From: Vermamoeba vermiformis
Lineage: Eukaryota
DNA length: 64,000 nucleotides
Assembly: GCA_045837725.1 (NCBI GenBank)
Contig: JBEWZL010000044.1
Span: 186,001-250,000 of the forward strand
Direction: 5' to 3'
Part shown: piece by piece, positions 1-64,000 of the stretch
Layout: each line of letters starts with the position of its first letter
Numbering within the stretch: the stretch's first letter is position 1
The notes under the pieces: model-generated
Told to the model about the DNA's origin: nothing
Seen by the model: only the letters and a program-made list of their open reading frames with translations
Databases searched by the model: none
Translations under genes and position numbers: made by a program

Positions 1-400
1 CATCATTTAGCTCTAAAAATTCCTTATATCGTTTGCTAACGGACCATGTTTCTATTGGCACGCCATGTATTGTTATTTCAACGTGATAAACCTGAAATAA
101 AAATATCAGTCAAAAATTCAATTTAAATTCGGAGATTGCTTGTATGACATTACAATAATATAAGGTAATTTTTATAGCTGTCGTTAATATTAATTGCGCG
201 AACAGGGTTAAAAAATCGATTATAATTAACGAGCGTGCAAAGTGATTCTAGAATAACGATCCGATCTCTTTTCTAAAGAAAGCATATGCTGCTTATTATT
301 ATCATATTAAACTTACTGTAAAATGGTCTGTTGCATTTTTGACATTTTGTGTCGAAGGAATAGCAACTGTAATCCGATCAAGTACTTGCAAATCTGCCAT
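1..400 (-). CDS. PX-domain (sorting nexin-like) protein, 5' part; continues beyond window start
   Basis: ATG at 400; exon 400-317 (MADLQVLDRITVAIPSTQNVKNATDHFT), GT-AG intron, then VYHVEITIHGVPIETWSVSKRYKEFLELND, matching the PX 'V.RRYSEF..L' motif. Confidence 0.75.
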
Positions 401-591
401 TTTTCAACTCATAATAAAAATACAATATATTCTTATAATACAAATATGAGGTCTTCTCTATCTATTGTTTCATGAATTAAATTTTGGCTGCGTGTCAAAA
501 ACGAGTCTGTGACACGTGTTTGACATTTCTTGTTGCACGAGCTGAATAGGACCAAAATACCCTATAATTGATATTTATTTACATCCTAAGA

Positions 592-1630
592 TTAATTATT
601 GTTATTGTTATTGTTACTATTGTCGATTGGCGGAGTTAAATAAATATCCCAGATCTTGGGTTCGGGTTGTTCTATCGTAAACCCGTTTTGCCTTAATATG
701 GTAAAAAATGGCTCTGTTTCAACGTGTCGCGTCGAGCACATATAAAAATGTGCGTTATTAGTCTTGCTCAGTATCTGTTTCAAGGTATGTGCCAACGCTC
801 CAAAGTTTGTGACGTAGATCAAGAAATCATTTCCAACTACAACGTCATATATGCCTCCCTCTAGTAATAAAATAACGAAATTAATCCAAAAGGAAATCAG
901 TCAAATGTAACAGAAAAATTCAACCGTGAAAAAGTTATGACACCATCACTTGACACGTTGCACTCGTTATTTGTATCGTATCGTATATGCTCATATTGAT
1001 GCATAATATTATAGGTGGCAAGTACTACTGATTCATAATATAGTCATTAATAAGAGTGACGTACCTTCAGGAAATTCGGTGCCCCAAGTGTGGGGTACGT
1101 GAGGGAACCCGACGCCATTTAGTGCCGCATTGTACGCGATGTTCTTTTGAATTATTCCGTTGTCATCGTAATCGCTCGAAGTCACATTCAAATTTATAAG
1201 CTTCATGAATATAGCGAGGATACCAGTGCCTGCAGAAGTTCAAAAAAGTTAGATCGACGAAGATACTATTTGTGCACTATAATTTGGCATCGTCAAATAA
1301 TAATGATAAATTACCTGACGCAATTTCAAGTATTCTTTTGTTATTAAATAATTGCTCGCGATTTCTCAAGATCCAATCCGCAAACTTGACGTTGCCTTTC
1401 CACACAAAGTTCGCATTGGTTAAGTGAAATGAGAATTCGCGAATTTTGATCGTCATATTATTAGGAAACTCGTATAATTTCTCTTCAGACTCCGCAAGAA
1501 CGTCCTCTGGATTTGGTTCCAGATTTGCCTCGTTATTTTGATTATTGTTCTGATCTTCTTCGTCTGAATCACCTCCAAATAAATCTCTACCAAGATTTAG
1601 CGGCGGTCCAAAATAATTCTTTGATGTCAT
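592..1630 (-). CDS. Class I SAM-dependent protein methyltransferase (family 16, METTL21/23-like), 3 exons
   Basis: Exons 1630-1315, 1229-1065 and 860-592 join in frame: FVWKGNVKFADWI, motif I RILEIASGTGILAI, VTSSDY, HTWG, YDVVVGNDFLIY; ends in poly-Asn. Confidence 0.85.
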
Positions 1631-1984
1631 TGTTATTCGTCGTGATCAGATCTAGTACTCGGGTTAAAAATTGCTAAATTAATTTATTTGCAAATAAAAA
1701 ATAACAATAACGATCATATGATCCAATGCAACGCGAAAAGAAATATTTCAAAATTATTGAAAACAAAAATATCCATGGTTGCGTTAGATGCGGAGATCTG
1801 ACTTACCTACGCGTAGAAACTAACCAACGAGCCTTATAATGGTATAATCAACTGCAGTTGTGTCACCTCGTCATTTGTGAGCGATAAACATAACGAGGTA
1901 TCAAACAGGTCCATTTTATTTTCACCAGCAAAACCATACCAGCACGAGCTACAGCTGAATTTGCCATAAAAAATATTAAACACA

Positions 1985-2978
1985 ATGGAAAAGGCTCTAT
2001 TTACATACGAGGATACGACTGTAATGTCTACTGACGTGGTTCTGCTCGATCCGAAACACTTTTTGAATGATAGAGTCATTAGTTTTTACTTCGAGTGCGT
2101 ACATTATTTTAGCTTAATTAGATAAATTTTAAACCAACTTCACCAATTTTATTACCGTAGCATGAAGATGTAGAAGTCATAGCCTTCAATTTTACTTACA
2201 TAATTTTATTTACAGCTATTTAACTAAGGAAATCGTGAAAAGTGATCAAATATTCTTCCTGAACCCATCAACAGTATTTTTATTGTCGTTCTTAGAAGGT
2301 ACGTGCTCGATCGCGATTGTATTTTTCTTACTGGCTACTTTTTACGTGATATTCGATATAATATTCATTAAATGCTTACATCAATTCTATTTCAGACCCT
2401 GAAGAAGTGAAAGAAGCATTAGCAGCATTAAATCTGCCAAGCCGCGAGTTAATTTTCATTCCAATCAACAATAATTCAGATGTTTCAAAAGCAGGCGGCT
2501 CTCACTGGTGAGTAATATATTAACATATTTTTATGCTTCTATGAAGTCGTGCACAAAAATTCAAGTCAAGTTGTTAGATGTAGCTCAAAATTTTAACTTT
2601 ATCTCTTTTAGGAGCACCTTAATATACTATCGAAAGAGCAATAGTCTATTTTATATGGATTCAGCTGGTTCATATAATCAACTTGCAGCTAAACGAACGG
2701 CAGACAAACTGAAAGCAGTGCTCGAAGTCAAATCAAAACCTTCGTTCAATATTCTTCGTACGCCACAACAACAGAATGAATATGACTGCGGAGTCTTCGT
2801 ATTATCAATATGTGAAGAAGTCGGTGTTTGGGCAAAAGATCTGATCGCAAGTCAAGCTCCGATCGAAGGAAAAAATATTCAACAAACAGCGGCAGCTCAT
2901 GTTAATCCTAACCAAGTCCAAAAAAAGCGTCAAGAAATTAAGCAACTCATCCTTGAAATGGCCAAGACGCAAAAATAA
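1985..2978 (+). CDS. SENP8: NEDD8-specific protease SENP8/DEN1 (Ulp1/C48 family), 4 exons
   Basis: Spliced product MEKALFTYEDTTVMSTDVVLLDPKHFLNDRVISFYF...IFIPINNNSDVSKAGGSHWSTLIY...FYMDS...PQQQNEYDCGVF, with His-Asp-Cys triad and SENP8-type N-terminus. Confidence 0.88.
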
Positions 2979-3221
2979 ATCAAACAAATCGTTTGCCGAC
3001 AACCAGATCAAGACCTCTCAAACTTTGGATAATTGCCATTAAATCGCTTAAATGAACCAAATCAATGCTAAAATTCACTACAACAACGTCCCTGGGTCTC
3101 ACGGCGCCGCTGATCTGTTGTAAGTCAAAATAATTAATATTTATTTTCTTATTGTATATAATTATTATTTGCATATATCAACAATTCCATAAGACATTAT
3201 TGTTCTATTTAATCTATATAG

Positions 3222-5168
3222 CTACTTGAAACTTAACAAGTTGAGTAACTTCTGGTACCCAAAGTGTTCTTTGGCGCAATCAATTATTGTTCGTCCGTTC
3301 TCATCTTGATAGTCAGTTCGTGCGCCAAGAACTATAAGTAGCTTAATAATACGAGAACAGGCATTGACCAAGATTGCAATCATCAGCGGCGAACACATCC
3401 GCTCTTTGTACAAACACGGTGCGTTCACATCCGCTCCGTAAGCTGTCAATATGCATATGTTTGAAATAATACTATCATTGTCAGTACGGTCTACTTTGAC
3501 AATTATCATGGCCAAGGGTGATAAAAAATCGCCGCGATGTAGATTCGGATCTGCGCCATTTTTGACTAAGTCGTCTATTCCGCATTGAGAGGATTTTTTC
3601 AAAAAGGATATCAATGGAGTATTTCCATTCGTATCCATATGATTAATAATATGGCTATGGTGAGTCCAAAAAGTACTACTAAACTCCCTTTTGTCCGTGA
3701 TTAGTTTGTTTAATAACGAACAGCCATTGTGTTCTAAAGTTCCATCGAAATTATATGTCACCATCAGATCTTTTAATTTATCAACGTCATATTTTTCAGC
3801 CACTTTCCACTTGATTTCGTTCGATCCTTTTTGCATGACAAGATCAACGCTTTTCGGATCCACATCTCTCATGTCTAATTTATCAAATGGAATTGTGCAG
3901 CCCTTTTCTAACATCGCCTGAAATAAAGACACGTTGCGAACGCTTGCATATGTATCTGACCAATCTTCGCGTAGAAACGAGATCTTGTCCCATTGGATCT
4001 TGTCCGTGAGATATTTTTCACTGTAGCCATTCACCATTTGCAAAGCAATCCCTAACAGTGGTTGTCGAGCCAATGACCGTTTTGTTACTTTCGGCGATAA
4101 CAACATTCGAAAGAAAGAATTGATCGTGCTGCTTTCGACCGAAATTCCATTCTGCAACAACTCCATTGCTTCGTCAATCTGACCGTAATAGACAAAAGAG
4201 GCAAATTTCATCTCGTTTGGGACCGTTATTTTGTTAGTACGGACTAGTAATTCGTAAGCTTCTTTGAAGCAAATATTTGAATAGTTTTCGAGGAGGAAAT
4301 AGGTGTAGTAATTGAATCTTCGCGAAGTTAATGCAGTGGCATATTTATAACTTAAATTGGTGTGCAAATATTCCTCGTAATCCATCGTTGTTTCCTTGTC
4401 CAACAATTGAGCGGCAGTTTGAAAGTCTTTTAGTTGCAACGCTTTTTCCAATCGCGTTTGTCCAAATGTTCTGAAGTACTTTTCGTACGACAATTCTTTT
4501 TCATCGAGTTTCTCTACCTCGTCAATTTTGCACACACTTAACTCTCCGCTCCGCTGCACCAAAGTATAACTTTCAGGTCCAATGACTTTGTAAGGGGGCA
4601 TCCCACTGTACGATATTGTTAAGTCTTCAACAGAACTTGGTAGCATCGGTGATGCTTGTCCGTAAAAATGATTTGAATAATCAATCTGCACCCGCTTGAC
4701 GTTGGGAAAGTTTTCTCTCAAAAATTTTTCATCTTTATCGACATCTAAGATTGCTAAAGTTGTCACTTTTTCCACCGGTTTGCATAGAATTCTTTGGTAA
4801 TCAGCTTCTTTAATAATTAAGGTAGTTAAGCGTTTTGATGCGTCGACCAATAGATTAACGCTGTATGGATGTCGGATCAGTTCTCCGTAAGGAACGGTTA
4901 ATATGTCCGGCTGGTATTTTCTAACAATAGCAACTGCATCGGCCAGTGTAAAAGTAATCTCCCATCTGCTGGGCAACCGTACCTGCTTTGGTGCAATATT
5001 TGCAGTTTCGCAGATCTGCTTCCATCGTTTACAAACTGGTGAGAATAAAAGAACCCAATTATTGAAACAATAATAGCTAAATATATGTTGTTCGATAATC
5101 TCGTTAGGCACCAAGGCAAAGTGGCAAGTTTCTGCGATCCGTTTCGCTCTTGATCTGGTCGTCGCCAT
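3222..5168 (-). CDS. Intronless F-box + C-terminal ankyrin-repeat protein (648 aa)
   Basis: N-terminal LVPNEIIEQHIFSY...VCKRWKQI; ankyrin motifs DTNGNTPLI, NGADPN, YGADVNA, DENGRTIID. Confidence 0.85.
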   Translation of the reverse strand: MATTRSRAKRIAETCHFALVPNEIIEQHIFSYYCFNNWVLLFSPVCKRWKQICETANIAPKQVRLPSRWEITFTLADAVAIVRKYQPDILTVPYGELIRHPYSVNLLVDASKRLTTLIIKEADYQRILCKPVEKVTTLAILDVDKDEKFLRENFPNVKRVQIDYSNHFYGQASPMLPSSVEDLTISYSGMPPYKVIGPESYTLVQRSGELSVCKIDEVEKLDEKELSYEKYFRTFGQTRLEKALQLKDFQTAAQLLDKETTMDYEEYLHTNLSYKYATALTSRRFNYYTYFLLENYSNICFKEAYELLVRTNKITVPNEMKFASFVYYGQIDEAMELLQNGISVESSTINSFFRMLLSPKVTKRSLARQPLLGIALQMVNGYSEKYLTDKIQWDKISFLREDWSDTYASVRNVSLFQAMLEKGCTIPFDKLDMRDVDPKSVDLVMQKGSNEIKWKVAEKYDVDKLKDLMVTYNFDGTLEHNGCSLLNKLITDKREFSSTFWTHHSHIINHMDTNGNTPLISFLKKSSQCGIDDLVKNGADPNLHRGDFLSPLAMIIVKVDRTDNDSIISNICILTAYGADVNAPCLYKERMCSPLMIAILVNACSRIIKLLIVLGARTDYQDENGRTIIDCAKEHFGYQKLLNLLSFK

Positions 5169-5398
5169 AATTGATTCTGGATCAATGAAAAGCCACAGAG
5201 ATTATCAAAAATACTCCTTTTGAGGTATTGTGTACAATTCGGTGTTAGAACAATGAAAAATGTCGGAGTTTCGCAAATTTGCAAACTGATCGGTTGAGCG
5301 GTTTAAGTTTGTTGCTGAATTTATTTTGCTAATTTGCTTATATTACCGATACGTAGTTATCTAATATTAATATAGTTATTGTGCAAGCAGATCATCGT

Positions 5399-7321
5399 CT
5401 AAATTTCTTTCCATCGACGTAAACAGTCCAGCACATCCGCCGATGCAAAATCCAAAATAGTTTGACCAGTCTCATCTGCATAATCTGCACGAGCACCATG
5501 TACAAGAAGAAGCAGGTATATGTTGTCCTCACACCCTGCTTTGACTGCAATCATCAACGGCGAGCACATCCGCTCTTGGTACAGACAAGGTGCGTTAACA
5601 TCAGCTTTGTTGTGCAATAACTCCTTAATTATAGGAAAAGCACTCCAAATATCCATTTTTCCTAATCGATTCACTAATACTGCCGCAAGTGGACTGAGTT
5701 GATCGCCACGATAAAGATTCGGATCCGCTCCAAGCCGCAAAAGTTTGCAAACTGCGGTAAGATTAGCTTCTTCAATAGCAGACATTAACGGGGTATATCC
5801 TCGAGAGTCCATATGATTGATATACTCTGCATAAGAGCTCTCAAACAGATCGTAGTCCAAGGCGATCCGCGCATTCAAAAGCGACTCGCCGTCTTTTTCA
5901 GTTATGATCGCAATTTTCAATTTACTAAACAAATCTTTCCTAATTTGTAAATCCATGGTTCTAACACGAAGCATTTCAAAAGCCACGCCCGGATCAATTT
6001 CATTAACTTCGTAAATCAAATTGTCAATTAATTTGTCGGTTTTAGGCAATGCCACCCGACAGCCAGCACGTGCCATTTCTACGAATATTCTTGCGTTATA
6101 ATAGTTTGTGTCCACGAGAGACCAATCAATATTGAATATTTTTAGCTTTTCAAACAGCGAGACCGAGTAGACGTAGAAAGTATTAGAGTGCGATTGTAAG
6201 ATCTTCGCCCCGGCTTGCAAAATTTCGGGCTTTTTAAGGTCTTCAATTTGAATCGTTGGTGATTGGACGATAGCGAAAAGACTGGTAAGTACTCCAAACC
6301 CATTAACCTTCGGAAGTAGTTCCAATGCCTCTTTGAACCGTTGGAGCTTTGCAAGTGTTAGGAATTTGTACGTTGGATTCATTGAAATCGAAAATTTTTC
6401 CAAGAAATAGTACGCGATCTCGTTGTATCCTTCGTCGGATCTCAACAGAACTTCATAATGCTCTGGATATTGTGACACATTCAATCTAGTAGGATATTTG
6501 TATGGCAATCTATTGTTAAGATACTGGTCGTATTCCATTGTTGTTTGCGTTGTCAAAAGTTCGGTCGCTAGATTAATGTTTCGATTGCAAAGAGCAACTT
6601 TAAGTCTTGTAACACCAAAATAGCGGTAAAATTCTACATAAGACAACGTTTCTACAGGAATTTCTTGCCAAGTGCCATAGATTTTTTGAGCAACTTTGAA
6701 ATGTTTCGGACTAATCACTGTGAACTTCGGAATATTTATCGATGAATATTCAGTTTCGCTATAATTTTCTGCCTCCACAATTGCCAACTCTTTCAATTTT
6801 GAGATATATGTATTGTCTAGGCTATTCAGACAATCCACTTGCAACCGTTCAAGATTCGGAAACAGATTGAACACTTCCGCAAGTGACAAACTGCCGTCAA
6901 GGGCAACCGTTGTTATGTGGGCAATCGGGTTCATCGGGTCCCTATGGTTTCGAAAGCAAAGTTCCGCATTTTTTACGATGAGTGTTTTGAAACTTTTGGA
7001 TGTGGCCACAACAAGATCGAGTAACAAGCAATGAGTTGCTAACGTCTCCATATCGATTGATAGCATACTTGGTTGGTGCTTTTTTATCCATAAAATAACT
7101 TCTTGCTGGTTTGGATCAAGAGGGATGTTCAAATATTTCGTAACAGTTTTCGAATTTTCGCAGATCCACTTCCATCTCTTGCACACTGCCATAAATATCT
7201 TCGACCACTCCGTAAAGCAAAAATATTGAAATACATGGTGCTCTATCACTACGTTTGGAACGGTATTGATATAGCAAGGTGCTGCCTCGGAACTAGCAGC
7301 GCTGAAATAGGCGTCTTGCAT
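5399..7321 (-). CDS. Intronless F-box + ankyrin-repeat protein (640 aa), tandem paralog of 3222-5168
   Basis: VPNVVIEHHVFQY...VCKRWKWI; DSRGYTPLM, LGADPNLYRGD, ADVNAPCLYQERMCSPLMIA shared with the neighbouring gene. Confidence 0.85.
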   Translation of the reverse strand: MQDAYFSAASSEAAPCYINTVPNVVIEHHVFQYFCFTEWSKIFMAVCKRWKWICENSKTVTKYLNIPLDPNQQEVILWIKKHQPSMLSIDMETLATHCLLLDLVVATSKSFKTLIVKNAELCFRNHRDPMNPIAHITTVALDGSLSLAEVFNLFPNLERLQVDCLNSLDNTYISKLKELAIVEAENYSETEYSSINIPKFTVISPKHFKVAQKIYGTWQEIPVETLSYVEFYRYFGVTRLKVALCNRNINLATELLTTQTTMEYDQYLNNRLPYKYPTRLNVSQYPEHYEVLLRSDEGYNEIAYYFLEKFSISMNPTYKFLTLAKLQRFKEALELLPKVNGFGVLTSLFAIVQSPTIQIEDLKKPEILQAGAKILQSHSNTFYVYSVSLFEKLKIFNIDWSLVDTNYYNARIFVEMARAGCRVALPKTDKLIDNLIYEVNEIDPGVAFEMLRVRTMDLQIRKDLFSKLKIAIITEKDGESLLNARIALDYDLFESSYAEYINHMDSRGYTPLMSAIEEANLTAVCKLLRLGADPNLYRGDQLSPLAAVLVNRLGKMDIWSAFPIIKELLHNKADVNAPCLYQERMCSPLMIAVKAGCEDNIYLLLLVHGARADYADETGQTILDFASADVLDCLRRWKEI

Positions 7322-8080
7322 GTAAATTCAATGTGCTGTGTAGCGTGGTTGGTAAATAATGAGCATTTGCTTGGAAATGATTTTTGTCGGTTAATCTGCA
7401 AATTTCATTGCTCGGCGGGAGTCGGGACTTGACCGAAGCTTTTCTGGTGTTCCGATTAAGTCTACTACTAGAGGTAGCACCAGCATAGTCGCCGGCGAGC
7501 ATTTGATAATCTCATCGTGTAAGTGCTCTCCCTGATTAAATGTAGGAATAACAATAATAAGATTATTGCTGTTCAATGCCTGGAAATTCTCGTTGAACGA
7601 ATGTTTTTCAAGATCCAACAAAATATTGCTCCGTAATTTCCTATAAATTAGATATTATTATTGCCATAAATTTAAAGTAATTTTAACCGATTATAATTAT
7701 TCGTAACGAAAAAACTAAAATTCACAATCTGTTAAGTTGCGTTGGTAAAACTAACCTGCAGCATTGGTCGATGATTGTTTTGCTAGGAAAATAAATATTA
7801 TGCTTAATACAGCCATTATTCGCTGCAAAGCTGTAACAAGGATCGACACGTTCTGATCAGCAGCGCAATAATAAATACCCACTGCATTGAAGGGCTGGAC
7901 GAACGTACCTTATCAACTACTAAGGTAATGACAAATCTTCTTCGATCGCATTAATCGAGGTGCTGCGTGTCCGTTTTCATCTGAAATTATAAAAATTATT
8001 AATTTAACAAAATCAATCAAAACAAAAGATCATACGAGGACATAACCCAACAATGACATGACAGTATTTCGTTAGTCAGA

Positions 8081-10245
8081 ATGTTGTGGATATTTGTTGC
8101 GCTCGTGATCGCAGTTGGCTCGATCCTTGTTTCCGCCTCGCAAAAGTTAGTCGAAGGAGTGCAGAAAAATCGGAGTTACTACGCGCCTCCAAGCGAAGCA
8201 TTCATTGACTAAATGATGCCTGAGGTACCAAATTAAGCCTTAATAAGGCAGAGCCCAGTCGGATGGCTGAATTTAAAGACCAAAATTATTTCTAATTTTA
8301 TTTCAGTACCAAAAATAAGCTGACAATATGTATTACATCTGTTTTATGCTAATATGAGGATTTTAGGAAATTATGGAGCACATATTTTCATTTATGGATC
8401 CGCTCACTCTGTTACAATGCTGCAATGTCAGCAAGTATTGGCGCTTTCATGCATCAAAAGGTAGAATAAAGTCGATAGTACTAGATACATATGAACACGT
8501 GTAAGTGTAACAAAATTAAGTTCTCGATCGAGCCAGTTCTAACCCCAGATCCCATTTTAGAGTCCACGATTGCTACGGAATGAAAGTACTATTACGCAGA
8601 GCACGACTAAATGGCAGAAAATTACTGTTAGAATACCCTGTAAGTGCAATTTTTCAAATCCGGATCTTCGGTTGGCGCTAAAATATTCTGGCGCTGCTTG
8701 TAGGCAAATTATCCCATAGATAATCGACTAAGAGATATAGCCTTGGCTGAAAAGGGAGGCAAGAAATTATTAGAATTGGATCTAAGCGAGGTCGACATTG
8801 AGTCTTTAACAGAACTGTTGGATTTGGACGAGTAAGGCAATAATTATATTATATTCGTACTTATAAGTTAATTATTAAAATGATAATTGATAATAGTGAA
8901 AATATGTATTTAGGCGCAGATCTTGACTGTTTTTTTTTCGTGCAGGTACGTCGTTAAAACAACCGCTAGCATACTACACGATCCCGATCCAAATCTCTTC
9001 ATCGGAACAAAAATAGTCACCGTGCGCAACGATGCAGCGTTTCAATCAATTCTCGCTTACAATGAAGACGGACCTCATAGCCCTGATGAAGATGCCAAAT
9101 ATGAAGTGATGCTTGATTTGAAGACGTATTGTGATAATGAAGCCAATCACTTAATTATGGTCAGAAATTTGTCGCCGCAGAAGAAGCGATTTGGTAAGTT
9201 TCCTTTTTAGGAAATACCGATAATGCGAGTTCGACGCATTCAAAATCTTACAGCCCAATTTTTTCGCGAAACAGCCATCATGTTGCGCACTCTCCCGACC
9301 TCATTAGGCATCGCAGCTATAAAAATCCCACATGGCAACAATGCCGTTGGATGGGTCCGATATGCGCTTCCTAAATAGGAAAGTCCCACGTGACTTTGGG
9401 ATCGCGTGACGAGCGCCGACATTTCGGTTGTTTTGCGAAAAACTTGAACGTATGAATTTGAATGCGCAAACAGTACTGACATTAAACGCATATCTTTATA
9501 TTTTACTTCGAAGCATGACATGTGCTGACACTTTCCGTTTCCTTTTATAGGCATTATTCTGCTCGATGACAGCTTCGTGCAAGTAATGGTACTTCTACTT
9601 GTTCCGGTGATCGCTCACGACGTACTATACTCCGAAATTCTTATGACCTTCTTCAAACAATGGTTTGGCGTGGCAGCATTTATCGCGCTGACCGTGTTCG
9701 TACTGTACGCGAGTTGGGATTTGGTACAGACTTTTCCTGACAAGAAGAACATCGGCTTATTCAAGAAATTAATGGCAGTCGCTCTGATCGTGTCTATTAT
9801 TGGCTTTATTTGGTTTTATCCAAGGAGCTCAACGCATTTTGGATTTATCGGCAGTTTCATCGTGATAGAATTTTACCTCGTTACGGCACTTTATCAGTTT
9901 ACTTTTGGAGACACGTTATTCAAGCCAAAAAGCAAAAATAAGCTGCGAATATTCATCGTATGTATAGCACTAGTGTTGCTGATCAATGATTGGTCAATGA
10001 CAGTTCGCAGCATAATTGATGGCATTTTCTGGCACCGATTATTATGGAACACAATTCATTATTTACTCTTCTCCGTGTATTTTATGTGGCTTGGCTTATT
10101 GATAGATATTATTATTTTCGAAGAAAATAATCCTTTGGCTTTCACGAACATTTTCAAAAAAGAAACGATTGTGCTAATGACCAAACTTTATGGTGCAACT
10201 CTACTGGCAACATTATACGCTCCATATTGGCAACATAATCAATAA
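8081..10245 (+). pseudogene. Membrane anchor + F-box + polytopic TM family member with one premature stop
   Basis: Six exons splice in frame (MLWIFVALVIAVGSILVS...; PEEIMEHIFSFMDPLTLLQCCNVSKYW; TM domain ending TLYAPYWQHNQ). TAA at 8210-8212 sits where paralogs have CAA (or AAA). Confidence 0.75.
9235..9466. repeat. Degenerate fold-back/MITE-like insert in an intron
   Basis: About 55 bp imperfect inverted ends (cgcattcaaa...ttttcgcgaaacagcc vs ggttgttttgcgaaaa...tttgaatgcg); this intron is much longer than the equivalent intron in paralogs. Confidence 0.5.
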
Positions 10246-11369
10246 ATGAACCATGGTCCTAAACTCGTAGCAGTATCATAATGTTCAATAAGACGCCAAT
10301 AGCCAAGCCTAACAAAAGAGAGATCAGATCCGAAAAAATTTTACTCGATGAAAAGAGTCTCAATATGAACTTACCAATATTCTAAGAATTTAATGACGGT
10401 CGTCAAGTCCATTCTCTTCGTCCACACATAAGGCCTTGTCGAGTTAAATGATGTCAAAGTTTCAAATCGCATGTGGAATTGAACTTCCGAACTCGCCTCA
10501 AAGCGCAAGATTTGAATCAAAACTAGTTCAGCTTTGCCATTAATGTTGACTTTGGGACGTAATACTGAACAATAGGGCACTCCTTCAGTACTAAGTTGAA
10601 CTGCTGGATTTGCAACGTTTTTCCAAAACTTCGGATCTGCTCCGACATTAACTGTATTTAGTGGAGTAGCAGGTCTGATTGGACATAATAAATAATCATT
10701 CCGATCTTTGTAGTGATCGATGCGGCAGTAGATTGTTTGAATGAAGTCGTGTACGGAGATCAGATCCGTCAAATTCAACTTCTGTCGTTGCAAGTCGCAA
10801 ACTTCATTTAAAGATAGCCTTTGCAAAGTCATTATTATAGTCTTAAGTGATAAACAACTATAATTAGTGACTTACTTTCGTTGAGATTTGAACCATCGGA
10901 TCCCGTCTGAATCACAGCAAAGTATTTCGTCAATCCACGGCCTCAAAGAGAATGCAATCCATGGCCATGATTGACCTTTGCACGTACAATATGATAATAT
11001 TGTGATACGGTCAAATATCTTCTTCATAGATTCGATCGCTGCAGTGCCTTTGCAACGTTTTTCCAGCTCCAGTCTATTTTTCTGAACTCTCTTCCCTCTC
11101 CAAATGTAATTGAGTTTGATGTTACAAATCATGCGTTGCAAACGTGACATCGCTAGCTTATGAAACTGATGTCGTTCTTGAAACAATCTGCAAACTGATG
11201 ATGGTAATACCGGCAATTGCGCAACATAAGTCTTCGTGAAGCATTTTATCTTTAAATTCTGCAAAGCTGATAAGGGATGGAATTTAACGTTACAATGGAC
11301 ATCCTCGGGAGAAAAATCCTCGGTAAAGCTGAGTCTGTGGTCTTTAGTCATATCAATAACGTCTATACT

Positions 11370-14163
11370 TGTGACCGCCAAAAATGTCCACGATCTAAAT
11401 AAAAATTTAAAATTAACTCGTCTCCTTAACGTTTAATAAAAATATGGTTATACAAATGTCTTTATACATAATAAGTAAATGTTCAATCGAGCAAAGTTGT
11501 AAGCTTACCAGCAGATCGTGCCAAGAAATTGAGCCAATCCGATCCGATAAAAAATTCCCACCATGTCCAAATATTTGCTAGAACTACTCAAGGGCATCTA
11601 ATTACACTATATTTGAAACGATTTAATATAATAATGTGACTATGCCGTAAAATAACCAAAACATTTCTTGATCTGCATCAAGTACGTACCATTTTCAGAT
11701 AGCACTCAACGTGCAGCTACAAGTTGAAGTATATCTTATTAATAGGAGTCTTTGAATTGTTTATCGATAGCTCAGAGCTCCGTTGTGTGGTAGTTTGTTC
11801 GTGAAATTAATTAACTTTATTTTTGAATATCAATTTGCAATGACGAACACAGCTGCACGAGCAGTTTCTCGTGCAATATATAATTCAATGCTTGACTAAT
11901 GATCTTCGCGGTGGTAAATCAACAGTACCAGCACAGATCTGTTTCCATTGGTAAGTTTGAGATCGGCTAGTAGAAGCGGTCGTCGGCATTGTCAGTTTAA
12001 CTTCTGAATTTTTAGGCTGCTTTGGCACATTTTTACTAGCTACTGGCTTGGCTTTTGTTGATTTTTTGCAACGCTGTTGATATTTAAAAAATTAATTTGT
12101 CGAAGATCCAGATGGCGCGTACCTTCTTTTCAAAAGGTGAGGGCAGCACTTGCTTAATCTTGCGACCATATTTAATGTCTTCTATGATAGGCCAATGTGG
12201 AGAGTCTTGACGGAGGTTGAACTCCTCGATGCAATCCACATCAACGTACTCGGATTGACCCACATCGGGACCTTCGAGCCAGTAGACCTGATAATAGCCA
12301 CCAGCAATGCCCTCCTCAATGACGGCAGGTATTTTGTATATTTGTTTTCCGACTCGTGATCGTTTACCTTTATCAACTAGAACTGGATCGCCAACACCAT
12401 AAACACGAACCCGATACTTCCGTTGATACTGTCGAATATTTTTCATTGCACTTGCAAGCTGAGCCTCACGAGTAAGTTTGTTGACTTTTGCAAGGAAATC
12501 TGTCTTTTGTTTCTCACTCTTGCCGTCTGTAATTACAAAGTACAATGTCGTTAGTCACCTATTGATTCAGTGTTAATAGTAGTTACCCAATTGGTAAGCA
12601 ATAGTTGGTCTGAAAGCCTCAAATGGGGAGCGTCGAATGGTCGCGTGGTACTTTCGATTGTACTTGCGGGCTGCAACAGGTACTATTGCACTCCACTCTG
12701 CACCAGGCTTGCCATTAGTCATGTTTTTTAACATTTGCTTGAAGGTGCCATTCAACTTCTCAATTTGACCATTGGTTTGTGGATGCTTTGGACGCGAGCG
12801 TCGGTTGTCTGCCTTGATGAGCTTGATGAACTCCTGGACCACACCAGCGATGAACTCACTTCCATTGTCACATTGGATGATCTCTATGTCTCCTTCCTTG
12901 CAGTAGATGTGCTCAAAAAGGAACTTTGCGACGGGTGCTGCGTGCTTGCTCTTGAAGGTTTGGACCCAAGCATACTTCGAGTAACAGTCGATCACTGTAA
13001 GCATGTAGCGGTCTCCTGTGATTGGGTCTGGGTGATCAAAAGAGGTGAAGTCAATTTCGATCCGCTCAAGTGGTCTCGTGGCAATGATGGGCTTCAGTGG
13101 AGGCTTCGGAATGTTTCGTTGATGTTTCAATCGCTGGCACACCTCACAGGTCTTTATGTAAGATTCAATGTCTCCTTTTATGCCAACCCAGTAGTAATCC
13201 TTGTACATATCGTAGACTACAGCATCACGACCTGCCCGCCAAAATTAGCCGTTACCAATTCACGAACGTTTACCAACCCAAGTGCGCGCCACCCTCATTG
13301 TCATCGTGGTATTCACCAATTAAGTCAAATTTGGTACGTCCACCCACTTTCTCTACAAATACTTGTCGATAGCCATCATCTGTTGCCGTTGTTAGATCTG
13401 TACCAAGATGTACTAATTTTTTTCTTACCATCAGGGCCAAGATATGGACGAATCTCTGCCTCAGGAGCTTTAATATACAGAGTCTCTCCTTCAAGGCGGC
13501 AGTGCTTAGCCTTTCTCACAAGGTACTGTCGTCGGTATTTGTTTGCCTGGCCACGCATCTCTTTTGGCCACTTAACAATGGCCTCAGCACACTTGTAAGC
13601 TGTAGTAAGTATCAAAACTAAATAACAATACTCAGTGTAGTCCATTATAGTGTCACTTGTTGTGTTACTCTTTGATCGACACAAAGAATGAAGATTTTTG
13701 GCGCGCACTTTTTACAACGGATCAGTCACGTGACATAGCACTAGCAAATTATTGGCTCGTTTTTGTTAAGTCTAGGTATGTCTAGTTTATTTTACTATAA
13801 TAAGTCCTTTTATTTACAAGGGAACAGTATTTTGACGGAACACTAACTTTTTGTACCAGATCTGAGCTTGCTTTGACAGCTTAGCTTGTTATCATGCTCA
13901 ATATGATAACCATGTTATAAGAACAGTTGCTTTGTGGCATACAATGGCATGAACTCTTGCATTTTGGTATGGTGGGAATTTTTTACGGATGCATGATCCG
14001 AGTGCTGTGCCCCATCAACACTTCATACAATCAAGCAACAATGAGCATCGAACATGTTTTGGGTCATATTAGTAAGCCTGCTTATCGATTGGGATAGATA
14101 ATGAAGAGGCTGTATTTTTAAATAAAATTTTTATTCAGATCGTGGACATTTTTGGCGGTCACA
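11370..14163 (-). mobile_element. Ginger2/TDD-like integrase DNA transposon, 2794 bp, complete ends
   Basis: TGT...ACA termini; 39-bp TIR with 1 mismatch (tgtgaccgccaaaaatgtccacgatct[a/g]aataaaaattt); 6-bp TSD TATACT at 11364-11369 and 14164-14169; integrase gene without RT or gag. Confidence 0.9.
11885..13645 (-). CDS. Spliced integrase-type transposase (H2C2 zinc domain + rve DD35E + C-terminal SH3-like region)
   Basis: Four GT-AG introns join the ORF pieces in frame: YHDDNEGGAHLGRD..YYW..CEVCQ, IEIDFT, IIQCDNGSEF, PQTNGQIE (exactly 35 residues between D and E), then VGDPVLV. The 3' end is uncertain. Confidence 0.85.
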
Positions 14164-14819
14164 TATACTGTCATCAGTAGTATCCACAAATTCTGTTTCT
14201 TGTTCAGTAAACCACGGAGACTGATAATTTTCACAACTGTGGTATCGCTGTACCTCTTCCTTCATCATTTTGAGAAATGCAAAGCACGGATCGACTTGAT
14301 CTACGATGTTGCAAAATTGAGGGCTAACAGCACGAAGCCCAGATCCACTGCCAATATGTTTTAAAATTTCTGATATCACCAGAGCGTTCGGAACTATCTA
14401 TCGAAGTCACTTTTGTTAGTTATTCTAATTTGGGTTATTTAAAAAATATTCTTCAAATAACGCATTCTTAGAAATAATAAATGACCACGATATTGTGTGT
14501 GCAAAATTTCTACCTTAAAATAATCTCGAGCGTCCAGCTTAATGCGCTTGTTGGGAACCAAATCCTCGTTACTAAGTTCACTAGCGTCTCTTTTGCGACT
14601 TTGAGCGAAGGTTTGTTCGTTCATCTCTTTTTGGTATTTATTGCGTTCGACAACAAAAAAAAGAATGGGTTCGAGAGTTTTCTTTTGCTGGTTGACTTTT
14701 GTTGACCGGGTTTTGCCAAATTCGGCTTTTTCTTTCTATTTGAATATAAATTTATTATTATCCTAAAATTTAACACAACCGAATAGGCAGGTGCTTTGCC
14801 GATACGATATTTAATTCCA

Positions 14820-15675
14820 ATGGAACCTAGACATTTCAAAATCACCATTGTGGGATCCGGGAGCGTTGGCAAGACTGCTTTGGCGGTAATAATTCCAATT
14901 AATTATTATAACTTAGCCTGTCAATACATTAATTTGAAAGAATAATGGCTAGGAGAATTAAACCAAAATTATTATTCATTATAAAAATTCAGAGCCGCTT
15001 CACTAAAGATTTATTTCTCGACGGAGTAAGCACAATAAATTAGCATATTTATTTTTTATTAATTAATCATAAATTTATCTTCGTACAGGAATTTAAAACA
15101 GAAATAATGCAGATGCCGTTGTCGAAAAAAATAGAAGTGGACGGCATCCCTGTAGTACTAGAAATCCATCATTATATTCCTCCTGTAAGTTAATTAGTAA
15201 TTTAATGGACGTCGTCGATTATTTCCTTCATCGTGGATTCGCTACTTAACCAATACCTTAATAGGAGGATTGGAGTACTAGGGAGTTATTGCTAAGAAAA
15301 AGTGATGGCTTTTTAGTCGTTTATTCATTAATAGCAATGTCAACCTTCAACGACGTACCAGATTTGTTCGAATCCGTTCTTCGCTGCCAAGATCGCGACG
15401 ATGTGCCGTTGATTATTGTAGGAAATAAGTTAGACCTATGCAATGACGAAGATAGCGAGCATAATATTCGGGTGGTTACTACTGACCAGGGACAACAGAT
15501 GGCCAGGGGCACTGGCAGATTGAGATTCGGATTTTTCGAAGTTTCAGCGAAGACTAATTTCAATGTTAATGACTTATTTATTGAATTGGTGCATAGAATT
15601 ATTGAAGACAAGAAGGCTCATAATAATTCATCGGGCATTAAAAAGAAGAAAAAATCTGAGTGTAATACCCATTGA
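14820..15675 (+). CDS. Ras/Rap-like small GTPase with atypical switch regions, 4 exons
   Basis: G1 GSGSVGKT, G4 VGNKLD, G5 EVSAK, polybasic tail KKKKKSECNTH; G3 DxxG replaced by HYIPPED. Confidence 0.85.
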
Positions 15676-15996
15676 ACTTTACCGCAAATCGATTGGAGTC
15701 GACTGTAAATAAATTGTACATAGAAAAGCAATTCAAATTAGTGCAACTTTTTATTGATAATATTAATAGAATAATAATAGAAGAGTACGGAAACCTTCAA
15801 AACACCTAAAGGTCTGTTTTCGACTTGGATCCGCTGATGTTCCTCAAGCCCAATCCATCTAAACCAATGCATCCTGCTGCCTCGAACAGAATTGCAAGAT
15901 ACTCTAGATTTGTCAAGGGTGATAGATCGATTTGTTGTAACAGTGTCGGTCCCGAAAACCAATTTTTTCATGCGGTTATGCAAACTTTTTGAAAAT

Positions 15997-17600
15997 TCAT
16001 ATGCTGACTAACGGAGGTAAATCAATACATTCCACTCGCTGACCAAATTTCGACGTCCATGCAATCATTTTTGTCATATTATGCTTCTGACCCTTGATGC
16101 TGTATGGCAAATTTGAATCAAATGCCATTCGAGATGCAATTTCTCTCAGAAGTTGCTTTGAAAACCGGTCCCAATAATTCCATATAAATGGTGCGAGATC
16201 AAATATGGCATAGCGTTCGTTCACAGATTCCGGCAATAGCTTAATAGTCGTATTCTGGATCACGTGTTCCGCGATATCCCACCACTCGGGCCTGTCAAGT
16301 CCGTAGCTGCAAATGACTTCAATGAGCTCCTTTGGCAGCGCTTTGAAGAGATTATCTTCGTTGCCAAATCTCCACGCTAATCTGACCAACATGCCATGTT
16401 GCATTCCTGACCCGTAAGTTTGTTGCGTCAAACCGTGCTTCATAAGGGTTTGAATAACATCTTCACACACCGCATCCAAATTTTTAATTTCAGTTGCGCC
16501 AAATAATATCTTGAAAGCTGCCAAATTTGGTTGGTATTTCGGCAGAATGTTCATCAACGTTATAGGCTTCATTTTCGCGCCTTTTTCAATGAGCCAGAGA
16601 ATCAGATCGATTTCACATTTTCCCCAACTCCACAAGATAATTTCATCGTGTAAGGGTACTCCTTGATTGACCAAATATTGAACAACGAACTTTTCTAGCT
16701 TCGAAGGACAAACCTTAACGTATTCTAGCAAAATGTTGGGCGAGCTGAAAATAGGGTCGGATAATGTTATTCCTATATTTAGTAATTAATATTGTCGCTA
16801 GATATTTCATTGAAGCATCACTTACGGTTCTCGATGATAAATTTGATAATATCGTCTATTGGCTTAGAGACTACAGTACGATAAGTATGATAGACCATCA
16901 TATTCTTTCTTTCGCCCCCATTATATAACGCGCTAAAAAACTTCGGGTAGCTGTGGTCCGCTCGGGTCAAAATGTCCCGAAATTTCATTGTTAACCTGTA
17001 GTCGCTGAGCATAACATTACTAAATTTTGGCCTTGTGTAGCTGACGTAAATTTCTGACCCAATTGCTCTTGTAATTATTGCAGGGTACCCTCCAGCATCT
17101 AACAAAAGTTAATTTCGCGGTTAATAATAGATAATAAGCAAGTTTGGACTTACTTGACAAGATTTCTTCGGCTTCACTTTCGGAGATTGCTCCGAAGAAC
17201 CACGGTTGATCTGACGGGTCTAAATCAACGTTTTCTTCAGTGAACGCCACGTGCTGCTGTGCGAAAGTTCCGAATACTTGCGAAAAGATGCTGGTCCGCA
17301 GGAACAACTCGTACAAATTGTTCGTCGAAAACCCTTCATAAGTATAGGTGCCCTTATTCTCTTGTACTTCGATCGTTTTGGATTTCACTCTGCAATCAAG
17401 GTATTTAATCCATGCCCTGCCACTGTCAACAGTGATCGTAAACCTGCGCTGGAAACTTTTTTTTAGACGGTAGGTTTCCATGCTGAAGTTACGAAAGATT
17501 GTGCCTGATATTTCCTAATTTAGTAAACGATTCGATTTTTCTTCGAAGAAAGCGAAATCTACGTACCCTGCGGTATGACGACAACTTCTCTAGGCGGATC
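15997..17600 (-). CDS. SH2-like domain protein with degenerate ankyrin-like repeats and an internal F-box-like motif; 5' end uncertain
   Basis: After splicing: QPWFFGAISESEAEEILSNAGGYPAIITR..IYVSY; later VVQYLVNQGV and LILWLIEKGA; then FKALPKELIEVICSY. Confidence 0.5.
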
Positions 17601-17826
17601 TAAACTTGACGTTAATAATACTTCTTCAATCGCAGACATGATATCGACTTACTTAATAGAGGCAATAACAAGCTGGTGCCGAGTGCAGATGAACGGTACT
17701 TTTGCGCGTGACGAGATTCGATAAACAACTTGCGAAAATAATCACCGCGAGAATTCAATTTGTTGCCTGATTTAATGTGGTCCATAATCCTCTGTTAAAT
17801 TTGATATTAAAACATTGGAGACTGCT

Positions 17827-18505
17827 TCAATGAAACTTCGGACTTACGGAAATGTGCTGTGGATCTGACGCACTAAAACAAAGCGAGGTCATCATCGGAA
17901 CTAAATATAGAAGCATTTCGCTTCCGTCTTTTCGCTCATTTGCAATATCCACAGCTTTAATTATATTCGCACTAGTGAATTGAAGTGATTTTGATGGAAG
18001 AACGTTGAGATCCGTGTATTGCTTCAAAAATTCTACCGTTGAAAATCGAACAACGTATAATAGTTGTTCTTTTCTTAATCTCGATAGCCAATGTGATTTT
18101 ATTCTGCTATGCAAGAATGTAACAACTGGTACTGGTAAGTACGAAATTATCAGAAAAGATCCGTTAAGACTTACAAGCAACATACGACGCAATATTTGAA
18201 GCTCTAATATAATTAAGTAACATATTAATTATATAAGGCTCGACCAATGAACCTACAGAACGTAAAAAAAGCTCGTTAGTAACCGAATCCGAAAAATTGT
18301 AAATTTTTTTTTATTGTATCTTACGTGATTCGTGGACGCTTTGCAATATACCAAGAATTTTGGCGTCTGTTAGAGCGCCAAATAAATTTTTGGAGACGCA
18401 TCTGAAATTAGCCAAGGTGCGAAAACTGCCGTGCGCATCGCTGGACACTAGCCAACAGCATATATTTTCTAACACTCGCTCTGGTAAATTATAAATTAAG
18501 TCCAT
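17827..18505 (-). CDS. Small F-box protein, spliced
   Basis: MDLIYNLPERVLENICCWL...LANFRCVSKNL; a GT-AG intron links in frame to the 17827-18192 ORF. Confidence 0.6.
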
Positions 18506-18554
18506 GTGGTAGCTTGGACACAGACGAATCAAAATAACTAATTTTTTTATTTCC

Positions 18555-21456
18555 TTAACTTAGGTAATCTCGGATAAGAACGTTCTGTCCGGAGCTGGAA
18601 TTAAGTACCATATATCGCGCGTTAGCTTGAATCGCTGGTTCTTTAGTAAGCTCCATCCACTCGATTTTTTGCGAAGGCAAGTGCCACGATCCCAAAATTG
18701 AGGTTCGCGGTTGAGAGAAAACTAGTCTTTCTTTTGAATAAATATCGTTCTGTAAAAAAGTTATTAAATTTAATGTAACAAGATTGTACGCTACTTACAA
18801 GGTTTGTTTGGGGCCAATTCTGAATCATATAAATTGGATCGCTGGTGGATTTTCGAAGATCTACAAATCCAGCACTGAATAATCTCTCATAGCGAGTAAC
18901 GGAAGGCGTTGAGCCAGTAAAAAATATCGTATGTTCGGTGGCAATTTTGATACAGTGCATGAGCATTGAATCTCCAAGAACCTTGACGGGGGCCTCTTTG
19001 CTGCGTGGATCTATCAAAATTACTTTCTGGCGGATGTTTGTACCGATAAAACAACCATTGAAGGGGTTATATTCCAACTGAGGGGTGGTATCGTGAAAAA
19101 TGCGCTCGATGTCACCTGTTTCTACATTGTACAAACGATTCTTTTGTTGAATATTCTCGTTGACTAGAATTCTGTGGTCGATTGGCTTTACGGTAGAAAA
19201 GAAATTGAATCCCATATTTGGATCAACTGTCATATTAATGACTTGCTCTCCTCGAATAATTTTCCAGTTTCTTTGGTCTAAAATTGTTGGCATTGACTCT
19301 CGGTTGTAATTGTTCAGCAACAGGTGTCTTCCTGGATGAGACAATACTGACGTTTGTATTAATTCTTGGGTATGACAGTTCCAATAAGAAAGCTTTTGGT
19401 CGGTGCTTGACAGGACCAACCAATTTTCGTCCATCGCGAGAGTGCCATATCTCGGCAACGTTATCGTGGAGTATTTGTTTTTACACCATGTTGAGCGTAA
19501 CCTTAAAAAAATATCAGTATCTTCGTACATACTCGAATATGATATCTTATACTTACTTAAAATGATCGCGAACGTGTGCTTTGTAACTTGTTTGAAGCTC
19601 TTTGACCGGGAACAAATGAGATTTGTAATATTCTCTAAAACAGGTCTCCGTAGAAACGTCCAAAAACGATGCTACTAATACTTTCAACTTCTTATTGCAC
19701 CATGATAAAGTAACTACGTCTCGTGGCTGCAAATTTTCAATAACGTGAAAGAGAAGTTCATTTGGAAAGGCTAGCAACGGCAATTTAAAATCGGGCCTGA
19801 CTTCTGCTACCGCTGTGGCAGTGTCTTTTTTCGGTTGTTTTTTTTTGAAGTGAAATCTGTGCTGGAACGCAAAGCTTAAGTCTTGCAGTCCTGTCATATT
19901 GTACAGTAATCTTTGCAGTGGCTCAAAGTCGTATCCGCACTCAATCAGATAAACGTAAATCAGCGTTAACTCTTTGGTATTTTGTGCCATTGCCTCCCTA
20001 TGATGGGTGAAGAGGTCACGCAGCTGCTCGGTTTTGCCACTTTCAATCAAACGCTTCAACGCTAAAGAAAACTCCATCGGGTACCTTTCACACGGTCTTT
20101 TTAAGTACTCGACTGCTAGTATCTTGCCCGCTGCATTTCTGTGACAAAAAATATTCGGTTATTGCTATTTTTGGATCCAAACTTACGCTTGCAAAGCCAC
20201 TTCGATTAGTTTGTCGGTTCCATATTTTGCTATCTTAGACCAAATCCGAGAAAATATCTGTTGGTTGCCCTTTTGCAGTGCGTAAAGCAATATGTTGTTT
20301 CCATTTTCATCTTGTTCTACAAAATTTTCATGATTATTAAAACTAGCAAGTTCAGCAACACGGTGGCGGAATTCCAACGAGTAAAAATTCAGCACTAAAG
20401 ATTCAAATCGAAAAAATCCTTGCAGTAATTTGATTTCTGTCCGCAGCATGAACGTGAAAATTTTCCAGCAGGGCCACGATTTCCTGCAATTCCGCCACCG
20501 GTAAGAGAAATTTCCGTACCTAAGAACCACTCAGGATAACATTCGAGATATTTTATCCAATGAATAGACGAAGAATAGTCCCGTAGGTGCTTGAGCGTTT
20601 CTTGAACGGACAAAGGGAACCTCTTGCAAGCCTTGCTTTTGACCAAATATTCGAAGCGTTGCATTTCCTTGGGATCGAATCCCGGATGCCGCTTGGCAGT
20701 CAATATCATCTTGCCCAAATTCTTTCCTATTCTCGTAAAAATTAATACAAGCTTATATCTACATTAGCGCTTACCGTCTTGACTGTGAGCACCAAGTTCA
20801 ATGGCGACTTTGAGGTATTTCAACTTGGCACTAACAATTGACTCCAAACTGAGATCGCCATTCATCGCAAATGGCCTTGCGTACTTTAATTTCTCTTTCA
20901 TTTGATTAATTGAAAGTGTGTTGTCGATAAACTCTGACAAAAAGAAATGTCAGTCCGTAGAATTCATTGAAAAGATCTGGATCTTGTTTACCAAATAAGT
21001 TGCGCCACGAAAACTCCTCGTAACTCCATGACCACTGATCTACTTCAAAAATTGATCGTATTAGCAGCTCGGTAGCAATAACTCTGCAACCTAAACGAAG
21101 CGCCTGCGAGAGATCTGCTTGTCAGATCGAGCATTATAACGAACTACGAAGAACTTACCAAGGATATCAAGTTTTCGCCGTCAATAACTCGATCTAATTC
21201 TTGTCTAACTCGAAAAGTGCTTAATTGAGCGAGTGCAGTTTTAACTGCAGCAAGATCTGAAATCCTAACGGCTTCTGTCAGGTCCTAAAATTCAAATCTT
21301 TAACGATTGGAATTTTTGTATATATTACAGAATTAAAATAATGAGCTGGCAATTATAGGCACGGATTCAGCGGAAAAATAAAGAAAATTAGGTGTCAGTC
21401 TGGCTTACCGTTAATAAATTACTCTCCTCGTTATTCATCGTAACCTTTTCTTGCAT
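18555..21456 (-). CDS. Ankyrin-like + F-box + beta-propeller-like protein (family copy 1), multi-exon
   Basis: DENGNNILLYA; F-box LLAFPNELLFHVIENLQPRDVVTLSWCNKKL; family motifs MDENWL..YWNCHT, YNPFN, GFVDLR; last exon SWHLPSQKIEW..ANARYM..IRDYLS*. Confidence 0.75.
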
Positions 21457-21592
21457 CCATAATTAAAATAGTCTATTGTGTCAAACAAAGTTCAAAAGAA
21501 GAGAAAGATTCCCAAGATTTTCTTTATTTTTACGGCTTTCGCCTTGCGTCACCAATAGATAATATACATGCAATGACTTAATCTAGAACAAC

Positions 21593-24428
21593 ATGGAACC
21601 ATTAGATATTGCAGCGAAGTTACACGAGGTGATCCAAACGAAAAGTTATGAGCAAGTCCGTCTTACCACTGATGCGTTTAGCTCGGAGGAATTAAAACGT
21701 GCACTACGCATAAAATATAAAGAAGAAAAACCTTCAACAGGTAATTGTTCGCATCCGTTTAATTAAAAAATAATTAATTGAATAATTATCGCTATTTAAT
21801 TTGGCTTTCTTTCATTATTGCAATCTTATTTAATATTGATATAGGTATTTAGATTAGGTCTATTTGAGATATCCATATTGGTGCTTCAACGAGCCCTGCC
21901 GTCAAATTCAAAACGTGCTACTTTGGCGACAATAGACATATTCGACGTCAAAAATCGATCAAAATACTGGCGAATATTATTTGGTAATTTATACAATTAT
22001 TTATCTCAATATCAAGCCTCGTAATTCAAAATTTTTTAGATCTGCTGGATGCGTTTTTGACACGAGGCTCTCAACATGTCAAAGCAAAAGAACTTGCTAG
22101 AGAGCTGGAACCAATGAAACCCTATCTGGATACTATGCCAATCGATCTTTGTCAGCTGATCGACAAGCCTAAGTACATAGTTGCAGCGCTGCTTTTAGGA
22201 GCGGATCCGGGACGAAAATCTGAGGGTACGTAATCAACCTTATCATTTTTCTTCGGTTCTAACCTTACATAAGACTCGTGGCTAAGCAAAATAATGACAT
22301 CGCATACGCTTCAAAGTTTTCATAAGCAACAATTGTTAGAAAGATTGGTCGATCTGGAACTGCTAACAAAAAATATTTTGCCGGTCAAGATTTGGTCAAA
22401 ACTGTCCGTGGAAGGGACGATTAATTGCCTCGATAGTCTTATAGCTCCAGACCTTAATGGTAAGCGATGCTTAGTTGAACTTGGAAATGAAGCTGATCAA
22501 ATTTCAGATGTGGACAACGAGACTGGAAACAACGCTCTACATTACGCCTTCAAAATTAACTTTCCGGAAGGCGCTAAAAAAATCCATGCGACTTTCAATA
22601 GACTTTCAAAAGACAAGAAAATTTTCGTTGATCTGCTTTTACAACCGTAAGTACGGTCCTTTTTTTGAATGACTTAATGACTAATAGTGTACTTAGTAAC
22701 CTAAGTGGCTTAATTCCATTAACTATAGCCCTCAAATCTCCACATCATCTTTGGTTGCATCTTCCCCAAGGTAAGATTAAAATTTCGATCGTTGGATCTG
22801 AACTGCATTCTAACTAACCCTCGCAAAAAGAGGTTTCAATGGCGTTTAGGGAAATTTCTCTTAAAAAAGACGTGGAAAATCTACGTAGAGTATTTTCCAC
22901 GTTTTCATTCTCAAGAAGAACTTACGTTCCATCGCTTTCACTGAACAAAACTTTATTGCTACTGATGCACGAGTGCGGATTACGACACGAATTCTTGGAA
23001 AGTCACGGAATTTTAAATGCGGATCTGATGTTCGAAGTCGAACGGCTGCACATATCTTACAATAATCGCGACACGAAGAACGAACCGGTGAATAATGGTT
23101 CGAAATTCAACTTTGAAGACTTGCCTTCAGAAATAGCCTTTCATATTGCATCGTTTATGAATCCGTTCGATGTATTCTCGTTATTTACCGTCACGAAAAG
23201 TACCGCAAAACTGCTCCGAGCGACTAACCGAGAGAAATTTTGGCGGTCAGTAAACGAGACGTATTTTGCTCCAAATCAAAATCAATGGCTCGGATCGTCA
23301 CATAAGACGCAGTCAATTCAAGCATTAAAGTAAGTACTAAACAAAATTCCTATGGAAATTTAATCGTTCTTGGATCCAACAGATCTTCGAGGAATTGGCA
23401 AAATCAGAAATATAAAGTACTCGATACAACAATGCGCAATATGACTCCCTTGCTTATGGATGAAAATTGCTTAGTTTTGTGGCACAACCAATGGTCTGTA
23501 GTATTTTGGGACTGTCATTCGCAAGAAATTTTCGCAGAAGCACCGAAGTGTCCTAACCCGACTAGTCGCTTTAAACCTACAAATATACTGAAGCAGACGC
23601 ATTCCAAGGAAATTCCGACATTACTTGGCGACATTATGGGAGACGCCTTTACAGCTGTTTTAAGGGATGGGCAGTACTATAATCCCAGAAATTTGTTTTC
23701 TACCAGAAATAGCACCGTCATTGATGAAAATACCATATTGCTGAATACCGGTACGGCACTGCAATAATCCAGTTTCTAGAAAATTGTTCGGATCTGACAC
23801 TTTTTTTCTTTCGCCAGGCGAAGTGTACGATCTAACAGCTGAGGAGAGCAGTGAAACTCTTAAAAAATGCATCAACCATCGTACATCTAGATTTAGCTAC
23901 AATCCGTTCAATCGTACAGTTATAGCAAGCAATGACGAACGTAACGGCAGCAAAATGCTGATCTTTGATTTGAACGGCAAAAAAGTTGCTGAATATCAAA
24001 GAGACATAAGACATCACATTTTCTATCCTATTGATGAATATACGATGCTATATAATGCATATGGAGGCTCAGACAAATCGAAGGCGCATTCGCTCGGTCA
24101 CATAGATCTGCGAACCGGCAAAGATATTGTTAGAATAGACGGTCTGCTCTATTGCACGGTAATATTATAATATGTGCAATCTCTTCCTATTGTTTAAATT
24201 GTTAACAATTTCCCTCAGTTATACAGCCAACCACGAATAGTCACATCCGAAAGACTGCTCTTCTACAACGCTTCAACTAGACTTCAAACTTCTTGGAATT
24301 TGCGTCTAGGGCGCTGGGAGTACGTTGAAGAAACTGGTACGTACCTTTGTGCCAATACACGATACAGCGTTCATCATACAAGCAACGTGTCTGGCCAATT
24401 AGAGATCCGCGATTATTGCTCGATTTGA
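21593..24428 (+). CDS. Ankyrin-like + F-box + beta-propeller-like protein (family copy 2), head-to-head with copy 1
   Basis: ETGNNALHYA; FEDLPSEIAFHIASFMNPFDVFSL; NWQNQKY..LMDENCL..FWDCH; YNPFN; GHIDLRTG; ends IRDYCSI*. Confidence 0.75.
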
Positions 24429-24612
24429 GGTTCTAGCTCTTGTAATAAAGTTGCTTAGTATCATTTCAAGGTTCGCAGTGCTTTATTTACAAGTCTTTAA
24501 TGTACAATTTTTAAAAATTCGAGATCAAGCTTGCTGTCGACTTAACGACGTTGCAAAACGCTTGATAAATATCACAAGGCAAGATCTACCTTAATAACCG
24601 AGTTGTGATCTA

Positions 24613-25454
24613 TTAATGAGATACCGTGGCTATTTTGATGCAAAAACTCGCTTCTTTGTCGATCTGGTCGTAGTATGCTTTTTGCTTGGCCAAGTAAGCT
24701 TCGAGTTCGCGCTCTTTCTCTCGCTCTCGTTGCACTCGTTTACGCTCGCGGCCTTGCTTCTCGATCATACGCTGTTGTCGCTTGATATCGATATAGAGGT
24801 CCGCATCCATTTCCAAATCCACGACGTTCGCATCCAACTGTTGCAACGGAGCGCGACCCAAAAACGAGAAAGGATCGCCAATACGTTGTTTCTTCGTATA
24901 GGACTTGACGTTATTGCCAGACTGGCTTAGAATACGTTTCTTTCGGCACATGTAATGAAACTTGTAGTCGCAGTCGACCGGATACAGAACCCCGTAAGTT
25001 CTGTCGTAAATGTCTTGCCATAAGAGCTTGTCCTCGCTAATGAATGAAAATCGTTTGCAGACACATGCCAGGCTCGTCAAGTCTTTTACAGTGGTCAGAT
25101 ACGAAAAGATCTGCAGCAGAAGCTCATCTGGCATACTCTTCAACGCGAACATATCTGGCCTATATTAGAATAACGTTAATATATTTGCTCCAACTTGTGA
25201 AATAATAATTGCACGTAGTTTAGCACTCGAATCTGAGATGCCGCAAGTAAATCTGCTTACCTGAGCGATAAATTGCGCACCACGACCTTCCTTCGCGCAG
25301 GACTTCGCAATAATGTTCTTTTGATAGGGCTTTGGTCGACAGGCAAGTTGACTAAATTTACAACTTGCTCAGATGTAGATTCGTGCTCGTCAAACCAGCC
25401 GTACACGTAGCTAATATTTCTTTTGCGTGGCACTTTCAATAATACTTTCTTCAT
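24613..25454 (-). CDS. F-box protein with C-terminal coiled coil, 2 exons
   Basis: Exon 25454-25261 splices to RPDMFALKSMPDELLLQIFSYLTTVKDLTSLACVCKRFSFISEDKLLW; charged tail RERKRVQREREKERELE. Confidence 0.85.
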
Positions 25455-25766
25455 GCTGTGTGGTTGCGCCTTTTCGTTCGTAATTAATAAAAAAAGGCTC
25501 TGTCGTCTTTTTCCTTTTTTGAATTTTTGAGCGGGAATTTTGGCTCGTGTAACGGCTAACTTGAAAAAAAATAAACAGCCAGCTTGTCCTATTTAAATTT
25601 TATGCATAAACATCACTACTTAAACTTACGTCATCATTAATATTCGTGATATTCTTCGTTCCGTTGTTCTGCTGATAAGTGGTGCGGATTGCTAGGCGAT
25701 GAGTCGGATGACGAGATGCGGTTAGAAAAAAACAGTATTTATTGCTATAATATGAAATATAATAAA

Positions 25767-26627
25767 TTAGTCCAAACCAAGCATCTTCTTGATGCGTTGC
25801 ATAATGTAGTCCTTGGCAGGATCGTAAGGATGATCTTTGCTCGGGATTTCCAACAGTGTCGGTAACAGTTGTTCATAATCATCTAACAAAAAGCGAATAT
25901 CTTCGGCAATCTATAAATAATATTGTTAGTATTATTCTCGCTTGTTTTGAAATGTAACGGATTCGTTGATCGATCCAAAAAATGTGCAGAACTTGCAGCA
26001 CATCTCATAACATTATTTGCGTGGAATTATTTTTGTATAGTCTATTGGCACGTGTATTATTGTCGGATAATATGACAGAGGTAGTGGTTATTGGAAACTT
26101 CAATAATTATCCGAGATGCGTTTGATCGCTGCTTGGTGTAATTCGTCTCGCTTATAATCTGCATAGTTATGTTCTATCATATTACATACATTTTGACTAA
26201 TTAATAACACGGCAATATCATCTCGGGCAGTGAAAGCTTTGAATGCATCGACAATTTGTTGTTGAGTAGTTTCTATTGTAAAATGAAAATTACAATTAAT
26301 ATAATATTATATCGATGTGTTTAGTGCTTTGATTGAATTGTTGAGACTATTGAATCGAATCCAGCCAACGATCTTCAATAATAAATATCCTTACTTGAAT
26401 CAACGACGAGGAAATTTTTTTGTCTGCTAGCGTCAATATGACCAATACCAGCCAATAAAAAGCCAGTTACAGTGTCCTATTTAGAAATTAATACAACATT
26501 TTTAATGATTTATTCGGATGAAAATCGAAAATTCTAGCGCATCTTCGAGTAACGTCTTATTTACCTCATCAGCAATCATAGCAACGAGGCCATTATCGTT
26601 AGACTTAATCTTATGTTTTCCAGCCAT
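25767..26627 (-). CDS. ATP6V1F: V-type proton ATPase subunit F, 4 exons
   Basis: LVAMIADE|DTVTGFLLAGIG...NFLVVD...FTARDDIAVLLISQN|IAEDIR...LEIPSKDHPYDPAKD; highly conserved Vma7/subunit F sequence. Confidence 0.95.
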
Positions 26628-26814
26628 TATTGTGTCTTCGCTAATAAAATAAAACCGGATGCAGGTGTTTTTTTTGACTGGTTCGTTTTGCGAAAGAATT
26701 TTGCGCAAGAAAATGAAAAATCAACCCGAAACCTTTCAGTTCAGTTCGCACCGTGCATGACCTGGAAGGCACAAACCTAATATTTGTAATTTTTCGGTCA
26801 GAAGAAAAAACCAG

Positions 26815-29145
26815 ATGGAAGTTGATCAACCAATGCATCCGCTCAAAAAGCGGAAATTAATGCGCGATAGTTTGGAGAAACGCGAACAGGTAATATTTTA
26901 TACTTAAAAGAAAGCATTAATTTTGCTTGGTGTGAGCTGCAGATATTTTTTTAAATTTTCTTACTTCGATCAAACGGAGAAAAAATTCTTCTTTAATTGC
27001 TATAATTTTAAATAATACTCCATGAAGTATTATAGCATATTTAAGGGAATTTTATTTATTTTCTGTGCATAAAATTTCTTGGCGCCTACTCACACCTATT
27101 TTTCTGTTAAAAGTCCTTCACAAAGCCTTACAATATTTATTTCGTATTAACTATAAGTCATAATATTATAATATTGCAATTTTAAGCGTTATTTTTCGCG
27201 CCGTAATTTTTGGCGGATTTTTTTGAGATCACGAGCCTTTAATATTCTTTTGACGTCTCAGCATTTAATTATAAGCTATTTCTATTATTAATTTATACTA
27301 TTATAGATGGAGATCGGCCAAGCAAATTTAAACGGTCAAGCACAGCCTTTCAGCGGAGTCCCATCTGCACCACCTACATCCAGTCCAAATCCAACACTTC
27401 CCCAACAAATGCCTACCACCAATGTTAATAATACTACAACTATAAATATACAACAACATACTGGTGGAAATGAATCAGAATTATCGATGAACAGCAAAGA
27501 AGAAAATTACGATGATGAAGAATTCGACGAAGAAGATGACGAGGAAAATCAAGCGTTAATGCAAGGCGATTATAATATTCATGTAGCTACTGAATATAAG
27601 AGCGAGGAGGTCGATGAAGATGTGCCTTATTATACAGATAATGGTACGTAATGATATTTTTTTTGACCGGATCGAGCACGGATCTTACGTCACCAAAATT
27701 TCTAAACTATAGTTTTATAATATATCATTTTGCATATAAGTCAATAATAGCCGACGCCTTCTCCATACTGCATACTAATATAGGTATTAAATTAATATAG
27801 AAATCGATGAATTGTGGACGCGGTTAACGGACGAAAACAAATCAATTTTGATCAAACAATTGCTGCGAAAACATCCTGAAGACGTTAAAGACCTATATAA
27901 ACTCGCCGATAATGTAAGTTTACGTTCATATATAACTTACTAGCAATTAGAAATTTTTTCTGCATCCGGTCAGAAAATAATTTATTTTGACCGGATCTCA
28001 ATACTTTTATATCGTTGCTAGTATGTTATCAACATATGGATATATAGTATATATTTATTAATATTATTATTAGGACACAAATGTTATTGGCTTCATCAAA
28101 CAAGAATTTAAAGTTATTGAAGACAACTTGGCGGCTGCAATTAGGATAGACTACGAGTAAGTTGATTATAGCGCCTATCATATTTATATCTATATAAGAT
28201 ATGACTTCTATCAATATACGATTGATTGCATTGGCTAATGCTGTTTTTCAGCAAATTTATCGAAGCAGATCTGAAAGACGCAGCAAAGAGAGAAAAATAC
28301 AAAAATGATATTTCATCAAGGTAATGAAACGACGAACGAATAGTCATGTATATTAATATCGTATATATATTATTATGTTTGATTTTGTACTTAAAACCGG
28401 ATCGCAAATAGTTGATCCAGATCTGCACCAACGGATCTAGCCACCTTAAGTTTCGATTTAGCCGATATTAATACCATTATAATTATAGGAGTGACAACCA
28501 CTACTTGGACGAGGTCGTGAAAGAAGGACTAGGTTTCTTTTGGAAATTATTGGACACATGCCGCGAGTACTTTCATACCGGAAAAATCGCTTCTGGTATC
28601 TTAATATTTAATCAAGTCATTGCGCTCTTTGCGGCTAGTGCCATTACTAAACAAGGTAAGTGGTCGTTGAGTCTAAAAATAGACACACTTCGGTTGAAAA
28701 ATTAGCTCAACATGCGAGTTAACGCGGATCTGATAATTCCAAAAAACTCTTCAAATTTCTTTTCCGATTGAACATTATTATATCTACGCTCATTATATGC
28801 ACATACTATAGTGTCATAATATTTTTCTGAGACCGTAAAAACATAAATTCAAAAAAATAGATCCGCTACATCTACTTCGCCGGCGTAAATTTACGTTTAA
28901 AAGTTTATTTTCTACTATTGTTAACAACAATTGTAGGCTATGCAAATGCCGCTGAAGAGACAGAAGTTAGCAACAGATTAATTAAGACAGTGACGCGTTA
29001 TCTCGAAACAGAAGTGCGTGATTCAGTGAACAAAGAGTTATTGAACAACATTGAAGAAAACTTTGCAGAAAATTTCAACGATGAATCAGTTCGAACAAAA
29101 TTCGTTAAGAACTTTAAGAACTTGCGAAAAGAACTTAACTTTTAG
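26815..29145 (+). CDS. Hypothetical multi-exon protein (basic NLS-like start, Pro/Asn-rich and acidic region, helical C-terminus)
   Basis: ATG at 26815 (MEVDQPMHPLKKRKL), several GT-AG-bounded exons, stop at 29145; no family recognised. Confidence 0.55.
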
Positions 29146-29460
29146 AGTTTCGTTCGCGGGTTTGTGCGCATAAAATTAGAACGCTTTTCTTGTAATTATT
29201 AACAAAATAAAAATTAAACGGACTTAATGTCCATAAAACTACGGTTTATCTCGAAAGTTGAAGATCCGGCGAACTCTTGCAACGCATCCACAAAACCTCG
29301 TTTATAGAAGTGGCGTCATTAATGTGGTCGTTGCAGGATTTCAAGGAAATATGCGAAAGAATAAGCCGTATTGCAAGCTAAGCGTTGCTGTTTCTGGATG
29401 CGTAGTCCGAATTGGAGTACTTATTTTTTTATTATTTTCATTAGACGCAACAACACTACA

Positions 29461-30893
29461 ATGGATAAAAAAATCATTTTAGTGTGCGCTTTACTCCTTC
29501 TTACATTGTCTTTCGTGTCCTGCTTGCATCAGCCGTTCACAAAAGGAAATCTGTTGGCGCTCAAGAAAAACGGTAAGATCTGCTGTATTTTATTGTATAT
29601 TTTATACTTATTAAGTATTTAGTTAATTCTATTAGCGAGAATATTCGATGTGCTGCAGGAGGCTTTGTCGAATTTACGCCGGCTGGTCAGATCGTGCAAG
29701 AAGTTCTTCTTCCTACCTACTCAACGTAAGAAATACCAGTCATTACTGTCAACAAGTTATTATATTAATATATCATATTTTTATTACACCTTAGAGATGA
29801 ACATCAAGCTTGCCTGCTCTTCAGTGGCGATTATAATAGTCGACATACTATTGCTACGGATGGGCTTCGTGTGATCATCCCTTGCTGCAATGTGAATGAA
29901 GACCCTACTATACCTACATTGGTTAGCTTTGCTATTGTGCACGGCGATGGCCGCTTCGAAACTACTCCGATCTTGAACAACACGATTAATCACCGGCCCG
30001 TTAACTCCGTTATGGATGGCGATGATATCTGGTATAGCTATGGAGATTTTTTATTTTACGCGCCAGCTACCTCCACCGTCACAACGCAGATCTTCACCGG
30101 ATCGGTCTTCGCGCTTCAGATCCACGAGGGAAATCTCTTCACGTCCAACTTTGATACCTTTCCAGGCTCACTTGCTCAAGTCGGAACTGGTCTACCTAAA
30201 GAACTCACGACAGATAGGGTGGATTTATTAGAACACAACGACGTCAACAGCTTTTTGTTCCTTGGCGAGCTCGTGGTTTTGAGTCTCTATCCTGAGGGCT
30301 TGAAGATCTACAACGTGACTTCTGGAGAGCTAGTTCTTGGTTCTAGTGGCACCCGCGAGATAGTTCAATTTGTCCCGCTGTTCGAGCAAAACAAAGTCAT
30401 CGCGCATGTCGCGGGGTTTGACGGCCGAACGCCTGCAATCTACTCATTCCCTTGGAGCGAAACTAACAACATTGGCACATTAGACACGGCTACTATATTG
30501 TTGAAGACTACTGCCGATGGATTCTATTACTACAGTCCCACATTCGTGCCCATCAACAGCTGTGAGGACGGCAAGAAAAACAACGACGAGACTGACGTGG
30601 ACTGTGGCGGCTCATTCTGCTCGCAGAGGTGTGACGGAGGCAAACAATGCTTGACTGACAACGACTGCGTGTCAAGTGGGTGCACCAACAACGTTTGCGA
30701 TGTTGCTGAGCCTGACGCTTCGACTAGCCCGTCAAACAGACCTCAGGCTACTTTTACTTCGTCGGCGAGTTTGTTTGCAGCCTATTTGGCTTCAATCACT
30801 TTGATTTCCTTTGTGTTAGTGGACAGCGGCGGTCCTTCGTGCAATCAAAATTCGAGAATGCGGTCTAAGCCGTGCAACTCGTCAAAAACTTAA
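29461..30893 (+). CDS. Secreted/cell-surface protein with Cys-rich ETDVDCGG module and hydrophobic C-terminal segment
   Basis: Signal peptide MDKKIILVCALLLLTLSFVSC; CEDGKKNNDETDVDCGGSFCSQRCDGGKQCLTDNDCVSSGCTNNVC; S/T/P linker, then LFAAYLASITLISFVLV. Confidence 0.75.
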
Positions 30894-31069
30894 TGGCGGA
30901 ATTGAAGTACGTCACATACGCCACATGTGTGCGTGCACCCACGAGGCCTAAAAGCAGAATTTGATTCAATTTCAAAACAATAACAAACCCAGACACAACA
31001 ACACAACTCTCCATGCTCCAACAAGTTATTCTTTGCACCTTACTTTGTAAGATTTATCGACTTTACGTA

Positions 31070-33994
31070 TTACAGATCCGAACAAAAGTCAAATATAACC
31101 GTCTTAAGACCATGCTGGAAGTTAGACGCTAAGTACCGTTTGTTGACTGCAACAGGAGATAACGCGTCGTGATATCGTTGAGCTTTGAACTCACTTTGGT
31201 GGATCCACTCGAACTTTTGCGAAGGCAGATGAAACGATGCCAATAGCTCTGAATTGCGACTTCGAGCTACTATGCGCGTTGAAGATACGCAGTATTCTTC
31301 GTGGGCATGACGCGACTTAAACAAGTTATGGTTAGTTATCTTTGAAAACGGATTTGGATCTGATCCACTTACCGGAAGAAGCTTATGTTCGGACCATAGT
31401 ATATTGCCTGTACGTAAGTCAATGAAGCCGTTCGGGCAGCTAGATGAATATTCTTGAAAGAACAAGGTGTATTCATCCACAGCCTCCAAAATGCTGAAGT
31501 CGTAATTGCTGTAATTTGGTAGTTTTGAAAGTAGCTCGTATTGATAATTATAGACTTCTAATTGATTCGTAAGGCTTATCTTCGTAAATGTACGATTGAA
31601 CGGGTTGACCGTCACACCAGCAAATCGGCTGACAAAATTTTGTTCGTTTTTCCGAAAAAGAAATTGATCTACTTCCACATCGTACAGAAGCGCGTCTGTA
31701 AGTTACAAACATTAGTTAGTAAATTCAATTAATTTTTTCTGAGAATTTCGAGCTTAATTTTTTCTTACCCCTATTAATCAAGACTCGATGGTCAATCGGT
31801 TTGACGAAGTCAACGTAGCCACCATAATCTTTTAAGACTTTTTTGGCATTCTGAGGTATCGCATCTTCACCGTTGGAACGAATGGCAAATAGCGGTGCTG
31901 GATGCGAACTGTACTGTAATCTCGTGTAAATTACTGGCGGCACTTTTCCTTGCGAATAAGTGTTTAACAGAGCAAGGGGCTTAGCGTAAGTGCCAAGCGG
32001 TGGTTCCTGAAAGTATTCCTCGTGCGTATGGCAATTCCAGTACGAAAAATTTTGATACGCCGAACGAGAAAGTAGCCAATTTTCGTCCATTAAAAGCGGG
32101 GTTTTGCCAGGAAGAGTGATAGTATTATATTTCTTCTTTCGCCAATTAACTAGACCTCTGTAATAAAACCAATGATCAGATCTTATTGAAATTAAAGAAA
32201 AATACGGATCTGATAAAAAAACAGCCCTATGAATTTTAAAAAATACGATTACATAGTAAAAGAGGTGCTTACTTGGTTTCTTGAACAAATTTATCTTTGT
32301 ACGAAGACCCTTGCCAATTGCCAGATCCGATCTTGAAATGTCTTTCATAATATTCCTTCCAAAACGCTTCATTCGATATTTTCTTTATAAATTCCATCAT
32401 TGTCTTGCTTGCTACTGAAAATCGTTTCAAATCAAATGGTTCTACGTTCAACATTATTAGCGACAAGATCTCAGTCGGAAGAACCGAAATTTCCATCGTT
32501 TTGTTCTTATTGCAGGTATTAATACTAGAATCGACCACGTTATTCTTTTCTTTGATTTTTTGCTTTTTTTGGTCTTCAACAAACCACAACATTTGACTGA
32601 GATCTGGAACTTCTCTGCTGGTGAAGTGCAGCACGTCCATGTGCATGCCACATTGAATCAAATAGGCTTTGAGCACGAAGTCATTGTAAAAATTTCTTGA
32701 GCCATGATAGAGCTGTTCTAAAGTATCTTGTTTGCCTTCTTTTGCTAGCCGAGCTAATGCATCCAGCACCTGACTTGGGATGAAAAAGTCAACTCTTAGT
32801 CCTTCTCTGACGATTGATATGGCAGGCACAACGCCTTCGTGGTAGCTTCTAATGGCATAGTACAAAGTTAGTACTCATTGAGAAAAAAAATTGCGAGATT
32901 AATTCTCAGAAAAAAAATCTCTAAGTGGTCAACTCGATATCTTGCTAATATACGAAAGCTACCACAATCATTAAAGTATAGCTCGTCTCATTATAAGCGC
33001 TAAAATACGCGTACCTTGCAGTGAGTATTCGATAAATTTGATCTTCAGAAGCGTGCGATGACACGAAGTCTAAGCATCGTTTGAACATTTTGACGCGCAC
33101 AGTTTTGGAATTTAGCACGCAAAAATGCATGACATTGCGGCCCATATCATCATTATCTAATAATTAAATCATTTAGAAGTCACAAAGATGAGGAGCATGT
33201 CGCGCATCTTACCTTCAAGCATCGATGGAAAATGTTTGATAAAGTGTTCAGCAATATCAAGGCTTCCCTTCTGAATTATTTCTCGAGAAAAAAATTCGAC
33301 AGATATGGACTTATTATTGATAAATTTGTTATCCAACAGCCACGCGATCAGATCTTTCTTCGGTTTTCTTCTCAATTTACTATTGAATACGCAATCAAAC
33401 AACGAACCTGCTCTAAACATTAATATTGATTGATTTAATATATTCCTTACCTTCATTGTTCGATTTGAGTTTTGCGCCAAGCAATAAAGCTGCAGCAAAA
33501 AATTTAGGCCTTTCGACGAGAGAAGCAACGTCAATTTCTTCTTTGTAGCGAGACAAAAAGCTTAATTTTGAAGCGAATCTCTTTGCTCTTATTTTTTTGT
33601 GCCTATTCTTCTGGGACAACAAAAAATCTTCAAGTAGATCTGTTACACGAAGCGCCAATTAGCTAATTTAATTTCCGACGCAATCAACGGTCACTTACCA
33701 AGCATTTTTAGCCAGCTGAACGCATTGTCATCGTTACAATATTTTTGATGCGATCTTGCAAGCAGAATAAAGGCAGTTTCTTTTGAGATCGTTGTAAAAA
33801 CCTTTTAAAAATGTTAAAAATTGCCAAAAAATACTAATTAATATTACCAATTCTAGCACCGTCTTTCCATTCTCTTTTGATCGAAGAAACTCGTTGATTT
33901 CATTGGGACTGAGAGTTTCGATTATTATCTTAATTTTTTCCTGCTCTAGATTGGATTCAATCGCCTTGCGAAGCTCCGCGATCTTGTTGCTCAT
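31070..33994 (-). CDS. Ankyrin-like + F-box + beta-propeller-like protein (family copy 3)
   Basis: DDMGRNVMHFC; ISVLPTEILSLIMLNVEPFDLKRFSVASK; NWRKKKY..LLMDENWL..YWNCHT; VNPFN; GFIDLRTG; ASFHLPSQKFEW. Confidence 0.75.
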
Positions 33995-34420
33995 TTAAAA
34001 GGACGTAATAATTGCAAAATCGCGTCTGACGTTGCGAACTGTGCTAGTGCAGCAAAAAAAATAGCAAAACTGATTCTCGCGATACTTTTCTTTTAAGCCG
34101 AACAAAGCACCAAGCAGCCGTTATTAAATTAATATATGGAGTGAAGACGGTAGTTAGTCATAATGCTCCCCTGCAAATGAAGTGTGCGAATCTCGTAGCG
34201 GGACGGATCTGTCCCGTCTTCAAATGAAGCCGGCTCCAACTATTTGACGAAATTGACTAAGAATAAATACGAAAATTACAATTGGCATTGAAAATGTGAC
34301 AATAGCGCTCGTAATAATTGTTCCGGACAAAAGTTAACCCGATCACGATGGTATTCGGATTGCAAAGCGTGCCTGTACGTGTTAGGTCCTTTAATCAGCT
34401 ACAACGAACGATAATATACG

Positions 34421-35194
34421 ATGGGAGTCATCAATAATTTGAATAAGCTTGGCAGTTGGAAGATATTTAGTGTATTTTTCACGTTGTGGATGGCAAATAA
34501 CTACAGAATCTACCAGTAAGTTTGCGGATATTTAATAATTATTTAATTAGCAATTACAAGATTTATGATAAATTTTGGGGCAATTTTAACGCCGTGATTA
34601 TTCAGATTTAAAGTTGCAGTTATGGATCCCGCATTGAAAGGCCGTCCGGTAAAGCAAACCACCCTTTTGCATTGAAGAACGTACCTAAAATTTATTTTAT
34701 GCAGATTCGAATGCCTGATTCGCAAATTGGCCTGACTTTGACGTCCATCCGTCAATTTTTTCAGCACGGACCAGAAATCCAGGACGCCTTCGAGAAGTTT
34801 GCTACCGGAGGCTATGACCTATTATTCCCCATATTGTAAGTAGTTATAGAACCGAATTACAGACCTAATACTTTCTTTTAGTCTGCACCTGTTTTCGATC
34901 AGCTTGTTCTCGATCTTTTACCGCGGATCTAAAGTCGGTTTGATTCCTATTTTATGCTTTATTGCAGACATGATAGAGAATTATACACTATACATCATGC
35001 TTGGTATATATCGACTTGATGGCTTGACGGATTCGGTCGAAAACAACAATTTGGCTCGACAAGCTAACATCGCTAATGTATCGAAATATATTATGGTGTT
35101 TATTATAGTATTGCTTATCGTATATGGATCTATTCGTCAAATATACCGCTCGTTGACTTCTCGACCTACGAAATTGAAGATCAAGCGAGCGTAG
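34421..35194 (+). CDS. Small polytopic membrane protein of unknown function, 4 exons
   Basis: MGVINNLNKLGSWKIFSVFFTLW...; exons join in frame through YDLLFPI and LIPILCFIADMIENY; several hydrophobic segments. Confidence 0.6.
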
Positions 35195-35404
35195 CGAAAC
35201 TTTTAAGCCTTAATCCTTCATAATGGATTATAGCGAAGGATCATTAATGTTTTAAACTTAACTCCTTATAATAATGCACATTATTTCTGGATAATAAAAT
35301 AATTTACCTTTTCTAATTTGTAACGGATCCGATCGCTCGTTGAAGCGACAATAGAATTTAAGAGAATATTATACATTATATTTATCATAATTGTACAATG
35401 GTAT

Positions 35405-37068
35405 TTACATGGTTAGCTTGTCTTCACCGTGTTCTATTTGAGACAGTAGCCGATTTCGCGCGCACATAACAATATCGTTCAACGGATCTTGCTTGAGCGC
35501 CATACTGCAATATTCTACTGCTTCATAATAACATCCCATATGTATTTTGACCTTGACAAGACCCCAATACGCTTCTAAAGTTGGTAGCAGATCTACTGAT
35601 TTTTTGAACGAAATTTCCGCTAATCGTGGTTTGTTCTGTTTCAAGTATATAGAGCCTATTTTATAATAATAATCCGCTGCTTCATCGTTGTCCATATTAA
35701 GCGCTGTATAAAGCTCTTTGATAGCTTCGTCGTATTTGCTAGGAAATGCGTACTCAAGTGCTGTCGCTTTTTGTAAATGAACATTTGCAGAATTGAGTTC
35801 TGGTTTGGCTAAAATCTCGTCTATAATCTCCAAAGCTTTTTCCGTACTACTATAATTCCGATAATATTCCGCTCTTGCAAGTAAGACTTGTTCATTTTTC
35901 GGCTCGATCTCCGCAGCCCGATCCATTAATTCAAATCCTTCTTCTTCACGATTTAATATTGCCAAATAGTTTGCTTTGACCATAAGTGTTTTGCTAGAGT
36001 TCGGATATAATTTAATAATATTGTCGAATTCGTCCAGCGCTAGATCGGCCTCGCCCTTCCGCTGCCATATGCTTGCTTTTACTAATAAAACTTCTTCAGT
36101 CGGGACTGTCTGAATAAGACTATCAATAGTCTGCAAAGCATTGTCATATCTCGCGTCATTAGACTGTGCAATCGCTTTGTTCATGAGCCCATCCGCATCT
36201 TCTCTGATCAACAAAGCTCTATCGTACCAATCAATAGCATCTTCAAATTGTGAAATAGCATTATAACAATTTCCTAAATTGATCATAGCGTCGACAAAAT
36301 AGGGATTTAAGTCTATTGCTCGACGGTAAAGTTCGATCGCAGATTCCATCCGCTGAAATTGTTCTTCATGGTAGGCGCGAACATAAATAAAATAGGCGTT
36401 ATTAGGCTCCGATTTGACCATTTCTTCTGCACGTTGAATCTTTTGAATATTACGAAATGGCGTCATGTGATACATCAAAACAAGCAGCCAAATCCGCTCA
36501 TGATCTGTTGAAGCAAAATGGTGTCGTAGATAATCCACTTGTTCTATTAATTTTTCGGGCTTCTTTTGATTTTTTATCCATTTTGCGATTATTGGAGTAA
36601 TTTGCGCGCCTAGTGAGTCTTCTATTGGAATGTTATTTTTAGAAATAAAATTCTGCACCAGATCTTCAATAATGGACCATTTTTCGAGCTTTTCTGCATT
36701 TTTAAATAACCTAAATATCCAAACTATGCCAAATACGTTCAACTCTTGGTTTAAGTGTTGAAGCAAAAGTTCTTCTGCGCTTTTATAATCACCAGTGTTT
36801 GTGCAATCTAATATTTCACGCCACACGCCTTTCACCGTAATGCTCTAATTATATTAAAATCAATAAGAATAATAAGAATAATAAGAAAAATAAGAAAAAT
36901 AATGATAGAATTTGTGGAGTTGCGAATCTACGAAAATGAATCGTTTAATTCAGTTAGGAATATATTACAATAACAATCAGCACTAATTGTGATTTTTAAA
37001 TAGCATTCAAGCTTTAAACGGATTTGGCACGAACTGATTTTTATTACGCACCTCTTGCAAATCCTCCA
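35405..37068 (-). CDS. Tetratricopeptide-repeat protein
   Basis: Short first exon MEDLQE, then a long ORF with TPRs (AIELYRRAIDLNPYFVDAMINLGNCY, YYYKIGSIYL, ALKQDP). Confidence 0.88.
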
Positions 37069-37676
37069 TTCACCAAGATTAACTGACACGTGAGTAGTTA
37101 CTGCATATTTGATATGTCACAGCTCACTACTGGTGCTGCTCACAATTAAAAAGGCGCAAGACTGGGACCGTTTTCTGGTGACCTGCGAAAATCATGAACA
37201 CCAAAATCATTTCTCTTCTTTTTTATATGATGAAGACATAATTCAATTGATATTTCGCAAAAATTTATTCTCCGAAGGTAAGGTGTTTAATTTATTATTT
37301 GAACGTTTAAATTTGCTCGATCTGGTCAACACGAAACCGAAACACTTTCAATTTTGCAAGGTACCATAATACTTGATTAATTTTGGTGATTTTTATTCGT
37401 GCAAAGGATATTTTTTTCCTTTCGTATCGCGAATTCCGTGTTCCGCTTCCGGTTTTACTTTTAATAAAATCGGCGATTAAACCATTCATTTCAACTAACT
37501 ACAACTCTACTATAGCACTTCACGAAGAATTTGTGCTCGATAATGAAGAACAGTCAGCATCGTAAGATCAAGTACTCGATCATGTTTTTTCAACCTGGAT
37601 TTAACCTTAACCTTCAGAAAACGGACGAAGTAGTTTAAAATCCGCGTCATTATTTACGGACATAACGAGGACAATT

Positions 37677-38391
37677 ATGACGCTGCGATGGATCGCTCTT
37701 TTGGTCTCGATCTTTTTCGTCGTTGTTTATGTTGGCTTAGTTCTCTCGTTACCACCGATCAACTTGCTACTAAAGGTCTATCCTAACTTTTTGACTCGAG
37801 TTGGATTCTATTTTCACGCCTATCCTGGCTCCATATGGCTGATCTTGGGTGCCCTGCAATTTTTTTCCTCCATCCGCGCTAACAATCCGAAAGCGCACCG
37901 GATAATGGGAAGAATAGCGATTATATGCTTGTTTATATCTACTATTGGAGGTTTGATAATTTGTTACACGGGAGAAACTGAAGGTGGCTTAAGTTTGGTT
38001 ATTTCGGGCTATTTCTTTTTTCCTCAATGGATCTTATGCGTAAGTTACTAATTATTTGATCAATTATACTAATTGAATTATATAGGCATATAAAGGCTGG
38101 TACTATATTAAAAAAGACCGTAACATCACATTACACCGAGAATGGATGACTCGCGCGTACTGCTGGTCCTACTCTATTGTACTAATGCGTCCTGGTGTCG
38201 GTGTAATGCGTACATTTCACGTGCTAGTGTTCGGACAGCATATTACTAATGGCCAAGCTCTCGCTATCGTCGCGCCTACCTTCTTTTTAGCTGCAGCGTT
38301 TTTGACCGAATTCTACATCCGTTCTACGAGGACTAAAACAGCGGTGTCTTCGAACAAAGATAATGTAAAAAGTGTATATAAATTGGAATAG
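37677..38391 (+). CDS. DUF2306-like membrane protein, 2 exons
   Basis: FHAYPGSIWLILGALQF..IR...PKAHRIMGR and HREWMTRAY motifs; multiple TM helices. Confidence 0.75.
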
Positions 38392-38494
38392 TAGCATTCT
38401 TCATCTACGTTGCATGCTAGATCCTTCAAAACCGATCCAGATTCGGATCGTTCTTCAGATCTGATCCTTTGTCTTTGATATGATAACAAATCAC

Positions 38495-40179
38495 CTATTT
38501 ATCTTGCGTTTCGAATGCAAATTGTGCTGTAAGCCCAAAGTGATCGCTCGGGAATATAGATTGGTCACCAATCTTTGAGGCTTCTTTGTTGCCGATGATT
38601 TCAATTGAAACTGGCTTCCAATGCGACGATTTCATCAAAATTCTATCGTATCTACAGCAATAAGTACATTAGTTATAGTTAGCTTAGCATTTGTAGTATT
38701 TGCTTCAAAATTGAATTAATGGATCTTCGCGGATTTGACGAATTTACACGCTGCAAGAAAAATCTTTGGTTTTCGCGCAAATATCACTGCAAAGGGAGAA
38801 TAATCGTTAAACATTCTTACCTAACAGTTCTTTGTCTTTTACTATTCGCTACCATCATATTAGTCTTCGTGTCAAAAGTTGCGCCGAGCTGATCCGGATG
38901 CAGGTGTTGCCAAGTATCAATAAACTGTGACAAATAGTACTTAAGATTATTGTTCTCTAAAATAGGTTCGTTCGGATCGTTTTGATTCGTCGTTGCATCG
39001 AAATTGAAATCGCCCATAAAAAACACGTGACTGAACTTGCTCAGCAGTTCAGCTGTGAGAATCAATTGCGTGCGTCTGAAATGTGAAAAATCGAGGCTTT
39101 CTAAATGCGCTGTAGCTACGGCAACCTGCGAACACATGAAAATTAGTTATACCAGATCTTTCTTTTTCGTCAGCCCATAAAGTGTAAATTAGTTAAAAAT
39201 GATTTTTGTTATATTGTGGAGTAAATTTAAGATATTCCAATCGCCCAATGAAGAATGAATTAAAATGAAATTTCGTGAGACGCTTGAAAGTGCTGTACCT
39301 CTTCGCCGTTGATATCGAAAACTCCAAACAACAGACTTCTGTACATAGTTGAAGGAAAAGGATGAACTTCTAAGCGTTTGCAAGGATATTTTGACAACAA
39401 TACGACACCATAGGCTACATTAACAAAGATTAGTACAAGTTAGTAGAACGGCGGATCTGTCCCAAGACATACACGAGAAAGTCATTCCTTTGTAATCCGA
39501 GGTCAGATATTTTTCTTTAACCCATGGCTGTTCGTGAATAATCTTCAGGAAATCTTTTGTAGCTGCAAAAATGCTCAACGTTAGGTGAATAAAGATGGAT
39601 GCGTGCAGATCGTGAATTCCTTACCTTCTTGAAAACAAATAAAATCTGGGTCTATATCTCGGACAATATCAGCTAATGCTTGCCACCGTACCGGCGAATG
39701 AAAATCAGCGAACCAAATGTTGTACGTGACGAACTTGAGAGACGTTAAATTGACCGAAGGAAAAGTTGCCTAAAAGTAGGAAGTTAGACAAATTAATTTC
39801 CATTTAAATTCATGTTAGTAATAGGTTTGTATCTATTAGGGCCTAATATTTGGGTCTAGCGAGGTAAACGTACTTTTGGCATTTTTGCCCAAGTGTGGTC
39901 TTTCCAAGCGTAAGAAGGCAGTTCCAATAATGCATTGAAATTTAATTCATATTGTAGTTGAGAAAGTAGCTTCTTATGTGCCTAAAATGCTCGTTAGAAG
40001 AACGAAATAATTTTTGGAATTTTTTAAATTTATTGTAAAATCGATTGCTCAGTCGAGAGTGAATGTAACATTACTTCATATGCAGAATAATTATGAGAAT
40101 ATTTTTATCGTTAACAAGTAAGTAAAGGAGTTACCGCTAATTGTCTGCTTATAATTTGTTCTTCTGTTTCGCGTTCCAT
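38495..40179 (-). CDS. Endonuclease/exonuclease/phosphatase protein, TDP2-like
   Basis: Spliced motifs VTYNIW, PDFICFQE, YGVVLLSK, VATAHLES, FMGDFN, IDTW, GATFD, YDRIL, FPSDHFGL. Confidence 0.85.
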
Positions 40180-42177
40180 TATTCCTCGTCGCTATTTTAT
40201 AATAAATAATAAAATAGTTCTAGTTAGGTGCAATGGTGTTACTTTCAAAAATAAATAAAATCGTGTGCTGCGTGATGTTAAAAGAGCCTCGTTTTTGTGT
40301 CTGTCGGTCTTTCAGATTTATTCGTGGACTTTCCACGTGCCATTTTAAATAGCGAGCAAGCGCTTCTTCTAAAATTCTAAAAGAAGGTGCAGCAATACAG
40401 TAGTGCTTGCAAAAAAGATCCCATTTTATTTAACAAAATTTCAGTGGTTTTCTTGCCAATAAGGAGCGTATAATGTAACAAATATAACTGCAAAATAAAA
40501 TCTTGCCAAAACTTTCACAGCGTCTGTCTGCCACGTGATAAAATACTTCAATGAGAATGATTTTTCGTTGTCGTGTAACATGCACGCCATAGCGTTGATC
40601 CAAATGACGTATAATAAGAACACCAAGTAATGCACAGTGTTCCAAAACAATCGGGGCCACAATGCGCCGTCAATCATGCTTCGAACTGTCATTGGCCAAT
40701 CATTCATCAGAAAGACAAGTGCCGTGCATAGAACGAATATTTGCAGCTTGTTTTTGCTTTTGAAGTGGAAAATCTTGTCGGTAAAGGTAAAGTCGTAGAG
40801 TACTACCGCATAAATAACTGTTCCGATGAAAGTTCCGAGAAATCCGAAGTGCGTTGAGCTGACAGGATGCATAAATATTGCGCCAATAATGGACAAAATT
40901 GATGTCTGTATTGTCAGTGTCCTATATAAATTGAAGTTCTTCTGATAGCGAAAATGCTCAGCTATGCGCAGGTTCTCGTACGTGATAAACACGTTCAACA
41001 CGAGAAATGCCACAGCACCAAACCACTGTTTGAGGATGTTCATGAACGATTCGGAGTAAAGTACGTCGTGCACGATCAGCGGAATAAGTATAAATAGCAT
41101 CACTTTCACAAACGAGTCGTCCAGCGGAATAAAGCCTATAAAAGGAAAAATTTTGTTAAAATAAATGAATTTTGATTTGGATGACGGCCTTATTCCGAGC
41201 GTGTATTGGGCAGTTGCCAAAAAAGGAAATATGTTCATGAACTTACCAAACTTTCGTTTCTGCGACAAATTTCTGACCATGTGCAGATTGCCCGAGTAAT
41301 ATGTATCCTGCTTACAATAGGTATCTAAATCAAGCATCACTTCGTATTGAACTCTTTGATCCGCAGTGTTGTGTCCGTCTTCGTGAAAACTGAGAATCGA
41401 CTTCAGATCTTGATTATTGCCTGGAGTGATATATTTAACTCCAATTTTGAACTGTGGATAAGAGTTTTCTAACGTTGCTTTTGTTTTAATTATGTACCTA
41501 AACAGGAAATAACGAATTAAAATTTTGTTGTTGATCAAAAAAACGTCTATTATTATTCGTTTATCATTGAATATTAACTTTTGAAATTAATAAATATGAA
41601 ATTAATGATAAGGGTGATATAAAGACTTACTCATTTTGTTCGTACAATACTAGTAGATTGTTAAGTACATAGTGTCCGTTGTTCTCCAACTCCAATTCTA
41701 GTAATTTTTTGCCTCGTTTTTCGGCCAATGCAATGTCTCTTAAGCGATTATCAATTGGATAATTCGCCTATGCATATCATTAATACCAACCGAAAAAATC
41801 GAATTGTTAAAGATGCACTTACAGGGTAATCCAATAGTTGCTTTTCGCCACCGCTATGTATAAGGACATTCCTTCCGTAAGTAGCACGAGTTCTAAGATA
41901 GATCTAACGTAAGAAATGTTGCATCGAGAATTTAATTTCGTTACACTTACGTATTTACGTAGCGCTCTAATACCAAAATTTTAACTCTATTTTTGGATGC
42001 ATTAAATCGCCAGTATTTACTGACGTTGTGACTTTGCAGCAGAGTTAAGGGATCCATGAATGAAAATATTCCTTAACCAACTGGAAGTCTACACGGTAGA
42101 CGTACCAGAATTTGGACATGGCTGCTCCCATTTCTCATAAATAAGCTCAATAGTAGCCCAGGCTATCGTCTGTTGAG

Positions 42178-42445
42178 TAAATCTGAAGCAAACTGACTAT
42201 CCCCAAACTCTCAGTGCCTACACACGAGGTTTTTTGCGTCAAAGCTGCCTCAGGCACTTTCGTGCTCATGCTACACCACAACGTGTTACATGCTACTAAC
42301 AGTTAGCCTAGCAGGTGATTATGTGAATAAATCTGAAGCAAGCTGACTATCCCCAAACTCTCAGTGCCTACACACGAGGTTTTTTGCGTCAAAGCCGCCT
42401 CAGGCACTTTCGTGCTCATGCTACACCACAACGTGTTACATGCTA
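42178..42445. repeat. Two near-identical 118-bp direct repeats (period 150 bp), subterminal in the insertion
   Basis: 42178-42295 and 42328-42445, taaatctgaagcaa...gtgttacatgcta, 2 mismatches. Confidence 0.95.
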
Positions 42446-42483
42446 TTCACACAATAGTTAACTGATAACTCCTTGTACAAAAC

Positions 42484-45421
42484 TTAAAGATTTACACCTT
42501 TGAATTTCTTCCAGCACTTCTTGTGTAAGGCAACTTTGCACTGAATGCACTTGTAGCTAAGGCAATTAATTAGTTTGACAAAAGTACACCTACACATACT
42601 TACAGTGTAGAAGAAGATATCTTTTGAGTTTGACAAAAGAAACAACGCTTGGAGTTGCCAAATTCGTACGCACAGGTGTGGGTGTATGGATTATGCTTTC
42701 CACTGGCGCGCACAAGATCTAACGCTTCTATTGTGTAGTTTCGTTTCCTTTTTGATTGGAATTCCTCTACCAGGGAGCGCGCTAAATTGGCAAGAAATTT
42801 CTTGGCAGGAATATCACTGTTGGTGAGTCTTTTGAAGAGTGTTTCTGCCTGAACTTGAGCAGAGCGCTCCCAATCTGCAAATACTAAGCGCTCTGTTACT
42901 TTTCGAATCCGGTAGGGCCACTTAAACTTCTTGGCTTTGGAGTTATGCTTATCCACAGAACTGAAGTATGTCCGATATTGTTGCACCAAGTGGGGAGCAG
43001 AGTATGCAAGCTTTTTCTTTTTGTTTCCATCAATTACTTTTTCAGAAATTGAGGCTGCTGTTCCTCGATTACTAGCCCAGTGACAGGTCTTGCCTTGAGG
43101 GTCATAGAATGACATGATGATATCTGAGTCGTTTGTTAAGCTGCGCCATTGTCCTGGCTGTAAACAATGAGCAAGGTTGTTTTGAAACAGGTTAGGGTGT
43201 GATGTTCCAATAATGCCAACAGTGTATCCAATATTGTGCTTTTGCAGGTGCTGCCATAGTGAGGAAAACTCTCTGTCACAAAATACATGATAGTGTGATA
43301 AGTTTCGAGTTGTCAGATTGTTCCATTCTTCATAATTTGTGGGTTCTCTAATAAAGTCATAAACGTGCCTTTGTTTGTCAGGGAGTCTTGACAATAAAAA
43401 ACTGACGGCTTTTTCCAAATCGAAATTTGTCTTTGATGCTCGTGGAAACATTGTTTTAAATGGTAGAGGTCTTTGCGAAAGTTGACCTGTTTTGAAGGCG
43501 TGATATAACTCTCGCCATTTCTTGAACTTGTCTGTTATGGTAGCAAACAGTCCATATCGAGGAATGAAGCCAGACATCCATCCACTTTCATCAATAATGA
43601 CATATTCTAACATTGCCCAAGGGAATGGCTTGCGTAATCTGTAAATCTTGTAAATTGACCTTCCTTTCCAAGCATTTGCTTTATCATCTAAAGCAAGGTG
43701 GCTGAATGGCACCCATATTTCTGAGTAGGTTTGATTCAGAGCTGCCCAAACAAAGTACACATCATACCTAAGACCAAAGGTAAGAACCATTACAGTGAGT
43801 GAACAACGAACTTACTTTTTGTTCCGGTGTATAAACTTGAATTCATCTTTTAGCATTGTTTTAGCAATCCACCTGTTGCCCCACATGGCGCGTGAATGCA
43901 AAAAGGAGGCCCAAGAGTCATCAACAGAATGACCTGGCAATAATTGTTGTGCAATTCTAACACCAAGATAAGCGCGCAAATCGACTGCTTTGATGTGCAG
44001 ATTTGCATCTGTTGTTTTTTCAATATGTTCAATTATGTCATTCATCATAAGTAAGTAACAGTCAAGCTCTGTGACACGTAGTGTTGAAGACAGTTTTGGC
44101 TTTCCCAGTTGATGACGTATTGCATTAATTTTTGTTAAGATGAGCTGGTGCTTTGGTCCTGGGTTTGTCAATGGTTGAGAAGTTTTGGGCTTGAATTTAC
44201 TCCCATCGTTTTTCCACCCAGACAGTTTTGCTTGAAGTTTAGCTGCCAGTAATGGTTATCAAAATGATTAATGAATGAGAAATCAATACCTTCTTTCACT
44301 GCTGCAGGACTTGCGACTTCTGATGTCTCTTCATTATCTTCTTCAATTGATTCACTCATATCATCACTTTCGTTTGCTTCATATTCACTATCTGATATCT
44401 CTATTGGATCACTTTGACATGATGTTGAGTCCCATTCCATAAAATCATTAAATTGCTGTGATTCATTTCCAATAATTCGTGTGGGTCTGGACTTGGTTGG
44501 GGATGAAATACGCTGTGTGCAGTACACTAAGATATAAGCACTTGCAATTCCCTCAAATAACCTCTGCATGAAGTCTTTGGGAGCCTACATTGAGGTTAGA
44601 ACCTGCAAAATGGCATACTTTGACTACCTTTGAGACGACTGCATCATTGAGTTCAAGCCATTGGTTGTTCGCAAGGCTGTAGGTTACGTAGTGACCCTGT
44701 TTAGCAGTTCCTTGGTGCACTATTATTGATTTGAGTTGGTAGGTCTCTGCATGACCACTACAACTGAGCTTTGCTGGAATAACTAGAGTTGACTTGAAGT
44801 GAAACTTCGCTTCATTCTTGTTGCCCAGATTATCAAAACGCTTAAGGTGGAGGACTAATGCAGTGGGGAATGTCAAAAATTTGTGTGAACCCCAGTCCTT
44901 ATCATTGAATAAGTTAAAATCCAAGTCTTATGCAAATGTTACGTACACTGCTGAAAAGTTGAACTAAACTGTCCACAACATTGCCGGGGGCAACTGGAAT
45001 TGAAATATCTAAATTATAAAGTCAATTGAAATTAAGTCGAGTTGCAGCAGTCATTTGTACCTATAAAAGGCTCCATTAATTCTGAACCATTACGTTGTAA
45101 GGCACCACCAAAAACTTGCTTTATAATTCGCTTGAACTCAGAGTCTTCAGTTAACTTGTCCAATAAATTGAGCAGAAACTCTTGTAAATCACGGTGTTCT
45201 TTTTGGTAGCTTGCTTTTGATATTTTCAATAGCCTTGTTAATGGTTCGATATGAATTGTTTTATTACTCTTCATAAGTGTGATAATCTGTCGAAATTCAA
45301 TCGCAAGTTTGTGTGTAGGTTTTGATGATATAACAAGCTCACGGAAAGCTTCAATACTAAATAATAGCTGTAAAGAACTGCTAATGTAGCATGTGGCACC
45401 AAGGTTTACTACTTTGGCCAT
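42484..45421 (-). CDS. USP (peptidase C19) deubiquitinase fused to piggyBac-type DDD transposase with C-terminal Cys-rich domain
   Basis: Six short GT-AG introns connect all pieces in frame. USP: NLGATCY, RDLQEF, LHLKRF, VHQGTAKQGHY, LNDA, SAYILVY. Transposase: ALDD..AWKGR..RKP, VFCDREFSS, PHLVQQY..SSVDKHN. Tail: RCFFC..YKCIQCKVALHKKCW. Confidence 0.82.
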
Positions 45422-46505
45422 TGCCGAGGCACTTTTCGAGGTCGCGTGTGGTTCGGATCTAACACATCAAAAATAAACTGAGTAATCATTAGCCATGTAT
45501 AAAGTGATAATAACTCACCACTATTGTGCGAAATTTACTGGAATTTGTTTACAAAGATGGCAGAAAAAACTCAAACAATAGAGTCCGGGTCCCCTAAATC
45601 GCCTGTACAAAATCTTCTCAATATGAAGTCGCACACCTATCAATAAGATTGTATTAATAAGAGTGTTACAAATCGAAAGTACGACCCGAATAGTTGCAGC
45701 ACAATGGCCGAACAGATCGGAGGCGTTAATTTTAAAAAATAATTCAAAATAATTCAAAAGTGCTTGTAATTGCTTACGAGGCACTCTATTATTAATATTA
45801 TGATTTATCGCGATGGAATTAGTCGTTAATTTTGTTGTGATGCGAAGATCAGAAAAAACAAATCCAGCATCTGGCTTACCAACCAAAAGTTACGGCACTT
45901 CGCATCAATTGCCGTCAATTCAGGGACCACTTTGTACAGAAATATAACTTTAAGATATAAGTGTGGTCGTTCTATGTTGAAAAACGTAATTTTATTGTTA
46001 CAGTCGACTGCGAAATATATGCTCCAGAATTTCCTATAATATGCATATTAGTAAAAGTTATTCATAAGAATTACATTGATAATTATTTAGGTGACCAAAG
46101 CGAATTTAAAATTAAAAGAACTGTCGAAGACCAACCGGATTTGAATAAGCGGCCATCACTTAAGAAGCCTTACCTCGGGCATAACTTTATCAATAATTGC
46201 GTCACTTGGAGGAACATAGCGACTATTTTTAACTACGTCGACTAGCCTTTGCAAAGTTGAAACAAGGATCGTCACCACGACGATCACGAGCGCAATGAAT
46301 ACCCAAAGCATTGCCGTTATTTGATTATCTTTTGATACGGCCGTGCATTCCTCAATTTGAAATTGTTTGAATCACTTTCTGTTAGCTTCGATCTTTTCAG
46401 ATAAAATCGGACGTGACCGTTAGGAACATAGGAGCACACTCAAATTGAGACAATGATACAACAGCTTAGTTAAAACGATATCTTTAATACCACGGCACAT
46501 CAGCG

Positions 46506-48296
46506 ATGCAGTGGGTATTTATCGCGTTGGTGGTTCTGATCGTGTCGATCCTCGTCACAGCTTTGCAGCGAATCATGAATACGGTCAAAAAGGGTCTTTA
46601 TATACCACCGAGTGAAGCAATCATCGATCAATCAATACCACAGGTAAACGTCAACAGATAATCACCACTTTTTAATTTTTCTTTTGTTCGAATCTATTTA
46701 TTCCGACCAATCATTTGGCTAAACATGTTGGCAACGTATCATATATGTATAATTAACTAATAATAATAATTTAGGAAATTTTGGAACATATTTTTTCGTT
46801 CATGGATCCGCAAACTCTGCTGCAAAGTCACAACGTCAGTAAATACTGGCGTTCTCATGCATCTAAAAATCACGTTAAATCAATCGTGTTGGAGCAATAC
46901 GTTAAATCGTACGTTCATCCGTTTTAATTTTTACGAGCTATTCGATCTGACTTCAAACAATATTTAGCGTTCAACAAGAGCTTCCAGGCATTGAAAACCA
47001 TTGGATAAATTACCACGTAAGATTATTGCGACTATTGATTATTTTAGTACATAACTGAATTAGATTCGTTGTAGGAGACTTATCCAATCGACCGTCGATT
47101 GAGTGACATTGCTTTGGCTCAAAAACGCGGTAGAAAATTAATAGAATTACAACACAAAGAAAGCCCGTTCTTCGTAGTTGGCTCGACGCCCATTTGGAAT
47201 GAGCTGTACGTGATCAAATGTAGCTAAATTCGGTTGAGACGCGAACTAATAATGCAATTTCCTAATTAGGTATATCATCAAAACATTCGCTGCATTAGTT
47301 GCGACAACTTATCCGGTGCAGTTTGAGTTTGTAATCGCCGGCAAAAATGTTCGAGCAACCAACAGTCTTCAAATTGCACCAATATTGAGCCTCAAAAGTG
47401 GAGCTTTTGACACAAGTATCAAATACGAAGCTATGTTAAACTTGGAAGATTATTGCAGCAATCAAGCCCAATCTAATTTAATCTTGTTCCGTAACCCGCG
47501 TAAAGAAGAAAAAAAACGACTCGGTACGTACGCACTAAAGCCGTTAAATATTAATCTATAAATACAATTTTAATTTCGTTTCAGCTAATTTTACTAAATA
47601 GGAATAATTCCGTTGGACAGCACGTTTTTGACGGTGATGATCTTTTTGATTATTCCGCTGATCGTTCACGACGTACTTTACTCCGAATCATTCATAAACA
47701 TTCTCAAGTACTGGTTTGGACCAATAGCATTTCTCGTGCTGAACGCGTTAGTAACGATAGAAAGCTGGCACATGGTGCGTTACTATTCCAATTACAGAAA
47801 CGTTGGATTATACAAGAAATTGGTGATATCGTCGTCAATTTCAGCGATTATAGGGTTCATATTATTATACCCGCTTAGCGCTACGCACTTTGCGTTTATT
47901 GGCCTGTTTGGTTTCACGTTTATGTATTCCTTCCTGTTGTACGAGCATTGCGTTGGAGAAAAATGGTACCTTCCGAAGAGCAAAGAGAAACTTCACTTAT
48001 TTATCATTTGCGCGGCACTTGTCTTGCTGACAAATGATTGGTCAGTGACAATTCGAAGCATGATTGATGGCACATTGTGGTTCCGATTGTTTTGGAACAC
48101 GATTCATTTCTTATTCTTCCTTGGCTACTCTTTATGGGTACATATTATATCGTTAATATTGCAGGATCGAAGGAAGGCCTGGAGCTGGGACAAGTTGAAA
48201 AAGTGGGATCGACAGGCTGTCAACTTAATGCTGGGGTACTATTGCTCAGCCGTATTTGTAACATTGTATGCTCCGAATTGGCAAGGAAATTACTAA
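46506..48296 (+). CDS. Membrane anchor + F-box + polytopic TM family member, apparently intact
   Basis: MQWVFIALVVLIVSILVT...PQ|EILEHIFSFMDPQTLLQSHNVSKYW...; TM exon PLIVHDVLYSE, NDWSVTIRSMIDG, TLYAPNWQGNY. Confidence 0.8.
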
Positions 48297-48450
48297 CGAA
48301 AATTCTCTTGTAACCTCAAATGAAACGTTCGCGCTTTTTTCAAATAAAATCTGGCTACCGTTTGCATCTTCTTAGTTCACCCTGAACAATGAAACACGAT
48401 AGAGTGAAGTAAAATAAAGGATTTATAGGCACAAAGAGTTGGAATTAGCA

Positions 48451-50031
48451 ATGCAGTGGGTATTTATCGCGTTGGTGGTTCTGATCGTGTCGATCACAGT
48501 TGCAGCTTTGCAACAAATCATGAATACGTCAAAATGAGTCTATATATACCACCGAGTGAAGCAATCATCGATCAATCAATCCCACAGGTAAATGTCAAGA
48601 TACGATCAGTTGACAAGATGATTTCATTTTTAGGCTGATTTTTGTTAAATATAATTACGGCCTGCTTAAGATCTTGGAAACATATCATTTATGATTAATT
48701 AACTAATAATAATAATTTAGGAAATTTTGGAACATATTTTTTCGTTCATGGATCCGCAAACTCTGCTACAAAGTCACAACGTCAGTAGATACTGGCGGTC
48801 TCATGCATCCAAAAATCACGTTAAATCAATCGTGTTGGAGCAATACGTTAAATCGTACGTTCATCATATTAGTTTTTACGAGCTCTTCGATCTGACTTTA
48901 TTTTCAGCGTTCAACAAGAACTTCCAGGCGTTGAAAACCATTGGACAAACTACCCGGTAAGACTATCGCGGATTATACTGAGCACATAGCTGACTTGGAT
49001 ATTTTGTAGGAGAATTATCCAATCGACCGTCGATTGAGTGACATTGCTTTGGCTCAAAAACGCGGTAGAAAATTGATAGAATTGAAGCAGAGGCAGCGAC
49101 GATTCTTCAGAGGGATGCCTGAATCATTACGAAATCAGTAATATAAAGGTTTCAAGTCCTTACGGATAATTACTAATTATTCCTAATTAGGTATATCGTC
49201 AAAATACTGGCTTCAGTGGTTGCGCCAAAATTTCCATTGATCTTAGAAATAGGCTACAAAGGTTTCACGATACAGAATAGAAACGTGGAGGGAATTGTTA
49301 GTCGCGAACGATCAAACAGACGCTTGGATAATACTAACGATTGCCTAATATAGGAATGATTCCGTTGGACAGTTCGTTCATACCCACGATGCTATTTTTG
49401 GCAGCACCGATTATCGTGCACGACATGCACGACATTCTAATTTCCGAATTAGTTGAACCTTTTCGAACAGTGGTTCGGACTAATAGTGTTTATAGTGGGC
49501 AGTCTGTTCTTCACAAAAGCAAGTTTACGTTTAGCAACGGACCAGGCCGTCGATAAGACAAGCGAAAAAATCTTCAAAATAATTATTATATTTGCGACCT
49601 TTTCTACAACGATATCGTTCATATCGGGATACCCACTTAGTGCAGCTCACTTTGCATTTCTGGGAATTTTTGTTGCCACATTTTTCTACAGCTCTGCGCT
49701 GTATGAACACTATTTTGGCGGCGAAGCTTGGTACCGTCCGAAAAGCAAAGACAAACTGCAATTATTTATTATATGTGTGGCCCTAGTGTTGCTAATGAAT
49801 GATTGGTCAATGGCAGTACGAAGCATGATTGATGGCACGTTCTGGCACCTATTGTTATGGAACACAGTTCACTTCTCTTTATTTGCTCTGTACTATTTAT
49901 GGGCGATAATGGTTGATGCGATACAGCTCGATTTCAGCCAAAGACTAATGGATCCCATTTTAAAAGGGTTTGGACTAGGTTATGCCACAATTTTTGTAAC
50001 ATTGTACGAGCCTTATTGTCTGAATAAATAA
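48451..50031 (+). pseudogene. Decayed tandem duplicate of 46506-48296
   Basis: Near-identical 5' exons, but a 1-bp loss (acgtc vs acggtc) gives TGA at 48535-48537; exon 5 is truncated and the frame is disrupted near 49420-49455. Confidence 0.8.
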
Positions 50032-50179
50032 GTCTTTTTTAATAATTTAAACTTAAAGAATTTAACGTAATGATTCAAGTTTGGCAGCAAAATTTAACTA
50101 TCACGAAGGTCGTGAACACACTTCTTACATCTTTGTCTCGCTGAATATTTATGCTCAATAGTATTTTCTAACTTAAACG

Positions 50180-52037
50180 ATGCTGTGGGTCTTAGTTGGG
50201 CTCTTGGTTGTGATCGTTTCGATCCTGGTTACGGCGTTGCAGAAGGTTATGAATTCGGTTATTAGTCGTCGCTATGTCCCACCGAGCGATGCAATTATTG
50301 ACCAAGTGATGCCAGAGGTATGAACGCATCTGGAGCGGCAGAAAAAAAATTAAAATAGTCTTTATGTAACGTAAAATTATATTTCTATGTTAATTATCAC
50401 TCTGGCAGTTCCTTTGACTCATACTAATATTCTATTTTAATTTAGGAAATTCTGGAGCATATTTTTTCGTTTACGGATCCTTTAACTCTTCAACGGTGTA
50501 GCAATGTGAGTAGATATTGGCGCTCTCATGCTTCTAAAAATCATGTCAAGACGGCAGTGGTAGAAAGATACGTAAATGCGTAAGGCTAGCGAAATTAATT
50601 GCTCGATCTCGTTTTAAAAATGTTGGCACGGCAGGGTTCGAAATTCAGACTACGTTTGCGAATTGGTTGCCCAATTTGGAGATGGTTTTTTGAGGAAATA
50701 TCCGGTAAGCTTAACGTTTCATGAAAAAACACTTCGGATCCGATTTAAATTTCCTTTTGTAGGCGAATTATTCGGTTGATAATCGCTTGTACGATATGGC
50801 AATGGCCGAAAAAAGAGGCAAACAATTATTAGAAGTCGAATTTCCACCACAGGCGTATCACATAAGAGGTGCAATGGCCAACCCTAAAAACACTTCGTAC
50901 GTGTGGTTGTCTTTGCAAACATTTATTGCAAACTAATACTTTCTTATTGTAGTTATATTATTAAGTCTTCTGCAACGTTAATCTCCACTCCGAGATTCAG
51001 AATTGGTCCGCACAGCATCAGTTCAGCTACTTGGCACATGGCACCAGTACTCAGTTTTGACGACTTTGGACTGGCCGACAAAAATGTAAAGTACGACGTG
51101 ATGCTGAGTTTGAGCGATTATTGCAACGAAAATATGCACGAAGCCAATTTTTTGATGGTCAGAAATTTAACCGCTAAGAAGAGTCGATTCGGTAAGTTCT
51201 ATTTAGACTTGCCTAATTAGGAAAGGATAGGGCGTGCAAAAATGATTTGTTAATCAAAATAGGTCTTTTCCTAATTTAGTTATCAATCTAATGTTTTCCT
51301 TTTTAGGATTTATTCCACTTGACGACTCGTTCCTAAAGGCACTCGCGTTCTTATTTATTCCGCTGATCGTTCACGACGTACAGCAGTCCGAGCCGTTCAT
51401 GAATCTGCTCAAGTTCTGGGCCGGACCAATCACAGTCTGCGTACTGACTTTTGTTGTCACACGCGAGGACCTTGAAAATTTGGATTACGCTGGCGGCGGC
51501 AACAAGAACGCAAAATTATACAAAATTTTGGTCATATCCACAGCGGTGGCAGTACTTATAGGCTTTGTGTTATTATACCCAACGAGTTCCACGCATTGGG
51601 CATTTTTAGGCCTAGTACTTGCTGCATCGTCGTACGTTTGGATGCTGTGCGAGTACGTTTTCGGAGAAAATTTTGGCGGCGACCGAACTGCTTATTCGAA
51701 GAATTTGCATCAATTTAAAACTAAGGAACGAAAACAATTGATGTATGTGTGTGCGGCACTAGTGTTGCTCATGAACGATTGGTCAGCGACCGTGCGAAGC
51801 TTTAATGACGGCACAATATGGTACCGATTGTTATGGAACACCGTGCATTATATGGGCTTGCCTATTTACGCTATTTGGAACAATGTTATGGCGTGCATTT
51901 TAGCGGATCAACAACACGTCTTTCGATGGAAGTACTTCATCGATTGGGATAGCAGTTTGGCAAAGCAATTTGTGTATTTTTATGGATCAGCTGTACTTAT
52001 AACATTATATGCGCCGTACTGGCAGGGAAATCACTGA
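50180..52037 (+). CDS. Membrane anchor + F-box + polytopic TM family member, apparently intact
   Basis: MLWVLVGLLVVIVSILVT...VMPE|EILEHIFSFTDPLTLQRCSNVSRYW; TM exon PLIVHDV, NDWSATVRS, WNTVH, TLYAPYWQGNH. Confidence 0.8.
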
Positions 52038-52310
52038 AACTGGTCACATCCGGATGTGAGCCCGACAAAAAAACTAACTGAACAATAAATCCATGTTAAA
52101 CAATCCATTGACCAAAATGTTACTAACTCTATCTTGATATAGAGTAGTTCCTATATGATTAGCATTCTTAGTTCTTTAATGTCAATCGACGTCAGCTGTT
52201 ACGAAATTTACTTTTTTTTCAACGTCAGGCGGACTGAACGAACACAAAGACTTTATTTCATGTAACGTTAATAATATCCACTAGTAATTGTATATTTAAA
52301 TCCAAAAAGA

Positions 52311-55300
52311 ATGTTGTGGGTCCTCGCAGCGCTGGTGCTTATGATAGTAGCACTTCTCTTGCATTTCTTAAAGCAGATCATGGCAGCGGTTGCTAAAAAT
52401 CGTTATTATCCGCCAAGTGATGCATTTATTGATCAAGTATTGCCCGAGGTAATTAACAGTTAATTTTATCGAGTTAATTATTTGATTTTCAAATAAATTC
52501 TGCAGTCTTAATTTTTTTCTAGCCTCATTTCGCTTTAAAAATCGTTTTTTGGTGATTTGTTATTCAAATAATTATATTTATGATTTTTATTATGATTTAG
52601 GAAGTATTGGAGCACATACTCTCATACGCAGATCCGTTGGCTGTTGTGTACTGCCAGTCAGTTAGCAAATATTGGCGTTCTCATGCCTCCAAAAAACGTA
52701 TAAAATTACAAGTATTAAAAACCGCCATTAACGAGTAAGTTAATTTTTGCTGGTAGCAAGATGCGATGTTGATCTATTTTTGTTAGAGTTAGAAATTTGC
52801 CTGATGTTAAAAGTAACATTCGAGATATAAAGAGATGGACGGAATACCCGGTAAATATTAGAATTGTAGCGCTAATCATAACTAAACGGTCATTTCTAGG
52901 AGGGCGAGAAGATCGAGCAAAGGCTGGCTGATTTTGCCTTGGCTCAAAGGCACAACAAATATCTCCTCGATATTATCGCAAAATTTTCAATATGGGACAT
53001 TAGAGAATTAATGCATCCTGATAAGTACGCTTCATCTATCGAAAATTTCATTCGATCGAATCTCATCCGGATTAAGGTTAATTTTAACGTTATAATTTAT
53101 ATAGATACGCTATAAAGACAGTAGGAAAATTGGTCAATTATCCTACATTTGATATAGCAAACTTTGGACATGTGACGTTCCACAACGGATCTGCCTTTGA
53201 ATCCGTCGTACACAACAAAACGCCGAGTTATCACAGTAACGAGCTATATGAGATAGTAGCGCCATTAGATCAGTGCTTGCATCACACTGAACCTCGCGAA
53301 ATGTTGATGTGTCGACCTATCAAACAGATAGACTCAGCGCAAGACGAAAATATTCAGAGTTTAATTCAAGATCTGAGTGTCAATCAAATCAACGCATTTC
53401 TTCGCTCAAAAAAAGATGATACGACGATGCTCGAATATGTAATAATAATATATTAATTCATGTAATTTGCATTTACAACTTGTATTTTGTAGGTATTTAC
53501 AACGAGATCAAAAGAAATTGCGTTTCTTTTGCTAACAAAGTCTCAACCCAAATATATTCACGCAGATAATGAATTTAGCTGGTATAAATTATTCGGTAAT
53601 TATAATATGTGATGTAACGCAATGGGACAACTGACGAACAACTTCCATCCAGATCGGCTTGAATCTTTCCTGTTATCTCAGCGGAATCGAAAGAACAAAA
53701 TACCAGCAAAACGACTAGCCTCAAAACTGCACTTTTTATCACGATATAATCAAGATATAGACTTGCAATCTCTTATTTTAAGACCAAAGTTTTTTGCGGC
53801 AGCGTTACTTCTCGGCGCAACCTTCAATTCTACTCAACGTACGTCTAATTATTATTGCTATAATCAATTTGTTAATATTTACCAGAGTCGATTGCTGAAT
53901 TCGTGCTCGAGAGTAACTTGCCGGTTAATCCAGAGAAGAAAAATCTGATCTCGTGGCTGTTAGACAACAAATTCATTGAAAACAACTCTATTTCAGTGAA
54001 AATATTCGCAAAAACACTTCAAGGAGGAGGCTCTTTTATAACGAAACTGCTAATCAAACATTTTCCATCGCTGCTAGAAGGTCAGATCCGCTCCTTTGAA
54101 TTCGACCTCTTAGCATCTCTTAACTGTATATATTCGTTCAGATGTAGATGCCGACGGCTGCAATGTAATGCACTATTGCGTGCCAGGACCAGTTAGAGTG
54201 AGACGGTTCGCACAGTGCTTGAAGTTTATGTTGTCGAACGTTACTTCTGAACAATTATATAAACTATTAACAGCCAGGTAAGCTTAAATATAACTCCTTA
54301 ATACTTATAGTATCATATAATATAATTTAAATACTTGTGCACTGCCTATAGTGGTATTTTAAGCAAGATCTGATCCGCAGACAGCTTCAAAAATCAACCC
54401 ACCACTAATCGTATTATTATATAGAAGCAATGACTATACAATACCAGTTATAACTGCCTTTCGACACATATACGGAAGGTCCAATATGATTATGCCTTTA
54501 GAAATAATGAACGTACTGGCTCAACTGGCACGTGACAACAAAGAAGATATTTTGAGTCAGATTTATGATGGCGCTAATTGGATGAAAAGAAAGTTCCTGT
54601 TTAATCGGTATTTGCTTCAATATGGCATGAAAATGGACATGGCGTTATTTACAACTAGATACGACGTTACTCGTGCAAGCCAATTGTTATGGTCTGTCAA
54701 GCTATCACAAAAATCAGTACAAAATGAACAAGATCTGGCAAAAGATACCAAATTGACCAGTCCCAATCACATTAGCGAAATTTCGAGTGAAATTTTAAGT
54801 TTGCCGAAAGATATCTTGCTATTGATCCTCTTGGAGCTAAGACCAGCCGATTTGTCGCACTTCTCAATAACCTGCAAATTTACAATGGAATTTCTTGGAA
54901 ATGAACAGTCCACTCAAAATGAAAGATTTTGCAGGGGCTATTACGAGAGACAGTACAAATCAATCGGCTGTAATTGGCAGGGACAGTCATACAAAGCAAA
55001 GTTCGTTCAAGAAACAAAGTAAGTTACCTTCTATATGTATATATTCCTGTTTAACTAGATTTTTTTGAATCCGTTTGATCTGATCTCGTTTTTTTCAGAG
55101 GGCTTGCTAACTGGCGTAACAAGAAATTTACAGTTGCAACTGTCATTGACGATTTTGAGCCTTATTTAATGGACGAGAATTGGCTCCTCATGATGAATAG
55201 TGGCAATAGTAACTTTTTGTACTGGAACTGTCATACGCAACAATTAGTCAGATCTCAGACCAAATCAACCGTACTTTATACCAAACCATTATTGATTATA

Positions 55301-56232
55301 GGAAAGTACTCGCATGGTGCATTACCACCAATACTTTATGCTGCTTGCAGCGCTTACCGTGGCGGAACCAAAGTTACGATCCGAACCAGTAACGATGAGA
55401 ACTTTGCACCTAGAAATATCAATCAGCTGTTAGCAGATCATATACCTACCATTACTGCGATTGGTATCGATCACAGAGTGCTAGTAACAAGCGGTACGTC
55501 AGTCTAAATAATTCGCAGAAATTTAACCAAAATTGTACTAATAATGATTGTTCACCTATTACCAAGTACCTTTTAATTTAATTTAATTTTAGCCGGCCTT
55601 TTGTACGATACCGAAGTAGACAAATTCATTGGTCCCACAGACTTTCAAGTTGGCTCAAGCAAGTCACCATGTTGCGTAAATCTATTTAATCAAACGTTTA
55701 TGAAACGTCGAGATCAATACTTGGAAATCTATAATTACCAGTATGATCTGCTGACGAAAATTCCGAGCCCAGGTGCTGACTACGCAACTTTACAAGCTGT
55801 CGACGAGAACACGATCTTTTATCAACAGTTCACTACAGAATTGTATTCTGGTTATATAGACTTGCGTACTGGTAAAGTTCTATGGTCCGACCCTGGTTTA
55901 CTTCCAGAAGTAAGTACTAGATCCAACAGTAGATCTGCCGACAACTTTTGTTGATCCGCTGCGGAACTCATTTTTTATTCGTTTAGATATCAGCAGGAGC
56001 AATATCATCGACTCGCTTTGTATTTAAAGACAATAGCACAGAATTATTGGCTTCGTTTCATCTTCCTTCTCAGAAATTTGAGTGGATCTATCCGAGCGAG
56101 ATCCGTGCCTCAAACGATTACACCCGGTCGAACTCGTACAATTCCAACGTCCCTGTCACAATTAATAGCAGATACTTGGCCAATAGAACGCGTAACAAAA
56201 CAATTTTGTTCGATTTTGGTTCAGATCTGTAG
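52311..56232 (+). CDS. Chimeric gene: membrane-anchor F-box N-half fused to ankyrin-like/F-box/propeller protein
   Basis: Exons 1-5 match the membrane family. Within exon 5 the sequence switches to ENIQSLIQDLSVNQINAFLRSKKDDTTMLE, homologous to the N-terminus of the 33994 gene; the remaining exons match that family. Confidence 0.75.
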
Positions 56233-56509
56233 AGTAATTAGAACCAAATTCGATACAATTAATAAATCTTTCGACTTTTCATTTCCGCCAAGCTTGATAA
56301 TGCAGTTTAATAGACTACAAAAAGATCGAAATAAATAAGCTAAACGACCAATAAGAGATCCGAGAGAGTCAACACAAGGAACATAAATAATGATGATTTT
56401 ATAGTAAACAAATAAAGAATAAGTTAAAGTATTAACAAATTAAACAAGCACAATCGATTTCATGCTCGTAGAAATTAAATAAAAATTGGTCACTAGATCT
56501 CAGTTGAAC

Positions 56510-59027
56510 TTAGTTGTTAAGCGGCTTCATCTCGTATTTCTTTCTGAATCGCTTAGCACGAGTCTTCTTTTGTCGTTGACGCGAGCCAACAGGTCTCAAA
56601 GCGAAGTAGACGAATGAGATCAACATCAGACCAACGATGATCCACAAGAAGGCGCCAACGCCTGAACCCCACAAGTACTTCAAACCTCGCAAGTTGTAGA
56701 TGGCCAAGTTATAGATGGCTAGAGTAAGATGAAGTCAGCGTCAGATAATAAAAATTCGAATTTGTAAGCACGATCCAGATTCGAAAAGTTGCTCGATCGA
56801 GCGGATCTAAAATTCCTCTATATTGCTACGTACCGTTGTTAGCAGTCAAACGAGCATAGACGGTGAATGACAGGGACAAGAAGTGCGAGACACCAACTGA
56901 AGCTAACATGATCAAGCCCGTGTTGAACAACCACGCGTCCATGTACGTCTCAGCCTTCTTGATCGGGTGGATGGCAAACAAGAACGGAATGCGCAGACCA
57001 AACTTGAGGTTACCTTCGATGACTGCCCACAACAAGTAGAACGCGAACAGACCAAAGAAGACGGTACCGAAGAAGGCGACTGCACCGTCAAGCTCGAGGA
57101 AGAAAAGATTCAAGAAGGGGTAGATGTGGAAGATGTTGAAAATGACGATGTGAATGAACCACATAATCGACATAATAACACTAGTAAGAATATTATTATA
57201 AGTATAAAAGATCTCGTTTGAAAATTTTTCCGATCCGACTTACCCAGCAATACCACCGATCAAGCAGAGAATATAGAAGATGATGTGCTTGCCCTTCAAG
57301 TCGTGAGCGAGCTTAGTGTACTTGAACTCATCATCCAATTCGTACACTTCTTTCTTGAATCGATTGAACTCGCTTCTCCAAGGTCTCTTCTTTTGATACT
57401 CCTTGGCCTTTTGAATCATTTGTGCGGCACGAGTACCGAGGTAAATCTTACGCTCTCGCCACCTATAGTATTGTTATTAGTATTGGTGCTCATAAAATAC
57501 ATTATAGTATGAAATTTCTCGTGCAGATCCGATCCAACACGATCCGTTTCAACCAAAAAATTTGAGCTTGTGTTTCGTGCGTTGTTGTAGAATATCGTGC
57601 CATGTTATAACTAGTGTCGAGTAGCATATTATATATTAAAATCAACTTACTCAGAGTCATCAATAGGTCTGGGTCTCCATTTGAAGTTCTGGATCAACTG
57701 TTGCGGCAATGCGACGAGACCAATGCCAGCAAACAAGACGAACAAGAGCCAGCCCAACACGGCAATCACAGTGAGTACGAACAACACAAAACTGATAGGG
57801 AAGTTTTGAATGGTGTCCTTGTAAATAGATCCATCAGCCAAACCACCCTCACGAGTGAACTTGCATTCGGGGCAATCGTTAGGTTGAGGCACTCTGTTTG
57901 CGGGCACGACAGCATTGACCTTTAATTAAGAAATACTATCAGTATTGGCGGTAATAAATGCCATGGCAGATGCACCAAGAAAACTAGTAATTATATGCTT
58001 TAATTCAGGTCAAAATAGTGCATTATCACGTTTATATTGTATGCATATTATTGTTTGATATTTGACGGGCTGCGGAACAAGATCCAAGTTCAGCACGTGG
58101 TTTCATTTTACTTGTTTCGAAAGGATAATTGTGTCATTTATACCACGTATAACTGTTATTTAGTGAATATAAATGGAAATTTTCGTAATGATTGATTTTT
58201 AGAAAAGATTTATGGCCCGTGTAACGGCTCAAAATTTAATTGAAAAAGATCCAAATTTCAAATATTACAATATAACCGTAATAAACGCATTATTGCATCC
58301 AAATAATATTGGTATTTCATATAATTAAATTTCCGTTTTGCCGTCAAGCTTACCTCTTGAACTTGGATGGGCACTTCGGCGACACCCAAGAAAACATATC
58401 CAACACCACAGAGAGCAACGAAAATAACAAAAATAATAATAAGGGCTTCGATGGCTTTGCGGATAGGCTTCTTCCTAATTTTCAAGTAAAAATTGGTTAC
58501 TCGATCCGTTTTTTCGTTACGGGTAGGAAATGTGCTTACTTTGAATAAGGCTCGTAGTTCGAATAGTAGAAGTAAGAGAAGGGTATAATAAGGAAAATAA
58601 GGACACCCATCAATATCTGCACACATAGCCAGATTACATCCATTGGCAAACCACCGAACTCGCTGTTTCTGCTACCGACGTCCAAAGGTAGTAATAAAAT
58701 ATTTGTAACCGTCAATGTTAGACCCATGACCTGTAATAATAATTAGTAATTATAACAAATTAAATTGAATATTACGCGCAGATGTAAATTTTAATTGTCC
58801 GTTTCATCTGTTTCCAAATAATTTGCAGGCATTTGATAATGCTTATTTATCGCTAAACAATGCATAATTAATATTTTACATACGACTATAACTTTCGGGA
58901 AGAAAGCTACGTTCTGATCATCCGGATGGGTAAAGAACACCATCATGTAGGTGCAAAACACCCATGTGGCCATATAAAATACCAATGAAATTGGTAATAA
59001 TATAGGGTCTACTACAGTATCCACCAT
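56510..59027 (-). CDS. LMBR1/LIMR family membrane protein, multi-exon
   Basis: FTHPDDQNVAFFPKVIV, ILLLPLDV, IIPFSYFYY, FVLFAGIGLVALP..FKWRP, GNLKFGLRI..IHPIK..TYMDAWLFN. Confidence 0.88.
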
Positions 59028-59545
59028 AGCTGTGTTCTCCTCTATAAAAAATACGTGCTCAAAGAAAAAACCGCCACTCAACTTAAAACAGCCCGAACGA
59101 GAAATCACAGCGAGACACCACATACGAATAGTAATATGAATAGCTGTGATACATATTGTATTTGGCCGTAAATCAAACTTAATCGAAAGAATAATTTCAA
59201 ATCTACCAACTTTACTTGACGTAAGAGATTTAAATCGAGAAATTAATTATATTGCGGTTACTTCGTAATATTTATCATATTTGGCACGTGTCTCGTAGTT
59301 TCAAGCTCACTTTTTATGCCTCGAGCGGAGCTGAAAATAAAAATTTGAATTTTTTTCCGAACTAAACAACAATAGCGCGCGTTAATAAGCCATTATTTAT
59401 TGCTTGCCTTATTATTGGGCAAGTATTATCGCAGAACTTATTTAGTTTGGACGAAGGAAACACCCAGTTTTGGATTTGGTTTACAGATTTCAGCAACCAA
59501 ACCATCCCCGACAATTTTAACGACAAATTCGAGCATATTTCAAAT

Positions 59546-61767
<2,222 letters not shown>

Positions 61768-62070
61768 GCGACATAGTAGTAGTAGCATAACATCGGTTCT
61801 CTTAGCATTGTATATAAAGGTACCAGCTTTGAATTTCTCTTTGGAAGCTGTTCAGATCAAACTGTCAGTTTCCTTTTTTTTTTTTTTTTTCAATTCGCGT
61901 TTGGCATACTCTATCCCTACCGAAAGTCGTCTATTTATTTGTGCGCTTAGTTAATTAATGCACTATAATTCTCGATCACGTTACGGTACAGTACATCATT
62001 TATTTTAAAATTGGAAATAAAAAATAAAATATTTAATTTATAAAGCGTTGTAGATTTACTACTAACACTC

Positions 62071-62295
62071 TTAAATATAAGGAGCACTACAAAATGTACA
62101 TTTATCCTTTACGCAATTCGGGCAAAGACTCCTGAATCCTAATTCCGCGTTACAACTCGGGCATTTCTCAGATTCGCCGTTCATCACCATGCAACTAACA
62201 GAGAGCCTTTCGAAGCACTTCTTGCATAAATCAGCTGATTGTTTTGATCGCTTTACTGGTGCTAGAGCTGCGCTCATTGGCGGTGCTAAGTCCAT
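62071..62295 (-). CDS. Small Cys-rich (four CxxC) putative zinc-binding protein; possibly a terminal exon
   Basis: CKKC, CPSC, CPNC, CTFC; the frame stays open upstream to an AG at the edge of the 62348 element. Confidence 0.5.
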   Translation of the reverse strand: MDLAPPMSAALAPVKRSKQSADLCKKCFERLSVSCMVMNGESEKCPSCNAELGFRSLCPNCVKDKCTFCSAPYI

Positions 62296-62347
62296 CTGCT
62301 TTTTGGCTGGTAGATCTGCTTTAATTTGATAGTGGGCTATCCCTTAG

Positions 62348-63464
62348 TGTTACCGCCACATTGAAACTTCGAAACCAATCAACAAAACGGCTATTTTATT
62401 TCAGCCAGATCGAAACCGCACACGACCAACCAAAAACTATTAATAATAACACCTTTTAATCGTTAAGTATTGAAGCAACAAGTATCAAAGATATTTTTAT
62501 AAATGATAGTCAGTTTAAATGTCACGCAAGTTAAAGCCAGATTGCAAAATTAAATCCGCAAGATCTAACTCCCCTGATGCGGGAGGCTCTGATCTCTTCG
62601 CGCCTTAGTATATATAATTTAAGTATAATTTAATGCATGAATATTTCCTTGTTTAGAGGTGCTCAGCTGAAAATCTGATATGATCAAAATTATTAACCGA
62701 ATCTTCAATACCTGAGTTAATTTAACTTAACTTTCTTTAAAATCATGCTCAGCACACCCTATATTTAATATTATTATTGCAAATTCAGACTAAATATTTT
62801 GGCTGTGTGATTGGCAAAATCCATCCGTGACACGCACCCGCGTACCTCCTTGAATTCCGTTAGAATAACTCCAAATCAACTCATTTTTTCCAAATTTTCA
62901 TTTAATACTTTTCTACTTTATACTGAGGTCCACAGATACCGTGAAATCAAAACTTCGCAAGCAAATTCAAATCGAATCTTGGATTTGGGCGCAATTTTAA
63001 TTGAATGAGACAAATTTTCAATAATGGACGAATTTAATGCCGCTTTCTTCACGACCATATATAACACTGCTTTAAGTTGTAATATACATATTTTTGAAAC
63101 TTATTGGAGCCGACATAAGCCGACTACAGCGTGATCCGTTCTGCACCAAATCTGATCTTTGTTGAAAAATTTCAATTTCAGTTTAAAACGTCATAGACTT
63201 CAAATAATAATACACGGACACGATGAATTGGTTAAAAAACGGGTGTAGGAATAAAATAATGACAGATTCAGATTTGAAAACAGATATGACTTTAATTAAC
63301 ATTAATTACCTCACAAATGCCGAAAGTGGCTTATCCTCAGGTCCAATAAGCGAAGTACTTAATAAATTTCAAAAGTTTTTGGTCAGTCGTGTGCGGTTTT
63401 GATCTGGCTGAAATAAAATAGCCGTTTTGTTGATTGGTTTCGAAGTTTCAATGTGGCGGTAACA
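62348..63464. mobile_element. Non-autonomous TIR element (1117 bp) related to the Ginger2/TDD-like transposon
   Basis: 91-bp TIRs (62348-62438 / 63374-63464, 3 mismatches), TGT...ACA ends, 5-bp TSD CTTAG (62343-62347, 63465-63469); no credible ORF inside. Confidence 0.9.
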
Positions 63465-64000
63465 CTTAGTAATTAAACAATAGTCAATCGTTGTGTTGAC
63501 GAATTTTAGTTCTATTTCAGTTTTGGGCAATATCAGTTGATCCGTCTGGCCACCAACACAAACACAATAGCACATTAATTAATTTCCTTTTTGGCTCGAT
63601 GAAAATAGTCTTGATAGCATAAAAATAAGCAATAATGGCCGCTAAATTACCCATTGTAAGCAATGTACTTTGTAATTCGCTAGGTTTGAAGTCTCGCACT
63701 GAAATTAAATTATTAAGCTAATTATATTATTTATCTGAAATATTATTAATAATGCCTGCATAAAATACCAGCATATTCCTTTTTTCAAGACAGATTTTTT
63801 TTGAATTCCTTTTTAATTAATTTTTAGCAGACATCGGTTTAGCTAATCCATATTACTATTAATTATAGGCGAAACTTCCGCATAAAGTGAGTGAATTACT
63901 TCGCGCTGGTCAGCCTTTTTTAATTACAGCAAAGACCGTCCTGATCCCAATTTACGAGCACACCAACGAGCAGTTAGAGTTACTACGTGATATATTAAAA

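What the first reader, a model, noticed from the sequence alone, without database searches (positions are those of the whole stretch)
42484..45421. Deubiquitinase-armed transposase: USP (C19) fused to a piggyBac-type DDD transposase
Seen: five separate ORF-track entries plus two unlisted exons join through six short GT-AG introns (e.g. 44289-44243) into one stop-free frame. It contains a compact USP with Cys box (NLGATCY), D..EF box, His box (HQGTAKQGHY) and ND motif; an acidic linker; a piggyBac core with three Asp motifs (ALDD, FCDRE, SVDKH); and a C-terminal Cys/His domain. Known: some DNA transposons carry Ulp1 or OTU proteases; I know of no USP-piggyBac fusion but cannot verify this. Inference: the transposase may remove ubiquitin from itself or from chromatin to evade SCF/proteasome control. 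It sits inside a disrupted F-box gene in an F-box-rich region, which suggests transposon-host conflict over ubiquitin.
Basis: partly seen in the sequence, partly recalled or inferred. Interest (0 to 1): 0.92.

Follow-up and report, generated by a model that had tools for sequence, protein, structure and literature searches.

The report
Deubiquitinase fused to piggyBac transposase
A 4-kb mobile element that has landed inside an F-box gene of an unidentified freshwater eukaryote encodes one protein joining a ubiquitin-removing enzyme to a piggyBac-type transposase, a combination I could not find described.

Summary
On the minus strand, seven exons (45421-42484) joined by six 43-52 nt GT..AG introns give one 883-aa frame. 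It reads: a compact USP/C19 domain with Cys, His and Asp boxes intact, an acidic linker, then a complete piggyBac-type transposase with the DDD triad and a Cys/His tail.

Spliced RNA contigs confirm three of the six coding introns and two 5'UTR introns. None covers the USP-transposase junction.

A metagenome contig, L001, 58% identical in protein, has the same fusion with all six intron positions. Synonymous sites are saturated, yet the USP, core and Cys-rich tail are conserved and only the linker drifts.

The gene lies in a 3.95-kb insert (46012-~42066) that splits the F-box exon of a host gene. Paralogues give the empty site. L001 and an RNA contig share the same 3' end with different flanks. 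This points to a mobile element rather than a fixed host gene.

It has no terminal inverted repeats and no TTAA duplication.

None of 20 scanned relatives carries a USP. The nearest published precedents are protease- and deubiquitinase-bearing transposons, including a C19-transposase protein in Trichomonas. What the USP does is untested.

The parts
42066..46012 (-). The whole inserted element, about 3.95 kb. The 5' end is exact. The 3' end is uncertain by up to 4 nt because of a possible target duplication.
   Evidence: Host exon sequence stops at 46013 and resumes at 42069-42063. Paralogous exons give the uninterrupted site. Both termini occur once in the window.
46001..46010 (-). 10-nt perfect palindrome (CAGTCGACTG), 2 nt from the 5' end of the element
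   Evidence: Read. Its function is unknown.
45878..45966 (-). 5'UTR exon U1. The RNA contig reaches at least this far; the true start is unknown and may extend to 46012 or beyond.
   Evidence: joint 45634->45878 with 89 nt on the far side.
45635..45877 (-). 5'UTR intron, 243 nt, GT..AG
   Evidence: spliced contig of run X8.
45519..45634 (-). 5'UTR exon U2
   Evidence: contig record 6.
45459..45518 (-). Second 5'UTR intron, 60 nt. Splicing it creates an in-frame TGA 12 codons upstream of the ATG.
   Evidence: the 14-nt loose end at 45519 equals window 45458-45445. The frame was worked out.
45061..45421 (-). Coding exon 1: ATG, USP Cys box (N6, C11) and QEFL box
   Evidence: (closest solved structure is the USP34 catalytic domain, E 7e-10).
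44947..45008 (-). Coding exon 2, 21 codons: the shortened 'fingers' region of the USP, without zinc-binding CxxC pairs
   Evidence: The length is the same in L001.
44628..44897 (-). Coding exon 3: USP KRF box, His box (H210) and ND (D226)
   Evidence: UCH, 8.8e-18; Ubp8, 3.7e-07. The introns on both sides are confirmed by RNA.
44290..44584 (-). Coding exon 4: last strand of the USP (to about residue 256), then the acidic linker (20 D/E in 79 residues)
   Evidence: The linker evolves nearly neutrally (pN/pS 0.88).
44243..44289 (-). Intron 4, the junction between the USP/linker part and the transposase part. Phase 1. Position and phase are kept in L001.
   Evidence: Not covered by any RNA contig.
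43816..44242 (-). Coding exon 5: N-terminal region of the piggyBac transposase (GWKNDG...)
   Evidence: weak DDE_Tnp_1_7. In one search the printed N-terminal parts of P0004, P0006 and P0008 resemble this exon by eye; exon 5 itself was not aligned to them.
42604..43767 (-). Coding exon 6: catalytic core with D499, D636 and D744, plus the first half of the Cys/His domain
   Evidence: and 62 (a profile aligns the three Asp to those of piggyBac 6x67 and piggyBat 9c0f).
42484..42556 (-). Coding exon 7: second half of the Cys/His domain, and the stop codon
   Evidence: Residues 831-883 are 83% identical to L001.
42152..42451 (-). Two tandem 150-nt repeats just downstream of the stop codon. Their conserved ~65-nt core is also present twice in L001.
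42066..42104 (-). Conserved 3' terminal block, including an imperfect 7-8 bp palindrome at 42103-42085. It is 90% identical to L001, and similarity stops at the end of the element.
   Evidence: The RNA contig of X8 leaves the window sequence at 42064.
46174..46311 (-). Host gene, first coding exon (46 codons; a short hydrophobic segment, transmembrane-like by eye)
   Evidence: A paralogous exon lies on the + strand at about 46521-46661.
46013..46033 (-). Host F-box exon, first 21 nt, cut off by the insert. The last 6 nt (ATATTT) recur at 42069-42064, so the target duplication is at most 6 bp.
41951..42065 (-). Host F-box exon, remainder
   Evidence: Pfam F-box-like E 8.6e-4.

Best explanation
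This is an autonomous, probably recently mobile DNA transposon of a deeply divergent piggyBac lineage. Its single multi-intron gene encodes a USP-type deubiquitinase fused, through a disordered acidic linker, to the N-terminus of a complete piggyBac transposase.

Shown:
- the spliced open frame;
- transcription and splicing of both halves;
- intact catalytic residues in both enzymes;
- long-term purifying selection on both halves in two diverged copies;
- a clean insertion into an F-box exon;
- one shared 3' terminus with three different flanks.

Inferred:
- The protein is made as one chain.
- The transposase moves the element. It would do so using unusual ends: a palindrome near each end and tandem 150-nt repeats on the 3' side, in place of short TIRs, and a target other than TTAA.
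- The tethered USP acts in cis or locally. It would strip ubiquitin from the transposase or from chromatin and repair factors at the break, prolonging transposase life or steering repair.
For: Frame and domains.

Homology. The catalytic Asp residues align with those of piggyBac 6x67 and piggyBat 9c0f. The halves of the USP match USP34 and Ubp8.

RNA. Run X8 has contigs lacking introns 2, 3 and 5 (3 of 6 coding introns) and the 243-nt UTR intron. A loose end fits the second UTR intron.

Conservation. L001 was the only locus found in the metagenome scan. It keeps all 6 intron positions and an open frame through a linker that differs by in-frame indels. pS is 0.80-0.90 (saturated) in these parts. 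pN is 0.35 in the USP, 0.27 in the N-terminal region, 0.23 in the core and 0.10 in the Cys-rich domain. In the linker pN/pS is 0.88.

Mobility.
- The host F-box exon is split, and the two halves rejoin to match the paralogues at 8364, 46775 and 50447.
- Similarity to L001 runs at 90% to within 2 nt of that same boundary and then stops. The next 528 nt of L001 match nothing in the window.
- An X8 contig with no differences over 93 nt leaves the window sequence at 42064 for 58 unrelated letters. A 22-nt part of those letters is absent from the window.
Against: - No terminal inverted repeats. The best local alignment of the two 600-nt ends scores 21, against a shuffle mean of 21.7.
- No TTAA duplication. 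The most the junctions allow is ATATTT.
- Only one copy in 64 kb and only one related locus in the metagenome collection, so copy number is unknown.
- Eight introns in total is many for a transposon.
- No RNA or protein evidence spans the junction.
- The 5' end could not be checked in a second copy, because L001 starts 14 nt inside the element.
- The different flank in X8 rests on one low-depth contig (depth 2.1).
- Deubiquitinase activity and transposition are untested.
Confidence: 0.6

Rival explanations
1. It is a domesticated, now immobile host gene: a piggyBac-derived protein fused to a USP, comparable to PGBD1 or CSB-PGBD3. It happens to have been born from an insertion into an F-box gene and now serves a cellular function, for example a chromatin-targeted deubiquitinase that uses the transposase as a DNA-binding module.
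For: - No TIRs and no TTAA.
- Strong purifying selection on every domain over a divergence that has saturated synonymous sites.
- Intron-rich gene structure fully conserved.
- Expressed and spliced.
- Very few relatives anywhere: 37 hits in 1.84 billion representatives and 1 metagenome locus.
Against: - The whole transcription unit, including UTR exons and the conserved 3' repeats, lies inside the insert.
- The 3' boundary defined from host paralogues coincides with the point where L001 and the X8 contig diverge into other flanks. A fixed gene does not predict this.
- The DDD triad and Cys-rich domain are intact, although some domesticated piggyBac genes keep them too.
Confidence: 0.25
2. There are two adjacent genes on one strand, a small USP gene and a piggyBac transposase gene, that are not joined in the mature message. 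The continuous frame would be a by-product of my choice of splice sites.
For: No RNA contig covers 44100-44458, so intron 4 and the junction are unconfirmed.
Against: - The USP frame has no stop before the intron-4 donor.
- The position and phase of intron 4 are kept in L001, although the linker beside it has diverged to 38% identity with four in-frame indels.
- By eye (not computed), the first in-frame Met after the junction lies roughly 50 residues into the transposase part, downstream of its conserved N-terminal motif.
- Retaining the intron gives a stop after 46 codons.
Confidence: 0.08
3. It is a decaying, one-off capture: a piggyBac copy that picked up a host USP fragment, now inactive, in a dead element.
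For: Relatives at 24-31% identity (P0003-P0006, P0008) lack a USP (0 of 20 scanned hits). The fusion is therefore confined to one sub-branch.
Against: - Two copies 58% identical in protein both keep the USP with its Cys, His and Asp boxes. pN in the USP (0.35) is far below the saturated pS.
- There are no frameshifts or stops in either copy.
Confidence: 0.05

Closest known systems
piggyBac-like elements (Trichoplusia ni piggyBac, PDB 6x67/6x68; piggyBat, 9c0f)
   Same: Transposase of the DDE_Tnp_1_7 family. Three catalytic Asp align. There is a C-terminal Cys/His domain. A single gene fills most of the element.
   Different: - Only remote similarity: 37 hits at E<=1e-3 in 1.84 billion proteins, and the Pfam match is partial.
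- No 12-19 bp TIRs and no TTAA duplication. The review PMC5381638 (passages read) gives both as general features of the superfamily.
- It has an N-terminal USP and eight introns.
Host-transposase fusion genes PGBD1 (SCAN-piggyBac) and CSB-PGBD3
   Same: An N-terminal non-transposon domain is joined by splicing to an entire piggyBac transposase. piggyBac tolerates N-terminal fusions (PMC5381638, passages read).
   Different: In those genes the partner exons belong to the host gene around a fixed insertion. Here the USP exons lie inside the inserted unit and travel with it. The partner is an enzyme of the ubiquitin system.
Protease or deubiquitinase domains in other DNA transposons: Ulp1 in Mutator and Ginger1, OTU in Ginger1 and Helitrons, VTD in Helentrons
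   Same: A cysteine protease of the ubiquitin/SUMO system is encoded in the same protein as the transposition enzyme. The proposed role is protecting transposition proteins or modulating repair (PMC2836005; PMC9741609; passages read).
   Different: The protease fold family differs (USP/C19) and so does the transposase superfamily (piggyBac). Here the protease is N-terminal.
Trichomonas vaginalis XP_001314237.1 (transposase_11, pfam01609, plus Peptidase C19)
   Same: A USP-class hydrolase in one protein with a DDE transposase. It is cited in PMC2836005 (passage read) from Gladyshev and Arkhipova 2009.
   Different: It is annotated with the IS4/IS5-type domain, not piggyBac. I could not see its sequence or the source paper (not held), so its relation to this element is untested. 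No protein with both domains appeared among the hits to this transposase.

Membership tests
piggyBac superfamily (transposase) | Sequence homology to DDE_Tnp_1_7 (PF13843) | tested here: met
   Exon 6: E 3.8e-11, 43.3 bits against a cutoff of 22.4. A profile of the sub-family hits 6x67 (1.1e-07) and 9c0f (1.9e-06). The nearest Atlas clusters are all PF13843.
piggyBac superfamily (transposase) | DDD catalytic triad | tested here: met
   D499, D636 and D744 are invariant in 8 of 8 aligned relatives. They align to the IDE, MDN and VDxxDQ positions of the solved transposases. The identification of those positions with the published catalytic residues is recalled.
piggyBac superfamily (transposase) | C-terminal cysteine-rich domain | tested here: inconclusive
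   An H/C pattern of 9 residues at 830-874 is shared with P0004-P0006 and is 83% identical in L001. Pfam zf-Tnp_2 did not hit it.
piggyBac superfamily (element) | TTAA target-site duplication | tested here: not met
   The junctions allow at most ATATTT. A TTAA lies 9 nt inside the 3' end, not at the junction.
piggyBac superfamily (element) | Short terminal inverted repeats | tested here: not met
   Local alignment of the two ends is no better than shuffles. The repeat finder gives no flanking pair other than host paralogues.
USP / peptidase C19 | UCH (PF00443) homology across the domain | tested here: met
   Exon 1 covers profile positions 3-129 and exon 3 covers 142-239 of 254; both score above the cutoff.
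USP / peptidase C19 | Catalytic Cys, His and Asp/Asn, and the oxyanion Asn | tested here: met
   N6, C11, H210 and D226 are present in the window and at the matching places in L001. Assignment of their roles is from recalled USP motifs.
USP / peptidase C19 | Cleaves ubiquitin conjugates | not testable with these tools
   Needs an enzyme assay.
Domesticated piggyBac-derived gene (PGBD type) | Fixed, syntenic single-copy locus in related species | tested here: not met
   The 3' flank of L001 is unrelated to the host F-box gene and to the rest of the window. The X8 contig has a third flank. The test is weak, with only three flanks, one of them from a distant copy.

The most novel reading that the evidence does not exclude
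This is an active piggyBac-lineage transposon that has given up the TTAA/TIR rule and integrates through asymmetric ends: a terminal palindrome, a subterminal hairpin and 3' tandem repeats. Its transposition depends on a built-in USP that deubiquitinates the transposase itself or histones and repair factors at the excision site. That would be the first case of a cut-and-paste transposase carrying its own ubiquitin eraser as a required activity.
Probability: 0.2. Interest if true: 0.85.

Novelty: new variant of a known kind. Interest (0 to 1): 0.62.

Why it matters
Transposons that carry Ulp1, OTU or VTD proteases suggest that mobile DNA often has to deal with the host's ubiquitin and SUMO systems. 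None of those proteases has been tied to a step of transposition.

This element offers a clean test bed. It has one protein, two well-understood enzyme folds, and a linker that can be cut. piggyBac transposases can be assayed in heterologous cells (recalled), although this divergent one has never been tested.

If the USP raises transposase stability or shifts repair outcome, that would explain why such fusions recur. It could also suggest ways to tune engineered piggyBac systems.

The missing TTAA and TIRs, if confirmed on more copies, would widen what a piggyBac-family enzyme can recognise.

Tried and rejected
- Whole genome: none is held for this window, so copy number and other flanks could not be examined.
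- Sequencing runs: no RNA holder listed.
- RNA runs X20-X22 of organism A: 0 reads laid on 42000-46000. By the tool's own note this is no test.
- Fused relatives by word search: exon 6 against longer proteins, none. USP exon 1 against longer proteins, none at E<=1e-5. A profile of the family against near lengths returned only 3 proteins, all from metagenome sources.
- Other collections: viral contigs by protein profile and by the 19-nt 3' terminus, nothing. Genome contigs, nothing.
- Rfam and tRNA scans of the window: nothing. The 3' tandem repeats therefore match no known RNA family. I did not test them for RNA structure.
- AlphaFold2 of exon 6 with the 8-row alignment: mean pLDDT 54.7, too poor for a fold search, so none was made.
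- USP structure: the spliced protein cannot be handed to the structure tools, so the USP fold was not modelled.
- Taxon of the host: the Atlas search with a TPR ORF returned only generic bacterial TPR clusters and says nothing. The host remains unidentified.
- Syntenic orthologue: I first read the L001 match as a syntenic orthologue, because 39 nt at 90% overlap the host exon boundary. I rejected this once the alignment showed similarity ending at the element's terminus and an unrelated flank.
- Inverted core motif: a possible inverted copy of the repeat core near the 5' end (ACCACA-type motif) is no more than a 6-10 nt resemblance, and I do not count it.
- Papers: Gladyshev and Arkhipova 2009 is not held. 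Supplements are closed, so the target-site table of PMC5381638 (its supplementary S2) could not be seen.
Full report
**What is there**

The window is eukaryotic: about 38% G+C, long exons, and short GT..AG introns. No whole genome is held for it, and the host organism stays unidentified.

Between 45421 and 42484 on the minus strand, seven exons join into a single frame. They are 45421-45061, 45008-44947, 44897-44628, 44584-44290, 44242-43816, 43767-42604 and 42556-42484. The six introns are 52, 49, 43, 47, 48 and 47 nt. The frame is 883 codons with one terminal TAA.

**Domains**

Of the six exon ORFs scanned with Pfam:
- UCH/USP (PF00443) hit exon 1 (E 1.3e-15; profile 3-129 of 254) and exon 3 (8.8e-18; profile 142-239).
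- piggyBac DDE_Tnp_1_7 (PF13843) hit exon 6 (3.8e-11) and, below its cutoff, exon 5 (0.013).

Among solved structures, exon 1 is closest to the USP34 catalytic domain (7.3e-10) and exon 3 to yeast Ubp8 (3.7e-07).

The USP is about 256 residues. It keeps N6 and C11 (Cys box), QEFL, KRF, H210 (His box) and D226. The middle 'fingers' part is short and has no CxxC pairs. The roles of these motifs are recalled, not computed.

An acidic linker follows, with 20 Asp/Glu in 79 residues. After it comes a complete transposase. A profile of the sub-family aligns LDD(499), DREF(636) and VDKH(744) with the catalytic Asp positions of T. ni piggyBac (6x67) and piggyBat (9c0f). The three Asp are invariant in all 8 aligned relatives.

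The C-terminus carries a nine-residue His/Cys pattern shared with those relatives. Pfam's zf-Tnp_2 does not recognise it.

**Expression**

The stretch is held by DNA runs of 'organism A' and by four water-metagenome runs of one study.

I laid four runs on 42000-46000.
- The three raw RNA runs of organism A placed no read, which the tool calls no test.
- Run X8 (organism B, contigs, RNA only by guess) placed six contigs, all at least 99% alike.

Because the X8 contigs lack introns, they are RNA-derived. They remove:
- intron 2 (44946-44898), intron 3 (44627-44585) and intron 5 (43815-43768), exactly as modelled;
- a 243-nt intron upstream (45877-45635).

A 14-nt loose end at 45519 matches 45458-45445. 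That gives a second 5'UTR intron, 45518-45459. Splicing it puts a TGA in frame 12 codons before the ATG at 45421, which fixes the start codon.

So 3 of 6 coding introns and both UTR introns have RNA support, and both the USP part and the transposase part are transcribed. No contig covers 44100-44458. One message across the junction is therefore inferred, not shown.

**A second copy keeps the fusion**

phmmer of exon 6 against 1.84 billion representative proteins gave only 37 hits at E<=1e-3. This is a thinly sampled and very divergent piggyBac branch.

The closest hits are ORF-sized fragments from metagenomes: P0001 at 66% identity, and P0002 at 53%. The next hits (P0003-P0006, P0008) are 24-31% identical in the alignment and 470-650 aa long.

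I scanned 20 of the 37 hits with Pfam. All 20 have PF13843 and none has UCH. The USP is therefore an addition within one sub-branch.

L001 contains the whole gene:
- the same seven exons;
- all six introns at the same codon positions and phases, 39-54 nt long, all GT..AG;
- an 887-residue frame without stops.

Protein identity between the two copies is 58% overall. By region it is 50% in the USP, 38% in the linker, 60% in the N-terminal transposase region, 65% in the core and 83% in the Cys-rich tail.

Synonymous differences are saturated (pS 0.80-0.90) in every part except the linker. Non-synonymous differences are 0.35, 0.27, 0.23 and 0.10 in the USP, N-terminal region, core and tail. In the linker, pN/pS is 0.88 (pS 0.54).

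The linker differs by four indels, all in frame. N6, C11, H210, D226 and the three Asp are kept.

Both enzymes, and the open frame that joins them, have thus been held by selection for a long time. This is the main argument against two of the alternatives: two separate genes, or a dead one-off capture.

**It is an insertion**

On the same strand, a host gene starts at 46311.
- Its first exon (46311-46174) is followed by a 140-nt intron.
- A second exon begins at 46033 and encodes the start of an F-box.
- After 21 nt the host sequence stops (46013).
- It resumes at 42069-42063 and runs to 41951. This part hits Pfam F-box-like, E 8.6e-4.

Three paralogues in the window, at 8364, 46775 and 50447, have this exon uninterrupted. 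Joining the two halves reproduces their sequence and reading frame.

The insert therefore runs from 46012 to about 42066. It contains the whole transcription unit. The junctions allow a duplication of at most 6 bp (ATATTT, at 46018-46013 and 42069-42064).

The insert is in the exon, not merely in an intron. With the insert, the host frame as read from the DNA reaches a stop four codons into the element.

**Is it mobile?**

Three observations define the same 3' end.
1. The host-paralogue reconstruction above.
2. L001 aligns with the window through the 3' region. The last 39 nt before the end are 90% identical, the best-conserved non-coding stretch. Similarity stops within 2 nt of the boundary. 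The following 528 nt of L001 match nothing in the window by blastn or tblastx.
3. An X8 contig is identical to 42156-42064 and then continues with 58 unrelated letters. A 22-nt part of them is absent from the window.

The same terminus thus sits in three different contexts, one of them at near-identity. That is what a transposon predicts and a fixed gene does not.

The 5' end could not be checked in the same way. L001 begins 14 nt inside the element, although its UTR exon and intron do align (score 73 against shuffles of 33 +/- 4.5).

**What does not fit piggyBac**

The two ends share no inverted repeat. The best local score was 21, against a shuffle mean of 21.7 and a maximum of 32. The duplication is not TTAA.

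Instead the ends show:
- at the 5' end, a perfect 10-nt palindrome (46010-46001);
- at the 3' end, an imperfect 7-8 bp palindrome (42103-42085), kept in L001 with changes at the ends of its stem;
- upstream of that, two tandem 150-nt repeats (42451-42152). Their ~65-nt core is conserved in both repeats of both loci and occurs nowhere else in the window.

They match no Rfam family. I take them as candidate binding sites for the transposase. That is inference.

The review of the superfamily (PMC5381638, passages read) states that TTAA and 12-19 bp TIRs are general features. It says other duplications were seen for only five single-copy elements.

The transposase is therefore a member of the piggyBac family, while the element fails two defining features of piggyBac elements. 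More copies are needed before this is taken as real rather than as the result of one odd insertion.

**How it most likely works**

My best reading (0.6) is an autonomous transposon whose transposase carries its own deubiquitinase.

Shown: the structure, expression, selection and insertion described above.

Inferred:
- The fused protein is made.
- It moves the element.
- The USP, tethered by a flexible acidic linker, works in cis or close by. It would remove ubiquitin from the transposase, prolonging its life, or from chromatin and repair proteins at the double-strand break.

Authors have made the same kind of proposal for Ulp1/OTU domains of Ginger, Mutator and Helitron elements (PMC2836005) and for VTD deubiquitinases of Helentrons (PMC9741609). 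In neither case was it tested.

Rivals:
- A domesticated, immobile USP-piggyBac host gene (0.25). It is favoured by the missing TIRs and TTAA, the many introns and the strong selection. It is disfavoured by the three flanks.
- Two separate genes (0.08).
- A decaying one-off capture (0.05). L001 contradicts this.

**Comparison with what is known, and novelty**

I found no description of a USP joined to a piggyBac transposase. The searches were:
- 'piggyBac' with 'ubiquitin-specific protease', 'deubiquitin' and 'ubiquitin carboxyl-terminal hydrolase';
- 'Peptidase C19' with 'transposase';
- the two Pfam accessions together (no paper);
- 'transposon-encoded deubiquitinase'.

The main text of the piggyBac review has no occurrence of 'ubiquitin'. 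Its supplements, like all others, were closed. Repbase and Dfam could not be searched.

The idea itself has precedent. Ulp1, OTU and VTD proteases occur in other transposon superfamilies. Bao et al. (PMC2836005, passage read) also mention a T. vaginalis protein with a transposase_11 domain and a Peptidase C19 domain. I could not obtain that protein or its source paper.

I therefore rate this a new variant of a known kind. It would interest transposon and ubiquitin biologists, and its unusual ends add interest. It is not categorically new.

F-box genes are everywhere in this window.

Noticed in passing
window 8360-10245, 40441-42069 with 46013-46311, 46521-48296, 49453-50031, 50443-52037: A family of at least four or five paralogous genes. 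Each has a small hydrophobic first exon and a short F-box exon, followed by a large multi-pass-membrane-like C-terminal exon ending in ...LYAPYWQxN. Pfam finds no family for the large exon. F-box proteins with a polytopic membrane domain are unusual.
   Followed up: partly
window 40964-42069 versus 46790-47773: The host gene carrying the insert and its neighbour on the other strand are head-to-head paralogues. Their inverted arms are 77-80% alike. The element thus sits at the centre of an inverted gene pair.
   Followed up: partly
window 2475-2978 (+): An ORF with a Ulp1/Peptidase_C48 catalytic domain (E 7.9e-06). I did not check whether it is a host SUMO protease or part of another transposon.
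   Followed up: no
window 12084-13244 (-): A retrotransposon or retrovirus-type integrase (rve 1.7e-12, Integrase_H2C2 1.3e-08). The chromodomain-like ORF beside it suggests Ty3/gypsy, but it was judged by eye and not scanned. A long antisense ORF overlaps the integrase.
   Followed up: no
window 42152-42451 and L001 3487-3786: The tandem 150-nt repeats downstream of the stop codon keep a ~65-nt core almost unchanged between two loci whose synonymous sites are saturated. No Rfam match.
   Followed up: partly
window 43939: The X8 RNA contig reads G where the window has A (depth 7, one contig). This could be a strain difference, a second copy or editing; it cannot be told apart here.
   Followed up: no
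window 3222-7327 (-), 18643-20158 (-), 31070-32874 (-), 54363-55507 (+): Further F-box genes with ankyrin or propeller-like C-terminal parts, several of them as very long single exons. The region is a dense F-box gene cluster.
   Followed up: no
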